59,802 nucleotides of DNA from IMG/VR virus record IMGVR_UViG_3300034167_000343, positions 1-59,802 of that record; one strand, written 5' to 3'. A program made the translations under genes and the position numbers. The notes beneath the pieces are model-generated. The model was not told where the DNA came from. It worked only from the letters and a program-made list of their open reading frames with translations, and ran no database searches. The first letter of the stretch is position 1; each line of letters begins with the position of its first letter. This document shows, piece after piece, positions 1 to 59,802 of this stretch. This DNA comes from a virus (taxonomy: Duplodnaviria > Caudoviricetes).

Positions 1-10
1 CTCCACCCCC

Positions 11-57
11 GACTGTTAATCCGTAGGTCCCTGGTTCGAGCCCAGGTCGGGGAGCCA
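11..57 (+). mobile_element. attP core: 3' half of tRNA-Asn(GTT)
   Basis: GACTGTTAATCCGTAGGTCCCTGGTTCGAGCCCAGGTCGGGGAGCCA has the GTT anticodon loop, T-arm (GGTTCGA) and CCA end. The preceding 10 nt (CTCCACCCCC) are not a tRNA 5' half. It is adjacent to an integrase. Confidence 0.9.
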
Positions 58-65
58 AGAAATAC

Positions 66-87
66 GGGCACTTTGTCGATAGTGCCC
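66..87. terminator. Hairpin between att core and integrase stop
   Basis: GGGCACT-N8-AGTGCCC inverted repeat; no strong U-tract. Confidence 0.45.
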
Positions 88-94
88 ACTAACC

Positions 95-1126
95 TCAAGC
101 CGTCTCTGTGCTTATTTTGTGCAGGACGGCTTTTTTCTTGCCCAGCACACCGTCCAGCGCAGCAGCCTTCGGACTGAGGTGATCGACGTCCAGGTGCGCA
201 TACCGCTGCACCATGGCCCTCGACTCCCAGCCCCCCAGCTCCTGGAGATCATCCAGCCCCACACCGGCCTGACGCATCAGGCTGGCCCAGGTGTGACGAA
301 GGTCGTGCCAGCGCACATCCTCCAGCCCCGCCAGCCCCAGCGCCTTGGCCCACATCCGCGACGGCACGTCATGGATCAGGTTCTCGCTGAACACGTACTC
401 CTGGTGACGGCCCAGCCACGTACGCAACACCGACACCGCCGTCTCGTTGAGTGGAATGGAGAACGGCAGATCGTTCTTCATCACATCCTGCGGGAACGTC
501 GCCTTGCGCCGCTGCAAATCCACTTGCGCCCAGCGCAAACTCAGCACGTTGCTCTGTCGCAGCCCCGTGGCCACCGAGAACAGCGCCATGTCGGCATACG
601 GCCGAGGCAGCACCTCCACCAGCCGCGTCACCTCCTCGGTCGTGAGAAAGCGACGCCTCACCACTTCACCCGCCACCAGCCTGAACTTCGGTGACTGCTC
701 CAGCCACATCCACTCCCGGTGCGCCGTCAGAATCACCGATCGAAGGAACGCGAGCTTGCGGTTGACCGTCGCCGGCTTCACGCGCTTGAGTTCCTCATCA
801 CGGATGTCCCTCACGACGTCCGGGGTCACCTCCTCCAGGAGGCGAACCTGAGCACTTGAGAACTGCTCCTTCCACCACTGACCGGAGCGTTCGTCGTCCT
901 TGTAGCTGCGCTTGTAGCTGCGCTCTTTCAAGAACCGATCGATCGCCTCGACCAAGGTTCGCTTTTGCAGATCCTTGACGACCCGGCCGCGCCAGATCTC
1001 GGCACGGATGCGGTCGTGGTACTCGCTGGCTTGCGGCTTGTCTTCCGTCTTGCACGACCCACGGAAGACCTTGCCCTTGACCGTGATGGTGTACCACCAC
1101 GTTTTGTTCCTCAGGAAAATGCTCAT
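95..1126 (-). CDS. int: Tyrosine recombinase / phage integrase
   Basis: TGLR, WHDLRHTWAS, LGGW and QRYAH catalytic motifs; N-terminal arm-binding-like domain; GGAGG RBS. Confidence 0.97.
   Translation of the reverse strand: MSIFLRNKTWWYTITVKGKVFRGSCKTEDKPQASEYHDRIRAEIWRGRVVKDLQKRTLVEAIDRFLKERSYKRSYKDDERSGQWWKEQFSSAQVRLLEEVTPDVVRDIRDEELKRVKPATVNRKLAFLRSVILTAHREWMWLEQSPKFRLVAGEVVRRRFLTTEEVTRLVEVLPRPYADMALFSVATGLRQSNVLSLRWAQVDLQRRKATFPQDVMKNDLPFSIPLNETAVSVLRTWLGRHQEYVFSENLIHDVPSRMWAKALGLAGLEDVRWHDLRHTWASLMRQAGVGLDDLQELGGWESRAMVQRYAHLDVDHLSPKAAALDGVLGKKKAVLHKISTETA
107..121 (+). repeat. Putative integrase arm-type site
   Basis: TGTGCTTATTTTGTG is 14/15 identical to 59712-59726. Confidence 0.6.
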
Positions 1127-1138
1127 CTTTGTCCTCCA

Positions 1139-1191
1139 AAGAAAAGCCCCGCTGAAGACCGCAGTACCAAGATACCACAGCCCGCAGCGGG
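1139..1191 (-). terminator. Long GU-rich hairpin with U-tract directly upstream of the int RBS
   Basis: Minus strand reads CCCCGCTG...CAGCGGGG followed by CTTTTCTTT, then GGAGG. Confidence 0.7.
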
Positions 1192-1205
1192 GACTTTGAG
1201 GGGGC

Positions 1206-1436
1206 TCAGGCGGCCTGGGCGATGGGCGTCACGTTGGAGGCGGCATCCTCCTGGGCGACGCTTTGCTCGAGCTTCACGCCCGCACTCATCAGCCTGGCCA
1301 CGGCATGCGAGTTGGCGGTCTTGACTTCAAAGAGGTCGTTGGCCACATGGCGCATCGCCTGAGCAGGGCTCTGGGCGAGAACGAGGCGACCGGTGCCGCT
1401 GGCTTTGGTGGTAACTGCGTAGATGCGCTGTTGCAT
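1206..1436 (-). CDS. Hypothetical phage protein (76 aa)
   Basis: ORF with GAGGA RBS in the leftward operon. Confidence 0.75.
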   Translation of the reverse strand: MQQRIYAVTTKASGTGRLVLAQSPAQAMRHVANDLFEVKTANSHAVARLMSAGVKLEQSVAQEDAASNVTPIAQAA

Positions 1437-1548
1437 ATTAGGTTTTCCTCTGTGTTGCTGAATTGCCGGTGACGATATTCCGGCGCTGGTGCCGCCCGAT
1501 TACTCCGGGCCTTCCCCGTCCTTCAACGGAGCCAGCCGATCGAGCCAC

Positions 1549-1785
1549 TCACTTCTGCGCGGCCCTTTGGGTAGCCATACCCGTCAGGGAAGGCATGGCG
1601 CCCATCAGCTCCGCCGATGTCACGCCCGGTTTCTTGATCAGCTTGAGCGCCTGCTCGCGCGCCTTCAGCCATTTCCTGGTGGTTTGAACAGAGCCGCCCA
1701 TGACCTCTTGCGGGACCTTGTTCGTCAGCCTGCGGATGTCCTCCTTCATGCGGTCCAGGGCATCCCGCTCGTATTCATTTGCCAT
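1549..1785 (-). CDS. Hypothetical protein (78 aa, start MANEY)
   Basis: Overlaps the upstream ORF stop; high-GC3 codon usage. Confidence 0.7.
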   Translation of the reverse strand: MANEYERDALDRMKEDIRRLTNKVPQEVMGGSVQTTRKWLKAREQALKLIKKPGVTSAELMGAMPSLTGMATQRAAQK

Positions 1786-2035
1786 GGTGTTCCCCCAGCA
1801 TCTTCTCGATGGGCTCGATACGGACCCGGCCCGCAATGCAAGCCTCCGAGTACAGGGCATAAGACCTTGCGAGGTCGTCGCCGTGGTCCATGCGCCACCC
1901 CTGGTACATCTCCCTGCGCCTTGTCGGCGAGGAGGTGCTCATGGCCTGCCTCACATGAGCCACCAAGTTCTTCCTGCACTCGAGGAGCTGCTTCGCCCAA
2001 AAGGCTTCCAGGGCCACCGACTCCTCGTCGGTCAT
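1775..2035 (-). CDS. Hypothetical protein (86 aa, start MTDEE)
   Basis: Tiles the operon between its neighbours. Confidence 0.65.
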   Translation of the reverse strand: MTDEESVALEAFWAKQLLECRKNLVAHVRQAMSTSSPTRRREMYQGWRMDHGDDLARSYALYSEACIAGRVRIEPIEKMLGEHHGK

Positions 2036-2049
2036 ACCTGGACGCCACT

Positions 2050-2547
2050 TCACACGAAGCTCGACAGGTCGGGGGCCTTCCACCCGGGCGGCTTGCCGAT
2101 CTTCCCGCCATCCAGGATCACGGGCCTGCCGTCGACCAGCTTGGCTTCGTTGGAGGCCAGGACCGCCTGATCTGCGCCGTCCTTGTCGAGGCCCGCGAGG
2201 TAGGCCACGCCATTGCCGGTGACCTCCAGATCGCACAGGGCATCGAGGGCGTACTCCCGGCTGAACGGCGGGATGATGGCCATCTCGGCCCCGCTCTTCA
2301 GCCCGAAGGCGATCTTTTGCAGGAGGTCGGACGCCACCGCCAAGCGGTGAACCGACATGCTGTGAGGGTCATCGACCTCAAGCTGGTCCAGGAACTCGAT
2401 GAATTCCTCGATGTGGCAGCCGATCTGGACCGACAGGTTCTGGTCCGTCGGCTTCTTGCCGCAGGCATGCAGCCACGCGGCGGCGCGCTGGAAGTTGTTC
2501 ATCTTTTTCGCGGCGGGTTGTGTCAGATTGGAAAAGTCGAGCTTCAT
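2050..2547 (-). CDS. MazG-like all-alpha NTP pyrophosphohydrolase
   Basis: EEFIEF, DALCDL, SNEAK and GKIGKPPGWKAPDL motifs. Confidence 0.85.
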   Translation of the reverse strand: MKLDFSNLTQPAAKKMNNFQRAAAWLHACGKKPTDQNLSVQIGCHIEEFIEFLDQLEVDDPHSMSVHRLAVASDLLQKIAFGLKSGAEMAIIPPFSREYALDALCDLEVTGNGVAYLAGLDKDGADQAVLASNEAKLVDGRPVILDGGKIGKPPGWKAPDLSSFV

Positions 2548-2885
2548 TTGCTGCTCCGTTTCCAGAGCGTTTTGGGCGACCCGTGACAGCTCGCGCTGGA
2601 CTGCTTTTGATAGCCGCAGGCCACCACGTAACCATCTTTGTGGGCGCGCCTCGCGACAAGCCCCCAGGCGCGGTTGTCCGGTGGCGGCGTGAAGCCGAGC
2701 TTCTCCGCCCAGGCACGCACCTCCTCGGTCATGAAACCGTCGGGCTTCTGGATGGCGTACAACCTGAACAGGCCCAGGGCGTCATCGCTCCAGCCCTCAT
2801 TGACCCGATCCGCATGGGCGGCGGCCAGAGTCATGCTGGCGTCTGCCCCCAGGCCCGCCAACTCCTTGTCGAGCACCGTGGTCAT
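2544..2885 (-). CDS. Conserved hypothetical phage protein (113 aa)
   Basis: PPPDNRAWG and HGSPKTLW motifs; ATGA overlaps at both ends. Confidence 0.75.
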   Translation of the reverse strand: MTTVLDKELAGLGADASMTLAAAHADRVNEGWSDDALGLFRLYAIQKPDGFMTEEVRAWAEKLGFTPPPDNRAWGLVARRAHKDGYVVACGYQKQSSASCHGSPKTLWKRSSK

Positions 2886-3160
2886 CGGATCACCCCCTGG
2901 AGTCGGTCGGCCACCAGCTTGGCGTAGCCGGCGATGTCCACCCAGGAGTCGACGTAGTCCGGGTCGCCATTCACGATCCGGCCGATCTTGTGGCAGATCA
3001 TCTCCAGCGCTTCGAGCTGGTCGGCGTCGCACTCCACCTTGCTGACGTTGTCCATGTGCCGGTACAGGGTCCTCTTCAACTCCTGGGTGACCGCCGCATG
3101 GTTCTTGAAGGCCCCGTAGCGGGACCCACGCTCTTCGAGCGTGACCGTGATGTCATCCAT
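2882..3160 (-). CDS. DUF6378-like phage protein (92 aa)
   Basis: LEERGSRYG, KIGRIVNGDPDY and DSWVDIAGYA motifs. Confidence 0.8.
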   Translation of the reverse strand: MDDITVTLEERGSRYGAFKNHAAVTQELKRTLYRHMDNVSKVECDADQLEALEMICHKIGRIVNGDPDYVDSWVDIAGYAKLVADRLQGVIR

Positions 3161-3323
3161 TGTTTTCCTCGTACTGGTTCTTGAGGAAGCCGTCCAGGTC
3201 TTCCTTCCGAAATCGCCACTGCCGCCCGATCTTCCCGGACGGTATCTTTCGTTCTCGCGCCATCTTCCGCAAAGAGAATGGGCTGATGCCAAGGTACTTG
3301 GCTGCGTCAAAAATCGACATCAT
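3153..3323 (-). CDS. xis: Excisionase-family HTH DNA-binding protein (56 aa; not in ORF track)
   Basis: Hand translation MMSIFDAAKYLGISPFSLRKMARERKIPSGKIGRQWRFRKEDLDGFL fits the xis/HTH_17 pattern; AAGGA RBS. Confidence 0.85.
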   Translation of the reverse strand: MMSIFDAAKYLGISPFSLRKMARERKIPSGKIGRQWRFRKEDLDGFLKNQYEENNG

Positions 3324-4161
3324 TTCCTTGTTGTCCTTCTTCTTTTTGTAGTCGTTGGTACTGAGGACAGAAAGGTGCGACTTCGCAGTAGTTTTCGCAG
3401 CGCCTGTTCACTCCGGGCCTCTCAACAATTTCCATCCCTGGCCCTGGGTCACCAAGCTCTTCGCGATTAGGGCTGACCCTAACTGCGCGTTTGCCGCCTG
3501 CTTTCATGAGCGCATAGGTGGTTCCTGAATACCACCGCTCGTCGGCGCTGCATTCAGACATCATGCCGTCATCTGCATTTTTGTGTAAGGCTATTCTTAT
3601 TTTTATGTAGGACAAAACTTCCTCATAAGGCCAAACTCTAATAGATATTTTCTTGATGGCCTGCTCCGGATAATCATGTTTCCTGAGCGCTTCTGATTTC
3701 TTCCAGTCCCTGAAGATGGCCACCACCTCCAGGTGGTCGATCTCAATCCCGTTCTCGCGGGCCAGCCAGCGCAGCACATTGAGTTGACGCTCCCACCCCT
3801 CGTCGCCGCCGGCCTTGTAGGTGGAGCAGACCTTCCAGTCCTGGAGCACCCGGTCTGCGATATGGGCCCGGTCAAATTGGCCGCTGAGCGTGACGCCGTC
3901 GACCTTGGCGTACAGCCGCTGCTCCACCACCGCCGAGGTCTCGGCCCGCTCCAGCACCGTATGCACCGCCTGACCCATCAGGGACCAGATGCGCTCGCTG
4001 ACGTCCTCGACCACCACATCGCGGTACTGCTTGGCCAACACACGCTTCTGCGCGCTGTCGATCAGCTTGGTCACTGAGATGTCGCCCCCTCCCGTGTAGG
4101 GGTCGTTCCGCACCGCAGCGACCAACGCATCCGGGAGCCCGTACAGGTTGGTCAGGTTCAT
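3307..4161 (-). CDS. PD-(D/E)XK exonuclease (recombination, Cas4/AddB-like)
   Basis: GQAVH, E-x-R, GQFD, DWK and QLN motifs; C-terminal Cys cluster RCENYC..FC; real start MNLTN via TGATG overlap. Confidence 0.85.
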   Translation of the reverse strand: MNLTNLYGLPDALVAAVRNDPYTGGGDISVTKLIDSAQKRVLAKQYRDVVVEDVSERIWSLMGQAVHTVLERAETSAVVEQRLYAKVDGVTLSGQFDRAHIADRVLQDWKVCSTYKAGGDEGWERQLNVLRWLARENGIEIDHLEVVAIFRDWKKSEALRKHDYPEQAIKKISIRVWPYEEVLSYIKIRIALHKNADDGMMSECSADERWYSGTTYALMKAGGKRAVRVSPNREELGDPGPGMEIVERPGVNRRCENYCEVAPFCPQYQRLQKEEGQQGNDVDF

Positions 4162-4430
4162 CAGAAGTCGACCTCGACTTCGTTGTTGGTGCGCTTCGGG
4201 GCACTGCGCTGAGGTGCGCTGCCCTGCTCGCGGGGCGCGTACTTCGGATCCGGCAGGCGCAGGACGCCGGACTTGAACGGGTTTCCGGCCTTGGACACGC
4301 GGTTCCAGATGGCGACTTCGTACTTGGTGCCGTCCGGGAACTCGACGGTGCCGGTCTCGTGTGGCGCCTTCTCGTTCGTGCGGCGGTTGTTCTCGAAGAT
4401 CGTGATCTCGATTTGGTTGTTGTAGGTCAT
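4161..4430 (-). CDS. Putative ssDNA-binding protein (small OB-fold, DUF736-like)
   Basis: NEKAP..TG and YEVAIW motifs; flexible tail ending EVEVDF; lies between ERF and the exonuclease. Confidence 0.65.
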   Translation of the reverse strand: MTYNNQIEITIFENNRRTNEKAPHETGTVEFPDGTKYEVAIWNRVSKAGNPFKSGVLRLPDPKYAPREQGSAPQRSAPKRTNNEVEVDF

Positions 4431-4432
4431 GT

Positions 4433-5020
4433 TCAGGACTCCTTGGTTTGGGCGGCCTTCTTTTGAAGGCGGGCGATGACCTCCTGGACCTTGGCCAGGG
4501 GCAGTTGGTTGATGGAGCTGATGCTGTAGGCGCCAGCGATCGCCTCCAGGGGCATCTGCACCGAGGCGGCAAGGCTGGTGATGGCCGCCAGTTCGTTCGG
4601 TCCGGCCAGCGCTTCCTGGCGCTTCTGAGGGGGCGCGTTGCGCACCGCCGCCGTCGCCGCATTTGCATCGTCGTCTTCGGGCGCGATCCCGCAGGCCGCC
4701 ATGAGCGAGTACCTGCGCGCATAGGTCAGTGCTGACCCGTATCCCTGAGGGTCGTGCTTTGCGGCGGGCACGTACAGGCGACCGGCGCTGAAGACCTCGC
4801 CGGATTCATGCACGAAGGTGGTCTCCACGACCACGCCCGTGTCGGACTCGTGGGTCTGCTGGATGAGCGCGATGCCGCTGTCGTTGAGCGCGTCGATGAC
4901 GGCCTCAACACAGGCCGCCAGATCGGCGTAGCGGCTCTTGAAGTGCGGGTTCGAGCTGGTCTTGAGTGCCGGGCCAAAAGCCTTCTGCGCACGGACCAGG
5001 GCCGCCGAGATCTCTTTCAT
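4433..5020 (-). CDS. erf: ERF-family single-strand annealing protein
   Basis: NPHFKSRYADL and GSALTYARRYSL...EDDDA signature; AGGAGG RBS before ATG 5020. Confidence 0.93.
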   Translation of the reverse strand: MKEISAALVRAQKAFGPALKTSSNPHFKSRYADLAACVEAVIDALNDSGIALIQQTHESDTGVVVETTFVHESGEVFSAGRLYVPAAKHDPQGYGSALTYARRYSLMAACGIAPEDDDANAATAAVRNAPPQKRQEALAGPNELAAITSLAASVQMPLEAIAGAYSISSINQLPLAKVQEVIARLQKKAAQTKES

Positions 5021-5069
5021 CAGTCCTCCTAGTTGTAACAGGGTTCGGTGTTGCGATAGCAACCAGCTA

Positions 5070-5272
5070 TTGTCCACAGGATGTGCGCAACGTGTCTGAT
5101 TGTAGGTGTAGGAGTTCTCCTATCGATCTAGGTGTTTCCACCAGTTGTGTGTACAACTTGTGGATAAATAATCCTCAACATTGTTTCTTAAGGCTTTACA
5201 GCGTTTTCTTACTGTGGACAACCTTGATCTTAGGTGCTCTTTAAGGCTCCTGTAGCAACAAAGTTATCCACA
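5070..5272. promoter_or_regulatory. DnaA-box cluster in the AT-rich divergent intergenic region
   Basis: Perfect TTATCCACA at 5159-5167(-) and 5264-5272(+); TTGTCCACA at 5070-5078(+) and 5213-5221(-); TTGTACACA at 5148-5156(-). Confidence 0.75.
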
Positions 5273-5349
5273 GGCCAACAATAGACAGCACCTTGTTACA
5301 TAGGCTGTCTCTATTGCACACACGAACACTTACATCAACACAGAACAAC

Positions 5350-7056
5350 ATGAAGTCATTCGCCGACTACGGCATCGACCTCCAGGGGAAGTCCGGAGAA
5401 GAGGTCAAGGTCACCTGCCCTCAGTGCTCAAGCACCCGTAAGAAAAAGAGCTACCCGTGCCTCAACGTCAACACCTCGAAGGGCACCTGGCACTGCTGGC
5501 ACTGCGGCTGGTCGGGCGGAATTCCTACAGGCGTGGTCAACCGATCTGCCCCTCCCTCCCGGCGCGTCTACCCGAAGCCTGAGTTCCGTCCTGCGGCTTT
5601 GTCTGACGGGGCCTTCAAGTTCTTCGAGAAGCGCGGCATCACGATCGATGTGCTGATCCGCAACCGCGTTTCGATGGAACGGGTGTGGATGCCCCAGATC
5701 GAGGACGAGGTGACCGCCATTGCCTTCCCGTACTACCGAGGCGGAGAGGTCGTGAACATCAAGTACCGCGACGGCGCCAAGAACTTCCGTCAGGTCGCCG
5801 GGGCCCAGAAGGTCCTCTACAAGTACGACGACATTGCCGAGGTCACCCTCATCACTGAGGGTGAGCTGGACGCCCTGGCCCTGGAGGTGGCGGGCTTTCA
5901 GAACGCGATCTCGGTGCCTGATGGCGCACCCGACCCCTCAGCCAAGAACTTCGACACCAAGTTCGAGTACCTGGACGACGATCGTCTGGATCAGGTCAAG
6001 CAGTTCATCCTGGCGGTCGACGCCGATGAGCCTGGGCACCGCCTGGAAGATGAGCTGGCCCGCCGCCTGGGCCGTGACAAGTGCCTGCGCGTGACATGGC
6101 CCGAGGGCTGTAAGGATGCCAATGAGGTCCTGGTGACGCATGGCGCCCAGGTCTTGCGCGAGTGCATTGAGGACGCGAAGGCGTTCCCCCTGGAGGGCAT
6201 CTTCTCGATGGGCGACATCGAGGCCGACCTGGACAACATGCTGGAGTTCGGCCTCATCCAGGGCGAGCCCACCGGGTGGGATTCGGTGAACTCGCTCTAC
6301 ACGCCCGCCCCCGGTCAGTGGACCTTGGTCACCGGCATCCCGAGCATGGGCAAGAGCGAGTGGCTTGATGCTTTGGCGGTGAACCTTGCGGAGAACGCAG
6401 GCTGGACCTTTGGTGTGTGCAGCCCCGAGAACCAGCCCATCTCCTGGCATGCCGCCAAGCTCATCGAGAAGCGCATGGGTGAGCGGCTGGTGGCGGGCCG
6501 CGTCAACGCCTCGTTGTTCCAGGGCGCGAAGGAGTGGATGTCCCAGCACTTCCACTTCATCATGCCCGAGGATCCCACGCTGGAGTCGGTGCTGGCCAAG
6601 GCCAAGGCGCTGGTCAGGCGGCACGGGATGAAGGGTCTGATCATCGATCCTTACAACGAGCTGGACCACACGAAGCGCAGAGACAACGTGGCAGAGACGG
6701 AGTACGTCTCGCTCTTCCTGACGCAGCTCCGCAAGTTCGCGCGCGAAAACTCGATCCACATCTGGCTGGTGGCACACCCCGCCAAGCTGATGAAGGACAA
6801 CAAGGGCATCTACCCGGTGCCTGATGGCTACACGGTCTCAGGCTCGGCGCACTTCTACAACAAGGCCGACAACATCGTGGCGGTCCACCGCGACCTCACG
6901 AACCCGCAGGCGGCCACCGAGGTTCACGTTCAGAAGGTGCGCAGCCGCTGGCTGGGCAAGCGTGGCGTGGCCTACCTCCAGTGGAAGTCTGAATCGGGGC
7001 GCTTCAGGGAGTTTGCGGGCGCCTACAGCCCTCCAGGAACGGAGGTGTACGAGTGA
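5350..7056 (+). CDS. Bifunctional DNA primase-helicase (T7 gp4/Twinkle-like)
   Basis: Zn finger CPQC..CWHC; TOPRIM EGELD, DADEPG and KDANE; SF4 helicase Walker A GIPSMGKS and IIDP. Confidence 0.95.
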   Translation: MKSFADYGIDLQGKSGEEVKVTCPQCSSTRKKKSYPCLNVNTSKGTWHCWHCGWSGGIPTGVVNRSAPPSRRVYPKPEFRPAALSDGAFKFFEKRGITIDVLIRNRVSMERVWMPQIEDEVTAIAFPYYRGGEVVNIKYRDGAKNFRQVAGAQKVLYKYDDIAEVTLITEGELDALALEVAGFQNAISVPDGAPDPSAKNFDTKFEYLDDDRLDQVKQFILAVDADEPGHRLEDELARRLGRDKCLRVTWPEGCKDANEVLVTHGAQVLRECIEDAKAFPLEGIFSMGDIEADLDNMLEFGLIQGEPTGWDSVNSLYTPAPGQWTLVTGIPSMGKSEWLDALAVNLAENAGWTFGVCSPENQPISWHAAKLIEKRMGERLVAGRVNASLFQGAKEWMSQHFHFIMPEDPTLESVLAKAKALVRRHGMKGLIIDPYNELDHTKRRDNVAETEYVSLFLTQLRKFARENSIHIWLVAHPAKLMKDNKGIYPVPDGYTVSGSAHFYNKADNIVAVHRDLTNPQAATEVHVQKVRSRWLGKRGVAYLQWKSESGRFREFAGAYSPPGTEVYE

Positions 7057-7346
7057 CCCACCGCAACCCACGTTTGCTTTCCCTGGCGCGTGACCAAGCC
7101 TGCGTCGCGTGCGGCGTCAACGACGGAACCGTCGTGGCGGCTCACTCCAACCTGGGCGAGCACGGCAAAGGCATGGGCCTGAAAGCTCATGACGGCATGA
7201 GCGCATGGCTCTGCCACCAGTGCCACCACCAGCTCGACCAGGGCGCCCGCATGAGCAAGGCCGAGCGGCGCTTATTCACCCTGGAATCCATCTGCCTGAC
7301 CTACATGCAGCTTTGGAGCCAGGGACTCATTGAGGTGAAGACATGA
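7053..7346 (+). CDS. DUF1364/YbcO-like HNH-type nuclease
   Basis: CVAC, TVVAAHSN, GMGLKAHD and CHQCH motifs. Confidence 0.8.
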   Translation: MTHRNPRLLSLARDQACVACGVNDGTVVAAHSNLGEHGKGMGLKAHDGMSAWLCHQCHHQLDQGARMSKAERRLFTLESICLTYMQLWSQGLIEVKT

Positions 7347-7726
7347 ACGAGAAGATTTTTGAACACGTCAACGAAGTGCGCGACGAAGCCAACGTGATGC
7401 TGGAAAACCTGAGCACGGTGCGCGGCGAACGGCATGCGCGTCTGGTGCGCAGCCTGCTCCAGTGCTCCAACGTGATGGAGATCTATTCCGCCTGTGTGCA
7501 GATGGGTGACCTCCCTGATGAGGCTCGGGAGGTTTTCGGCGCGGCGATGTGCCGGGCTGTTTACGGAGTCATTACGAACATGGCGGTGTCAGCCAACTTC
7601 ACGCCAGAAGAACTTGAGGAAGCGACCAAGGACGCGGCCGCGATGGACTGGTCCATCTCAGGGCTGATGCGCGACGCAGTGCGGGCCGGCGCCGATGGGA
7701 CTGCCTTTGGGGGCACCAAGGCATGA
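7343..7726 (+). CDS. Hypothetical protein (127 aa)
   Basis: ATGA overlaps; GAGG RBS. Confidence 0.75.
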   Translation: MNEKIFEHVNEVRDEANVMLENLSTVRGERHARLVRSLLQCSNVMEIYSACVQMGDLPDEAREVFGAAMCRAVYGVITNMAVSANFTPEELEEATKDAAAMDWSISGLMRDAVRAGADGTAFGGTKA

Positions 7727-7896
7727 CCCAGCACAACGTCAAAGACAAACCGTACCCGTTCTCGGGATCAGGTCACTCGATGAGCTGGCGCTGCATCCGG
7801 TGCGACAAGGTGCGGCCCATTCTGGGATCGCAGCAGCGCCGCTATGCCGGGCAGATGCGCAAAGTCTGCGCTGAATGCGTTAAGGAAATGCCGTGA
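7723..7896 (+). CDS. Small zinc-ribbon protein (57 aa; not in ORF track)
   Basis: Hand translation MTQHNV...CIRC...CAEC...; fills the gap with overlaps at both ends. Confidence 0.7.
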   Translation: MTQHNVKDKPYPFSGSGHSMSWRCIRCDKVRPILGSQQRRYAGQMRKVCAECVKEMP

Positions 7897-8084
7897 ATGA
7901 GCTGGCTCTTCCGGGTTCTTATGACCCGTCAATCAAAACATCCAAGTGCTCGAAGTGCGGTCAAGACAAGAGCCGATCGGGTGGCGTCGAGACCAAGCCC
8001 GGGCGGTTTCTTTGTCGGGGCTGCTGGCGTTTCAACACGCTGGTCAGATCAAGGAGCCTGAGTGATCACAGACAAGATCGTTAA
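7893..8084 (+). CDS. Small zinc-ribbon protein (63 aa)
   Basis: CSKC...CRGC; AAGGA RBS. Confidence 0.65.
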   Translation: MNELALPGSYDPSIKTSKCSKCGQDKSRSGGVETKPGRFLCRGCWRFNTLVRSRSLSDHRQDR

Positions 8085-8460
8085 GGGCGCTGGGTCGCAT
8101 CGGATCCTGATGTCGTTGAGGGAGCGTCCGCGCACATCGAAAGACCTCAAGCGGGTGGTCGGGGCCATCAACAGTGTTCGCCGCTTCGATGACGAGTACA
8201 TGGGTCGCCTTCTCGCCAACGGCTACGTGTGTTTTGACGGCGTCACATGGCTGATCACGATCAAGGGCGCACAAAAGTGCGCCGACTTGGGTGACCCCGA
8301 GAAGCCGAACAGTCCAGTGCGCCGTCTGTCCAAGTTCCAGACCGCAGTCGCGGAGCACCCGCCTGTGTTGAGGCGAGACGCCATGGACTTCGCGCAGTGG
8401 CCCAGCCGCAGAGGCAACCTTCTTTTTTACCGCGACGGTCGAGTCGAGAAAGTTGAGTGA
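8062..8460 (+). CDS. Hypothetical protein, possible winged HTH
   Basis: AAGGAG RBS + GTG; C-terminal PSRRGN motif. Confidence 0.7.
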   Translation: MITDKIVKGAGSHRILMSLRERPRTSKDLKRVVGAINSVRRFDDEYMGRLLANGYVCFDGVTWLITIKGAQKCADLGDPEKPNSPVRRLSKFQTAVAEHPPVLRRDAMDFAQWPSRRGNLLFYRDGRVEKVE

Positions 8461-8792
8461 TGGACATCGAACACCTGATTCAGCAGTACCGCGACATCGC
8501 GGAGCAGTACGCGCCGGCCCGTGCCAAGCGCGAGTACATCGAGGAATACAAGAAGAGCCTGCTCTCCATCCTCATGAAGGACGCGGAGCGCAATGGCGCC
8601 ACCAGCAACGCAGCGCAGGAGCGCGATGCGCGAGCCCGCGCCGAGTACCTGGAGCTGCTCGATGGCTTACAGGCCGCTGTCTTTGCGGAGGAGAAGCTGC
8701 GCTACCACATGAAGGCAACAGAGATCGAGATCGAGATCTGGCGCACCCGCGAGGCATCTGCGCGGGCGGAGCGAAGGATGTACGGGGCATGA
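8457..8792 (+). CDS. Conserved coiled-coil phage protein
   Basis: All-helical pattern with AQERDA and IEIWRT motifs. Confidence 0.8.
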   Translation: MMDIEHLIQQYRDIAEQYAPARAKREYIEEYKKSLLSILMKDAERNGATSNAAQERDARARAEYLELLDGLQAAVFAEEKLRYHMKATEIEIEIWRTREASARAERRMYGA

Positions 8793-8995
8793 GCGTTTCG
8801 ATCAGCACCGACAAGTCTTCTGTCGTTGACAGCGGCTACTTCTGGAGGCCGATGCAAACGTGTCCGCTGTCCAGAAAGGTTCAGCTCTTGGGCCTTGGCG
8901 GTGTGGCGGTCTACGGGCAGTGGAATGGCAGCGACACGTTCTGGCGGGGCTGGGCTCCGCTACCGAAGATCCCAAAGGAGATGAGAGATGAGTAG
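8789..8995 (+). CDS. DUF551-like small protein (68 aa)
   Basis: WRPMQTCP...WAPLP pattern; ATGA overlap. Confidence 0.7.
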   Translation: MSVSISTDKSSVVDSGYFWRPMQTCPLSRKVQLLGLGGVAVYGQWNGSDTFWRGWAPLPKIPKEMRDE

Positions 8996-9143
8996 CCCAT
9001 GTCGAGGTGACTGCAACCAGGGTCGTAGCTGCTACTGCGGTGAAAGCTCAGACGACACCGCTGATTTCGGGCTGGTCGTGGTCGTTTTCATTTGCGCTTC
9101 CGCTTCTGCCTTTTTGCTGCTGGTCGACTTGGTGACCAGATGA
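8988..9143 (+). CDS. Small Cys-rich membrane protein (51 aa; not in ORF track)
   Basis: MSSPCRGDCNQGRSCYC followed by a hydrophobic helix; GGAG RBS. Confidence 0.6.
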   Translation: MSSPCRGDCNQGRSCYCGESSDDTADFGLVVVVFICASASAFLLLVDLVTR

Positions 9144-9382
9144 AGGGCCGCGCCAGAACAGACATCACGGAGATCCGCCTCGGCGTGATCTCTTCAATCG
9201 AGAGGATCCGGCCGACTCTTGACCTGTCAGACGCCGACATTGAGATGGCCTGGGCGGAGATCGAGAGCTTCTGCGCCATTGCTCTGCGCGTGATGGCCAA
9301 GACCAACCCCAGCAAGATCAGGTCAGAGGCCATGACGGTCGAGATCAGCGCCCGGATGGATGGAAAGGAGTGCCTGGAATGA
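9140..9382 (+). CDS. Hypothetical protein (80 aa)
   Basis: ATGA overlap; start MKGRA. Confidence 0.65.
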   Translation: MKGRARTDITEIRLGVISSIERIRPTLDLSDADIEMAWAEIESFCAIALRVMAKTNPSKIRSEAMTVEISARMDGKECLE

Positions 9383-9527
9383 GCCCTACGCAAGTAGCCG
9401 CAATGCGGTCGGCGCCGGCAGAAGAAACGAGAAGACCCCGCCTTTCACCTGTGCCAGCAGGCCGCTCTGAGGAGCCTGTTTTTTCGGTGGAGACGGGGTC
9501 AAACATCAGCATATCTGAGGATAAGAA

Positions 9528-9905
9528 ATGACCACCTTAAGAGAAGCCGCCCAGCAGGCGCTGGAGGCGCTGGCTGCATGGGATGCGCTTATTGAGCATC
9601 AGTACTCCGGCACTCGCGCCGGGATGTCAGACCTGACGTGGGCGGCGCAAGCAACGCCTCCGGTAATGGAAGCCCTCCGCGCCGCGCTGGCAGAGCCGGA
9701 GCAGGAGCCGGCCGCCCTGTTGACGACCTGGGTGACTGAGACGGAGGCTGTGACGGAGCCCCTGTACAAGGCTGCGCCTCCGCTTCGGACGCTTACCGAC
9801 GCAGAGATCGGCGAGATCTGGTTCAGCGCCAGCATCCCGAACCTCAACGAGACAGCCGCCAGAAGGCTTATCCGGGCCGTAGAGGCTCGATTGGGAGGTC
9901 GGTGA
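9528..9905 (+). CDS. Hypothetical phage protein (125 aa)
   Basis: LREAAQQALEAL...LRAALAEPEQEP...LTDAEI mosaic motifs; GAGGA RBS. Confidence 0.8.
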   Translation: MTTLREAAQQALEALAAWDALIEHQYSGTRAGMSDLTWAAQATPPVMEALRAALAEPEQEPAALLTTWVTETEAVTEPLYKAAPPLRTLTDAEIGEIWFSASIPNLNETAARRLIRAVEARLGGR

Positions 9906-10306
9906 TGGCGAGGCCCTGGGGCGAGAACGCGGCGGTTATACGGGCCGTCCTGAAAGACCTTGGTCCGATGACATGCTCGGAGGTTCAGAAAGAGGCTGGC
10001 CTGACCAGAAACTCTGTGACGGCGGTGGTGTCTCGGATCCACCGATCGGGCGAGGCGCACATCACGGACTACGCATATGACGACGAGGGCGCGAGGCGGT
10101 ACCCCAGGGCGGTGTACGCCTGGGGCGCAGGCAAGGACGCGAAGAAGCCGAAATCAAACCTCTCATTGGATCGGAGCAACAACGAGAGGTTGGCGAACAA
10201 CAGGATCAAGACGGCGAGTGTGTTCAACCTTGGCATGACGCGGGCGCAGTGTCGCCAGATCAGGCGTGTAGCGATTGGGGGCGCTGGTGAACAAAATCAA
10301 CAGTAG
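9902..10306 (+). CDS. Putative HTH DNA-binding protein
   Basis: GPMTCSEVQKEAGLTRNSV HTH-like segment; YPRAVYAWG.GKDAKKP motif. Confidence 0.7.
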   Translation: MMARPWGENAAVIRAVLKDLGPMTCSEVQKEAGLTRNSVTAVVSRIHRSGEAHITDYAYDDEGARRYPRAVYAWGAGKDAKKPKSNLSLDRSNNERLANNRIKTASVFNLGMTRAQCRQIRRVAIGGAGEQNQQ

Positions 10307-10760
10307 ACAGAAAGGCGCCGCTGCGGAGCGGGAGCTGATCAAGGAGCTGCAAGACCACCTGGGCGACGAGATCGCCGGTCGAATGAAGCGCAACCTGGAG
10401 CAGTTCCGCAAGGGCGGTCATGACATCACCGGCCTGCCGGGGTGGGCCATCGAGGTGAAGCGCTACAAGCGGCTTTCTGATGCCGACCTGAACCGGTTTT
10501 GGGAGCGACAGGTGGTGGATCAGGCGCTGAGGGTCAAGTGCAGGCCGGTCCTGGCGTACAAGGGTGATTACAAACCATGGCGCGTTCGAATCCCTATCTG
10601 CCTGCTCCGCGATATTGGGTCAGCATGGGTCGATGAATGGGGCTGTCGATTTAACTGGACCGCCGATATCGGGATCGAGGCATTTGCATCAATGCTTCGT
10701 GAGGCTCACAGTGCATCCGTGTTGCTCGACGCTCCGAGCTTCAATACAATGCCGGCTTAG
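10287..10760 (+). CDS. Hjc-type Holliday junction resolvase
   Basis: SRQKGAAAERE, DI and IEVKR PD-(D/E)XK motifs. Confidence 0.85.
   Translation: MNKINSRQKGAAAERELIKELQDHLGDEIAGRMKRNLEQFRKGGHDITGLPGWAIEVKRYKRLSDADLNRFWERQVVDQALRVKCRPVLAYKGDYKPWRVRIPICLLRDIGSAWVDEWGCRFNWTADIGIEAFASMLREAHSASVLLDAPSFNTMPA
10722..10750 (+). promoter_or_regulatory. Sigma70-like promoter
   Basis: TTGCTC-17 bp-TACAAT. Confidence 0.6.
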
Positions 10761-10829
10761 CGACAGCCATGAGGCTGCACCCAGATGTGGTGAGCTGAAG
10801 CCCCGGCATGTCCGGGGTTTTTTGTTTTC
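10757..10829 (+). ncRNA. Candidate ~70-nt small RNA
   Basis: Lies between the promoter and an intrinsic terminator; two hairpins closed by a basal stem; no ORF. Confidence 0.45.
10798..10829 (+). terminator. Rho-independent terminator
   Basis: AAGCCCCGG-CATGT-CCGGGGTTTTTTGTTTT. Confidence 0.9.
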
Positions 10830-10911
10830 TTTGCGTGTAGATATTAAATCGCCGTTGAGCATTTCGAAGAAGACGCCCCGCACCCCCCGTTGGGGGATGC
10901 AGGGATCGTCA

Positions 10912-11280
10912 TCAACCGCCGAACAGCTTGCTTGTCAGCCGCTGCCACCAGCTCTTGCGCTTGCGCGGCTTGCGCTTGATTGGCTTTGGCGCCACCTCAA
11001 CAGGGGACGGCTGCTCTGCAACAAGGTACATGTCTCGCATATCAGGCGACCATTCCAACTGTTCCAGCCGCTTTTCGGCTTCCTTTTGCCGCTCCCAGCG
11101 CTTTTTCATCGTCGCTGATGCCGAGACAGAAGAGCGGGGCCGGTGCCTCTCTACGCCGAAACGGTCCAGTGTGTGGAAGATGGTGCAGAAATGGACGCCG
11201 TAAATCTTGGCGATCTCCGCTGCCGTGCCGGCTTTCTCCTTGTAAAGGCGCACGGCCTCACGTTGCTCTTTCATGGTCAT
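10912..11280 (-). CDS. HTH domain protein (resolvase/Hin-type HTH) with basic amphipathic C-terminus
   Basis: AVRLYKEKAGTAAEIAKIYGVHFCTIFHTL. Confidence 0.75.
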   Translation of the reverse strand: MTMKEQREAVRLYKEKAGTAAEIAKIYGVHFCTIFHTLDRFGVERHRPRSSVSASATMKKRWERQKEAEKRLEQLEWSPDMRDMYLVAEQPSPVEVAPKPIKRKPRKRKSWWQRLTSKLFGG

Positions 11281-11509
11281 TTTGAAGTGGCCACCTTGTC
11301 TCTTCTTGGAAGATCCTTTTGATCTCTGAGAGCTTGTTTCGCCGCCATCGGTGGTCGGATGGGCTTGCTGGGAGGAAGATGATTCGTTGTATTCCATGGT
11401 TGTTGATTACGATTGCTTTGTAGTGACCACCCCCGGATCGAGCCAGATACTCAACCCGGAGGTGCGCTTTCTCCAAAAACTGTCGCAAACTTAGTGCGAC
11501 GCGGTCCAT
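11258..11509 (-). CDS. HicA-like small protein
   Basis: SGGGHYK and PASPSDHR pattern typical of HicA-fold phage proteins. Confidence 0.6.
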   Translation of the reverse strand: MDRVALSLRQFLEKAHLRVEYLARSGGGHYKAIVINNHGIQRIIFLPASPSDHRWRRNKLSEIKRIFQEETRWPLQNDHERAT

Positions 11510-12021
11510 ACCTTTCCTCTCTTGATTTTCACTTCAGTGGGTGGCGCCCCCTCTGGGTATGTGATGAATCCGAAGTCATTGATTTTTGACTCGGGGTGAA
11601 CTTCATATGCGCCCCTGATTGCGGCACTGCTGATACGCCGCAGCCTTTGCCTTGCCTGCTCGACCGTGTCTCCTCTCTCTGTCGATCCATCACGCGCAAT
11701 GAGCAGGTACTCCCGTATGGCGATGTCAATACCTTCGACAGGCTTGTTGTCGGCCATTGCTGCCGTGATCAGTCCATCAGTTGCGATGCCAATAAAGTTA
11801 CCCCTTCGGTATGCGTCCTGCTCTCCGTCACAAATAGAGGCGCCAAATATCTTCCCGGGACTGCCATCGTTGCATCCGAACCCTCCTATTGCTTTGACGA
11901 GTTGAAACCTGGGCATCTGGAACCGGCGCCCCAGAAGCCCCCAGTTGAGGACCAGGATCTGGCCCTTGATATCCCCGACAAGAGGCCGAAGCCTCTCGTC
12001 GGTGCTCTCGATGAGATTCAC
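11491..12021 (-). CDS. Hypothetical protein (176 aa)
   Basis: GGFGC motif; GGAGG RBS + GTG start. Confidence 0.7.
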   Translation of the reverse strand: MNLIESTDERLRPLVGDIKGQILVLNWGLLGRRFQMPRFQLVKAIGGFGCNDGSPGKIFGASICDGEQDAYRRGNFIGIATDGLITAAMADNKPVEGIDIAIREYLLIARDGSTERGDTVEQARQRLRRISSAAIRGAYEVHPESKINDFGFITYPEGAPPTEVKIKRGKVWTASH

Positions 12022-12195
12022 CTACAGCCCTCCGATGTCGTAGAAGTGGAGCCAGACTTTGTTGCTGACGTCCTCCGGCATGAGGTCGCGCTGCCACATC
12101 AGCATGAGCGCCTCCTGGATCTCCTGAAGCCGCTCTGTGTAGCCATGCGCCTCACTGATCTCTAGCAAGACGTGCTGCTCCCAGCCGTCCTTCAT
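12022..12195 (-). CDS. Hypothetical protein (57 aa; not in ORF track)
   Basis: Hand translation MKDGWEQHVLLEISEAHGY...; ATGA overlap with the amidotransferase stop. Confidence 0.65.
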   Translation of the reverse strand: MKDGWEQHVLLEISEAHGYTERLQEIQEALMLMWQRDLMPEDVSNKVWLHFYDIGGL

Positions 12196-13163
12196 GCCAG
12201 CCAGCTCGGTGTGATGGAGTCGCTGGTGAAGAGGTCATCGATCCACTCCGCAGCCTCCACGTAGTCCTTGCGCACCAGATCAGAGAGGTCGCCCTCATCG
12301 AGGTCCTCGTACCAGTGCGACAGGACCTTGGCGGCCTTCTCGGGCGCGTCAAACACCCACTGCTCGATGCCGGCAACGCCGTGGCGGGACCACTGGTTGT
12401 AGGCCGCCTTCACGTACTTCTTGATCTGGCGGTCGCTCGACGGACGGACGTCGAAATCTTCGTCGGCCTCGTCAGGGAAGAGGTCTTGCGACTGAGGCTT
12501 GCTCGTGGTGGCGATGCGGCTTTGGAAGCCTTTTTCCCAGGAGCCGTCCCAGCCACCGTAGTGCCCGCCTTGCCACTGGACTTGCGCTTGCGGGGTACGA
12601 AACCCAAAGCGCGACGGCGTCCAGGCGTAGGTGTTGGACAGCCAGGAGTCGCAGAACTCGACGCCCGACTTCTTGTTGATGATGCAGCTCGAGCCGTCGG
12701 CATGGAGCAGGCCGAACTTGTTGCTGCTGCCGATGATGCTGCCCATGAACCTGATCCAGTGCGGATCATTCATGAGGCCCGGGTCGGCGGTCAGGGCAGG
12801 CGTCAGCACGTTCTTGATGAAGTGCCACGTATCGGACTTGGTGTGGTCCGCGTCGTTGCCCATCGAGAGCACGCCGTTGTGGGCGAGCCAGATGTCGTCG
12901 GTCACCCGGTACGGGTGGCAGTTCTCCATGTCCGTGTCGCCGTGCGTACGCATACGGGCGTGCCAGATGCAGTCACGCTTGTCGGCGTAGGTTCGGTAGA
13001 AGTCGATGAAGTCCTGAGAGGTGGCGGGCAGGCACTTGTAGATGTGCAGCTTGCCGCCCTCGGCGTACATGACGCCCAGGCCGTCGGAGTTCTTGTTGTA
13101 GACGTCGGTCAGGAAGTCGTCGGTGAAGCTGACGGAGCTGGGCTGTTGGGTCAAGAGGCACAT
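12192..13163 (-). CDS. Class II (Ntn) glutamine amidotransferase
   Basis: Cys2 nucleophile, N.DG.G, HARMRTHG, NCHPY, HNG and SDT motifs. Confidence 0.92.
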   Translation of the reverse strand: MCLLTQQPSSVSFTDDFLTDVYNKNSDGLGVMYAEGGKLHIYKCLPATSQDFIDFYRTYADKRDCIWHARMRTHGDTDMENCHPYRVTDDIWLAHNGVLSMGNDADHTKSDTWHFIKNVLTPALTADPGLMNDPHWIRFMGSIIGSSNKFGLLHADGSSCIINKKSGVEFCDSWLSNTYAWTPSRFGFRTPQAQVQWQGGHYGGWDGSWEKGFQSRIATTSKPQSQDLFPDEADEDFDVRPSSDRQIKKYVKAAYNQWSRHGVAGIEQWVFDAPEKAAKVLSHWYEDLDEGDLSDLVRKDYVEAAEWIDDLFTSDSITPSWLA

Positions 13164-13172
13164 GGTGTTTCC

Positions 13173-14606
13173 TTAAGCGGTTTCGAGGCGGTTGAGAACG
13201 TAGGAGCGCAGGGTCTTGGTCTCCGATGGGAGCTTCTGTTCTGCGAACTTGAGGAAGGACTCGTAGCCGAGGTTGGCGGCGGAGCAGTCACCGCAGGACG
13301 CGGTGTATTCACACAGGGCGTGGACGAACTCGATGGCGGCGACCAGCGACTCGTACTTCAGCGTGCCCCGGAAGATCCGGAACTCGATGGTCTTCTTGGG
13401 CGTCACGTTGACCGCCTCGTACCTGTCGCTGGACTGAAGGGCCTTGCCGACCTTGGCCTTCTCGTCCTTGATCCGGCAGAAGCCGGTCATGGCCTCGCCG
13501 TACCGGCGGGCCAGGGCGCTGATGAAGTCCCTGTTGTCCGGGCTGTTGACGAACGCCACGATCTTGGCGATCTGGAGCTTGGACAGCCTGTCGCGGTTGA
13601 CGTGGATGTGCAGGCCACAGTTCGAGCGGCCCCTGTCCCTGCCCTTGTGCGAGATCAGGCCCTTGGTCAGGCTTTTGTTCTCAAGCCACTTCCACAGCTC
13701 CCTGTGCGCCGGCAGGCTCATCGGGTTGGTGACGATCTCGAAGCCGTTGCTGAGGCTGCCGTCACGCTCGAAGAAGACTTGTGAGCCGACGCTGCCGCCG
13801 TTGATGGCGTCGTTCAGTTGGTGGGCCTTTGGCTCAAGATCCAGGTACCTGTCCATCGTCTCCACCTCCAGCTCCACGCCCAGGAAACGGCCGTGCTTGC
13901 TGGTCCAGCTGTCATGCTTGAAGCTGATCTGGTTCTTGCTGCTGTGGTAGCCCGCAATGACCGACGGGGTGGGCGGGTCGTAGTCGACGTGAACCCGCAT
14001 GCCCTGCTCGTCTCTGAAGATGAAGTCCTCGTCGTATTCGTGGACGCTGACGCGGTGGCCGTTTTCGTTGATGGCGGGGACTACGTCTGAGCTGTTGACG
14101 TAGCAGTCGTACCGATCGATGTACGTGAAGGCGTCGCCCTGACAGTCGCGGCAGATCGATGTTTCGGTGTACGTGCTGCACAGCCTGCCGTCGAACTCCC
14201 ACTCTTCGCAGTGGTCGCACCGGGTGATGCCGACGTGCTCCTGGATGTAGTCGTGACAGTCGTACTCGTCGTCTGCATCATCAAGCCTCGCCATCATGCG
14301 GTGCAGCGTGCTCTGGGAGCCCCCGAAATAACCCATCTCGACCTGTGCCACGACCATGGGCATGGCGTAGTGGGTCTGACCGTTTGCAAGCCTGTCAATG
14401 GTCGAAAAGATGAGGTCGCTGGCCCTTTGATTGATCGCCTCGCTGTAGGCCCAACCACCCTCTGTGGTGCGCAGCTTGCAGATCTTGTGGATCAGCTCAG
14501 AGGCGTGCTCAATGCGCTCTGCGGTGTCTAGCTTGTGGAACAGCCCCAGGAAGCGTTCCCTGTCCTTGATGAGTGCCTGAAAGTACGGAAGCTCGTACAT
14601 CTTCAT
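13173..14606 (-). CDS. Putative amidoligase (glutamine-synthetase-fold COOH-NH2 ligase) with N-terminal CxxC region
   Basis: GVELEVE, DGSL, GFEIVT, CGLHIH, RYEAVN and TIEFRIF motifs. Confidence 0.9.
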   Translation of the reverse strand: MKMYELPYFQALIKDRERFLGLFHKLDTAERIEHASELIHKICKLRTTEGGWAYSEAINQRASDLIFSTIDRLANGQTHYAMPMVVAQVEMGYFGGSQSTLHRMMARLDDADDEYDCHDYIQEHVGITRCDHCEEWEFDGRLCSTYTETSICRDCQGDAFTYIDRYDCYVNSSDVVPAINENGHRVSVHEYDEDFIFRDEQGMRVHVDYDPPTPSVIAGYHSSKNQISFKHDSWTSKHGRFLGVELEVETMDRYLDLEPKAHQLNDAINGGSVGSQVFFERDGSLSNGFEIVTNPMSLPAHRELWKWLENKSLTKGLISHKGRDRGRSNCGLHIHVNRDRLSKLQIAKIVAFVNSPDNRDFISALARRYGEAMTGFCRIKDEKAKVGKALQSSDRYEAVNVTPKKTIEFRIFRGTLKYESLVAAIEFVHALCEYTASCGDCSAANLGYESFLKFAEQKLPSETKTLRSYVLNRLETA

Positions 14607-14613
14607 GATTGGT

Positions 14614-14646
14614 CTCCAGAAATGAAAAAGCCCGCGTCAGCGGGCC
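14614..14646 (-). terminator. Terminator fused to RBS upstream of the amidoligase
   Basis: Minus strand reads GCCCGC-TGAC-GCGGGC-TTTTTCATTTCTGGAG. Confidence 0.75.
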
Positions 14647-14697
14647 GGGAAGAAGGAAGCGGAGAACCCGCCCCCCGTAGGGGCGGGGACGAAGCGG

Positions 14698-14892
14698 TCA
14701 CCGAAGAAGCACCACGATCGAGATGAACCCGATGACGGCGTAGATCACGGTTGCTGCGAACGACAGGCCATCCCTGCGTTCGATCAGTGCGGTTTGGAGC
14801 TGCTCCATGTCAAGGCTCGCTTCGTACCGCCTGGGCGGTTCGTAGTGAGACCCGATGAGCACCTTGCCGGTGTTGAATGGCGGCGTTTTCAT
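14698..14892 (-). CDS. Small membrane protein (64 aa)
   Basis: TGKVLIGSHYEPP motif and C-terminal TM helix; GGAGG RBS. Confidence 0.7.
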   Translation of the reverse strand: MKTPPFNTGKVLIGSHYEPPRRYEASLDMEQLQTALIERRDGLSFAATVIYAVIGFISIVVLLR

Positions 14893-15086
14893 GGCAGTAC
14901 CTCCTCTTCTGAATCTGACGATTCGCAAATCTCAAGAATATCTTGAGAGTAATGCTCATCAACCCCAGGTTCGTTATTCACGTTGAAGCATTCATTCGCA
15001 GCATCCGCCGCTGAATTCATATCTTCCGCCTCAATGGCGTACGTCTTGCGGATCACAGCCTGTATGGTTATTTTGTATGTTTTCAC
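14889..15086 (-). CDS. Small acidic hypothetical protein
   Basis: Overlapping start/stop tiling; YAIEAED motif. Confidence 0.7.
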   Translation of the reverse strand: MKTYKITIQAVIRKTYAIEAEDMNSAADAANECFNVNNEPGVDEHYSQDILEICESSDSEEEVLP

Positions 15087-15385
15087 AACAACTCCTCCGG
15101 GATATCAATCTCATCCCCCAGTTGGCAAGCAACGTATCCGCGCATGACGGCGACCAACGGTGTTGGCCCTTCGCAATAAGTCGACGATCCGCGACCTATG
15201 CAGGTTGCCACCCAAACACCATGAGCGCCCTGCAAGGACACGCACTCACGCTCGATGATTGGCCCACCTTGGTCCCATAGTTGGGACGGCACATAAAAAT
15301 CGAGGCCGGCGTAATCTTCGCCCTCGCACTTCGCTACCGCCCAGTCAAGGGCAGGGCCAGTCAGGTCAGATGTTTTGATCTTCAT
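15083..15385 (-). CDS. DUF2591/NinX-like phage protein
   Basis: LTGPALDWAVAK, W.QGGPIIERE and GPTPL.A.MR motifs. Confidence 0.85.
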   Translation of the reverse strand: MKIKTSDLTGPALDWAVAKCEGEDYAGLDFYVPSQLWDQGGPIIERECVSLQGAHGVWVATCIGRGSSTYCEGPTPLVAVMRGYVACQLGDEIDIPEELL

Positions 15386-15394
15386 GGTTTCCTT

Positions 15395-16060
15395 TCATGG
15401 TCTGCCGTCGGAGCCAACCCAGCCCATGCCGACGTAGTCATTGGGGTCCTCGTAGGCCGGCGGGTTTTCGCGCCAGGGCTTGATCTTCCAGTCGCCAATC
15501 ACCAAGGAGTTCTCTTCAGCGTTGCCGTACGCCCACTTCTGCGCCCAAAGCTCAAACGGAGCCACAGCAGGGAGAGGGATGTCTGGGTCGGGTATGCCGG
15601 CCTCGTCTTTTTCGTCGTACTGCCATCCCCACCAGCGGTAGTTGTCCCCCGGCGGCAAATCGTGAGAACCATCGCTGATCAGATAGCACTCGACCCAGGA
15701 CCCCTTGCGCAGGACGCTGAACCCGATGTAAGGCTCGTTGTCCTCCTGGTCGTGATCTGCGAGGTCCCAGGCTTTGTAGATTGCGGCAGATACGGCCTCA
15801 GGCGTCCAATCGCTGATGCTGGCGTAACCCAGTCCCCCGGTGTCTAAGTCGTCGGAGACAGACACTTCGATCTTGAGCTTGATGCCGTCTTCAGAGCGGA
15901 TCCGGGCTGACGCGATCTCCTTCTTGGAGCCGTACCAACCAGTGTCGAAAGGCTTGTGTTTCGCCAGGGCGGCGGCCAGGGCTTTCTCTTTTTCTGGATA
16001 CCAGTCGGCCAGACCGCAGTGGGAGCCGTCCCCGTGACTGAATTCTTCAATGATCTTCAT
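15395..16060 (-). CDS. Acidic, Trp-rich hypothetical protein (221 aa)
   Basis: AAGGAG RBS; long ORF in the operon. Confidence 0.75.
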   Translation of the reverse strand: MKIIEEFSHGDGSHCGLADWYPEKEKALAAALAKHKPFDTGWYGSKKEIASARIRSEDGIKLKIEVSVSDDLDTGGLGYASISDWTPEAVSAAIYKAWDLADHDQEDNEPYIGFSVLRKGSWVECYLISDGSHDLPPGDNYRWWGWQYDEKDEAGIPDPDIPLPAVAPFELWAQKWAYGNAEENSLVIGDWKIKPWRENPPAYEDPNDYVGMGWVGSDGRP

Positions 16061-16101
16061 GTGATCACTCCTTATTTAAGTTTTGTGCGTCTGTTTTAAT
16101 T

Positions 16102-16416
16102 TCAGTCATCCTTATTTTTGGATGGCTTATCACCAAGCTCCAGGTACCACGCATTGACGGCAAGGCGGCGCGTATACAGGGATTGCTTGCGCACATGCCT
16201 TACGTGGCAGTTGAATGCCTTGACCATCGGGGCATCCGTCGACCCGGTTACGGTTTGTCTGTCTTGGCTCGAATCCGTCCGCAAGATAGTCCAACCGTCG
16301 TTGCCGACCATGCGCTCATACAGGGCGTCATAGTCGGGGGTCAGTTTCATTGGAAACTCCTGAGGATCCCCGAGCCTTTCGTGAAGCAGCCCACTCAGTT
16401 TGAGCATTCGCTTCAT
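16102..16416 (-). CDS. Hypothetical protein (~104 aa; start uncertain)
   Basis: ATGA overlap with the upstream ORF. Confidence 0.5.
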   Translation of the reverse strand: MKRMLKLSGLLHERLGDPQEFPMKLTPDYDALYERMVGNDGWTILRTDSSQDRQTVTGSTDAPMVKAFNCHVRHVRKQSLYTRRLAVNAWYLELGDKPSKNKDD

Positions 16417-16745
16417 TCCACGGTCTCCTTGCCGGCGTGGCTCATAACGGCCTGGAGAGCAAGGTGGGAGGCCCTGGCGTTGTGGCCGCCAACGTGCCAT
16501 TCGGTGATCTCCTCCGGACGCAAACCGTCGGGGCCGCAGTAGTTCTTGCCGTTCTTCCAGTTGTAGATGGTGACGATCTCCCCGTCGTCGAAACGCAGGC
16601 CCCACTCGGCGTCCACTTTGTAGCCGTCTGCCTCCGTCGGCTGGCCAAAGGCGGCGACCAGCTGTTCGTACTTCAGGTGGACGTAACCCTGGAGGTGGGT
16701 ACCGTTGATGTCGATGTCGATTTCGTTGTGAGTCTTGAAGTCCAT
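16413..16745 (-). CDS. Conserved hypothetical phage protein (110 aa)
   Basis: GT.LQG, FG.P, KVDAEW, TIYNWK and EWHVGG motifs; AGGAG RBS. Confidence 0.85.
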   Translation of the reverse strand: MDFKTHNEIDIDINGTHLQGYVHLKYEQLVAAFGQPTEADGYKVDAEWGLRFDDGEIVTIYNWKNGKNYCGPDGLRPEEITEWHVGGHNARASHLALQAVMSHAGKETVE

Positions 16746-16759
16746 GAAGAAACTCCTGG

Positions 16760-17158
16760 TTAATTCAGATCGAGGCTGACCGAAGCGTTGCGCAGAACAC
16801 TCCTGACCTCCGACTCCATGCTGTCGCTGGTTACAAAGTCGTCGGTGTTGAGGTCTTCGAAATCAGAAGCGACGGTGTCGTAGCGGTCATGGTCATAAGT
16901 GCTGTTGTGGTCTTCCAGCGCTTTGTCGACGGCTTCGCCGACAAGCTCCTCAAGTTTTTCCTTATTGACGCTTTCGACGGGGAGCCTGAGTTCCAGGGCG
17001 GCAACCCTGTGTTTGAGGGCATCGATATCGATGTCGGTGACGAATTGGCCGATGGCGTTGTTGTACTGCTGCATAACCGCAGTCATACGCGCGTCCAGTG
17101 CGCTATTGATGGCGCGATCAAAAGCCTCGCTCAGGATTTGAATCAGGGTGTCACTCAT
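16760..17158 (-). CDS. Acidic coiled-coil hypothetical protein (132 aa)
   Basis: GAGGAG RBS; ATGA overlap. Confidence 0.7.
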   Translation of the reverse strand: MSDTLIQILSEAFDRAINSALDARMTAVMQQYNNAIGQFVTDIDIDALKHRVAALELRLPVESVNKEKLEELVGEAVDKALEDHNSTYDHDRYDTVASDFEDLNTDDFVTSDSMESEVRSVLRNASVSLDLN

Positions 17159-17493
17159 GCTGCGTACTCCTCGCGCACTTGGAAAATGTTTCGGAAGCTG
17201 ACCTTGGCCCGGACTTCTTCGACGGTGGTCTTGCAAGAAACGGCTTCACCCTGATCGTCGCAACCCAGGATCAGGCCCTTGCCCGCCAGAGGGCTGTGGT
17301 ACTCCGAGTGAAGGAAGAAGTGGGTCGGGTTCTTGAGGAGCCCATCGTCATCGATGAAGATCCCGTCCCCCTCAGAAATGCGGGCGCAGCCAAAGCATCC
17401 GGCGTCGATCAGGTCGTAGATATGCATGAAGTCGCCGTCGTAGTCGACCTCTGTGATGGTTTTGTCAAACGGATTGATCAAGATTGCTTTCAT
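17155..17493 (-). CDS. DUF3846-like protein (112 aa)
   Basis: MKAILINP, IFIDDDGLL and PLAGKGLILG.D..GE motifs. Confidence 0.8.
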   Translation of the reverse strand: MKAILINPFDKTITEVDYDGDFMHIYDLIDAGCFGCARISEGDGIFIDDDGLLKNPTHFFLHSEYHSPLAGKGLILGCDDQGEAVSCKTTVEEVRAKVSFRNIFQVREEYAA

Positions 17494-17537
17494 GAGATAC
17501 CTTCGTGTATAGGTTGGGTCGTGATGACTTTGTAAAT

Positions 17538-17561
17538 GAAAAAGGGCACCTTGCGGTGCCC
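17538..17561 (-). terminator. Rho-independent terminator
   Basis: Minus strand reads GGGCACC-GCAA-GGTGCCC-TTTTTCA. Confidence 0.8.
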
Positions 17562-17581
17562 CTCTTGCCTGCTGCTGCCAC

Positions 17582-17770
17582 CTAATCCTTCGGTGGATCA
17601 TCCATGTCGATCTCCTCGAAAACCCGCCGGAAATAAACGCGGGCGTACCGCTGATCGGGCTTTTCGTGGGGAAACATTTCCTTCGCATACATCTCCGCCA
17701 ACATCTTGTTGAAGAACAACTCAGGAACAGTCGCCCCAGGGTCGGCGCCCAATACATACCAAACAACCAT
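17582..17770 (-). CDS. Hypothetical protein (62 aa)
   Basis: GGAGG RBS. Confidence 0.7.
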   Translation of the reverse strand: MVVWYVLGADPGATVPELFFNKMLAEMYAKEMFPHEKPDQRYARVYFRRVFEEIDMDDPPKD

Positions 17771-17782
17771 GGTTCCCTCCTC

Positions 17783-18094
17783 TCAGTAAAAGATTTCGGT
17801 GCGGATGGAATCCGATTCCATCAGGTCACCCCAGCACCCGACGCGCAAGCGCGGCCCGACGAACAGGACCGTGGTGGCGTAGGTGTCGCCTGCGTTGCAG
17901 TAATAGACATGCTTACCGCTGCGCTTGTGGACACCCAGATACTCCACCCCGGACGTACGCAGGATGGCGTCGATGTCCTCCCTTGCGCGCCGGGTAACAA
18001 GGTCGTTCTTCCAGATATTGCGGATCGCCTTGGCGTCCTCCTCGGTAACGTCCTTGATTTCCATCAGGGACTTAACGGTCGCTGCTGTCCTCAT
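17783..18094 (-). CDS. Conserved hypothetical phage protein (103 aa)
   Basis: GVEY, Y.NAGDTYATT and WGD motifs; GGAGG RBS. Confidence 0.8.
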   Translation of the reverse strand: MRTAATVKSLMEIKDVTEEDAKAIRNIWKNDLVTRRAREDIDAILRTSGVEYLGVHKRSGKHVYYCNAGDTYATTVLFVGPRLRVGCWGDLMESDSIRTEIFY

Positions 18095-18242
18095 AAAGCC
18101 TCCTCTCGGCGGAGCGCAACATGAGGCAGGCCGCCAGCAGGGCGTCGCGTTGCGACGGGTACAACTCGTTGATTGAGTTGCTCATGTACTCCAGCGTCTC
18201 AGCGACGCGCAGGAAGTGCTCCGGTTGGTATTCAAAAGTCAT
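18072..18242 (-). CDS. Hypothetical protein (56 aa)
   Basis: AAGGA RBS before MTFEY. Confidence 0.55.
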   Translation of the reverse strand: MTFEYQPEHFLRVAETLEYMSNSINELYPSQRDALLAACLMLRSAERRLYEDSSDR

Positions 18243-18543
18243 GCTCGTCCTTTCTTGAGGCCAGGGTCGGCGCCCGGTCCCTGCTTCTCTCAAGAACCCA
18301 GGACGACACGATCCTGCGCGTCGAGAGAACTGAGAAGCCGCCATCAGCTGCTTGCTTAATTCTTTCTGGCTCAACCAGATCCATCGGGGTTGAGTAGTAC
18401 TCCGAATTTTCGTCCCCGAATCTTGCGATTACAGATGGGTCGAAACCATTGCACACGTACCAGTCCTCAACAACGCCAGTGATTGCGACGATGGACGCCA
18501 CAAAATTGCAGCTCTTGCAGTAATGCCTGTACCTGGGTTTCAT
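18232..18543 (-). CDS. Hypothetical protein (103 aa)
   Basis: PRY.H.C..C and ARFG....Y.S motifs; GGAGG RBS. Confidence 0.75.
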   Translation of the reverse strand: MKPRYRHYCKSCNFVASIVAITGVVEDWYVCNGFDPSVIARFGDENSEYYSTPMDLVEPERIKQAADGGFSVLSTRRIVSSWVLERSRDRAPTLASRKDEHDF

Positions 18544-18800
18544 GATCCCTCCAGAACCGGGTTGATGTAGGAGCCGCCGTAAAGCAGGGACTCCGGCGTG
18601 GCGTTGGATTCACCCTCGGCGTACGCGCGGGCGTAACGCTCCTCGGCGTACCTGGACTCAATCTCCAGGAGGCACTCAATCTCACCGAGGCAGTTCTCAA
18701 ACACGCTGACCCAGCCGTGATTGCTCTCGATGGGAACGGTTTGAACGCCCAGCTTGATGGCGAGGCGGGCGATATAGATTTGCAATGCTGTTTCAGACAT
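18540..18800 (-). CDS. Hypothetical protein (86 aa)
   Basis: GAAGG RBS; ATGA overlap. Confidence 0.65.
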   Translation of the reverse strand: MSETALQIYIARLAIKLGVQTVPIESNHGWVSVFENCLGEIECLLEIESRYAEERYARAYAEGESNATPESLLYGGSYINPVLEGS

Positions 18801-18882
18801 CGATAACCTTCATGTAGAGATTGAAACGTGAGGACCCTCTAGCTCAAACGGAGGCCGAGGCTTTCGCCCCGACCTCCTTCGC

Positions 18883-19320
18883 TCAGAACGGCGCCGCTTC
18901 CTCCACGGGAGCCGTGCGCACCGCATCCGTGCGACCCCTCTGCCGCATGTCAGCGCCTAAGACGCCGCGCGTGAGATGGCGACGGATCTCAGCGATCAGC
19001 GCTTCCTGAGCAACCCGACGAGCTGGTCCTTCAGCCATGTCCATGGCGTCGAGGCGCAGGCAGACGTCGATCTGCATGCTCTTGAACACCTGCGGGCACC
19101 CCGAGTAGTCGCGGGGAATCCAGCCGAGCTGGGCGCCGAGAGACTGCGCCTTTGCGTGAGAAGCGTCGGATGCGTACTTCGTCCAGCGCTCGGCATCGAG
19201 GGAGCGGATCGCCTCGAAGGCGACGTCGAAGCTCGCGTGAGCCTCGGCATGGGTGTCGGTGGTGATGCCAGCTTTGATGAGTCGGCTGACCATGGAAGGG
19301 GTAGGTACGCGAACGGACAT
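18883..19320 (-). CDS. Hypothetical protein (145 aa) ending EEAAPF
   Basis: AGGAGA RBS before MSVRV. Confidence 0.7.
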   Translation of the reverse strand: MSVRVPTPSMVSRLIKAGITTDTHAEAHASFDVAFEAIRSLDAERWTKYASDASHAKAQSLGAQLGWIPRDYSGCPQVFKSMQIDVCLRLDAMDMAEGPARRVAQEALIAEIRRHLTRGVLGADMRQRGRTDAVRTAPVEEAAPF

Positions 19321-19408
19321 GGTGTCTCTCCTGAATGGGTAGAAGGGAAAAAGGGAAAGCGGACGTCCCGCCCCCCAACGGGGCGGGAAAGGACGCGGAG
19401 ATAAGCGC

Positions 19409-19561
19409 TCAGTCGACGGCAAAGAAGGCAGCCGTCACTCCACAGAGGAGCATCGACAAGCCCGCATCAAAGGGCTCAATGAGATTCAGACCAGCGCCCA
19501 GGGCTGTGATGGCAAAACCCAAAACAGATACAGCGACAACGAACCAAGATGCGATTTGCAT
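19409..19561 (-). CDS. Small two-TM membrane protein (50 aa)
   Basis: AAGGA RBS; hydrophobic sequence. Confidence 0.6.
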   Translation of the reverse strand: MQIASWFVVAVSVLGFAITALGAGLNLIEPFDAGLSMLLCGVTAAFFAVD

Positions 19562-19571
19562 GAGATTTCCT

Positions 19572-19772
19572 TCAGCGGGCGTAATTGCGGTAGTAACTCT
19601 GGCAGCGCTTGTAGTCGGAGTAGTTCTGAACTCCGCTACCAAGGCAGGTAAAGCACTTGCCCGAGAACCCTTTGAATACTCCGTTCTCTACGGTGCCTCG
19701 ACCGTAGAAAACCCCTTTTCCGTCGCACTTCGGGCATTTGACGGATTGACCTTTCTTTACTTCTGCGTACAT
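19572..19772 (-). CDS. DnaJ-type zinc-finger protein (66 aa)
   Basis: CPKCDGKG and CFTCLGSG (two CxxCxGxG motifs); GGAG RBS. Confidence 0.8.
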   Translation of the reverse strand: MYAEVKKGQSVKCPKCDGKGVFYGRGTVENGVFKGFSGKCFTCLGSGVQNYSDYKRCQSYYRNYAR

Positions 19773-19777
19773 AGGAA

Positions 19778-19810
19778 CTCCAGAAATGAAAAAACCCGCC
19801 GAAGCGGGTT
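19778..19810 (-). terminator. Terminator fused to RBS
   Basis: Minus strand reads AACCCGC-TTCG-GCGGGTT-TTTTCATTTCTGGAG. Confidence 0.85.
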
Positions 19811-19828
19811 GGTTTGGGGCAGCGAGCT

Positions 19829-20131
19829 TCAGAAGAACTCGTAGTCGTCCAGGTCGGACAGCGACCCGGGCTCAGGTGATGCAGGCGGCGTCTCGCCCCG
19901 CCCAAGGCTCTCGGCGATCAGGTACTCGGTGAGGCACTGGCTGAGGTAGGCGATCTCCTCCTCTTCTGTGAAGAACACGGCTTCCTCAGGGTGAGGCTGC
20001 GGCGGTCCAGCGTAGAAGGGGTTGCGCATCCAGACGTCGCGAGGATCGAGGATCCAGGCGGAATCAGAACGCTCTCGGCCTGCGTTGAAGGCGTACTCAC
20101 GCATGGCGTCAGAGTGGGTGGCGAAAGGCAT
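19829..20131 (-). CDS. First gene of the early operon, acidic hypothetical protein (100 aa)
   Basis: AWIL...DVW.RNPFY.GP.QPHPE motif; GGAG RBS. Confidence 0.8.
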   Translation of the reverse strand: MPFATHSDAMREYAFNAGRERSDSAWILDPRDVWMRNPFYAGPPQPHPEEAVFFTEEEEIAYLSQCLTEYLIAESLGRGETPPASPEPGSLSDLDDYEFF

Positions 20132-20478
20132 GGTCAGTCTCCAGGTTGCGTTATGAATCAAGGGTTTAGGGTTTCGGTATCGAACAGGGGGTCAGCGATA
20201 CCTAAAACGAACCCGCATCGAAGGGTGGTTACCCCTCTCGTAGGGAGGGGTAAACAACCGATCCAACCATCACAACCGATTGATAGTCCGTCGGAAAGTG
20301 AGCAAATACGGGCCTTCCAGCCGTTCTTGTGCTTTGGATGTGACGAGATTGACCGCCAAACCCCTGGATGCCGGCGAAGCTGACGGCGGTGATCGACCAC
20401 CGGGCGGTGGGGGTGGGTGGGGGGTGGCACCTGGACTCAGTACACAGGTGGTGGGGGTATGAGGACTCCACTGCTATC

Positions 20479-20526
20479 CCCACCTCAAGCACGTGGCTTA
20501 CCCACCTCAAGCACGCACCTCAGGCA
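20479..20526 (+). repeat. Short direct repeats
   Basis: CCCACCTCAAGCACG at 20479 and 20501, plus partial CACCTCAGGCA at 20516. Confidence 0.75.
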
Positions 20527-20662
20527 ATCCAATCCCCTACCCACAGATGCCGCCAGAAGCCACGCAATGGGCCCAAGGCGGCGAGATCGTGGGCGGGTGG
20601 CTACCCTACCCCCATGTGGACCATCTGAAGCCGCCACGGGGGTGTTCTGGGACCCCCTGACT

Positions 20663-20916
20663 TTCTGTATCTTTACCTACAGAACGACTGTCTACCTTAG
20701 TAGACAGGAGTTCTCATGTCTCTTCTCTTAAAGAACAGATCATTTACTACGGTATACCGTAGTTAAGAGATAGTTCTTTGTTCTTTTATACGGAATATCT
20801 GTATTCCTTAGAAGAGAACCATCTGTAGAAAAGATTCTTTTGTATTCTTGTACAAGGAATACCGGTTTTCTTTACTACGGTTAACCGTAGTACGGTATAC
20901 CGATGGTAGAGAAAAC
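20663..20916. repeat. AT-rich cluster of palindromes/inverted repeats
   Basis: Perfect palindromes at 20746-20763 and 20873-20892; further inverted repeats at 20663-20684 and 20688-20707. Confidence 0.85.
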
Positions 20917-21219
20917 AGAGAGAAAGAGAAAGAAAGAGAGCAAGATGTGTGCCAGCTCTCTCATCCCTAAGGGGTGAACCCCCTGGACCTATACCCCTGG
21001 ACCATTCGGAAACCCGCGCCAATGCTGGGTTTCAGGGGGCAGGACATAGATCCCACCGACACTGCGTTTGCAGTTGCTCTGTCCCAGCGGTTGGTGGGCT
21101 AAAACCTCCGCAGCGCGGGCTGCAAAGTCTCCTCCTGGTGGTGACCGCGCCGGCTGACCCACGTCACGGGTCACTTCGACCCCCGGCTACATTCGCCAGC
21201 CATAAGGAGTCACACCATC

Positions 21220-21456
21220 ATGGCCGCTCGCATTCGTAAGATTCGGCACGACGACGACACCAGGGCAAAGATCCAGGCGGCGTATTACATCAACCGCCTG
21301 CACGGGCATATCGAGGGCAAGGTCACCTTGGCGCCGTCGCAAATCACGGCGATCAAGATCCTGCTGGATAAGTCGCTGCCAAACCTGTCTGACGTCAAAC
21401 TCGACACAGGTGCTCAAGGCATCACGTTCAACCTGAACGCGAATCTGCCCAAGTGA
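21220..21456 (+). CDS. terS: Terminase small subunit (putative)
   Basis: KIQ...INRL..H..G....SQI.A..ILL.K.LP.L pattern; directly upstream of TerL; AAGGAG RBS. Confidence 0.75.
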   Translation: MAARIRKIRHDDDTRAKIQAAYYINRLHGHIEGKVTLAPSQITAIKILLDKSLPNLSDVKLDTGAQGITFNLNANLPK

Positions 21457-22904
21457 GCGCAGTCGCCGACGACTCGCTCGTCACCTATCACCCGCCGGGT
21501 TCTGTGGCGGCCACGTTCCATTCGGACAACTCATTCATTCGCGGGTTGATGGGTCCTGTGGGTTCCGGGAAGTCCAGCTCCTGCTGCGTCGAGATCGTGA
21601 TGCGGGCGCTGCGCCAGGAACCCTGGTACGACGGCGTCAGGCGGTCCCGCTGGGCGGTGATACGGAATACTTATCCTGAACTCAAGTCGACCACGATCAA
21701 GACCTGGGAGACCTGGTTCCCGTCCAACGTGGCGCCGATCCGGTGGGACACGCCGATCACTTCGCACATGCGGATCGATGACATCGGCGACGGCACCTCG
21801 ATGGACCTGGAGGTTGTCTTCCTGGCCCTGGACTCTGAGACTGACACCGGCAAGCTGAGGTCGCTGGAACTCACTGGCGTCTGGATCAATGAAGCCTCTG
21901 AGATTGCCCGGGGCGTCTTCGACATGACCACCCAGCGGGTTGGGCGGTATCCGTCCAAGCTCAAGGGCGGCCCGTCCTGGACCGGCGTGATCCTGGACAC
22001 CAACCCACCGGACGACGATCACTGGTATTACCACTTCGCTGAGACCGAGACCCCCAAGGGCTGGAAGTTCTTCCGCCAGCCCGGTGGCCTGTACTTCGAC
22101 CAGGAGTCCGGTGAGAACGTCCCCAACCCGGACGCAGAAAACATCGACAACCTGCCCAACGGGCATGGGTATTACCTGCAACAGCTTGGCGGCAAGCTCG
22201 ACACCTGGATTAATGTCTTCCTGCGCGGTAACTACGGCACCACCTCAGATGGCAAGCCAGTATTCCCGGAGTGGAATGACCGTGTCCATGTGGCGCCTGA
22301 GCCTCTGAAGCCAGTCCGTGGGTTGCCCATCATCATGGGTTGGGACTTCGGCCTGACGCCAGCCTGCATCATTGGCCAGATGATGCCCAACGGGCGGCTG
22401 CATATCCTGGAAGAGTTGGTCGCCGAGGACATGGGTATCCGTCAGTTCACCTCTGACGTGGTGCGCCCAGTATTGACCACCAAGTACAACGGTTTTGCCC
22501 GCTTCTCAGCCGGCGACCCGGCGGGTCAGATTCGCGCCCAGACCGATGAGCGCACATGCCTGCAAGAGTTGGCTGAGCTTGGAATACCCACAGAGCCAGC
22601 ACCGACCAATGACTGGATTCCCCGCCGAGAATCTGTTGCGTACTTCCTGACACGCATGATCGATGGCGGCCCAGGGTTCCTGCTGGACCCAAGCTGCTCG
22701 AACCTGCGCAAGGGGATGAACGGCCGCTACCGCTACGAACGCCTGAAGACTTCTGGCTCTGCGCGATACAGGGACCGTCCGGTTAAGGACCAGTTCTCTC
22801 ACCCGCATGACGCGCTTCAGTACCTGTGTATGCGAGTCCGCAATGGACTCAGCCCGGTGCGCGCCAGGGCGGTGGTGAACGCATCTAACAAGGGTTGGAC
22901 CTGA
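21453..22904 (+). CDS. terL: Terminase large subunit
   Basis: Walker A GPVGSGKS, Walker B VWINE, DTNPP; RNase H-like GWDFG and HPHDALQY. Confidence 0.96.
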   Translation: MSAVADDSLVTYHPPGSVAATFHSDNSFIRGLMGPVGSGKSSSCCVEIVMRALRQEPWYDGVRRSRWAVIRNTYPELKSTTIKTWETWFPSNVAPIRWDTPITSHMRIDDIGDGTSMDLEVVFLALDSETDTGKLRSLELTGVWINEASEIARGVFDMTTQRVGRYPSKLKGGPSWTGVILDTNPPDDDHWYYHFAETETPKGWKFFRQPGGLYFDQESGENVPNPDAENIDNLPNGHGYYLQQLGGKLDTWINVFLRGNYGTTSDGKPVFPEWNDRVHVAPEPLKPVRGLPIIMGWDFGLTPACIIGQMMPNGRLHILEELVAEDMGIRQFTSDVVRPVLTTKYNGFARFSAGDPAGQIRAQTDERTCLQELAELGIPTEPAPTNDWIPRRESVAYFLTRMIDGGPGFLLDPSCSNLRKGMNGRYRYERLKTSGSARYRDRPVKDQFSHPHDALQYLCMRVRNGLSPVRARAVVNASNKGWT

Positions 22905-22905
22905 A

Positions 22906-24921
22906 ATGAACGCCATCGCCATGCCGCAGTCCCCGCTCCAGGTGGACATCGATGTCAAGCAAGCCCCGTCAACTGAGTACGAGCTGCTTCACACCGATCT
23001 CTCGCACCACATCAGCGACTGCTGGGAGCGCGCCAAGTTCGCCAAGACCGAGATCGTCGATCGCCTGCTGCGCTGTGAGCGCCAGCGCCGGGGTGTCTAC
23101 GACCCGGAGAAGGAGATGGACATCGCCAAGACCGGCGGCTCCGACATCTACATGCGCCTGACCGACATCAAGTGCCGGGCGGCCGAGAGCTGGATACGCG
23201 ACGTCATGATGTCCGCAGGGCGCCGTGTCTTCGACCTGGACACCGCTGAGGAGCCTGAGGTGCCACCCGAGGTGTCGGCGGGCATCGTCGAGCTGGTGAC
23301 GATGGAGATGCAGGAGTTCGTCCAGGCCGGCGGCGCTGTTCACCCTGAGGCATTCCGCGCCCGGATGGATGAGGTGCATGACCAGATCATGGACAAGCTG
23401 CGCGAGCAGGCGAAGGAAGCCGCCAAGCGCATGGGCGACAAGATCGAAGACCAGATGAATCTCGGCAAGTTCGATGCTTCATTCCAGGACTTCATCAATG
23501 ACTTCGTCACCTACCCCACGGCGGTCTTCAAGGGCCCTGTCATCCGGCGCAAGAAGAAGCTCACCTGGGGCCCTGGGTTCCAGGCGGTGATCCTGCGGGA
23601 CTATGCGAAGAACTTTGAGCGGGTCTCGCCCTACGACGCCTACCCGTCGCCCAACGCGAATTGCCCTCACGAGGGCTTCTTCATCCAGCGCCATCGCCTC
23701 TCCCGCGCCGCGCTCCAGGACCTTCGTGGTGTGCCTGGGTACAACGACGAGGCCATTGACCAAGTGCTTGAGCGCTTCGGCGACAGCGGCTTCCGGCAGT
23801 GGCTGATGGGCGACCAGGAGCGTGACCGACTGGAGGGCAAGCCGCATGCGCGACTGTTCACCCGCGAGGTGATCGAGGCACTGGAGTTCTGGGGCTCCAT
23901 CTCCGGGAAGATGCTCCTGGACTGGGGCCTGAAGTCAACCAAGAAGATGCCCATCGAGTGGAACCAGGAGTACGAGGTCACGGCGTGGCAGATCGGCCCG
24001 TTCTGCATCAAGGTCTCGGTGAACCCGGATCCCCTGGGGCGGCGTCCGTACGAGATCGCTCAGTGGAACGAGGTGCCCGGCTCCTTCTGGGGAACCGCCC
24101 TGCCTGAGCAGATGCGTGACGTGCAGAGCATGTGCAACGCGGCGGCCCGCTCCCTGGCCAACAACATGAGTGTTGCTTCCGGCCCTCAGGTTGAGATCCA
24201 GGTCGACCGCCTGCCTGATGGTGAGGACGTGACCTCGATGTTCCCGTGGAAGATCTGGCAGACGACCTCTGACCGCACTGGCGGTGGCCAGCCGGCGGTT
24301 CGTTTCTTCCAGCCAGGGATGAACGCGAGCGAGCTGCTCAACGTCTACCAGTACTTCATGAAGCTGGCCGACGAAGTCACGGGCATCCCGGCCTACCTCT
24401 ACTCAGGCCAAACGGGTGGCGGCGCAGGACGCACGGCCTCCGGCCTGTCCATGCTCATGGACAACGCAGCCAAGGGCATCAAGACGGCGATCGCCTGCCT
24501 GGACGTTGTGGTCTCCGCGATGGTCGATCGGCTCTACGTCCACAACATGATGTACGACCCCGACCCGGCGATCAAGGGCGACTTCAAGGTCATCGCGCGT
24601 GGCGCCATGGGCATGGTCCTGAAGGAGCAGCTCCAGCAGCGCCGCATGGAGTTCCTCCAGTCCACCGCCAACCCCGTGGACATGCAGATCGTCGGACTGC
24701 CGGGGCGCGCCTATCTGCTGCATGAGGTGGCGGACTCGCTCCAGATGGACACCAGCCGCATCGTGCCCAGCCCCGACAAGATCCAGTTCGACCAGCAGAA
24801 GCAGGCGCAGTTCCAGATGGCGACCCAGCAGATGGCCGGCGGTCAGCAGCAGCAAGCTTCTCCGGCATCCCCCGGTGATGCACCCATGCCCGAGGACCCG
24901 GGCGTTCTTCCACCCCTGTGA
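22906..24921 (+). CDS. Portal (head-tail connector) protein
   Basis: 671 aa after TerL; RTASGLSMLM motif; Gln/Pro-rich C-terminus. Confidence 0.9.
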   Translation: MNAIAMPQSPLQVDIDVKQAPSTEYELLHTDLSHHISDCWERAKFAKTEIVDRLLRCERQRRGVYDPEKEMDIAKTGGSDIYMRLTDIKCRAAESWIRDVMMSAGRRVFDLDTAEEPEVPPEVSAGIVELVTMEMQEFVQAGGAVHPEAFRARMDEVHDQIMDKLREQAKEAAKRMGDKIEDQMNLGKFDASFQDFINDFVTYPTAVFKGPVIRRKKKLTWGPGFQAVILRDYAKNFERVSPYDAYPSPNANCPHEGFFIQRHRLSRAALQDLRGVPGYNDEAIDQVLERFGDSGFRQWLMGDQERDRLEGKPHARLFTREVIEALEFWGSISGKMLLDWGLKSTKKMPIEWNQEYEVTAWQIGPFCIKVSVNPDPLGRRPYEIAQWNEVPGSFWGTALPEQMRDVQSMCNAAARSLANNMSVASGPQVEIQVDRLPDGEDVTSMFPWKIWQTTSDRTGGGQPAVRFFQPGMNASELLNVYQYFMKLADEVTGIPAYLYSGQTGGGAGRTASGLSMLMDNAAKGIKTAIACLDVVVSAMVDRLYVHNMMYDPDPAIKGDFKVIARGAMGMVLKEQLQQRRMEFLQSTANPVDMQIVGLPGRAYLLHEVADSLQMDTSRIVPSPDKIQFDQQKQAQFQMATQQMAGGQQQQASPASPGDAPMPEDPGVLPPL

Positions 24922-24929
24922 GGCAAACG

Positions 24930-25151
24930 ATGGCAACCAAGGCATTCGGCGGTAAGCAGACGCCGGCAGAAGAGCGCAAGGAGGCCCGTCTGGTGCGCTC
25001 CGGAAAAGTATCTCCTGCGGAGTACGCGCGCCGCGAAAAGGCTGAGGGGGATAAGAAGTCCCCGGCCATTCTCAAAGGTACCGGTCAAAAACTTGCCAGC
25101 GGGAAAATGTCCGCGTCTCAGTACGCCTCCAAACCCATGAAGAAGGACTGA
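24930..25151 (+). CDS. Small basic hypothetical protein
   Basis: Lys-rich; GAGG RBS. Confidence 0.65.
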   Translation: MATKAFGGKQTPAEERKEARLVRSGKVSPAEYARREKAEGDKKSPAILKGTGQKLASGKMSASQYASKPMKKD

Positions 25152-25153
25152 TC

Positions 25154-25372
25154 ATGATGAAGATGACGATGGAGCGGGGTTATCGGGTGCCGCGTCGGGC
25201 CCCTGCCGCAGCGCCTATGCCGGCCGCCTCTCAACCGGCCGCAAAACCGCCTGGGCGCCCGATGCCCCGGGCCTGGATGGCGGATGGCGGTTATGTCGGC
25301 GATGCGGTTGGCTGCACCGGAATGTCTGGCGGCTCTGGCGGTACGCGCAGCAACCAAGACTACCGGAAGTAA
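25154..25372 (+). CDS. Small Pro/Gly-rich protein with MADGG motif
   Basis: AAGGA RBS; TAATG overlap with the next gene. Confidence 0.6.
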   Translation: MMKMTMERGYRVPRRAPAAAPMPAASQPAAKPPGRPMPRAWMADGGYVGDAVGCTGMSGGSGGTRSNQDYRK

Positions 25373-25608
25373 TGCTCAAGCAATCCCCAGATAGAGTTAC
25401 TTCGGCAATGTCCTCTTTGGAGGGCCATGCGGAGTTTGAGGTGGTCGTGGATTGGCTTGAGGAATCTCTTGCTGATATACGCACTGCCAGCATGCATACC
25501 AAGGATGAGGTTCTTCTGAGGTGGCAGCAGGGAGCGAGTCAGACGTTGGACGACCTGGTTCGAAAGATCAGGACATCTCGCCAGACTCAGTACTCCAGAA
25601 AGAAATAG
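25372..25608 (+). CDS. Small head-associated hypothetical protein
   Basis: WQQG motif; typical position between portal and scaffold. Confidence 0.75.
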   Translation: MLKQSPDRVTSAMSSLEGHAEFEVVVDWLEESLADIRTASMHTKDEVLLRWQQGASQTLDDLVRKIRTSRQTQYSRKK

Positions 25609-25721
25609 CCCGGTTGGGCAGACGTTTTATCGGTGGCGTTTCACCGGTCCCGAGAACACCGGAACTTGACGGCGCGGATACAAAAGCCCGCGACAGACAG
25701 TGAAGGCTCAAGGAGTTGGAA

Positions 25722-26600
25722 TTGGATCTTCCACGAGCCGTCCTAGAGGCGGAGCGAAAGGCAGAAGAGGCATTCACCCGTCTCAAGTCACCACCGCAAC
25801 CTACGGCCGAAGAGCCGGCGCCGCCTGCAACGCAGGACCCGCCTCCTCCACCGCCGCCACAGCCCGCCCCGACCCCGGGAGACGAGCCATGGGAAGCCCG
25901 GTACCGATCCCTGCATGGCAAGTACAACGCAGAGATCCCCAGGCTGAACGCTGCGCTGAAAGAGCGAGACGCTGATCTGTCAACGCTGCGGGAAGAAGTC
26001 GATGCCCTGAAGAGAGCAAAGGACAGGCAGTCACTCGTCAAGCCAGAAGAAATTCAGGAGTTCGGTGAGCCCTTGGTGGACCTGATCCGACGCGCAGCGC
26101 GCGAAGAGGTTGGGTCCAAAGACCACGAGATCTCCGAGCTGAAGTCGCAACTGAAGTCGATCAAGTCAACGTCTGAGCAAAGCACGGAGACCACCTTCTA
26201 CGAGAAGCTGGCCTCCGTGATCCCGGACTGGATGGCGATCAACGACGACCCTGAGTTCCACACATGGCTTGCCGAACACGATGAGCTGACCGGCTACCAG
26301 AGGCAAGAACTTCTTTCGCAGGCGGAGAAACGCAAGGACTCGAATCGGGTTGCGCGGTTCTTCGATGCCTTCAAAAAGACCCAGTCCAAGACCCAGGTTG
26401 CAGCAGTTGATTCACTGGAGTCGCAAGTCCCGCCCGTAACGTCGAGAGCCGACGCCCCTCCGCCCGGAAAGAAGATCTGGACGCGCGGAGAGATCGCCGA
26501 CTTCTACGCTCGTGACAAGCGCGGCGAGTACTCCGCTGAGCGATCTGCTGTGATTGAAAAGGACATCCAGGAAGCAGTACGCGACCGAAGGGTCCGATAA
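25722..26600 (+). CDS. Capsid scaffolding protein (putative)
   Basis: Pro-rich N-terminus, RYRSLHGKY motif and coiled coil; precedes the capsid gene; TTG start after AAGGAG (25716 is an alternative). Confidence 0.8.
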   Translation: MDLPRAVLEAERKAEEAFTRLKSPPQPTAEEPAPPATQDPPPPPPPQPAPTPGDEPWEARYRSLHGKYNAEIPRLNAALKERDADLSTLREEVDALKRAKDRQSLVKPEEIQEFGEPLVDLIRRAAREEVGSKDHEISELKSQLKSIKSTSEQSTETTFYEKLASVIPDWMAINDDPEFHTWLAEHDELTGYQRQELLSQAEKRKDSNRVARFFDAFKKTQSKTQVAAVDSLESQVPPVTSRADAPPPGKKIWTRGEIADFYARDKRGEYSAERSAVIEKDIQEAVRDRRVR

Positions 26601-26631
26601 GCCCCCTGGCTTCAACTCATAGAGGTTTCAT

Positions 26632-27615
26632 ATGTCTATCGCAGTCTCTGGAAACTACTACGGCGCCGGCAGCGGCACCGACTCCTACTCTGGCGCCTCT
26701 GGGTTCATCCCGGAGATCTGGTCTGGCAAGCTCCAGGTCAAGTTCTACAGGTCCACCGTTCTCGGTGAGATCACGAACAACGACTGGGAAGGCGAGATCA
26801 AGGGCTTCGGCGACAAGGTCAACATCCGGACCATCCCGACCATCACCGTCAACAACTACCAGAAGGGCATGAACCTGACCAATCAGGTTCCTGTCAGCAC
26901 CCCTCTGGAGCTGAACATCGACAAGGGCAAGTACTTTGCCGTTGTGCTGGACGACGTGGACAAGGTGCAGGCCGATGTCCAGTTGATGGACATGTTCACT
27001 GATGACGCCAGCCAGCAGATGAAGATCGCCATCGACGGTGACGTGCTGAGCGCCGCCTTCGCCGATGCGGCTGCCGCCAACAAGGGCGTCAACGCTGGTG
27101 CTTCGTCCGGCGGCATCAACCTCGGGGCCACGGGCGCCCCCCGCCAGATCACCAGCTCCACCGTTCTGGACATGATCCTGGACATGGGCCTGTGCCTGGA
27201 CGAGCAGAACGTGCCTGAGACCGGCCGTTGGGTGGTGATCCCGGCCTGGATGTCGTCGCTCATCAAGCGTTCGGACCTGAAGCAGGCGTACCTGACTGGC
27301 GACAGCGTCACGCCGCTGCGCAACGGCAAGCTGGGCATGATCGACCGGTTCATGGTGTACGTGTCGAACAACCTCGCAACGAGCGCCGACCTGGGCGCTG
27401 ATGCGGCCTCCGGCGGCACTGCTGCCAACGCCGACAGCACCGCCTGGAACATCATGGCCGGTACCCGGGACGCCATCTCGTTCGCTTCGCAGATCACCAA
27501 CGTGGAAAGCCTCCGTGCTCAGTCCACGTTCGGCAACATCATGCGCGGCCTGAACGTGTACGGCTACAAGGTCACCAAGCCTGAAGCCCTGGTCCACGGC
27601 TACATCAAGAAGTAA
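26632..27615 (+). CDS. Major capsid protein (HK97 fold, P22-coat-like)
   Basis: FIPEIWS, WEGEIK..GDKVNI and GLNVYG motifs; highly biased codons; followed by a terminator. Confidence 0.93.
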   Translation: MSIAVSGNYYGAGSGTDSYSGASGFIPEIWSGKLQVKFYRSTVLGEITNNDWEGEIKGFGDKVNIRTIPTITVNNYQKGMNLTNQVPVSTPLELNIDKGKYFAVVLDDVDKVQADVQLMDMFTDDASQQMKIAIDGDVLSAAFADAAAANKGVNAGASSGGINLGATGAPRQITSSTVLDMILDMGLCLDEQNVPETGRWVVIPAWMSSLIKRSDLKQAYLTGDSVTPLRNGKLGMIDRFMVYVSNNLATSADLGADAASGGTAANADSTAWNIMAGTRDAISFASQITNVESLRAQSTFGNIMRGLNVYGYKVTKPEALVHGYIKK

Positions 27616-27632
27616 GCCGCTCAGGCTTAACG

Positions 27633-27663
27633 AAGGGGAGTCAGGAAACTGGCTCCCCTTTTT
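27633..27663 (+). terminator. Rho-independent terminator after the capsid gene
   Basis: AAGGGGAGTCAG-GAAA-CTGGCTCCCCTT-TTT. Confidence 0.9.
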
Positions 27664-27666
27664 CAC

Positions 27667-27921
27667 ATGACCAGATTTTTGAAGCAGAAATGGTCTGGCC
27701 ACATATTCCCGTGGTCGGAGGCGCTGGCCGCGCGTGAGGATATGGAGCCATATGAGCCTCCAAAGCCCGTCCCGCCCGCATTACCTCCTGAAGCGCCTCC
27801 CGCGCCAAAGACTCCCACCCAAAATTCAAGGCCAGCGCCAGCGTTTCCTCCGCTGGATGCCGCCATCGAAACATTCCGCAGGGAGGCCAAGAGGCCCATC
27901 CGGAGAAAAGGTGAAGCATGA
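27667..27921 (+). CDS. Pro-rich hypothetical virion-module protein
   Basis: ORF between capsid and adaptor genes. Confidence 0.7.
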   Translation: MTRFLKQKWSGHIFPWSEALAAREDMEPYEPPKPVPPALPPEAPPAPKTPTQNSRPAPAFPPLDAAIETFRREAKRPIRRKGEA

Positions 27922-28628
27922 AGGTCTCTGACATCATTACTCGCGCCAGGATTCTCCTGAATGACCAGGACGGAACCCGCTGGCTTGACACTGAGCTGGT
28001 GAGCTGGATCAACGACGCTCAGAAGCTGATTTCCATGACCCGGCCAGATGCCAGCGTTGCAAACCAAGCGCTGACCCTGGTGGCTGGCACCAAGCAAGCC
28101 ATCCCCGCCTCAGGCTTCCGCCTCCTGGATGTTGTCAGGAATATTGGCGTCGACGGCGTGACCGGGGGTCGCTCTATCCGGATCGTTGACCGCGTGGTGA
28201 TGGATACCCAAGACCGGATGTGGCACACCTCCACGGCATCCGGGACGATCATTCACTTCATCTACGACAACCGCGACCCCAAAAACTTCTACGTTTACCC
28301 GCCGGCTGTGGCGGGGACGAAGATTGAGGTCATGTACTCCGTATCGCCGACGGAGATCGTCTACAACGTAGTAACCCCGGCAACCACGTTGAACACCGAC
28401 CTCACGGTATCTGATATCTACCTTGAGTCGGTTTTGAACTACGTGATGAGTCGCTGCTACTCGAAGGACGCTGAGTTCTCTCAGAACCCGCAGCTTGCGG
28501 GCGGGTATCTCCAGACGGTTTACTCGATGCTCGGCATCAAGACCCAGAAGGACGTCGCCTTCTCTCCTGACCTCAACAGCAAGGGCTCGATGCCCAGCGC
28601 TGCCGCCATCCAGGCGGGCGGTGTCTGA
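27918..28628 (+). CDS. Head-tail adaptor protein (DUF6682-like)
   Basis: RW...ELVSWINDAQ, RPDA, FYVYPP and YSKD motifs. Confidence 0.8.
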   Translation: MKVSDIITRARILLNDQDGTRWLDTELVSWINDAQKLISMTRPDASVANQALTLVAGTKQAIPASGFRLLDVVRNIGVDGVTGGRSIRIVDRVVMDTQDRMWHTSTASGTIIHFIYDNRDPKNFYVYPPAVAGTKIEVMYSVSPTEIVYNVVTPATTLNTDLTVSDIYLESVLNYVMSRCYSKDAEFSQNPQLAGGYLQTVYSMLGIKTQKDVAFSPDLNSKGSMPSAAAIQAGGV

Positions 28629-29281
28629 TGGCTCTGTACGAGGACTTTCTCTCCAGGGTCCTTGTGGAGGTCCCTGGCTGCGCTGATATCTCAGCGATCC
28701 TCGCCGTCAAAGATACCTGCATCGAGTTCTGCGAGAAGAGCCTCATCCTCACGCGCGACCACGACCCGATCACGATCTATCAGAACCAGGTCGACTACGA
28801 CCTTGAGGGTCCTGAGACTGGCACCGTGGTCATCAAGGTCATGCGGGCCTGGATTGAGAACACCCCCATCGAGCCGATGTTTCCGGACATCGTCACCGAT
28901 GCGTCGGTCTACAACCGGCTCTACGGCTCCTTCGAGGCGGCGCCCTCAATGCCGCAGCGGTATCTGCAAAAGTCAGAGCGCACGATCTCTGTCTGGCCGC
29001 TCCCTGACAAGACCTATGCGAATGGTCTGACCTTGCGCGTTGCGCTCAAGCCCGCCCGCAACTCTACTTCTGTTGACGACGTGATCTACGAAGACTACGT
29101 CGACGTCATTGCGGCGGGAGCCATGTCAAAACTCATGCGCTCCAGCGGCAAGCCTTACTCAGATCTTCGGCTGGCCGAGGGGCGCAGGGGAGAGTTCATG
29201 GCCGGCTTGAACGTCGCGCGTCAGCGCGCTGGTCACGGACACACACGCTCCAACCTTCGCGTGCGGCTGGCCAGGATTTAA
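28628..29281 (+). CDS. Second adaptor / tail tubular-like protein
   Basis: EVPGC, IEFCEKS, WPLPD and VALKP motifs; position. Confidence 0.75.
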   Translation: MALYEDFLSRVLVEVPGCADISAILAVKDTCIEFCEKSLILTRDHDPITIYQNQVDYDLEGPETGTVVIKVMRAWIENTPIEPMFPDIVTDASVYNRLYGSFEAAPSMPQRYLQKSERTISVWPLPDKTYANGLTLRVALKPARNSTSVDDVIYEDYVDVIAAGAMSKLMRSSGKPYSDLRLAEGRRGEFMAGLNVARQRAGHGHTRSNLRVRLARI

Positions 29282-29337
29282 GGCCCGAAACGGCAAATTC
29301 ACTGTTCGAAGAACCTAAAGGTAAAAAGGGGTAAATC

Positions 29338-29808
29338 ATGGCTGCAATGTCCGACTTTCTCGAAAACAAGATCGTTGACTTCATCTTCCGGGGGCAGGCC
29401 CTCGGTATCACGGGTGCATCCGCCACAGCGGGCTCTGGACCGACCAACCTCTATGTGGGCTTGTACACAGTGAACCCGTCAGATACCGGCGGTGGCACGG
29501 AGGTTTCTGGCGCTGGCTACACCCGCGTGACCATCTCCAGCTCGCTGGCGAACTGGGCAGGCACTCAGGCTGCGGCATCGACCGTCGCGTCTTCTGGCAA
29601 TACCGGCACCACCAGCAATAACGGCGCGATCACGTTCGGCACCCCGGGCGCTAACTGGGGCTCGATCACCGGGTTCGGTATTTTTGATGCTGTCACCGCC
29701 GGCAACCTGCTGATCTGGGGCGCGCTCACGACGCCAAAAACCGTTAACAACGGCGACGCCGCGCCAGCATTCAGCCCCGCCGCGTTGTCCATCCAGATCG
29801 ACAACTAA
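29338..29808 (+). CDS. Small virion fibre-associated protein
   Basis: MSDFLEN, LYVGLYT.NPSD...TEVSG..Y.RV, WG.IT..GIFDA...GNLL: widespread phage structural family. Confidence 0.85.
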   Translation: MAAMSDFLENKIVDFIFRGQALGITGASATAGSGPTNLYVGLYTVNPSDTGGGTEVSGAGYTRVTISSSLANWAGTQAAASTVASSGNTGTTSNNGAITFGTPGANWGSITGFGIFDAVTAGNLLIWGALTTPKTVNNGDAAPAFSPAALSIQIDN

Positions 29809-29822
29809 GCGGGCTGAACGAG

Positions 29823-30662
29823 GTGCTGTTCGTACCCGGCAACAGCTGGAACTTCGCGCTCTCCAACGTGAGCGCGACGCGGCCAGCGGCCGGCCGGGGC
29901 ACGGTCATCACCCCGGGCACGGCCCCCACCAAGGGCGCTTGGGCGCAGGCGCTGACCGGCGCCAACAAGTCCGCCGAGACCTTCGGCGTCCTGATCCACA
30001 TCAACAACGGAGCGACGGCGGCGGCCACCCGCAACCTGCATGTCGATGTCGGCATCGATGCGGCGGGCGGCACCAGCTACACGGTGGTCATTCCCGACCT
30101 GTTGGGGGGTCATGCCGCGCCGGCCACTATCGGTGGCATCTTCTACTACTTCCCGCTTTACATCCCCGCAGGTGCCTCGGTGGCAGTGCGAGCCGCGGGC
30201 AACGTGACCACGGCCTTCAACGTCAGCGTCACGGTGTTTGGCAAGCCGCGTCGGCCGGACTCGGTCATGGCGGGCCAGAAGGTGGTGGCGTTCGGCGCCA
30301 CAGCAGCGACTGCAACGGGAACCACTGTGACGGCGGGTACCACTGCCGAGGGTGCCTATGTCCAGCTTGGTACGGCCACCACGTTCCCGATCTGGTGGTG
30401 GCAGTGCGGCCTGACCTGTGTGGACACGACGATGACGGCCAACGCGCACGCCATTGACATTGCCACGGGCGACGCCACGACCAAGGATCTCGTCATTCAG
30501 GATGTGCTGTCGGTCTGGACCGCCAGTGAGCAGATCACAGCGCTGCCGGCGGTGGTCCCAGCTTTTGACCGTACCAACGCGGGTGCTTTGGTCTACGGGC
30601 GGGTGCAGTGTTCCGGCACGGCGGATACCGCGCTGTCCATGATGGCCTACGGGCTGGGGTAA
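29823..30662 (+). CDS. Putative virion beta-sandwich protein (two related halves)
   Basis: Repeated G-T-x-V/I-T-x-G...G-A-W/Y segments; GAGG RBS + GTG. Confidence 0.75.
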   Translation: MLFVPGNSWNFALSNVSATRPAAGRGTVITPGTAPTKGAWAQALTGANKSAETFGVLIHINNGATAAATRNLHVDVGIDAAGGTSYTVVIPDLLGGHAAPATIGGIFYYFPLYIPAGASVAVRAAGNVTTAFNVSVTVFGKPRRPDSVMAGQKVVAFGATAATATGTTVTAGTTAEGAYVQLGTATTFPIWWWQCGLTCVDTTMTANAHAIDIATGDATTKDLVIQDVLSVWTASEQITALPAVVPAFDRTNAGALVYGRVQCSGTADTALSMMAYGLG

Positions 30663-30666
30663 TCGA

Positions 30667-31014
30667 ATGGCTATTGCAGAACTCCACAGCGGCACCGCGA
30701 CCATCAGCACAGCGGAATACTCGCTGGTCACCAACAGCACCGTGCTGGGGTCCAGTACGGTGGACGGCATCTATCAGGTCTTTATTGATTTGGCGGCCAT
30801 GACGGCCACCGAAGAGTACGAGATCACCGTCAAAGAAAAAGCCATCGCCAGCAGCACCCAGCGCGTCGTGTTCCGGTCCACGGTGGCCGGCGTGCAGGGA
30901 TCGCCCATCTGGGTGTCTCCGAGCCTGATCCTGCACCACGGGTGGGATGTCACGGTGGACAAGATCGCCGGGACTGATCGCAGCATCGTCTGGTCGATTC
31001 GTCAGGTGGCGTGA
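30667..31014 (+). CDS. Putative virion protein (115 aa)
   Basis: Beta-rich ORF in the structural operon. Confidence 0.75.
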   Translation: MAIAELHSGTATISTAEYSLVTNSTVLGSSTVDGIYQVFIDLAAMTATEEYEITVKEKAIASSTQRVVFRSTVAGVQGSPIWVSPSLILHHGWDVTVDKIAGTDRSIVWSIRQVA

Positions 31015-31181
31015 TGGACTACCTCTGCCCGCAAGCCCACCTTCTATCGGTCACCGAGCACGCCGCCGCGCTGGATATCGTGATCGAGGCGCTGACGCTG
31101 GCGGCCGGTCAGTACCACGTCAGCACCGACCGGCCGTTCCCCCCGGAGCAGCTGGAGCACCTCGCCCTGACCGAGGTCTAA
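31014..31181 (+). CDS. Hypothetical protein (55 aa; not in ORF track)
   Basis: Hand translation MDYLCPQAH...LALTEV; TGATG overlap; exactly fills the gap. Confidence 0.65.
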   Translation: MDYLCPQAHLLSVTEHAAALDIVIEALTLAAGQYHVSTDRPFPPEQLEHLALTEV

Positions 31182-31182
31182 G

Positions 31183-32643
31183 ATGAGCTGGGGCTTTACC
31201 CCCCTGCTGCCGGGCGGGGCCCAGCAACTGGCAGGCATAGGTATAGCCGCGTCTGCGGCCTCAGCAACAACGGCCACCGCCGCCCTTACCACTTTGGTGG
31301 TCGGCGCAGAGCTTATTGACACTGCGGTTGGCACAAACACCGTTACCTTCGATCCCTGGGTACAGGCGGGCGACGTAGCAATCTGTATGGCGTTCCGGGA
31401 TGGCAGCGCGGTGCCGCCATCAGAACCTGCGGGACAGTTCGGGACTGCTATTACGGTCAACCTGCCGTCTAGCCAAAACTGGAATACAGTTGCCTACGGG
31501 AACAATAAGTTCGTAGCAGTAACTTTCCCTTCTATTTCCGCCGCCAGCCCTGACGGTGTAACTTGGACTCAGGGCACCCTGCCGACAAACCAGTCGGCCG
31601 CTGTCGGCTACGGCAACGGTTTATTCATATCACTTTGCTCAGGCAGCACTTCAGCTACTAGCACTGACGGTATAACGTGGACTCCGCGCACCATGCCGTC
31701 GGATTCACCTTGGGCGGAATTTGCCTACGGCAATGGCGTATTCGTAGCGATATGCTTTGGAACCGCCGAAGCCGCCACCAGCCTTGACGGCATAACGTGG
31801 AGCCCCCGCACCATGCCGTCTTCCCAAAACTGGGTTGACATTAAGTACGGTAACGGCGTGTTTTTGGCAATAGCCCTTGCCTCCAACGTAGCCGCCACCA
31901 GCCTCGACGGCATAACGTGGACTCCGCGCACCCTTCCGGCCACGCGAGACTGGACTTCACTCAGCTACGGCAACGGCGTTTTTGTGGCGATGGCCGGTGG
32001 CGCAAGTTCCGGTGCTGCCAGTAGCCCCGACGGTGCTGCTTGGACTACACGCACATTGCCGTCGAGCGGCGATTGGACTGGCCTTGCTTACGGCGGGGGC
32101 AGCTTCTTAGCAACATGCTTCAACAGCACCGCAGCCGCCACCAGCCCTGACGGTTTCACTTGGACCGCATTTACGCTGCCGGCCACCCAGTTTTGGAACG
32201 AAATCGCCTACGGCGATGGTGCTTTTGTGGTGGTATCTGGTAGCGCCATCACAGGGCTGAAAATTCCAATAGCCTCTGTCACAACCCTTGACGCCAGCGG
32301 GTCGGGCACGAGTTCCTCGCGACTGGTCTACCAAAAGCTCACGGTAGGCGGCGCTCAATCTATCGGCCCCTTCACCAACGCCACCTCAGTCGCGGCGGCG
32401 GTCTACCGGGGGCTCGATCCTGTCAACCCTGTACCGGGTTTTTCATTGGTTTCGGGGACGGGGACTATTGTCACTTTGCCTGCTGACACAACCGGGGCCA
32501 CTTCGTCGGTTGTCAGCTTTGCGGGGCACCAGAGCACCAACGTGACTTTCCCGGCGAGCCAAGCTGGTGTAGTCCGCCGCGCCCAGCAGATTGACGCTGT
32601 AGACGCCATCGTGGTCTATGACTCGGCGGGCGTGGCCGTATGA
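31183..32643 (+). CDS. Beta-propeller (Asp-box/BNR-like repeat) virion protein
   Basis: About 6-7 repeats of AYGNG.FVA...ATS.DGITWT..TLP. Confidence 0.85.
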   Translation: MSWGFTPLLPGGAQQLAGIGIAASAASATTATAALTTLVVGAELIDTAVGTNTVTFDPWVQAGDVAICMAFRDGSAVPPSEPAGQFGTAITVNLPSSQNWNTVAYGNNKFVAVTFPSISAASPDGVTWTQGTLPTNQSAAVGYGNGLFISLCSGSTSATSTDGITWTPRTMPSDSPWAEFAYGNGVFVAICFGTAEAATSLDGITWSPRTMPSSQNWVDIKYGNGVFLAIALASNVAATSLDGITWTPRTLPATRDWTSLSYGNGVFVAMAGGASSGAASSPDGAAWTTRTLPSSGDWTGLAYGGGSFLATCFNSTAAATSPDGFTWTAFTLPATQFWNEIAYGDGAFVVVSGSAITGLKIPIASVTTLDASGSGTSSSRLVYQKLTVGGAQSIGPFTNATSVAAAVYRGLDPVNPVPGFSLVSGTGTIVTLPADTTGATSSVVSFAGHQSTNVTFPASQAGVVRRAQQIDAVDAIVVYDSAGVAV

Positions 32644-35051
32644 GCTTTACAGCGGTCAACCTCAACGTAGGCGGTACCTCGGCGGAGTGGCGCGCCTATT
32701 CGGTTGAACTGGTGCCCTTGTCGAGCGGCATCGCAGGTTCTGCCGTCAGCGTCACCACGGTAACGGCTACGCTGACCTCGACGGCAACTCCGGCGCAACT
32801 GGCCTCATCCGTCTCGGCATCGACGGCCACGACAGCCGCGCTCACCGCCTCGATCCGGTTCGCCGCCACCGCAACGGCCGCATCCACGACCACGGCTGCG
32901 CTCACCACCTCGATCCGCTTCACGGCCAGCATCAGCGCCCTGAGCAGCGCCTTGAGCGCCGCGCTGACGACGCAGATCAAGCTCGCTGCCAACGTCGTGG
33001 GTGTGGTGGCGACCGGCGCCGACCTCGCAACCCAGATCAGGGTCCAGACCTCGGTCGCTGCGCAGACCACGACCACCGCTGGGCTGACGACCACCATCAG
33101 GCTGGCGGCGTCGGCCACGGCGCAGACGAATCGATTACTGGCATCGCTGAACACGGGCATCCCGCTCACTGCTTCAGTCGGTGCCAGCGCCGTTTCTACA
33201 GCGGCATTGCAGACCGGCCAGCGGTTTGCCAGCGCGGTTGCGGCATCAGTACAGACCACGGCGGGGCTATCGACCGCTATTCAGCTTGCCGGTTCAGTAT
33301 CGGCTGCGGCAACGGCCACTGCGGCTATTGCCACCTCGGCGGCGCTTGCTGGCTCAGCGGCGGCAGTAACGACATCGACCGCCAGCCTCACGACTGACAT
33401 CCTGCTGTCCGGCTCAGTCGCTGCCGTCACATCGACGACCGCTGGGCTGAACACAGCCATTCAACTGGCCAGCCCTGTTGCGTCTGTCACGACCACGTCT
33501 GCCGGTCTGACGGCCTCGATTCTTCTCGCGGGCTCGGTTGCTGCTGCTACATCGACGACCGCCGGGTTGTCCACGGTAATCACGCTTGCCAGCGCGGGGG
33601 CAGCGGTCACGACGACAACGGCCAGCCTGACGACGGCGATTCGTTTGATCGGCTCGGCGGCCAGCGTATCCACCGCTGACGCTTCCCTGGCCACCGCTAT
33701 TCGGTTGGCAAGCTCCGTCGTGGCCGAGGCGGCAGCGGCTGCCGAGATAAATGTAGCGGCGCGCTTTACCGCTCAAGCTCAGTCGCAGACCTCGACCGAT
33801 GCAGCCGTCACGACGGCCATCCGCCTCAACGCCACCACCACATTCCTGGCCAGCGTTACGGAGGCGACGCTCTCCGCCCAGACGCGATTCGCAGCCACAG
33901 TCACTGGCGCGGCGTCAGCGGCAGCAGACCTACAGACCGCGATCACCCTGGTCGCGGCAACGTCGGCCCAGACCAACACGGTTTTGGCGTCGCTGAACAC
34001 AGGCATTCCGCTTGTTGCGTCAGCTGAGGCCAGTGCGACTTCTGCGGCTGACCTACAGACCTCGATCACTCCGGCTGCGACTGCTTCGGCTCAGGTCACC
34101 GCCACTGCGGCCCTACAGACCTCGATCACCCTGGCGGCGTCGGCTTTGGTTCAGGCCACTGCCGCCGCAGACCTACAGACCGCGATTGCCCTGGCTGCGG
34201 GCGCTGCTGCACAGACCACTGCTGCCGCAGGCCTACAGACCGATATCACTCTGGCTGCGTCGGTCGAGGCCGCTGCAAATTCTGCCGCCAGCCTACAGAC
34301 CTCGATCACTCTGGCTGCGGATGTTTCGGTCCAGACCATCGCGGCTGCGGATCTAGACACCGCCATCACCCTGGTCGCGGATGTTTCGGCGCAGACGAAT
34401 AATGTCCTTGCCTCGCTGAACACGGGCATCCCGTTACTCGCCAGTGTTTCGGGCCAGACCACCGCTGCGGCTGACCTAGAGACAGCGATAACCCTGGCGG
34501 CGGCTGCTTCGGCGCAAACCGTCAGCGCGGCGGACCTAAGCGCAGCCCAGAGGTTCGTCAGTTCGTCGAGCGCCGTCACGAATGCGTCGGCGGATCTTCT
34601 GGCGGTTATCCGGCTGGCGGGATCCGTGTCGGCGAACAGCGCTGCCGAAGCTGTACTGCTGGTAAGCCCGAGGGTATCTAGCGCTGTCTCTGCGGTCGCA
34701 TCGGCGTCGGCGGATCTTTCTACGAGTCAGAGGCTCTTTGGCGCGGGGCTCTGCGGGGCCTCGACCTCTGCCGGTCTTCTGACTTCGATACGGGTGGGCG
34801 GCTTTGCTGCGGCGGTTGCGTCGGCTGCGGCGACCTTGAGCGTCTATCGCTTCACGGTCGGTGCCTCTTCCGATACCTCCTTCACCGGGGTCAGCCTCCG
34901 GTACATGCTCGCGCCTGCCGATTCGCTGTATTTAAGCGTCCAGGCCGAAGTCTTGGGGTTAACGGTGCCACCGGATACTCTATCGACTCGCCTGCCAGCC
35001 AGTACAAACAGTCTTAGCGTCCCGCCCGAAAACTTAGAGGTATCTGTATGA
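32640..35051 (+). CDS. Ala/Thr/Ser-rich fibre protein with ~20-aa tandem repeats
   Basis: Roughly 35 units of A.LxTxI.LAxSxxA; exact 60-bp DNA periodicity at 34051-34360. Confidence 0.85.
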   Translation: MSFTAVNLNVGGTSAEWRAYSVELVPLSSGIAGSAVSVTTVTATLTSTATPAQLASSVSASTATTAALTASIRFAATATAASTTTAALTTSIRFTASISALSSALSAALTTQIKLAANVVGVVATGADLATQIRVQTSVAAQTTTTAGLTTTIRLAASATAQTNRLLASLNTGIPLTASVGASAVSTAALQTGQRFASAVAASVQTTAGLSTAIQLAGSVSAAATATAAIATSAALAGSAAAVTTSTASLTTDILLSGSVAAVTSTTAGLNTAIQLASPVASVTTTSAGLTASILLAGSVAAATSTTAGLSTVITLASAGAAVTTTTASLTTAIRLIGSAASVSTADASLATAIRLASSVVAEAAAAAEINVAARFTAQAQSQTSTDAAVTTAIRLNATTTFLASVTEATLSAQTRFAATVTGAASAAADLQTAITLVAATSAQTNTVLASLNTGIPLVASAEASATSAADLQTSITPAATASAQVTATAALQTSITLAASALVQATAAADLQTAIALAAGAAAQTTAAAGLQTDITLAASVEAAANSAASLQTSITLAADVSVQTIAAADLDTAITLVADVSAQTNNVLASLNTGIPLLASVSGQTTAAADLETAITLAAAASAQTVSAADLSAAQRFVSSSSAVTNASADLLAVIRLAGSVSANSAAEAVLLVSPRVSSAVSAVASASADLSTSQRLFGAGLCGASTSAGLLTSIRVGGFAAAVASAAATLSVYRFTVGASSDTSFTGVSLRYMLAPADSLYLSVQAEVLGLTVPPDTLSTRLPASTNSLSVPPENLEVSV

Positions 35052-35332
35052 CCACTGTCCTTGGCAAATTCGTCAAGCAACCCGCCGAGATTCTTGATTA
35101 CGACGTGGATTTCACGGACTGGTTTGCGGGGCGGACGGACACCCCTGCGTCTTTCGTGGTCGTTGCTGAGCCCGGCATCACGGTGATCGGCTCAAGCCGA
35201 ACGGGTAATGTCGTCAAAACCATCCTGTCGGGGGGCACCAGCGGCAACAAGTACAAGATATCGGTCTTGCTGACTACGTCCGCCAGTCTGGTCAAAGAGG
35301 CGGATTACGTTGTCGCCGTTAAGGAGGCTTAG
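35048..35332 (+). CDS. Small Ig-like fibre adaptor protein
   Basis: KQP.E.LDYD.DF.DW and LSGG..G..Y motifs. Confidence 0.8.
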   Translation: MTTVLGKFVKQPAEILDYDVDFTDWFAGRTDTPASFVVVAEPGITVIGSSRTGNVVKTILSGGTSGNKYKISVLLTTSASLVKEADYVVAVKEA

Positions 35333-35427
35333 GTGGCGTTCAAGAATGCGACATCCCCAGTTATCTTTCTGGCTTACCGGGCGCTGCGGCGCCTACCGCC
35401 GCAACAAATAAACTGAGGCCCAAGGCC

Positions 35428-35673
35428 ATGGATGATCTGGCTCTTGAGGAGATGATCGAGCGCGCTGCAAAACGCGGCGCCAGAGAAGCCCTGGAATCCA
35501 TTGGCCTCCACGACAACAGCGCAGGCCATGACGTACGCGAGCTGCGCGGGCTCCTGGATGCCTGGAGGGGCGCCAAAAAGACGGTCTGGAGGACCATTAC
35601 CCAGGCGATCACGATGGCCGTTCTTGGGGCCTTGGCTGCCGGCTTGTTCATCCAGATCAAGGGCGGCAAATGA
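35428..35673 (+). CDS. DUF6127-like membrane protein (holin/antiholin candidate)
   Basis: AA.RGAR.AL..IGL.D..A..D.RELR.LLDAWR plus C-terminal TM; lies upstream of the lysis genes. Confidence 0.75.
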   Translation: MDDLALEEMIERAAKRGAREALESIGLHDNSAGHDVRELRGLLDAWRGAKKTVWRTITQAITMAVLGALAAGLFIQIKGGK

Positions 35674-36137
35674 TTGAGGCGCTTTTCTCCTTCCTCGGGG
35701 GCTCTGTCTTCAGGATGGTCTGGGGAGAGATGAGCGCCTGGTTCAGCAAGAAGCAAGACCACTCCTTCGAGATCGAGCGCCTGCGCCTTCAAACAGAGAT
35801 TGACGACCGCGCTCACCAGCGGATGCAGGATGCGCTTCGCCTGCAAAGCGAGCTTGGGATCAAGACCGTCGAGGCCCAGGCTGTCGCGGATGTCGCCGTC
35901 ACCGAAGCCGCTGCGTTCAGCAAGCTGATGGATTCAGCCTTCAAGCCAACCGGGTGGGCCGTTGTCGATGTCTGGAACGGGGTCATCAGGCCCTCTGCCG
36001 CGACGATCGCGCTGGTCCTGTGGGTCCTCAAGCTCGCCCACCAGGGCTGGAAGATGGACGACTGGGACGTCACGCTGGTCGGCACCGTCCTGGGCTTCTT
36101 CTTCGCTGATCGCTCTCTGGGCAAGAGGGGCAAGTGA
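35670..36137 (+). CDS. Holin-like protein
   Basis: IRP motif, C-terminal TM helices and FFF.DR.L.K; directly upstream of the lysozyme. Confidence 0.7.
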   Translation: MIEALFSFLGGSVFRMVWGEMSAWFSKKQDHSFEIERLRLQTEIDDRAHQRMQDALRLQSELGIKTVEAQAVADVAVTEAAAFSKLMDSAFKPTGWAVVDVWNGVIRPSAATIALVLWVLKLAHQGWKMDDWDVTLVGTVLGFFFADRSLGKRGK

Positions 36138-36580
36138 GGTCAATCCAGGTCGCCCGCGACCTGTGCCTCGTCTTTGAGGGCATGTACCTCAAACCCTACC
36201 TCTGCCCGGCCAACGTGCCCACCATCGGGGTCGGCTCCACCTTCTACGAGAGCGGCATCCGGGTCTCCCTGGCTGATCCCCCGATCACCAAAGATCGAGC
36301 CATGCAGCTCCTGGAGCATGAGTTGCAGAAGTGCCTTCCGGCGGTTCAGAAGCTCTGCCCTGGGCTGGCTCCGTGGGGTGATGAGGCAACCGGAGCAATC
36401 CTGGACTTCGCATTCAACTGCGGTACTGGGGCACTTTCTGCAAGCACGCTCAGGCGTCGCATCAACAGCGATGATTCCCCGGGCGCACGGGTCGAGCTTT
36501 CAAAATGGGTCCGAGGCGGCGGGCGGGTATTGCCGGGTTTGGTGAGGCGGCGAGCTGCTGAGGCCGCCATCCTGCCGTAG
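36134..36580 (+). CDS. Endolysin, GH24 lysozyme
   Basis: FEG....PYLCPA.VPTIG.G (E-x8-C-x5-T), FAFN.G, STL and LPGLVRRR.AE motifs. Confidence 0.95.
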   Translation: MRSIQVARDLCLVFEGMYLKPYLCPANVPTIGVGSTFYESGIRVSLADPPITKDRAMQLLEHELQKCLPAVQKLCPGLAPWGDEATGAILDFAFNCGTGALSASTLRRRINSDDSPGARVELSKWVRGGGRVLPGLVRRRAAEAAILP

Positions 36581-36632
36581 ATGCATTCTCTGGCCCGGAC
36601 TCCCACCTATCCTTGGGAGATTCGGAGCCGCT

Positions 36633-38255
36633 ATGCCCGCAATTAATCTCAAAGCCTTCGCGGGCCTCAAGCCAATTCTTGACCCTCTTCTGCTTGAGCA
36701 GACGGATGCGGTCCTGGCTGAGAACACTCGTCTGGTTTCTGGGGCGCTCTCGGCGCTCAAGTCATCGACGACTCTCAGGGCTCTGACGAAGACTGCGCCG
36801 CAGACCATATTTCGTTACGGAAACTCTTCCGTCGAGACGGAGTACTGGCTTGAGTTCCTGGCGGACACCGACGTTATCCGCTCACCCATTGCCGCCGACA
36901 CTTATGGTCGCGCCTACTGGACTGACGGCGGTACGCCGAAGTACGGGCCCAACAGCGCGGTGATCTCCGGCTCCTCATACCCGGGCGCCTCTTACGACCT
37001 GGGCATCCCGGCTCCGGCTGCCGCGCCGACGATCTCATCGTTCACGCCATCCACCGCCTCCTCCTCTGAGACCAGGACCTACGTTTACACGTACGTCTCA
37101 GCCTATGGCGAAGAAGGCCCGCCGAGCGCGGCCTCGGCAACGGCCTCCCTGGACCCCGCCCAGTCTGTCGGAATCAGCGGGATGTCTGCCGGGCCCTCTG
37201 GCGCCTACAACATCGTCACCAAGCGCGTTTATCGCTCCTCGACTGTTGGGGCGTCAGCTCAGTTCCAGTTCGTTGTTGAGATCCCGGTCGCCAACACGAC
37301 GTACACGGACACCAAGGCGCAGTCGAGCCTGGGCGAGATTCTTCCGTCCACGGAGTGGGTTGCCCCGCCCTCCGGATTGAAGGGCCTCAAGGCGCTTTCG
37401 AATGGCGCCGCCATCGGCTTCAAGGACAACACCGCCTATCTCTCAGAGCCCAACCTTCCGCATGCTTGGCCTCACGAGTATTCGATTGAGGACACCATCG
37501 TTGGCATCGGCGTCTTCCGCCAATCAGCCGTACTCCTGACCGCCGGGCGCCCGTACCTGATGTCTGGTGCGGACCCTGCGGCGATGAGCACTGAGCGCCT
37601 TGAGCTGGCCCAGGCGTGCGTCTCGAAAAGATCCATCGTCGAGACCGGGGACGGCGTGCTCTACGCAAGCCCTGACGGGATCGTGAGCATCAGCTCCGGC
37701 GGCATGGACGTTCTTACCAAGGGGATCCTCACCAGGGCGCAATGGCAGGCTTACAACCCGTCAAGCATGCAGGCGGCGGTCCATGAAAGCCGGTATCACG
37801 TCCTCTACCAAATTGACGGTGGTTCTCGCGGCTGGCTGATCTTTGACTTCTCTGGTCAGGGGGCAACCTTCTCCACCTCCAACCTGAACGCCTCCACGGC
37901 CGTAACGGCCTTGTACTCAGACAACCGAACCGACACCCTCTACATGGCTCAAGGGACGAACATCGTCCGCTTTGATGCTGGATCCCCTCTCACGTACACG
38001 TGGCGCTCGAAGACCTTCCGCGCGCCCTTCGTCATGAACTTTGGCAAGGCCCAAGTTGTCTCCTCGGCGTACCCGGTCACGTTCAAGCTGTACGGTGACG
38101 GGGCGCTGAGGTTCACGAAGTCGGTATCGGACGGGAACCTGTTTCACCTTCCATCCGGTTACCGGGCGCTCGACTACCAAATCGAGCTGGCCGGCACATC
38201 CGACATCACTCAAGTGTCCGTCGCAACATCCGCTGTGGAGCTGCGGGGCCTATGA
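36633..38255 (+). CDS. Tail nozzle / tubular protein B-like
   Basis: R.YVYTYVS.YGEEG.PS, SEP.LPHAWP, YASPDG and WRSK.F motifs; beta-propeller-like. Confidence 0.8.
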   Translation: MPAINLKAFAGLKPILDPLLLEQTDAVLAENTRLVSGALSALKSSTTLRALTKTAPQTIFRYGNSSVETEYWLEFLADTDVIRSPIAADTYGRAYWTDGGTPKYGPNSAVISGSSYPGASYDLGIPAPAAAPTISSFTPSTASSSETRTYVYTYVSAYGEEGPPSAASATASLDPAQSVGISGMSAGPSGAYNIVTKRVYRSSTVGASAQFQFVVEIPVANTTYTDTKAQSSLGEILPSTEWVAPPSGLKGLKALSNGAAIGFKDNTAYLSEPNLPHAWPHEYSIEDTIVGIGVFRQSAVLLTAGRPYLMSGADPAAMSTERLELAQACVSKRSIVETGDGVLYASPDGIVSISSGGMDVLTKGILTRAQWQAYNPSSMQAAVHESRYHVLYQIDGGSRGWLIFDFSGQGATFSTSNLNASTAVTALYSDNRTDTLYMAQGTNIVRFDAGSPLTYTWRSKTFRAPFVMNFGKAQVVSSAYPVTFKLYGDGALRFTKSVSDGNLFHLPSGYRALDYQIELAGTSDITQVSVATSAVELRGL

Positions 38256-39658
38256 GCGAAACAAAGGTTCCTGCAATCCCTGCGCCGACAGATTCAAACC
38301 TCCGGGATGTTGCGCGGGCGGTGAAGGGGGTTCTTGACGTTCGGGAGGGTTTGGTTGGTGACCCTCTGGACAGCAACGTCACCTTCAGGGACCTTGTTGA
38401 CGGCGGGCTTGTCACGCCCGTTGTTGTCGGCAGAGGCGGAGGCTCATCCTCCATTTCGGTACTTCCTGCCCCAGGCCTTTCGTCTGGCTCATCGACAGAG
38501 CCTGACTTCACGCCGCCTCCCGCGCCGACCGGCTTCACTGTGACAGCCGGGCTCGCAGTAATCCTCCTTGGGTGGGACTCGCCGACGTACGGCAATCATG
38601 CCTACACAGAGATCTGGCGCGCCGAGACCAATGTCATCGGCAGTGCCATTCGCATCGCCACGGTGCAGCCGTTTCTGTACACGGACAACGTGGGGTCCAC
38701 GGGCATCACAAGGTACTACTGGATCAGGCACGTTTCAACCGCCGACATTGCCGGCCCCTACAACGCAACCGGCGGCACTTCCGCCACGACCGGGAAGATC
38801 GGCAATGTCGACCTCGGGCCCCTCATCGTCGAGGCTGGCAATCTGGCCAGCGGCGCAGTCAGTGCTTCCAAGCTGGCCTCTGATGCCGTTTCTGCCGGTG
38901 TGTTCGCGGCAGGCTACGAGCCGCTGTCGATCGCCACGTCTGTGCCCGCCACAAAGACCACCAGCACGGTGTTCAACAGCACGGACGGCAAGCTCTACCG
39001 CTGGGACGGAAGCGCCTATGTGGCGAGCGTCCCCTCCCTTGACATCAGCGGACTGATAGCGGCCTCGCAGATCGACGAGAAGGGGCTGGACATCCTCGAC
39101 CTGTACGGCAACTCGGTGTTCTCCCACACGGGCGCCGTCAGCACCAGCGCCTACGTCACGGTCGGGGGTGACAACGTCACCTTGTCGTCAGTCGCGGCCA
39201 ACGCACTGGTCCCATCGCTCAACTACGTCGGCACCTACACGACCGCGCCGACATCGGCCACGCTCGGGGCCAACTGGAAGCAGAACTCGGTCTACAAGAA
39301 TTCGACCGACGGCAACTCTTACGTCCTCACCGGGACCCCCCTTGGGTGGGTGGTGTATCTGGCTGATGGTCTGGCTTTCCTCCTGACCGTTGAGTCGACC
39401 AACGGCACCACTTTCCGTGTCGGTAGCAGCACCAACACGACGCTCAAGGGGCGCCTGTTCAAGAACGGCGCGGAGGTCACCGACGTGACGCCGGCCGGGT
39501 GGTTTCGCTGGCGGCGGGTGTCTGCAATACCGCAAGCCTCACCCAACGACGACACCACATGGAACAACCTGTATGTGACGGGCTACAAGCAGGTCTCGAT
39601 CAACGTCGATGACGTGTACGCCCGTGCCACGTTCTTCTGCGACATCGTCAGTACATAG
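38252..39658 (+). CDS. Tail fibre base protein with FN3 and C-terminal Ig-like domain
   Basis: N-terminal PAIP...GDPLD..VT.RDL attachment motif; FN3-like TEIWR...YYWIR. Confidence 0.8.
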   Translation: MSETKVPAIPAPTDSNLRDVARAVKGVLDVREGLVGDPLDSNVTFRDLVDGGLVTPVVVGRGGGSSSISVLPAPGLSSGSSTEPDFTPPPAPTGFTVTAGLAVILLGWDSPTYGNHAYTEIWRAETNVIGSAIRIATVQPFLYTDNVGSTGITRYYWIRHVSTADIAGPYNATGGTSATTGKIGNVDLGPLIVEAGNLASGAVSASKLASDAVSAGVFAAGYEPLSIATSVPATKTTSTVFNSTDGKLYRWDGSAYVASVPSLDISGLIAASQIDEKGLDILDLYGNSVFSHTGAVSTSAYVTVGGDNVTLSSVAANALVPSLNYVGTYTTAPTSATLGANWKQNSVYKNSTDGNSYVLTGTPLGWVVYLADGLAFLLTVESTNGTTFRVGSSTNTTLKGRLFKNGAEVTDVTPAGWFRWRRVSAIPQASPNDDTTWNNLYVTGYKQVSINVDDVYARATFFCDIVST

Positions 39659-39669
39659 GGAGCTAGACC

Positions 39670-41175
39670 ATGCCAATCGTCTCAACTGGCCAAATCACCA
39701 TCGTCGACACCAACGATGCGAGGACCATCACCGCAGCGCTCGTCGCATCATCTGGCACCCAACAGGTGTACACGAAGGATGAGTCGACCCTCAGTTACAC
39801 GCCGAGTTGGATCACCTCCCCGCTCACGCTGACGCCGCAAATCTCGGTGGGCGGGTTGACGTCCGCGCTGGCTTGGGGTGCGTTGACCAACAAGACGTTT
39901 GCGCTGACCGCTGGCGGCACTGCACTGACCACGGCGTCGACCTCAACCAGCTTCGTCAACAACGCGGACGTGGCGGTCAGCACGCCCTTTACCGTGACCC
40001 ATGCCGCCAACGGGTCGGCCACTGCGTCTACGTTTGTCCTTACGGGCAACCTTAAAGACACGGTCGCCACGTTTACGCTGTTCTTCGACGCCGACTTCAC
40101 CGACCCGGCGACGCTGCTGGTGACCCACATCACCTGTCAGATCACGCTCAATTCGATGAAGACGGGCACCAATGCGGTGTTCATCACCATCCGTGGCCAG
40201 ACCAACATCGAAGAAGCCACGGGTGCGACCAAAAACAACATCGCTGTAGCGGCGGACTTGGTCCGGTCGGGCGGCGTCGACACAACGGGCCTCACCTACA
40301 AGTGGTACGAGGCGGGGGGCAGCACGCAGATCACGACCTCCCTGCCGAGTGTTGCAACCGAGTACGGCCTGAAGACCACGACGGCTGGCACCGTTCCGAC
40401 CGGGGCCCCGGGTGAGTTGAACGTCAACATCCCGACGGCGGCTGGCAACGCCTTCAACACCCTCGTCATCAACGAAAGCGCGGTGGCCGACATCGGCATC
40501 TACAAGGTCGAGATCACGGACGCCGACGCCAAGACCTACACCCAGTACTTCACCATCTACGACATCAGCGATCCCTACGATGTGAACGTCTTGTCGTCGA
40601 CCGGGGACAAGCTCCAGAACGGGCAAGGCAGCACAACACTCACGCCCGAGGTGTACTACGGCGCCACCAAGGTCACCCCCCTGACCGGCTGGTCATTCAG
40701 CTACTACCTGTACGACAAGAACGGCAAGCGCGCTGGCTTCGTCGACACCAGCAAGGTCAGTGTGGCGGGCGGTGCCCCGATCACATCCCACACAACCGGG
40801 GCCAGCGCGACGTTCACGTTCAGCGGAGCGGCCGTCATCTTCCCGCTCGACTCCCTCATCAAGTGCGTCAAGCCCAACGGGGACGCCTTCTACTACGAGG
40901 TGGTTGGCAACGGCACGACCGCCGTGAACACGGTGGCCATCAAGACGCCGACCGTCACGACGTGGCTCAACTTCACGGACTTCCCGTCGCCATCCGCCAG
41001 CACCGACTTCGTCGGCGGAAAGCTTTACGGCTGCACGGGCGGCTCGGGGGCCACTGCCGGGACGCTGGCGACCAACGGGCTCAGGACGGTGTCCGTCACG
41101 CCTTGGCAGATCACAGTCACGGGTGATGAGATCGACGTCAAGGGCCGCATCCTCGTTGAAGCCAACCGTCCGTAA
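39670..41175 (+). CDS. Multi-Ig-like-domain fibre protein
   Basis: N-terminal STGQITIVD motif; repeated Y.W beta-sandwich pattern; Thr-rich. Confidence 0.75.
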   Translation: MPIVSTGQITIVDTNDARTITAALVASSGTQQVYTKDESTLSYTPSWITSPLTLTPQISVGGLTSALAWGALTNKTFALTAGGTALTTASTSTSFVNNADVAVSTPFTVTHAANGSATASTFVLTGNLKDTVATFTLFFDADFTDPATLLVTHITCQITLNSMKTGTNAVFITIRGQTNIEEATGATKNNIAVAADLVRSGGVDTTGLTYKWYEAGGSTQITTSLPSVATEYGLKTTTAGTVPTGAPGELNVNIPTAAGNAFNTLVINESAVADIGIYKVEITDADAKTYTQYFTIYDISDPYDVNVLSSTGDKLQNGQGSTTLTPEVYYGATKVTPLTGWSFSYYLYDKNGKRAGFVDTSKVSVAGGAPITSHTTGASATFTFSGAAVIFPLDSLIKCVKPNGDAFYYEVVGNGTTAVNTVAIKTPTVTTWLNFTDFPSPSASTDFVGGKLYGCTGGSGATAGTLATNGLRTVSVTPWQITVTGDEIDVKGRILVEANRP

Positions 41176-41187
41176 GGAGCGACGCCT

Positions 41188-44100
41188 GTGCCGACCCTTG
41201 TCTCGACTGGCCAGATCACCATCGTTGATGTCAACGATGGCTCCAACGCCTACCTGACGAACAACAGCGCCGTGCTCCCTGCCGATGCGGCGGGCACGGT
41301 GTCGTCCTATACCGGCGCGGAGACCTTCTTCAAGGTCGTTGAGGCCAATGTCGACACCACCACCAACTGGTCGTTCTACGTCTCGGCGACGGGTGGTGGG
41401 GTGGCGTACCGGGACAGTGACGATGCGGCGGACAGGACGGGGACGGGGGCATCCGGGTACCTTGGCGGCACGAACCTCGTCTCGTACAGCGACTACAACG
41501 CCGCGACTTGGGTCAACAACTTCCCGGCCGGGGCTTCCATCACAACGGGCATCGCCGACCCATTTGGTGGCACGGCAGCCGTCCGTCTAACATGCAACGG
41601 CACGACCAACGCCCTGCTGCGGATCACGATCCCGTCGTTCACGCCGAACGGCACAACCGCCTATACCCTCAGCTTCTACTGCCGTCGCGTCAGTGGCACT
41701 GGGACGGCGAGTTGCGATCTTAACGATGGAGCCCCGTCGACTAGCAACTACGCAACGCAATTGGTGACCGGCAGCTACGTCCGAGTTCAGATTACTGGGA
41801 CGCCCACCGCCACCGCCAAGGCGCTCGTTGATCTGTTCGGGGACAACACGACAACACAGGTGCTGGACTTTGCTGGCGTTCAGCTTGAGCCAACGACGAC
41901 GGCTTCTGAGTTGACCCGGACAATCGGCACCGCCGCCAGCGGCACCCGTGGCTACCTGAAGATCACCTCGCTGACTCAGGACCTGTCCTATCTGGACATC
42001 ACGGCCTCGAAGATCGGCGGGCAGTCGTTCACGCAGCGGTACAGCGTGGCACGGGCCAAGACGGGCGTCACCGGCACCCGGGGCACCATCACCACCTCGG
42101 CAGCCACAGCAGGCGTTGTGTGGTCCGACGCTGAAGCCAACACGGCCATCTCCACAGCAGGCGGTGGTTCTCCCTTGGCGGGAGACGTGGTCACCCTGTA
42201 CAACAGCGCCGCATCCTTCTCGCAGACGCGGGTGCGGACGAGCGGTGGCTTGTGGGCAGCGCTGGCGGCGTTCTTCGGCGGGGATGTGCTGGTGGATGGC
42301 ACGCTGGGTGCGGTGAAGCTCGCAGCCAACTCGGTCACGGCCGGCAAGATCGCGGCGGGGGCAATCACGACCTCCAAGCTGCTGGTTGCACCGGCTTCTT
42401 TGTGCCCGTCGCCATATTTTGAAGACACGGCATGGTGGACCGCCACCCTCTACGACGCAACGGGCTGGTACTTTGAGTCTGGAACTTCCTTCACGGGCAC
42501 TTCGACGCAGGCCGCCCTGTGGAGCGCCCACCCCACAAACATCCCCGGGACTGCGCGGAAGCACCTATGGAGCGGCAATGTCGCGGCCCCTGCGGTTGGG
42601 ACCGTCGTTCGATTGCGCGCAAGGGTTCGCAACGACAGTAATCAGGTCATTTACGTTGCCGCTCGGTTCTACACCGCAGCCGGTGCGAACATCTCTGACT
42701 TGAACTTGGTTAGCGCTGCGAGTTCGGGGCAGCAAGACCTAACCGCCCAACTCGTTGTCCCAAGTAATTCCGCGTTCATCAGATTTATTGTTTACAACGA
42801 AGGCGTCACGACCTACTCCGGCGCCGCTGCTGTATCTGCGGTCATGTTGAACACCGCCGCTGGCGCTGACCTCATCGTCGACGGCGCCATCACCGCAGCC
42901 AAGATTGCCGCCAACACCATCACGGCAGGGCAGATCGCGGCGAACACCATCACCGCGTCCAAGCTCCTGCTGGCGGACCTGTCCAACATAGCCCCGGACG
43001 CCGACATGGCGGACAGCAATGCTTGGTCTGCGCCGACAGCATGGGAGACGCCGCCGAGCGCGTCGTGGAGAGGTTCCCGTGTGGCCCGCCTTGACGCGGC
43101 CGCGAGCGCCTATAAAGTGCTTGAAGGTAAGGTCTTCCCGGTGGAGGCGGGGGCCGCGCTTCACTTCAGCTTTCAAGGTCAGGTGCTCGCTGGAGCCGGG
43201 ACTTTTGTCGGACGGCTCCAGTTGTCGGCAGCGACTGACATGAGCACGCCAACCTACCTAGGGTCCACCAGCAGCGTCTCGACGACTCTTGTGACATCCG
43301 CCGGGAACTTCACCGTTCCTGCGGGCATGAAGTACGCCCGTGTCCAGCTTTTCAAGAACAACGATGCCGCCACTTCTGTGCGTGTGGGTGGTGTTGTGGT
43401 TAGGCGAGCCGCCAATGCCGAAATGATCGTCGACGGTTCCATCAGTGCCGCCAAGATTTCAGCAGGGGCCATCACCACGGACAAGCTGCTGGTCACCGGG
43501 CGCGGCAAGGCCCTCAACGACGACCCGACGTTTCAGGATGCGGCGGCGTGGAGTCAGGGCGGCGGGTCCGGGTCTTTCGCGCTGGTTACGGAGCCAACTT
43601 CGCCTGTCGGTACCAAGGTTCTCCGCGCTACGAACGAAGTTCAGTTCAGAGCTCGCAGTTTCCCCATCACAGCCGGTACCCGCTACAAGGTCACGATGTG
43701 GGCGCAGCAGACCTCTGGCACTGGAACGATGTATCTGAGGTTGTATTGCTACAACGCAGCGGGCACTCTCATCAACTACGTAGCGACCACGGTCTCTCCG
43801 GGCTCCGGCACGCTTGAGGGCATTGACGTACCTGCAACGTGGACCAAATACATCGGCTACGTAGACGCGGGCGCGGCAACGGTCACTGGGCAACTCATCG
43901 TCCATGTCAACTGGGGCGGGGGTGGTGGCGTCACCGACGTTGCTGACTGCCGTGTCGAGGAGTACATCGGTGCAGACCTGATCGTTGACGGCGCCATCAC
44001 GGCGGGCAAGCTCGCGGCGGGCTCCATCGCTGTCGGTACTGCTGCCATCACCGACGGCGCCATCGTGAACGCGATGATTGGCGACTTGACCGCCGACAAG

Positions 44101-45420
44101 ATCACGTCCAGCTATACGACCTCGGTCGATTTAGAGGCGGCGACGTTCTTCGGGTCAGAGTTCTATATCGGCGGAACAGCAACCTATGAGTACAACTTTG
44201 CTGGCCGACCTACGGTCAAGAGCGGTATCGCCAGCATAGCCAGCCCGAACATCGCGCTCAAGTCCACGGGCGCCGAGTTCAACGTCGGGTACTTCAAGAT
44301 CAAGAACGGGGCGGGCGCCACTGCCGTCGATGTATTTGAAGTCTCCGGTGGCAACGTCCGCATCAAGCAAGGCTACTTTCAGGGTCTCGCAGTCACTGAT
44401 GCCATCGGCAACATCATCCTGGCCTCGGGCTCTCCGCTTGCGTCGTCGAACATCACAGCGGCAGCAGGATGGTTGAACAGCAACATTTCGGTTGACGCAA
44501 CTGGCAACCTCGTCGGCGTAGGCGGTAACTACACAAGGCTCGGCAAGAACCTCCTCGATGCTGGCAAGTGGGTGTTTGGCTCATCTGGTGCGCAGACTGG
44601 ATTTAGCCCGAATACAGTCAGCTCCGGCGGCTCTAATTCGATTATTTACGAGGTGCTGCCCGACGGGTCTCGCGGTATTTTGTGGCGGGCCATAAGCGGA
44701 TCAGCAACCACTGCCAACGGTGAAGGCGGCTGGAACACCACGACGATTTACATCGACCACACCAAGATGTATCGCTTTTCGGTGTGGATCAGGTGCTCAG
44801 CAGGAGCCACCGGAAACAACTACCTTGGCCCCGGTGAAAGCACGGTCAACGATATTGGGGGCACGGTCAACAGCAACCCGTACTTCCACAGCGGGACCAG
44901 AGCCGGCCAGACTCAAGGCGTGTGGCACTTGTTCGTAGGCTTTGTACTGCCGTCAACTTACAGCGGCGCCCAGCAAAGCATGAGCGGCATCTACAGCGCC
45001 CTCAGTGGGCAGCTCGTAGGCTCCGGCGCAGACTTCCGCTGGGTCAGTGGCCAGACCACGACATGGCACCGCGCCTATCAGTACTACACGACGGCTGCGG
45101 GGACGACGCAAGACTTCTTTGACCCGCGTGTGGAACTGTGCGACGGCACAGAGCCTTCGCTTGGCGCCTTGCTGGCTATGGGATCGCCGAGTGCCCGCAA
45201 CCCCATCACATCCTCCAACGTCTCCACCTATATTGCCAGTGCGGCGATTGGTAGCGCGCAGATCGGGAGCTTGGCTGCCGCCAATATATCCGTGGGAACT
45301 TTAAGTAATGTCATTAACAACAGCGCAACTTCGGGCGAGCGCGTGGTCATTAACAGCAATCAGATATTGGTTTATGACGCGGCCGGGAACATTAGGGTGA
45401 AGTTAGGAAACTTGGCGTAA
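41188..45420 (+). CDS. Large tail fibre / receptor-binding protein with several CBM-like domains
   Basis: Repeated LIVDGAITA.K.AA stalk motifs separating jelly-roll-like domains; C-terminal VYD.....RVKLG. Confidence 0.85.
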   Translation: MPTLVSTGQITIVDVNDGSNAYLTNNSAVLPADAAGTVSSYTGAETFFKVVEANVDTTTNWSFYVSATGGGVAYRDSDDAADRTGTGASGYLGGTNLVSYSDYNAATWVNNFPAGASITTGIADPFGGTAAVRLTCNGTTNALLRITIPSFTPNGTTAYTLSFYCRRVSGTGTASCDLNDGAPSTSNYATQLVTGSYVRVQITGTPTATAKALVDLFGDNTTTQVLDFAGVQLEPTTTASELTRTIGTAASGTRGYLKITSLTQDLSYLDITASKIGGQSFTQRYSVARAKTGVTGTRGTITTSAATAGVVWSDAEANTAISTAGGGSPLAGDVVTLYNSAASFSQTRVRTSGGLWAALAAFFGGDVLVDGTLGAVKLAANSVTAGKIAAGAITTSKLLVAPASLCPSPYFEDTAWWTATLYDATGWYFESGTSFTGTSTQAALWSAHPTNIPGTARKHLWSGNVAAPAVGTVVRLRARVRNDSNQVIYVAARFYTAAGANISDLNLVSAASSGQQDLTAQLVVPSNSAFIRFIVYNEGVTTYSGAAAVSAVMLNTAAGADLIVDGAITAAKIAANTITAGQIAANTITASKLLLADLSNIAPDADMADSNAWSAPTAWETPPSASWRGSRVARLDAAASAYKVLEGKVFPVEAGAALHFSFQGQVLAGAGTFVGRLQLSAATDMSTPTYLGSTSSVSTTLVTSAGNFTVPAGMKYARVQLFKNNDAATSVRVGGVVVRRAANAEMIVDGSISAAKISAGAITTDKLLVTGRGKALNDDPTFQDAAAWSQGGGSGSFALVTEPTSPVGTKVLRATNEVQFRARSFPITAGTRYKVTMWAQQTSGTGTMYLRLYCYNAAGTLINYVATTVSPGSGTLEGIDVPATWTKYIGYVDAGAATVTGQLIVHVNWGGGGGVTDVADCRVEEYIGADLIVDGAITAGKLAAGSIAVGTAAITDGAIVNAMIGDLTADKITSSYTTSVDLEAATFFGSEFYIGGTATYEYNFAGRPTVKSGIASIASPNIALKSTGAEFNVGYFKIKNGAGATAVDVFEVSGGNVRIKQGYFQGLAVTDAIGNIILASGSPLASSNITAAAGWLNSNISVDATGNLVGVGGNYTRLGKNLLDAGKWVFGSSGAQTGFSPNTVSSGGSNSIIYEVLPDGSRGILWRAISGSATTANGEGGWNTTTIYIDHTKMYRFSVWIRCSAGATGNNYLGPGESTVNDIGGTVNSNPYFHSGTRAGQTQGVWHLFVGFVLPSTYSGAQQSMSGIYSALSGQLVGSGADFRWVSGQTTTWHRAYQYYTTAAGTTQDFFDPRVELCDGTEPSLGALLAMGSPSARNPITSSNVSTYIASAAIGSAQIGSLAAANISVGTLSNVINNSATSGERVVINSNQILVYDAAGNIRVKLGNLA

Positions 45421-45740
45421 TGGCTTTCGGGATCGACGTATTTGATAGCTCCGGCAACCGTACGCTGGAGGGGCTGGATAGGTTGTACAGATTATATTCT
45501 GTATATTCCTACACCTTCGCTTCGGACGCCTCAGCCTTCCAAACCTTGACTATTTCATGCCCACCGTTAAGCACCGACGGCAAGTGGAAGGCTTATCTTG
45601 GGGCAAGCAACCACGATGTAGAAATATTCAATGGGTATTTTATAGTAAAACTAATGGCGGTAAGGTACATTTACACGACAACCCCAACAAGTTTAGATCC
45701 CACATCATTCCCCGGCGATGCTTATATATTTCAAATCTAA
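45420..45740 (+). CDS. Tail-tip associated protein (low GC)
   Basis: MAFGI.VFD..G N-terminal motif; TAATG overlap. Confidence 0.7.
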   Translation: MAFGIDVFDSSGNRTLEGLDRLYRLYSVYSYTFASDASAFQTLTISCPPLSTDGKWKAYLGASNHDVEIFNGYFIVKLMAVRYIYTTTPTSLDPTSFPGDAYIFQI

Positions 45741-45749
45741 GGGGCGAAG

Positions 45750-46463
45750 ATGGCTGTAGGGTTTAGAGCGGTTAATGCGGACAATATTGTTCAAATTGAT
45801 GAAACATACAAAAATTTGACCATCATTGCTGAAGGCACAGGCACGACCGGCACCACCATAACTTTCCCGGCGCAAACATTTATACCGCTGGTGGCTATAG
45901 GTGTGACTGGGGTTGGCAGTAGGTGGTCTTTGTCTTCAGTAACGACATCAAATTTTAGTTTGTTTGACCGTTCAGGTTCATTTTCACCTACTTCTTTTAC
46001 GTTCCCGTACAAAGTATTCGGCCTCAATCCAAACGCGCTAACCGGAAATCCTTACGGTCTGGAAATTCGGGACGCCAGCAACGCCCTGATATTTAATAGT
46101 AACTACAAATACTTCAAGACACGTTACGTACAAGACGTGCAGTTTTCTAATTTTACCAATGCCAGCACCAGTTTCCCGATTGTTCCCATGTACAGTCAAA
46201 CTATTAGCGGATTAACGGGATCGCCGTATGTTATCGCCAATGGTTTGGGTGGTATCCCTGTTTATAAATACTGGGGCACTACGGCCAACTGGGGCAACAA
46301 TTACGAGCCTAACGGGCCCTATGGAAGTTATTCCTCTTCATTTATGTCAGTTGGTCTAGAGTCGGCCTCCATGATAAGGTTTTATCCATACTTCCAGTTT
46401 TGGGGCGGCGTGCAAAATAAGAGCAGGTTTCAACCATCTTTTAAGCTCATATTGGGGTACTAA
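45750..46463 (+). CDS. Tail-tip associated protein (low GC)
   Basis: G....N......QID..Y.NL and YGLEIRD.....IFNS motifs. Confidence 0.75.
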   Translation: MAVGFRAVNADNIVQIDETYKNLTIIAEGTGTTGTTITFPAQTFIPLVAIGVTGVGSRWSLSSVTTSNFSLFDRSGSFSPTSFTFPYKVFGLNPNALTGNPYGLEIRDASNALIFNSNYKYFKTRYVQDVQFSNFTNASTSFPIVPMYSQTISGLTGSPYVIANGLGGIPVYKYWGTTANWGNNYEPNGPYGSYSSSFMSVGLESASMIRFYPYFQFWGGVQNKSRFQPSFKLILGY

Positions 46464-47071
46464 TGAAAAGAGCCGCCGTAAACCAAGCAGGTAGACCGCT
46501 TTATGTGGCATGGCTTGCCGTTCTTGAGGATGTGCCCCTCAATACCACCGACAATGTTTTTATTGAGCCGCCCGCAGACTGGGACGACGTCAAGACTTTG
46601 GCAAGCTGGTACGTCGATGGCGGGTGGCTGGAGCGCCCGGATACCGTGCCCTCCTCGTGGATCTACGACGCCGAAGCCCAGCAGTGGGTAGACCCGCTGA
46701 CTGTTCAGGACTACCGAAACATACGCTGGACCGCCGTCAAGCAGGCCCGCGACACCGCCATCAACGCGCCCCTGCCCACCCCCTACGGCAGCTTCGACGC
46801 GGACCCGCGCAGCCAGAAGAACATCACCGACGCCATCGCGCTGCTGCAAGCACTGGAAGCCTCGGGCACGCCGCAGACCATCGACTTCACGTTGTCGGAC
46901 AACTCGGTGGCGGTGCTGACAACGGTGCAGATGGTGCAGGTTGGGCTGCTGCTCGGCGCCCGGACACAGGAGGCCTATGCCACCGCCCGGCAACTCCGCA
47001 CTGACATCGAGGCTGCCGGTACGCAGGAAGAGGTTGAGGCGGTGGTATGGCCGGTGGACACCCCCTCCTAG
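46463..47071 (+). CDS. DUF4376-like tail fibre assembly protein
   Basis: K..RD, FDAD..SQ..I and FTL.DN motifs. Confidence 0.85.
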   Translation: MKRAAVNQAGRPLYVAWLAVLEDVPLNTTDNVFIEPPADWDDVKTLASWYVDGGWLERPDTVPSSWIYDAEAQQWVDPLTVQDYRNIRWTAVKQARDTAINAPLPTPYGSFDADPRSQKNITDAIALLQALEASGTPQTIDFTLSDNSVAVLTTVQMVQVGLLLGARTQEAYATARQLRTDIEAAGTQEEVEAVVWPVDTPS

Positions 47072-47092
47072 AATCAGACAACTCATCGAGAG

Positions 47093-47692
47093 ATGTCAAT
47101 GCCGGGGTTCTTAAAGGTCATCGAGGGCGTGAACATGGAGCCTCTCCAGCGGGCCTTGGAGACGCATCGGCACCTGTTTGGCCGTATTCCGCTTCGAGCT
47201 GCTCCGCCGGGTTCCCCGCACCGGGACATGACGGACATCTGGGTCCGCTACAACGACATCAAGAACTACGACCCGAACCCTGACAGTTTCTGCACCAGCG
47301 AGTCAGATTTCAACGCAGAACATGATTCGACCTGGTATCCGTCTTATTACGCGCTGCCCGAGCTGAAGCCGATCCTGTTCGGCATGATGGGCGCCCTGGA
47401 TGGTGAGCGCCTGGGCGGGATCCTCATCACGAAGCTGCCGCCCGGCAAGGAGATCCTCCCGCACGTCGACGGCGGCTGGCACGCGGCCTATTACGAGAAG
47501 TTCTACGTTGCGGTAAAGACGCCGCCCGAGAGCTTCTTCGGCTTTGACGACGGCGAGATCCACGCCAATGACGGCGACATCTACTGGTTTGACAACAGCG
47601 TACCGCACTGGGTCAAGAACCAGACCGAGGAGGATCGGATCTCCATGATCGTCTGCATCAAGACGGACAAGTTCAAGGGGTGCCGAGGATGA
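47093..47692 (+). CDS. 2OG-Fe(II) oxygenase, aspartyl/asparaginyl beta-hydroxylase-like
   Basis: I.PHVD (HxD), WFDN...HWV.N and R motifs of the DSBH fold. Confidence 0.88.
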   Translation: MSMPGFLKVIEGVNMEPLQRALETHRHLFGRIPLRAAPPGSPHRDMTDIWVRYNDIKNYDPNPDSFCTSESDFNAEHDSTWYPSYYALPELKPILFGMMGALDGERLGGILITKLPPGKEILPHVDGGWHAAYYEKFYVAVKTPPESFFGFDDGEIHANDGDIYWFDNSVPHWVKNQTEEDRISMIVCIKTDKFKGCRG

Positions 47693-48036
47693 CTATCGCG
47701 GAAACCTTTGCAGAGAACCTTGGCCGGTTCGACGTTGACCTTGGTATCCAGCACCACTTTTCCTCCGGGGTGTACGCGAAAGAGATTCACATTCCGGCGG
47801 GATGCGTAATTGGCAGTCACTCTCACAGGTTCGATCACCTGAGCCTGCTCGCATCCGGTGAAGTTGTTGTCAGAACCGAAAGCAAAAGCAGCCGCTACAC
47901 GGCGCCATCCTGCGTGGCCATCGAGGCCGGCGCCCATCACGAAATCACAGCCATAACCGACACCGTCTGGTACTGTATTCACGCCACCAGCGTGACAGAC
48001 CCTGCGCTTGTCGATGAAGAATTGATTGGAGTTTGA
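47689..48036 (+). CDS. Cupin domain protein
   Basis: HHFS.GVYAKE, H.H..DH, G..H and WYCIH motifs. Confidence 0.85.
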   Translation: MTIAETFAENLGRFDVDLGIQHHFSSGVYAKEIHIPAGCVIGSHSHRFDHLSLLASGEVVVRTESKSSRYTAPSCVAIEAGAHHEITAITDTVWYCIHATSVTDPALVDEELIGV

Positions 48037-48037
48037 T

Positions 48038-49312
48038 ATGCCGGTTGGTTTTGCAATCGCAGGATCCGCAGTCCTTGGCTACTCAGCCTCACGTAAGGCA
48101 ACCAAGGCCGCATCAGAGGCGGCTCGTGAGAGCAATGATGCCGCCCTGCGCTCAGCGCAGCTTCAGTACGACCTTGGCAAGGAGTCCCTGGACTTCAGCA
48201 AGAAGTACTACGAAGACACGGTCAAGCCGGCGGCGGACTTTGACCTCAGCACCAAGAAGGAGCTGACCCCTCTCCTTGTTCAGGACTACAAGGATCAGTC
48301 TGCGTTTGCGAAGGACCAGCGCGAGTACTACACCGACACCTTCCAGCCGCTTGAGCGGCAGATGGTCGCTGACGCCAATGAGTACGACTCTGACGCAAAC
48401 GTCAGTCGGCGCATGGGCATTGCCGCCGCGAACGTCAACCAGCAGTACTCAAACGCGGCCGGTCAGCAGGCGCGACAACTGACCCGCTACGGCGTCAACC
48501 CGAACTCCTCCGCCTTCGCCAGGGCAAACGCCAACCTGACCAACCAGCAGGCCCTGGCGGCCGCAGGCATGCAGACGGGCGCGGCCTTCGACACGCAGGA
48601 CAAGGCCCTTGCGCTCCGTGCTGGCGCAGCCAACTTCGGCCGCAACATGCCGAACACGTCAGCCCAGTTCGGCCAGATCGGCAACCAGACCTCGGGCAAC
48701 GCATCCGGCATGACGGGGGCCGGCGTCAACACGGCGGTCAATGCCGGCGGCTTCATGAACCAGGGCTACGACATGGCGGGGAACTTGAACGCCTCCGCTG
48801 GCAGCATCGCAAACAACAGCTTCCGAAACAACGTCGCCCTCGGCCAGATGCAGAGCCAGGGCGTCGGCCAGCTCTTCTCCGGCATCGGCCAAGGGATCGG
48901 CATGTGGGGGCAGGCCGGCTTCAAGATGCCGAGCTTCTTCGGGGGTGGCGGCGGGGGCATGGACGGCATGCTGTACGACGGCGCCAGCCAAGTCGCTGGA
49001 CCTGTCTTTGCGGCGGACGGTGGTCGTGTCGGGGACCTTGCCGATCGTCAGTACATGCCGCGCCCGACAGGCGCCCTGACGCTCCCCCCGGCACAGAGGT
49101 TTGCAAACGGCGGTCAGCCGGTGCCTGATGAAGGAGGGGTTGTCCGAGGCCCTGGCGGCCCCAGAGACGACTCAGTGCCTGCAATGCTGTCCCGCAACGA
49201 GTTCGTTCTCAACGAGGGAGCGGTCAAGCACTTCGGGCTGGACAAGCTCAACAAGATGAATGCGGTGGGGCTTGATAACCAAGCCCGTCGCGGACTGATA
49301 AGGGGCGCATGA
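48038..49312 (+). CDS. Internal virion / DNA ejection (pilot) protein
   Basis: Gly/Ala/Asn/Gln-rich with hydrophobic N-terminus, G.NP.S motif and C-terminal GPG..RDDSVPAMLS.NEFV domain. Confidence 0.75.
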   Translation: MPVGFAIAGSAVLGYSASRKATKAASEAARESNDAALRSAQLQYDLGKESLDFSKKYYEDTVKPAADFDLSTKKELTPLLVQDYKDQSAFAKDQREYYTDTFQPLERQMVADANEYDSDANVSRRMGIAAANVNQQYSNAAGQQARQLTRYGVNPNSSAFARANANLTNQQALAAAGMQTGAAFDTQDKALALRAGAANFGRNMPNTSAQFGQIGNQTSGNASGMTGAGVNTAVNAGGFMNQGYDMAGNLNASAGSIANNSFRNNVALGQMQSQGVGQLFSGIGQGIGMWGQAGFKMPSFFGGGGGGMDGMLYDGASQVAGPVFAADGGRVGDLADRQYMPRPTGALTLPPAQRFANGGQPVPDEGGVVRGPGGPRDDSVPAMLSRNEFVLNEGAVKHFGLDKLNKMNAVGLDNQARRGLIRGA

Positions 49313-51057
49313 TGTTTGGTCTGATGGGTGCTGGTGCTGCCGTTGGTGGTCTTGTCGACGGCTATCAAAAGGGGCGCAAGTTCGCTCAGGACGAAGAGCG
49401 CTTCGAGCTGGAGAAGGAAGAGGCCGCAGGCCGCAAGCGATTGCGCGCTGAGCAGATCAAGGGCGCCGGCCTTGGGAACAAGAAGACAGAGAGCGAGATC
49501 GCTGACGCCGAGGAGGATCGTGAAATCGGGCGTCAGACCGCCTCGATATGGCAGAACGCTGAGGCTGAGATCCTTTCTCAGCGTACGCGACCCGCAGGCA
49601 TCGCCGCTCCTGATGGCACCATGCCGACGACCCCGGTTCAGGTCTCCCCTGCTGCTCCAATTCGCCAGGGCGGAATCGGCATCCCCGGCAAGGCTGGTAG
49701 CCAGAGCGGCGTCACCCTTGAGCCCGGTGACGCGCCCCAGGCAGAAGCAGCTCCAGCGCCCAGGTCCATCTTCCAGATTCGGCAGGACGCCTACAACAAG
49801 GCCCTTGAGCTTCAAGCCGGCCGCAAGGGGGCCAATGTTCCGGAGCTTATGAAGCAGGCGCTCAGCGGAGCAAAGCTATTCAATGATGCCGAGACAAGGG
49901 AGCGCGTCAGTCTTCTCCAGGCGTTCCGCGATGGGTCTATGACAGAGGCTCAGGTTTTCGACGAGATGAGGAGCAGGGGCATGCAAACGATGCCCGGAGC
50001 CTCTCTCAAGGTCGTCCAGAAGCCTTTTTTCGAAGGCTCGAAGATCCTCTACCCGGATGTCGAGATCTCGTTCCAGGATGGGCGCAAGCCGGTCAGCCTA
50101 GACCAGATGGCGGAAAAGCTTTATGACTCCGACAAGCTGATGGACTACAAAACCAAGATGGGCAGCCTGATGCTCACGTCGTCTCACCATGGGGCAATGG
50201 AACAACTCGCCAGGGAAGAGGCTGCCAACAGAAGGACCCAGTCCGCCCAGAATCATTCAGAGACGATGGCGCGCATCAATCAGCAGTTCGTGCAGAACGC
50301 TGAGATGTACAAGCTGAACTACTCGAAGTTCCAGTGGGATAAGTTCACGCAGGATCAGGCCAGGGTTCAGGGTCAACTTGAGCGAGCGTTCGGCTACGTG
50401 CCTTTGACGGAGGATGTCCGCCTCAAGCTGGAGAGGGATGGGGATGCTGGCGACCCGAAGACTGGCAGGAAATCGAGCCTGGAGCTGGCAGAAGCCCGAC
50501 TTAGTTCCGCCTCTAAATCCGTTTCTGGCGCAATGATGATTTACGGCATGAACATCGACCCGGAAACCCTGAAGCCCAATGCCACGCCGGCTGAAATTCA
50601 GCAAGCAATCGGCACTCTTATCAAATCGGAGAGGGATAATAATCCTGACCTGATCAAGCGCGATGAGCAGCAGCGCGCGTATGTCGTGGTTGGCAGCAAC
50701 AAGGTCCTGGTTCCAGCCCCGCCAGCGCCAGCGCCGGCTGACGCCCCGGCACCCCCTCCCGGTGCAGTTGCCGACCCCGCTGCCTCGACAAAGCCTGGAA
50801 TTGCAGCCCCAACAAAGAATCCGTATGTCGACACCACGGGCAGGCCAACTGGTGTTCGAGTTCCCGGCGACGGCGGCAGTGTTATGACGGATACCGTGGC
50901 GCCGGTAGTTGGAAGAGCTACGGCGGCGGCAACCGCTGCGGCGTCTCAATACATGAGCGACGCGCCAAAGCAATATCTCCAGGGGAAGATCTCTCGGGGT
51001 GAGAAGCTGAGCGACGTCGAGACGGCCCGTGCAAAGCGGCTCGGACTGATAAAGTAA
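49309..51057 (+). CDS. Internal virion / ejection protein
   Basis: Gly-rich N-terminus, coiled coils; position. Confidence 0.7.
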   Translation: MMFGLMGAGAAVGGLVDGYQKGRKFAQDEERFELEKEEAAGRKRLRAEQIKGAGLGNKKTESEIADAEEDREIGRQTASIWQNAEAEILSQRTRPAGIAAPDGTMPTTPVQVSPAAPIRQGGIGIPGKAGSQSGVTLEPGDAPQAEAAPAPRSIFQIRQDAYNKALELQAGRKGANVPELMKQALSGAKLFNDAETRERVSLLQAFRDGSMTEAQVFDEMRSRGMQTMPGASLKVVQKPFFEGSKILYPDVEISFQDGRKPVSLDQMAEKLYDSDKLMDYKTKMGSLMLTSSHHGAMEQLAREEAANRRTQSAQNHSETMARINQQFVQNAEMYKLNYSKFQWDKFTQDQARVQGQLERAFGYVPLTEDVRLKLERDGDAGDPKTGRKSSLELAEARLSSASKSVSGAMMIYGMNIDPETLKPNATPAEIQQAIGTLIKSERDNNPDLIKRDEQQRAYVVVGSNKVLVPAPPAPAPADAPAPPPGAVADPAASTKPGIAAPTKNPYVDTTGRPTGVRVPGDGGSVMTDTVAPVVGRATAAATAAASQYMSDAPKQYLQGKISRGEKLSDVETARAKRLGLIK

Positions 51058-51108
51058 TCCGCCTCCCGCTGATACTCATGCCAGGGCTCAACCCGGGCAA
51101 GAGGCAGC

Positions 51109-54100
51109 ATGTCCTTCGTAGAAGACTTCTTTGGCACGCCGAGCCAGCCGCAAGGCATCACGGCACCCTACAAAACCTTTGATGAGGCGCGCAAGGATGT
51201 TGCCGCAGCGGCCCCAAAAGCCGGCTCATCTTGGGTTAGTGAGATGTTTGGCGAGGCGCCTGCGGCGACTCCGAATATCCCTCCGACTCCTGCGGCCCCC
51301 GATCAGGGAAACTTCGGGCGTGGCTTTGACGTCTCCGGCAAGCAGTTAAAGCAGACGGCCTACGGCACCGCCGCCCTCATCGGCGACACCTTCGGCTCCG
51401 ACGACCTCAAGAAGTGGGGCTTGCAGGGATACAGGGACGCCGAGAAAGAGATCCAGGCCATCAGCAAGGAGTCTGACTCCTTCACCAGCGCCGTCCAGGC
51501 TGGTGATATCGGAAGTTGGCTGACCTACTCCGCTGGCTACCTCACCGGCCAGTTCGCTGATTTGGCTGTGGCGTCTGCTGCCGGGGCTCTTGTTGGTGGT
51601 GCCGCGTCTGGCCCTGCCGCCCCTGCTGGCGCTGCGGCTGGCGCCCTTACCGGGGCCATCAACAGATCTGCCGTGCAGACGGGTCTGCGGGGTGCTGTAG
51701 GCAAGATGATCGACAAGGAGGCTGCGGCCCTGACCGCCACCTACATCGAGCGCGGCATGGTCAAGGCGGTTGCTGAGAAGGCCGCCGCTGAGGCCGCCGT
51801 CAAGTCGGTCTACCGCACCATTGGCGCCACCACTGCCAACACCTTCCTGAACGCCACAGGCGAGCTGGGCTCCATCTACGGCGAAGCGGTTGAGCAGGCG
51901 GCCAAGACCGGCGAGGAGTACAGCCTGGGCAAGATCTGGCTGTCCGGTATCGCGGCCACGGCCGTTGACACCTGGGCAGACTCCAGGGCGGTCAAGGGCT
52001 TGACCGACGCCTTCAAGGGCAAGAACCGCGTCAGCAGCATCGCCATGGAAGCCCTCAAGGGCGGCATGCGCGAAGGACTGACCGAAGGCGCCCAGACCGT
52101 CATCGAGCGCTTTGGTGCCGACAAGGACCTTGCGAGCAAGGAAGCCTTCAAGGAGTACATCGACTCAGCCGCCATTGGCGTGCTGGGCGGCACGGCTGTG
52201 GGCGGCGCATCTGGTGCGGTATCAAAGATCCAGGCCAACACGGCGACCACTGAGACGGACCAAACCCAACCCAACTTCACCAAGCTGCCCGACTCTCAGT
52301 CTGGTCGCACCCGACCCCTGGATGATGCCGACACGCCGGGGATGTCTCGCGATGAGGTGCGGGACACCTTGAGCAACCCTGGCTTTGTGGCGGCCTTGTA
52401 CCAACAGTCCAGTGACATTGACAAGAAGATCCTGAGCAGCGCGGTCGAGCGAGCCGGCTTGCAGGATGTTTTTCAGAATGCCCTGAAGGACCCGGATCAG
52501 ATCGCCTACGGGGCGAAGATGATCCAGAACAACCAGGACTTTGCAGCCACCTTCATGAAGGGTGCGGAGGAGTTCGCCACTACGCAGTCGCCGGCCGGCG
52601 TGTTCAAGGTGGACCGCAGGGGGGCGACTCAGTCTTCTGAAGACAACTCGATTGACGAGCAATTCGCCCAGGAGGGGTACACGCTCAAGGAGCGCTCCAC
52701 CAGCACCCCGACGAATCGCACCGCAGAGCCCGCTGCCGACCTTACACCGCAGGCCACAGAGACGCGGGTCCTCAACGATCGGGAGGATCCGTCTCCTGCC
52801 ATTGAAAACCGCGATGGGCTGATCACCAAGTTCGGCGACATCGGCAATCAGATCTTTGAGGGCGACATGAGCGCCGCGAAAGAGGCCCGGTACGACTGGG
52901 CCACGAAGCAGCTCGTCGGCTCCGGCTTCAGCACTCAGGATGCGCGCTCGATCCTGATCGGCGAGATGACCGCACCGAACCTCAATGAGCAGGGTGCGCT
53001 TGAAGAAGCCGTCGAGGCGACTGCCCCGGGTGTCCAGGAAGTTGAAGCTCTGGATGACGAAGCGGGCCTGCCGAAGGACATCCGTGGCGTCAAGATGACG
53101 GAGAAGAGCCGTCCTATCTTGGATGCCTACTTCTCCGATGAGATCGCATCGCTCCAGGGCCAGAAGGATGGCAAGGGCAAGGCTAACCGCCTTGCTCAAC
53201 TGGAGCGTCAGGCTCTGCGCGTCGGGTTTCCTCAGGCTGATGTTGATCAGATGTTCGGTCGATCTACTCAGGTCACTGAGGCCCAAACCGTCGATGAGCC
53301 ATCCGACAAGGCGGAGGTGACAGAGTCGGGCGCAGCCCAACCTCAAACTGAGGCGCAGCAGGCCACGGGGCAGCTTAAGGACGCCCTGGCAAATCTTGGC
53401 GACGTCCTGGGTGACGCCTTCGGGGCCAAGCTGAACGCCACCGGCCAGCGGTACACGATGGCTGACCTACCTGACGCGCTCAGCAAGGTCATGTCGGCCC
53501 TGCTGAAGTCCGGCTACGTGCAGTTCAAGGACGCCGCATCAGAGCTGATGAGCCGGATGCGCGCCAACAAGGACTGGGCGCCTCTGGTCGGCAAAGTGGA
53601 TCAGGGCATGCTGCTGAAAGCCTGGAATCAGGCGGGCGGCAAGAACGTCGCGGCCCGCGCCGATGAGCAGGAAGGATTTGTCGGCCCACAGGAGCGTGAG
53701 GAATCAGTCAATCTGGGTGATCTGCGTAGAACCGCCACCGCAGAAGACGATGATGGAGTGACCCTCCAGAAAATCCAGAAGACCAAGGGCGAAAAGAAGC
53801 AGGCAAAGGCCCCCGCGCCCAAGGTCGCTGACAGGCCCACCCAGTTGCCTCTCGGCGTATCGATGCCGAAGCCGAAGGTCGTTGAGCCGGAGCCCATTCG
53901 TAGGCTGAAGTCGGCCATCGAGGGCCGCATCAAGCAGACCACCAACGCTTCTTTCTACGAGGACTCGATCCGCAGGCTCCAGGCTCAAATCACCGAGGTC
54001 GACGAGAAGCTGCGGTCCTTGGGCACGGTCGAGACCAAAGATGGTGAGCGGTTCAAGGCCCGGCAGGAGGGTGATGAGAACCCTGGGATGTGGGGTAATC

Positions 54101-57100
54101 AGGACGAGAACGCCTACGACAGGTTCGACGGCGGGATGGTCTTCGACAAGGCGTCCCCGAAGAACGAGCTGCTGGACCGCCGACGCAAGCTGACCGACGA
54201 CCTGGAGAAAGCGCGCGATGGGTCTCAGCGTGGGCAGGCGCGTCTGTACCGCCTGGGCATGGACCGCCTGTCCGACTACATCATCCGCAAGAGCGAGGCT
54301 GTCATCAAGGGCGGCGCAGACCCCGAGATGGTTCGCGCCGCTGTCGGGCCGTACATCGACGGTATCGGGGCGCTTCGGCAGTCTCAGGTTCGGGACCAGG
54401 ACCAAGAGCAGTCGGTCGACCGGGATCTTGAGGAGGTCAACCGCAACTTGTCCCAGGCCGACTTCCTGGAGGGCGAGAAGGTGGCCATGGGCCTGCTGTC
54501 CGACTTCCGCTCCCGGCGCATTACTCAGCAGGAGCTTGAGAGTCTTGAGCAGCGCGGCCTGCGCGAGGGTGACTTCACCCTGAACGATTTGTTCAATGCC
54601 TACCGCGCCATGGGCGTGAGCCCGCAGCAGCGCCTGTATGCGGCCCTGAAGCACTTCTCTACCCGCATCAGGCTCAAGGACTACGTGGCTCAACAAGGCG
54701 GCGCCGCAAGTGCCGTCGATGCGTACTTCCTGGATATGCAGCAGGCCCGAGAACTCATGGGCAAGAAGGATTTCGAGAACCGGTATGCCCAGCGAGATCG
54801 AGACCTCCTGGACCTTTGGAATCGGGATCGCAAGGATGTCCTGGCGCGTCGCCACATCACCAAGACCATGCGCGACTCCGACGATCCGCGCAAGGCTTTC
54901 GACGGCTTCCTGTTCACCCGCATCACCTTGACCGAAGCCAGGAATCCGGACCTCATCCAGAGCCCCACCCTTCGGCAGACGTACAAGGGCCTGTTCGACA
55001 ACCTCGAAGAGGCGTGGTTCTCTGATGTTGCGGCTGCGCTGCGTCTCCGCCCTGATCTGGCCGGCGCGATGTTCGAGCCACAGTACCGCGCTAGTGACCG
55101 CGCGGCAGTTGCCTCTGAGCCCATCGTCTCGACGCAGGACCGCAGGGACTTTCAGTCCTGGGTTGATCGCCTAAAGGCCAGCATCCAGAAGCAGGCGGAG
55201 GTACTGGCCCGAGCCCCGTACTTCACGGCCCTGCGCAACGACCCCATGCTGGACGCAGTGACGACGGCTGAGGGCTTCCCGATGGTGGCCAGCACTCCAA
55301 GGGTCGACGTCCGCCAGACGGGCTTGAGTGCGGAACTGGATTCTCAGGATGGTCGTAGCGTCCGTCGCGCTGAGTACGAGGTGCTGTACACCAAGGTTGT
55401 GGCCGGAGAGCTTGACGCGGTACGCGAGGTGCTGGAGTTCGATGCGCGGCAGAAGGCCATGCAGGACCAATCATTTGACAGTGAGACCGGCGAGATTGAT
55501 CTTGCCTCGGACGCACTCGACAGCATTCTGATGAACGCGCAGATGACCGAGTCCGATCGCAGCAACTACGGCAGGCGCATCGATGGCGACAGCAAGGTCG
55601 TCCGCACTGTCGAGGAGGCAGCAGATCGCGATGCGCAGATCGGTGGTCAAGTTGGCAGCAACCTCGATGACCTGACGTCTGATGAGCAGATTCAGGAGGG
55701 CGTGATCTCCGAGTTCGACGCCGAGACTCAGGAGCTTGCTGACGAGGACTCCGAGGTCGAGGAAGGTCAGGGCGCAGACCAGGGGACGGCGGCGGATCGA
55801 GAGACAGAAAAGAAGAAGGGTGGGCGCGTCCCCGTCAGCCTTGTGCCCGGCCAGGAGTACCGCTTCCGACGCGGCAAGGCGTGGGATGTTTTCTCCATGA
55901 CCGCCGTTCAGGACATCGTCAGCCGCCTGACCACCGGATGGAAGAACGCGCCCAACGTCATCGTTCTGCCCAACGCTCAACATCTCCCTGAGCCGCTGCG
56001 CTCGCGCGTGATCGAGAAGCTGGCTGGCAACGGCGCCAAGGGCCTGTACCACGAGGGCAATGTCTACCTGTTCTCGCAGCACTTGGATGGCGAAGCGGAC
56101 ATCGAGTTCACGCTGTTCCACGAAGCCTACGGCCACCTGGGCATGCGGGCGGTTCTGGGTGAGAAGTTCGACCAGTTCCTGGAGACGGCATACCGCACCC
56201 GCCCCGAGGTCCGTAATGCAGTAGACGATCTCATTGCCGATGGCATGCCGAAGCTGGAGGCCATCGACGAAGTCCTGTCCGACATGGCGGCTGAGAACCG
56301 CGAGACCTCCATCGCCAAGCAGTGGGCCGGCAAGATCATCTCCGGGCTTCGTGAGATCGGCCTTGCACGGGTGGCGGATTGGTTTGCCACGATGACCGAT
56401 GCCGAGGTTGCCTCTACCCTGGCGTCCGCCCGGAACGCAGTGCGTAACGGCACCATGCCCACGATGAACGGCGCGCCCAGTGAGGTGCGTTTCAAGGAGG
56501 TCAAGCCGCCCTACGAGGTGTTCGCCACCAAGGACGGCAAGACCACGGGCTACGCACGCTACAACCCGGTCACCGACTCATGGGCGGTGTTCTCGGCAGA
56601 TGCCGCCGACATCCGTGACGGCTACACCACCACGACCACGCAGGACTTCGATGCGGTCGTGCAGGCCATGAAGCTCCGGGGCAAGGTCGAGTACCGCCTG
56701 AGATCCGGCTTGTACGTGGACGACAAGATCGTCCCCGACCTCGTCACGATCCCGAAGTTCAACGACACCAAGAAGTATTCGATCTGGGACTCGCGGCGCT
56801 GGGCTCAGTTTCGCCGCATGACGCAGCTCAAGTTCCAGAACGAGTACCTGCCCGTCTTCGAGGTGGTCGAGTACCTGGAGTCCAAAGGACGGATCACGCC
56901 GCAGACCGATGTCAAGACGGCGCTGATGCTGTACGAGCGTCGCGCCGGGTACTTGGTGGAGCAGTTCCGCAAGCAGTACGCGGAGCCCATCCAGCAGCTC
57001 GTGGCTCAAGCCGGCAAGCTGGGCGTGACCAAGAAGGACATTGACCGCTACCTGACGGCACGGCACGCCTTTGAACGCAATGCCGTGATCGCGTCGATTA

Positions 57101-59460
57101 ACCCCAAGATGCCCGACGGTGGTTCTGGTCTGACCAACAAGGACGCCGCAGAGATCCTCAGGTCCATAGACGCATCCCCTGCTGGTCAGGTCCTGGCGGA
57201 GATTGGCCGCCTGACCGACAAGATGGGTGATGCCAAGGTCAACTACCTTGAGAAGACCGGGATGGTCACGAAGACTCTGGCGAAAAAGCTGCGCCAGTAC
57301 ACGCACTACGTGAACCTGAGCGGAGAAGCCGGAGCAGAGTTGGACGCCGACGACCCCGGGCTCTTGGCGGGCGGATCGAAGTTCAACGTCAAGGGCAAGG
57401 AGCGCAGGGCACTGGGACGCGGGGCTGGCAACGAAGCCTCCGACGTCCTGTCGCGCACGATCCAGGCTTACGAGGCCGCGCTGATCCGGGGGCAGAAGAA
57501 CCTCGTAGCCCAGAAAGTCCTGGGCCTGATCGAGACCAACTACAGCCCCGAGTTCGCGATCGTGAACGCGCAGCCCCGCAAGATTCAGTTCAACCCCGAG
57601 ATCGGGGAGGTCGAAGAGGTCATCGACGAGAACTACATGGCGCGCAAGGACGTCATGGTCGCCAAGGTCGGCGGCATCCCCACGACCATCGAGTTCAAGG
57701 AGCGTGGCCTGGGATCATTCGCTGACGCGATCCACGGCATGGTGTCTCCAGCAGAGTCCGGGCCAATCATGGAGGGTGTCGGCAAGATGAGCCGGTTCCT
57801 CGGCTCGCTCATGACGACCTACAACCCGGCCTTCACCCTGGTCAACGGGTTTCGGGATGTACAGACCATGTACATGAACGCCGCCTCTGACGGGAAGATC
57901 ACCAAGAAGATGGCGCGGGACATGATCAGGGCGCTTCCGACCGCTCTGATGGCGGCGGTCCACGAGGCCAGCGGGGGACGGCTTGGGAAGGGCGCGAACC
58001 CGGAGACGCTGCGTGTCCTGCGCGAGATGCAGCGCGAGGGCGGCATCACCTACTTCGCCGACCGAAAGAACCTTGAGGATCAGGTCAAGAAGCTGGACGA
58101 TCTGCTGTCGGGCAAGAAGTACCCGATGCAGGAGACCTTCCAGAGGATCGGCAGCGTCATGGAGTTCCTGGCCGACGTCTCCGAAATAGCCCCCCGTCTG
58201 GCGGCCTACAAGGTGGTGAAGGAAAACGGCTTCAGCAATGAGCAGGCGGCTGTGTTCTCCGGAGACATCACCGTCAACTTCAACATGCGCGGCGCTAACA
58301 AGGATGTACGTCAGCTATACGTCTTCTTTAACCCGGCGGTCCAGGGCAGCTACAAGCTCTACAAGCTGGCGACCACCAAGCAAGGCCAGAAGCAGTTCGC
58401 CAAGGTTGCCCTCGGTCTTACGGCTTTTGGTTTCCTGACCAGCCTTCTGGGCCGCGCGATGTCCGGTGAGGACGACGACGGCATCGACAGGCTGGACAAG
58501 GTGCCGGTCTACAAGCGCGCCACCTCTGTTGTGTTGTCTGCCGACAGCTTATGGGGTGCCCCGCTCCCTATCCCGTACGGCTGGAACGCCTTCTTCGCCA
58601 CCGGGGTATTCATGGCGGACGCGGTGATGGGCAAGCAGCCAATCCGGGTGAGCGCCGAGCGCATCGTCAAGACCACGGCGGAGTCTTTCTCGCCCATTGG
58701 CATGGGGGCTTCGGACGCCAAGAGCTTTGAGACCTTCGTGGCCAAGTTCTTCTCGCCGACGGCCTTGCTTCCTGGGGTGGAATTCCTGGCCAACGAGAAC
58801 CGGTTTGGCGCTCCGATCCGCAAGGAGCAGAGCCCATTCGACGCCTCCAAGACCCCGGACGCGCAGCAGTACTTCCGTGGCGTGTCGCCGATCTCCAGGT
58901 CCATCACTGACGGCCTGACCGACCTGACCGATGGCAACAAGTACAAAGCCGGCGGAATCGACGTCAACCCGGCGACCATCGACTTCCTGATCCAGTCCTA
59001 CCTACCGGGCCTGCCCAGCGACGCCTACAAGGGCGCAGGCGTGGCCATCAAGGCTTCGCGCGGGGAAGATGTCAAGCGGGTGCCCTGGCCGATTGCAGAC
59101 CGCTTCTCGGCCCGTATACCGGCTGGTTACGACGCCGGGGCCTACCGCCGCGCATCCGAGATGGTCGAGACGGTGTACGAGGAGTACAACAAGACCCGCG
59201 ACCAGGGCCGCAGGCAGGAGATCCGGCAGGAGTACCCGCGCATCGGGTATGCCCATGCCGTGATCGCATCGACCACGCAGGAGCTGCGCAGTGTGCGTAA
59301 GCAGATCTCCGAGCTGGAGGATCGCCGGATGCCAGACGAAGTCAAGGTGGACCGCAGGAACCAGCTCATGAAGAGAGAAGAGGCGATCTTCAAGCGGGCG
59401 ACCGCGCGACTAATGCAGGCAGGGGACCCTGTCCGCGAAGCCATGATGGCCAACGAGTAA
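51109..59460 (+). CDS. Large polyvalent ejection protein (2783 aa) with zincin-like metallopeptidase and LPD38-like C-terminus
   Basis: HEAYGHLG motif, ARHA.ERN..GSG, P.PYG...N.NRFG.PI; size and position. Confidence 0.85.
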   Translation: MSFVEDFFGTPSQPQGITAPYKTFDEARKDVAAAAPKAGSSWVSEMFGEAPAATPNIPPTPAAPDQGNFGRGFDVSGKQLKQTAYGTAALIGDTFGSDDLKKWGLQGYRDAEKEIQAISKESDSFTSAVQAGDIGSWLTYSAGYLTGQFADLAVASAAGALVGGAASGPAAPAGAAAGALTGAINRSAVQTGLRGAVGKMIDKEAAALTATYIERGMVKAVAEKAAAEAAVKSVYRTIGATTANTFLNATGELGSIYGEAVEQAAKTGEEYSLGKIWLSGIAATAVDTWADSRAVKGLTDAFKGKNRVSSIAMEALKGGMREGLTEGAQTVIERFGADKDLASKEAFKEYIDSAAIGVLGGTAVGGASGAVSKIQANTATTETDQTQPNFTKLPDSQSGRTRPLDDADTPGMSRDEVRDTLSNPGFVAALYQQSSDIDKKILSSAVERAGLQDVFQNALKDPDQIAYGAKMIQNNQDFAATFMKGAEEFATTQSPAGVFKVDRRGATQSSEDNSIDEQFAQEGYTLKERSTSTPTNRTAEPAADLTPQATETRVLNDREDPSPAIENRDGLITKFGDIGNQIFEGDMSAAKEARYDWATKQLVGSGFSTQDARSILIGEMTAPNLNEQGALEEAVEATAPGVQEVEALDDEAGLPKDIRGVKMTEKSRPILDAYFSDEIASLQGQKDGKGKANRLAQLERQALRVGFPQADVDQMFGRSTQVTEAQTVDEPSDKAEVTESGAAQPQTEAQQATGQLKDALANLGDVLGDAFGAKLNATGQRYTMADLPDALSKVMSALLKSGYVQFKDAASELMSRMRANKDWAPLVGKVDQGMLLKAWNQAGGKNVAARADEQEGFVGPQEREESVNLGDLRRTATAEDDDGVTLQKIQKTKGEKKQAKAPAPKVADRPTQLPLGVSMPKPKVVEPEPIRRLKSAIEGRIKQTTNASFYEDSIRRLQAQITEVDEKLRSLGTVETKDGERFKARQEGDENPGMWGNQDENAYDRFDGGMVFDKASPKNELLDRRRKLTDDLEKARDGSQRGQARLYRLGMDRLSDYIIRKSEAVIKGGADPEMVRAAVGPYIDGIGALRQSQVRDQDQEQSVDRDLEEVNRNLSQADFLEGEKVAMGLLSDFRSRRITQQELESLEQRGLREGDFTLNDLFNAYRAMGVSPQQRLYAALKHFSTRIRLKDYVAQQGGAASAVDAYFLDMQQARELMGKKDFENRYAQRDRDLLDLWNRDRKDVLARRHITKTMRDSDDPRKAFDGFLFTRITLTEARNPDLIQSPTLRQTYKGLFDNLEEAWFSDVAAALRLRPDLAGAMFEPQYRASDRAAVASEPIVSTQDRRDFQSWVDRLKASIQKQAEVLARAPYFTALRNDPMLDAVTTAEGFPMVASTPRVDVRQTGLSAELDSQDGRSVRRAEYEVLYTKVVAGELDAVREVLEFDARQKAMQDQSFDSETGEIDLASDALDSILMNAQMTESDRSNYGRRIDGDSKVVRTVEEAADRDAQIGGQVGSNLDDLTSDEQIQEGVISEFDAETQELADEDSEVEEGQGADQGTAADRETEKKKGGRVPVSLVPGQEYRFRRGKAWDVFSMTAVQDIVSRLTTGWKNAPNVIVLPNAQHLPEPLRSRVIEKLAGNGAKGLYHEGNVYLFSQHLDGEADIEFTLFHEAYGHLGMRAVLGEKFDQFLETAYRTRPEVRNAVDDLIADGMPKLEAIDEVLSDMAAENRETSIAKQWAGKIISGLREIGLARVADWFATMTDAEVASTLASARNAVRNGTMPTMNGAPSEVRFKEVKPPYEVFATKDGKTTGYARYNPVTDSWAVFSADAADIRDGYTTTTTQDFDAVVQAMKLRGKVEYRLRSGLYVDDKIVPDLVTIPKFNDTKKYSIWDSRRWAQFRRMTQLKFQNEYLPVFEVVEYLESKGRITPQTDVKTALMLYERRAGYLVEQFRKQYAEPIQQLVAQAGKLGVTKKDIDRYLTARHAFERNAVIASINPKMPDGGSGLTNKDAAEILRSIDASPAGQVLAEIGRLTDKMGDAKVNYLEKTGMVTKTLAKKLRQYTHYVNLSGEAGAELDADDPGLLAGGSKFNVKGKERRALGRGAGNEASDVLSRTIQAYEAALIRGQKNLVAQKVLGLIETNYSPEFAIVNAQPRKIQFNPEIGEVEEVIDENYMARKDVMVAKVGGIPTTIEFKERGLGSFADAIHGMVSPAESGPIMEGVGKMSRFLGSLMTTYNPAFTLVNGFRDVQTMYMNAASDGKITKKMARDMIRALPTALMAAVHEASGGRLGKGANPETLRVLREMQREGGITYFADRKNLEDQVKKLDDLLSGKKYPMQETFQRIGSVMEFLADVSEIAPRLAAYKVVKENGFSNEQAAVFSGDITVNFNMRGANKDVRQLYVFFNPAVQGSYKLYKLATTKQGQKQFAKVALGLTAFGFLTSLLGRAMSGEDDDGIDRLDKVPVYKRATSVVLSADSLWGAPLPIPYGWNAFFATGVFMADAVMGKQPIRVSAERIVKTTAESFSPIGMGASDAKSFETFVAKFFSPTALLPGVEFLANENRFGAPIRKEQSPFDASKTPDAQQYFRGVSPISRSITDGLTDLTDGNKYKAGGIDVNPATIDFLIQSYLPGLPSDAYKGAGVAIKASRGEDVKRVPWPIADRFSARIPAGYDAGAYRRASEMVETVYEEYNKTRDQGRRQEIRQEYPRIGYAHAVIASTTQELRSVRKQISELEDRRMPDEVKVDRRNQLMKREEAIFKRATARLMQAGDPVREAMMANE

Positions 59461-59469
59461 GGAGCAGCC

Positions 59470-59706
59470 ATGGTCAAGAAAGTTCACCAGGACCCGAAGG
59501 GCGGCCTCAACGCGGCCGGCAGGGCTCACTTCAAGCGCGCGGAGGGGGCCAACCTGAAGCCCCCGGCGCCCAACCCCAAGAACGAGAAGGACGCCGGAAG
59601 GCGCAAGTCCTTCTGTGCCCGGATGGGCGGGGTGGATGGTCCTATGAAGGATGAGAAGGGAAGGCCGACCAGGAAGGCCCTGGCTCTAAAGGCTTGGAAC
59701 TGCTGA
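59470..59706 (+). CDS. DUF6321-like small basic protein
   Basis: GGLN..GR, NLKPP, RRKSFCARM and L..WNC motifs. Confidence 0.85.
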   Translation: MVKKVHQDPKGGLNAAGRAHFKRAEGANLKPPAPNPKNEKDAGRRKSFCARMGGVDGPMKDEKGRPTRKALALKAWNC

Positions 59707-59711
59707 AGCCT

Positions 59712-59726
59712 TGTGCTTTTTTTGTG
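59712..59726 (+). repeat. Putative integrase arm-type site
   Basis: TGTGCTTTTTTTGTG matches 107-121. Confidence 0.6.
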
Positions 59727-59802
59727 ACTGAAATGGCCTGTGTTGGGGTGTGTTGCTGGGTGAGTTAATCAGGCGGTCTTCGTTAGGGCTCAACGACTTA
59801 GG

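Follow-up and report, generated by a model that had tools for sequence, protein, structure and literature searches.

Split immunoglobulin-like domains as candidate joints of a three-protein podophage tail fibre

Chaperone-usher pili (including Fim, Pap, Caf1 and Saf) are built by strand donation: an Ig-like domain that lacks its last strand receives it from an N-terminal extension of the following subunit, which runs antiparallel to the F strand of that domain. The resulting chains of base, shaft and tip are non-covalent, head-to-tail and very stable.

Among phages, the crystal structure from Lactococcus phage Tuc2009, as described in the available text of PMC4742702, has residues 296–321 of BppU completing the β-sheet of BppA domain 2, and the composite β-sandwich resembles a titin Ig domain. 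The central fibre of phage T5 offers a second arrangement: according to the accessible part of PMC10038345, three independent strings of consecutive Ig-like (FNIII) domains merge into a trimeric β-helix spike, and the contact between pb3 and pb4 involves loops of two complete FNIII domains together with the pb4 N-terminus. The ‘chain-like fibre’ of Pseudomonas podophage A1002 has, in the available portion of PMC13730344, a different architecture, in which a nozzle-rope protein carries small fibre dimers, while the PhiXacm4-11 preprint, in its accessible text, describes T7 gp17-type fibres, unrelated to a split-Ig joint—that is, a joint in which one protein ends in an Ig-like domain that lacks its last strand and the next protein begins with that strand. 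We found no description of such a joint in the openly accessible phage literature.

Here, we describe three adjacent genes in a 59,802-nucleotide stretch of viral DNA (IMG/VR record IMGVR_UViG_3300034167_000343, hereafter the window), the products of which, termed B, C and D, are likely to make up one tail fibre of a GP4-type podophage, connected head-to-tail through two split Ig-like domains.

The fibre genes and their tail context

All features given below lie on the plus strand of the window. A gp77-like fibre-tail adaptor of the GP4-type podophage tail is encoded at 35048..35332 (Pfam PF23148 Gp77, E 8.1e-17; score 62 bits, cut-off 27). Directly 5′ of the fibre genes lies the gene for protein A (36633..38255), probably a nozzle-type tail protein, which matches phrog_511 (E 5e-152) and, in the PDB, 8jov_A, a ‘Virion-associated phage protein’ from an entry of six chains (E 2.2e-73). 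We took 8JOU and 8JOV to be entries for the phage GP4 tail on the strength of a figure legend, in the accessible part of its source, that cites GP4 gp77 as 8JOU. The GP4-type podophage tail thus has two counterparts here, as both the gp77-like adaptor and the homologue of 8jov chain A are present beside the fibre genes. The source phage is a 60-kb podophage, the host of which would be high-GC and is probably proteobacterial. A megablast search of 36633..45420 against GenBank phages returned no match.

Protein B (468 aa; 38252..39658), the putative fibre base, combines a tail-fibre-type N-terminal part with a C-terminal Ig-like domain, referred to here as socket 1. It matches PHROG tail-fibre families at residues 23–197 (E 1e-24 to 1e-16) and again at residues 373–467; searches of B against Pfam recovered no family and those against PDB sequences at E up to 0.1 recovered no match.

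Protein C (501 aa; 39670..41175), the putative extender, consists of an N-terminal putative donor peptide (plug 1), a string of Ig-like domains and a second putative socket, as assigned from AlphaFold2, Foldseek and a match to phrog_3267 ‘tail protein’ (E 6e-43). Its AlphaFold2 model (mean pLDDT 85.6) is a tandem array of all-β domains and its best Foldseek matches are tandem Ig-like chains: the RTX adhesin extender 6xi1, titin and Hoc. The model agrees with the proposal, made in an earlier note on this DNA, that the internal domains end with a strand that follows an F-like strand (E134–144 then E151–164; E275–283 then E289–298). Homologues of C numbered 286 at E up to 1e-3, and the best 120 of these 286 are 372–515 aa long.

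Protein D (1410 aa; 41188..45420) was assigned as the tip fibre from Pfam and PDB matches. It comprises plug 2, a single Ig-like domain that carries an insertion, a spike segment resembling pb4, four repeats of a linker plus β-module (linker motifs near residues 376, 556, 745 and 925) and a C-terminal part. The pb4-spike-like segment (residues 271–390; 41998..42357) matches Pfam PF24168 PB4_spike (E 3.2e-9, 36.7 bits against a cut-off of 27), and phmmer aligned D with residues 554–658 of T5 pb4 (PDB 7zlv_i, E 2.8e-8). By analogy with the T5 pb4 structure, as presented in the available text of PMC10038345, three D chains probably merge into a trimer at this segment. Further along, residues 782–871 (43531..43800) match a carbohydrate-binding module (Pfam PF02018 CBM_4_9, E 2.6e-8, 34.8 bits against a cut-off of 25.9).

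C and D are separate genes, rather than one frameshifted gene, because a Shine-Dalgarno sequence and a start codon can be read from the sequence for each of them: GGGAG (39658..39662), which overlaps the B stop codon, lies 7 nt 5′ of the ATG at 39670, and AGGAG (41175..41179) lies 8 nt 5′ of the GTG at 41188. Joining of the genes by frameshift or read-through was ruled out on this basis and by the conservation of starts and stops in homologues. The span originally singled out, 39360..42063, takes in just the two junctions; the full unit extends over 38252..45420.

Split domains, candidate donor strands and uncut relatives

Socket 1, the candidate Ig-like acceptor of B, covers residues 361–467 (39332..39652; profile A2, E 1.7e-49). 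By sequence alignment, this domain of ~105 residues would lack a G strand: it halts just past the F strand, one residue before the B stop (…ARATFFCDIVST-stop). Socket 2 would be in two parts, and profile A2 matches its first half only (C residues 296–337, E 4.9e-7). That half, strands A–C of the last Ig-like domain of C, was placed at residues 302–354 (40573..40731) from the profile and the AlphaFold2 model, in which its strands are E303–310, E321–330 and E342–348. The second half, strands E and F, was placed at residues 479–501 (41104..41172; …WQITVTGDEIDVKGRILVEANRP) from modelled strands E481–484 and E493–499, the latter being the last in the model, and from invariant residues: G485, D489, K491, R500 and P501 do not vary in the aligned homologues. 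On our reading of the model, the 124 residues between the two halves (355–478) would be a domain inserted within socket 2, and the E and F strands of this socket may correspond to the ends, which are shorter, of C-like proteins from Firmicutes (…DADVDVKSTFQVEIE). The C chain finishes …VKGRILVEANRP-stop and its model ends on an F-like strand. The earlier claim that the last domains of B and C both stop after the F strand is in line with the alignment for B and with the end of the model for C, although only half of the C domain is recognised by the profile.

Alignment A2 represents B residues 359–468 and alignment A1 represents C residues 1–168. Profile A2 detected 2494 protein clusters (E up to 1e-3), or 1371 when the limit was set at 1e-10. 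Of the best 150 A2 matches, 149—in proteins ranging from 121 to 5508 aa—have the socket domain at the extreme C-terminus (no more than 12 residues from the end), and in the split proteins of alignment A5 the chain stops 2–8 residues past the F strand. Against the PDB, profile A2 gave just spurious matches to solved structures (E ≥ 0.5), and no phage chain came up in the PDB when A1 was searched at E up to 1, B at E up to 0.1 and A2 at E up to 5; sequence searches thus recovered no solved structure for the protein families of the joint.

The N-terminus of C reads MPIVSTGQITIVDTND and that of D reads (V/M)PTLVSTGQITIVDVND. Plug 1, the candidate donor peptide of C (residues 2–16, PIVSTGQITIVDTND; 39673..39717), was delimited by conservation and low pLDDT, and plug 2, the candidate donor peptide of D (residues 2–17, PTLVSTGQITIVDVND; 41191..41238), by its identity to the start of C. 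A BLASTP comparison of C with D aligned residues 1–16 with residues 1–17 (14/17 identical, E 8e-4), with every segment beyond this peptide at E > 1, and here both plugs have the same strand part (STGQITIVD). The near-identity of the two openings, which had been reported before, is therefore confirmed as the only similarity between these proteins, and the peptides quoted in the earlier note are all present in the sequence. A loose donor pattern occurs just twice among the 422 ORFs of at least 50 aa on both strands of the window, at C residue 6 and D residue 7; by this pattern and profile A2, the window holds exactly two plugs and two sockets.

Six residues of plug 1 (G7, Q8, T10, D13, N15 and D16) are invariant in 55/55 aligned C homologues, a mark of strong selection on this peptide. 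In the AlphaFold2 monomer model of C, the plug is left unplaced, with pLDDT < 50 for residues 1–16 (37 over residues 1–10 and 56 over residues 11–20, against the mean for the whole model). Plugs of the C type read TGQ…D-x-N-D-A in every case, whereas those of the D type vary (SGD, TGV, SGE, VGQ, TAQ and others) and are followed by G or Y; these sequence patterns suggest that the two sockets may impose different constraints. The two plugs in the window are nearly identical, and the pairing of plug with socket is therefore not fixed by sequence alone.

The socket domain also occurs in uncut form: 15 copies in 13 proteins are internal, with a loop and a further segment continuing the same chain. 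A plug-like segment visibly follows the internal socket in P0121 (both copies), P0173, P0182, P0214, P0224, P0234 and P0261 (second copy); in the remaining copies the chain continues with no visible resemblance to a plug. P0121 unites B-, C- and D-like parts in a single chain, while the ORF of locus L059 unites C and D: its residues 5–353 match the entire split C-like protein of locus L054 to the last residue (51% identity, E 2e-117) and its residues 355–390 match residues 4–39 of the protein encoded next in L054 (50% identity, E 3e-6). Both of these natural fusions contain exactly one C unit. A search among 8000 candidates for longer fused relatives of C found none, which is weak evidence; the fusions were reached via the socket profile.

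Read as strand assignments and pLDDT, the AlphaFold2 model of residues 1–174 of uncut P0224—a distant homologue, to which A5 rows are 21–35% identical—has an F strand (104–113), a tight turn and a G strand (116–126) at pLDDT 90–95, whereas the donor-like N-terminus of P0224 itself (8–21), which has no socket in the modelled construct, has pLDDT 38–48. Residues 23–131 align structurally with complete single Ig-like domains (Hoc 3shs, Z 7.7; LILRB4 6k7o, Z 7.3). Plug 2 is identical at 12 of 17 positions, as counted from the sequences, to RTLVATESITIIDVNDL of P0224, which forms the G strand in this model. Because of the uncut relatives and the contrast in AlphaFold2 between uncut domain and free peptide, we regard the plug as a G-strand homologue. 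The same evidence supports placing each gene boundary after the F strand and before the G strand of an Ig-like domain, and reading the N-terminal peptides of C and D as homologues of the missing G strand.

Gene order, assembly and rival readings

Among 48 loci recovered through C, the upstream ORF (261–1420 aa) ends in the socket motif in 47; the 48th is L050. Base-extender-tip gene order was found in 28 of the 48, as well as in the window; in 12 others the locus is truncated downstream or yielded no gene there, and in the remaining eight the gene after C starts otherwise (MADNIQVRDASG…). Seven of these eight were viewed further downstream: four have the plug gene one gene later (L015, L018, L020 and L023), and three have no plug gene within about 7 kb (L001, L005 and L040). 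Across L001–L062 there are 59 adjacent socket-plug gene pairs, and all loci examined have a single C gene.

A socket-anchored sample from Firmicute phages, obtained with the narrower alignment A8, added 14 new loci, of which 11 are split with the plug gene next, two are uncut and one has no plug gene after its socket-ended gene (L107). Locus L104 matched socket alignment A6 (38% identity, E 2e-15) and belongs to the same domain family. Proteins that are otherwise unrelated are cut at one and the same place, in podo-, sipho- and myophage contexts alike: loci with the candidate joint encode lambda-J-like tip proteins, large siphophage-type tail-tip proteins (L015, L023 and L033), podophage fibres and Firmicute phage tip proteins 3′ of a tape-measure-like gene.

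In the assembly that we favour, the last domains of B and C, each without a G strand, would serve as sockets, and the initial ~16 residues of C, like those of D, would be the missing strand. Each plug would pair antiparallel with an F strand and so complete the β-sandwich, while the invariant D-x-N-D after the plug may act as a rigid link to the next domain. The chain would lead from B, with its N-terminal part on the tail, through the Ig-like string of C to D, a tip with carbohydrate-binding modules; by analogy with T5 pb3-pb4, three parallel strings would probably come together at the pb4-like spike of D. There is good, if indirect, support for strand complementation as the link within a B-C-D chain. 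The analysis shows where the domains are split, that plug and G strand are homologous, and that sequence and gene order are conserved; physical binding, stoichiometry, a trimeric arrangement and any role for calcium are inferred.

The same peptides could instead signal branched or parallel attachment, with the shared sequence as a common anchor and C and D competing for or sharing a docking site; C and D might both sit on B, or D directly on B, giving alternative or branched fibres and no serial B-C-D chain. Identical plug strand parts and sockets of a single domain family fit this arrangement, and it counts in its favour that other phages are well known to have branched receptor-binding protein systems with a shared N-terminal anchor. 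We nevertheless consider it unlikely: there are two sockets for the two plugs, the socket-plug…socket-plug gene order is conserved, the natural fusions set a serial order (B-C-D in P0121, C-D in L059), and the constancy of C-type plugs against the variability of D-type plugs suggests sockets with different constraints. Assembly might also lack a strict order, because the strand parts of the plugs are identical and both sockets are of one family. Interchangeable plugs would give a mixture of B-D, B-C-D and B-C-C-D fibres of variable length, with the split Ig-like domain as a universal plug-and-socket standard across phages, and this we hold to be improbable. Were it so, a fixed gene set would produce fibres of variable length, and a universal standard would make receptor-binding modules swappable among podo-, sipho- and myo-type phages, whether the host is Gram-positive or Gram-negative.

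The order base, extender, tip had been proposed in the earlier note and agrees with the gene order in those 28 loci and the window; its other element, an extender that polymerises with itself into a fibre of adjustable length, fares badly. C homopolymers of variable length, placed in the manner of a pilus rod to connect B with D, would draw on the fact that C carries both plug and socket and that its plug is nearly identical to that of D, which presumably fits the socket of C, and C-C pairing is compatible with the sequence. Against this stand the tally of two plugs and two sockets, the one C gene per examined locus, and the uncut P0121 and L059, in which a single C unit is left with neither a plug nor a socket free; at about 500 aa, C is a multi-domain spacer already, and no chaperone-like factor of the kind needed to keep a self-reactive subunit in check was matched among eight proteins searched by Pfam and 26 by PHROGs. 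Self-polymerisation thus appears very unlikely. We give least credence to a fission scar with no role in assembly, left by the splitting of one ancestral gene, with ends kept for folding or translation and the proteins either associating through other surfaces or remaining apart. The uncut forms do show that fission or fusion happened, but neither a domain without a core strand nor a free strand of 16 residues is likely to be stable by itself, the split falls at the same position in otherwise unrelated proteins across podo-, sipho- and myophages, and plug residues are invariant.

If the joint of the serial B-C-D chain works as we propose, a socket of ~100 residues and a plug of 16 residues would amount to a portable connector, with which phages could attach receptor-binding proteins to tail tips of widely differing kinds. 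This would account for the exchange of fibre modules between distant phages, provide an annotation rule for fibre genes (both membership and order) and offer a natural non-covalent docking pair for host-range engineering or protein scaffolds.

Comparison with known systems

The likeness to chaperone-usher pili would lie in an Ig-like domain that lacks its last strand, an N-terminal donor and an order of base, shaft and tip. However, the phage proteins have no sequence relation to pilins and their assembly would be cytoplasmic. The phage joints would be hetero-specific, each used once, whereas the pilus joint repeats in a homopolymer, and the phage acceptor would be just the final domain in a large multi-domain protein, whereas in pili it is the whole subunit. 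Pfam searches of eight proteins, including B, C and D, gave no match to pilin, PapD-like chaperone or usher families, and PHROG scans of 26 window proteins gave just phage structural, lysis and replication families. The ‘pilus-like’ description in the earlier note thus holds as an analogy and does not extend to the pilin, chaperone and usher families sought in the Pfam-scanned proteins.

As far as the available text of PMC4742702 goes, BppU-BppA of Tuc2009 is the nearest published case to the split-Ig joint: there, in a phage adhesion device, a β element of one protein completes the β-sandwich of another, as would be the case here. PDB searches with A1, A2 and B gave no phage chain and hence no sequence homology to BppU or BppA. 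In Tuc2009 the donor is a C-terminal β-hairpin and the contact an accessory side attachment, whereas here the donor would be a single N-terminal strand and the contact an end-to-end fibre joint; nor is the Tuc2009 joint described, in that text, as a widespread portable module.

With T5 pb3-pb4, as described in the accessible part of PMC10038345, our locus shares strings of Ig-like domains from two successive proteins and, in D, a pb4-spike-like segment (the PF24168 match). T5 pb4 has three N-terminal FNIII domains, whereas D has one Ig-like domain before its spike-like segment. The T5 joint is made through complete domains, with no separate extender; here, the string comes from C and the joint would fall at a split domain.

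Tail module and surrounding genes

G+C content averages ~62% across the 59.8-kb window, a virus record in which no tRNA genes were found. PHROG matches among the 26 window proteins scanned identified terminase, portal, major head protein, endolysin and DNA primase/helicase; none of the 26 matched a tail-tube or sheath family. The fibre genes are housed in a GP4-type podophage tail module: a gp77-like fibre-tail adaptor (35048–35332; Pfam PF23148, E 8e-17) and a homologue of PDB 8jov_A (protein A, 36633–38255; E 2e-73) both lie in it, as in the GP4-type tail. Megablast of the fibre region against GenBank phages revealed no close relative.

An 803-aa protein (32640–35051), placed between unannotated ORFs (29823–30662 and 31183–32643) and the gp77-like adaptor, is almost wholly Ala/Ser/Thr-rich, with apparent imperfect short repeats (e.g. 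...TTAGLTTAIRLAGSV...), and is matched by no Pfam or PHROG family. Residues 38–266 of a 2783-aa ORF (51109–59460) match a virion structural protein family in PHROG, and over its last ~850 residues it matches large PHROG families without known function; the ORF probably encodes a very large internal or ejection protein. At 44001–48000, spanning the C-terminal part of fibre gene D and the next four genes, G+C falls to 0.54–0.57 (elsewhere ~0.62), which suggests a recently exchanged receptor-binding cassette.

Proposed plugs and sockets in consecutive genes

Three plus-strand genes encode the proposed base B (38252–39658, 468 aa), extender C (39670–41175, 501 aa) and tip D (41188–45420, 1410 aa), separated by 11 nt (B–C) and 12 nt (C–D), with a ribosome-binding site of their own for C and for D. 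The near-identical starts of C and D described in the earlier note were borne out, with 14 of 17 N-terminal residues in common; beyond these 17 residues the two proteins share no significant similarity, and nor do B and C in sequence. We call this N-terminal putative donor strand of ~16 residues the plug, and a C-terminal Ig-like domain lacking its G strand the socket. When 422 ORFs from the two strands of the window were scanned, a loose plug-peptide pattern picked out the N-termini of C and D only.

Metagenomic protein collections yielded 286 C homologues at E ≤1e-3. In an alignment of 55 homologues, down to ~50% identity, plug residues G7, Q8, T10, D13, N15 and D16 were invariant, as were G485, D489, K491, R500 and P501 at the extreme C-terminus; the termini are therefore more conserved than the middle, which would fit expectation for contact surfaces.

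Socket 1 occupies the last ~105 residues of B, a C-terminal domain matched by no Pfam family. A profile of 47 socket domains, searched against 1.84 billion cluster representatives, matched 2494 proteins at E ≤1e-3 (1371 at ≤1e-10, 198 at ≤1e-30); among the best 150 of these, the domain lay ≤12 residues from the C-terminus in 149, and none began with the plug pattern. Residues 296–337 of C match this profile (E 4.9e-7), and we read the last domain of C as a putative socket of the same type, because of the strand pattern in its model and because shorter C-like proteins of Firmicute phages have a contiguous socket domain ending ...DADVDVKSTFQVEIE-stop. Socket 2 would thus comprise strands A–C (302–354), an inserted domain (355–478) and strands E and F (479–501). 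Sequence searches found no solved structure containing the socket domain, C or a Firmicute C-like protein.

In loci recovered through C, a socket domain is kept in the ORF that precedes each C homologue. These ORFs (261 to 1420 aa) are unrelated outside the socket; judged by N-terminal sequences and neighbouring ORFs, their products range over tip proteins of lambda-J-like type (L018, L020), large tip proteins in loci of siphophage type (L015, L023, L033) and, in Firmicute phages (L056), a protein encoded after both a long, tape-measure-like ORF and a small one. Where a start motif was recognised (n=48 loci), the gene after C begins with a plug variant in 28, with another peptide (MADNIQVRDASG..., ~400 aa) in eight, and is missing or cut by the contig end in 12. 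Downstream examination of seven of those eight revealed a plug-bearing D-like gene one gene later in L015, L018, L020 and L023, and none within ~7 kb in L001, L005 and L040. Neighbouring socket-plug gene pairs numbered 59 across L001–L062.

Two extra scans were anchored on the socket so as not to select on the plug. The proteobacterial-type scan found a plug gene next in new loci L083, L096, L099, L100 and L103 and none next in L102; it also covered L104 (no clear call) and three truncated loci. Among 14 new clear-socket loci from the Firmicute scan, 11 had a plug gene next, two were uncut (socket domain and plug-like G strand in one chain) and L107 was without a plug gene. Six weaker Firmicute matches (L124–L129) show a variant: at ~3500–4900, the upstream protein runs 12–17 residues beyond the F-like strand (...TSFICAFLSADGNDVLASRTF-stop) and the next protein, of 351 aa, begins MANVLAQKTFTVKKVINGK; this may be the split joint with its cut displaced.

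Uncut proteins and structural models

Internal socket copies (15, in 13 of the best 150 profile matches) all run on past the F strand, and a plug-resembling segment follows a short loop in P0121 (both copies), P0173, P0182, P0214, P0224 (...KVKIQCEVYDVIYGERTLVATESITIIDVNDL...), P0234 and P0261 (second copy; ...STFTCTVTVDGISASSQITIYDNTDD...). P0121 is a single 1671-aa chain with both junctions. On a 153-kb Bacillus-type phage contig, residues 5–353 of a 1240-aa ORF (L059) align with the whole of a 362-aa C-like protein from L054, including the final residue (51% identity, E 2e-117), and residues 355–390 with residues 4–39 of the protein encoded next in L054 (50% identity, E 3e-6). When three uncut proteins were aligned with 24 socket ends from split versions, divided between two genes, every split protein ended 2–8 residues past the F strand, where the uncut ones enter the plug-like strand. 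We regard the uncut versions as the decisive comparative evidence. P0224, P0173 and P0182 (541–569 aa) each begin with a donor-like strand, continue through an uncut socket-type domain with a G strand of its own and a stem, and finish in a G-less socket, an arrangement suggestive of adaptors that would extend such chains further.

An AlphaFold2 model of P0224 residues 1–174 (mean pLDDT 85.2) places the F strand at 104–113 and, after a two-residue turn, a strand at 116–126 formed by the plug-like segment (pLDDT 90–95); from this hairpin and these confidence values we infer that G pairs with F. The donor-like N-terminus (8–21), with no socket in the construct, has pLDDT 38–48 and acts as an internal control: in these predictions a peptide of this kind is ordered with a same-chain socket but unplaced without one. 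Residues 23–131 can be superposed on complete single domains of Ig-like or macroglobulin type at Z 7–8.8, among them Hoc domain 1 and a 94-residue LILRB4 domain covered from end to end; such Z values reflect a common fold, not relatedness.

The AlphaFold2 monomer of C (55-sequence alignment; mean pLDDT 85.6) is all-beta with tandem domains, and Foldseek matched it to tandem Ig-like chains of an RTX adhesin extender, titin, protocadherins and phage Hoc. The earlier note's reading of C agrees with the model: each internal strand it quoted is the last of an internal domain, after an F-like strand, and the chain ends on strand 493–499 with nothing beyond. Residues 1–16 have pLDDT <50, and the plug is not seen packing into C's own first domain, an arrangement that would count against the joint.

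Directly after each plug stands an invariant D-x-N-D (39706–39717 and 41227–41238), similar to the DxNDN linker that binds calcium between cadherin repeats; the Foldseek matches of C include a calcium-dependent RTX adhesin as well as protocadherins. By analogy, calcium may stiffen the plug-socket joint.

Probable order of the chain and known joints

D contains a single Ig-like domain, which carries an insertion, and a stretch similar to the T5 pb4 spike (Pfam 36.7 bits; PDB 7zlv_i, E 2.8e-8). A linker motif also occurs four times in D, with a beta module after each copy; one of these modules is a CBM_4_9 domain. In T5, pb3 and pb4 contribute FNIII domains to three separate strings that merge in the trimeric pb4 spike (PMC10038345); by analogy, three C chains would bridge trimers of B and D.

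The C-terminus of D (window 45340–45480) reads ...ILVYDAAGNIRVKLGNLA, and D-like proteins of very different length, including ORFs of L018 and L026, have similar ends (RVKIGNLAAAVS, LRVKLGNLEA, VLRVHLGDLTT). The gene after D (45420–45740, 106 aa) begins MAFGIDVFDSSGNRTLEG, and the ~400-aa proteins after C in eight loci (e.g. L001 8500–9714) begin MADNIQVRDASGTLLT. Common to all three is a hairpin-like hydrophobic-x-V-x-D-x-x-G pattern, which could represent another type of end-to-end joint or a site of chaperone contact.

A joint by strand complementation and an order of base, extender and tip, as proposed in the earlier note, have good indirect support from the uncut homologues, synteny and the P0224 model, and we consider the B–C–D arrangement likely on this comparative and modelled evidence. 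Its further suggestion, that C—having both donor and acceptor—could self-polymerise, found no support. The strand parts of both plugs are identical in this phage; across loci, the C-type plug keeps TGQ...D-x-N-D-A without exception, whereas in D-type plugs the strand varies and G or Y comes next, a difference that hints at different constraints imposed by the two sockets. Because of these plug types, the total of two plugs and two sockets in the window and the presence of exactly one C unit in uncut proteins, a defined B–C–D chain is favoured and a C polymer appears very improbable.

Full-text literature searches on complementation or augmentation of strands in the fibres of phages, covering few subscription journals, found no description of this split-Ig joint. 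Chaperone-usher pili assemble by donor-strand complementation, which the mechanism predicted here resembles; B, C and D, however, are not related to pilins in sequence, neither a chaperone nor an usher was found among the window proteins scanned (8 with Pfam, 26 with PHROG), and the joints are predicted to be heterotypic and used once each. Among published phage systems, the closest one found is Tuc2009, in which a C-terminal hairpin of BppU completes a sheet of the small beta-sandwich of BppA, so that the composite domain resembles titin (PMC4742702).
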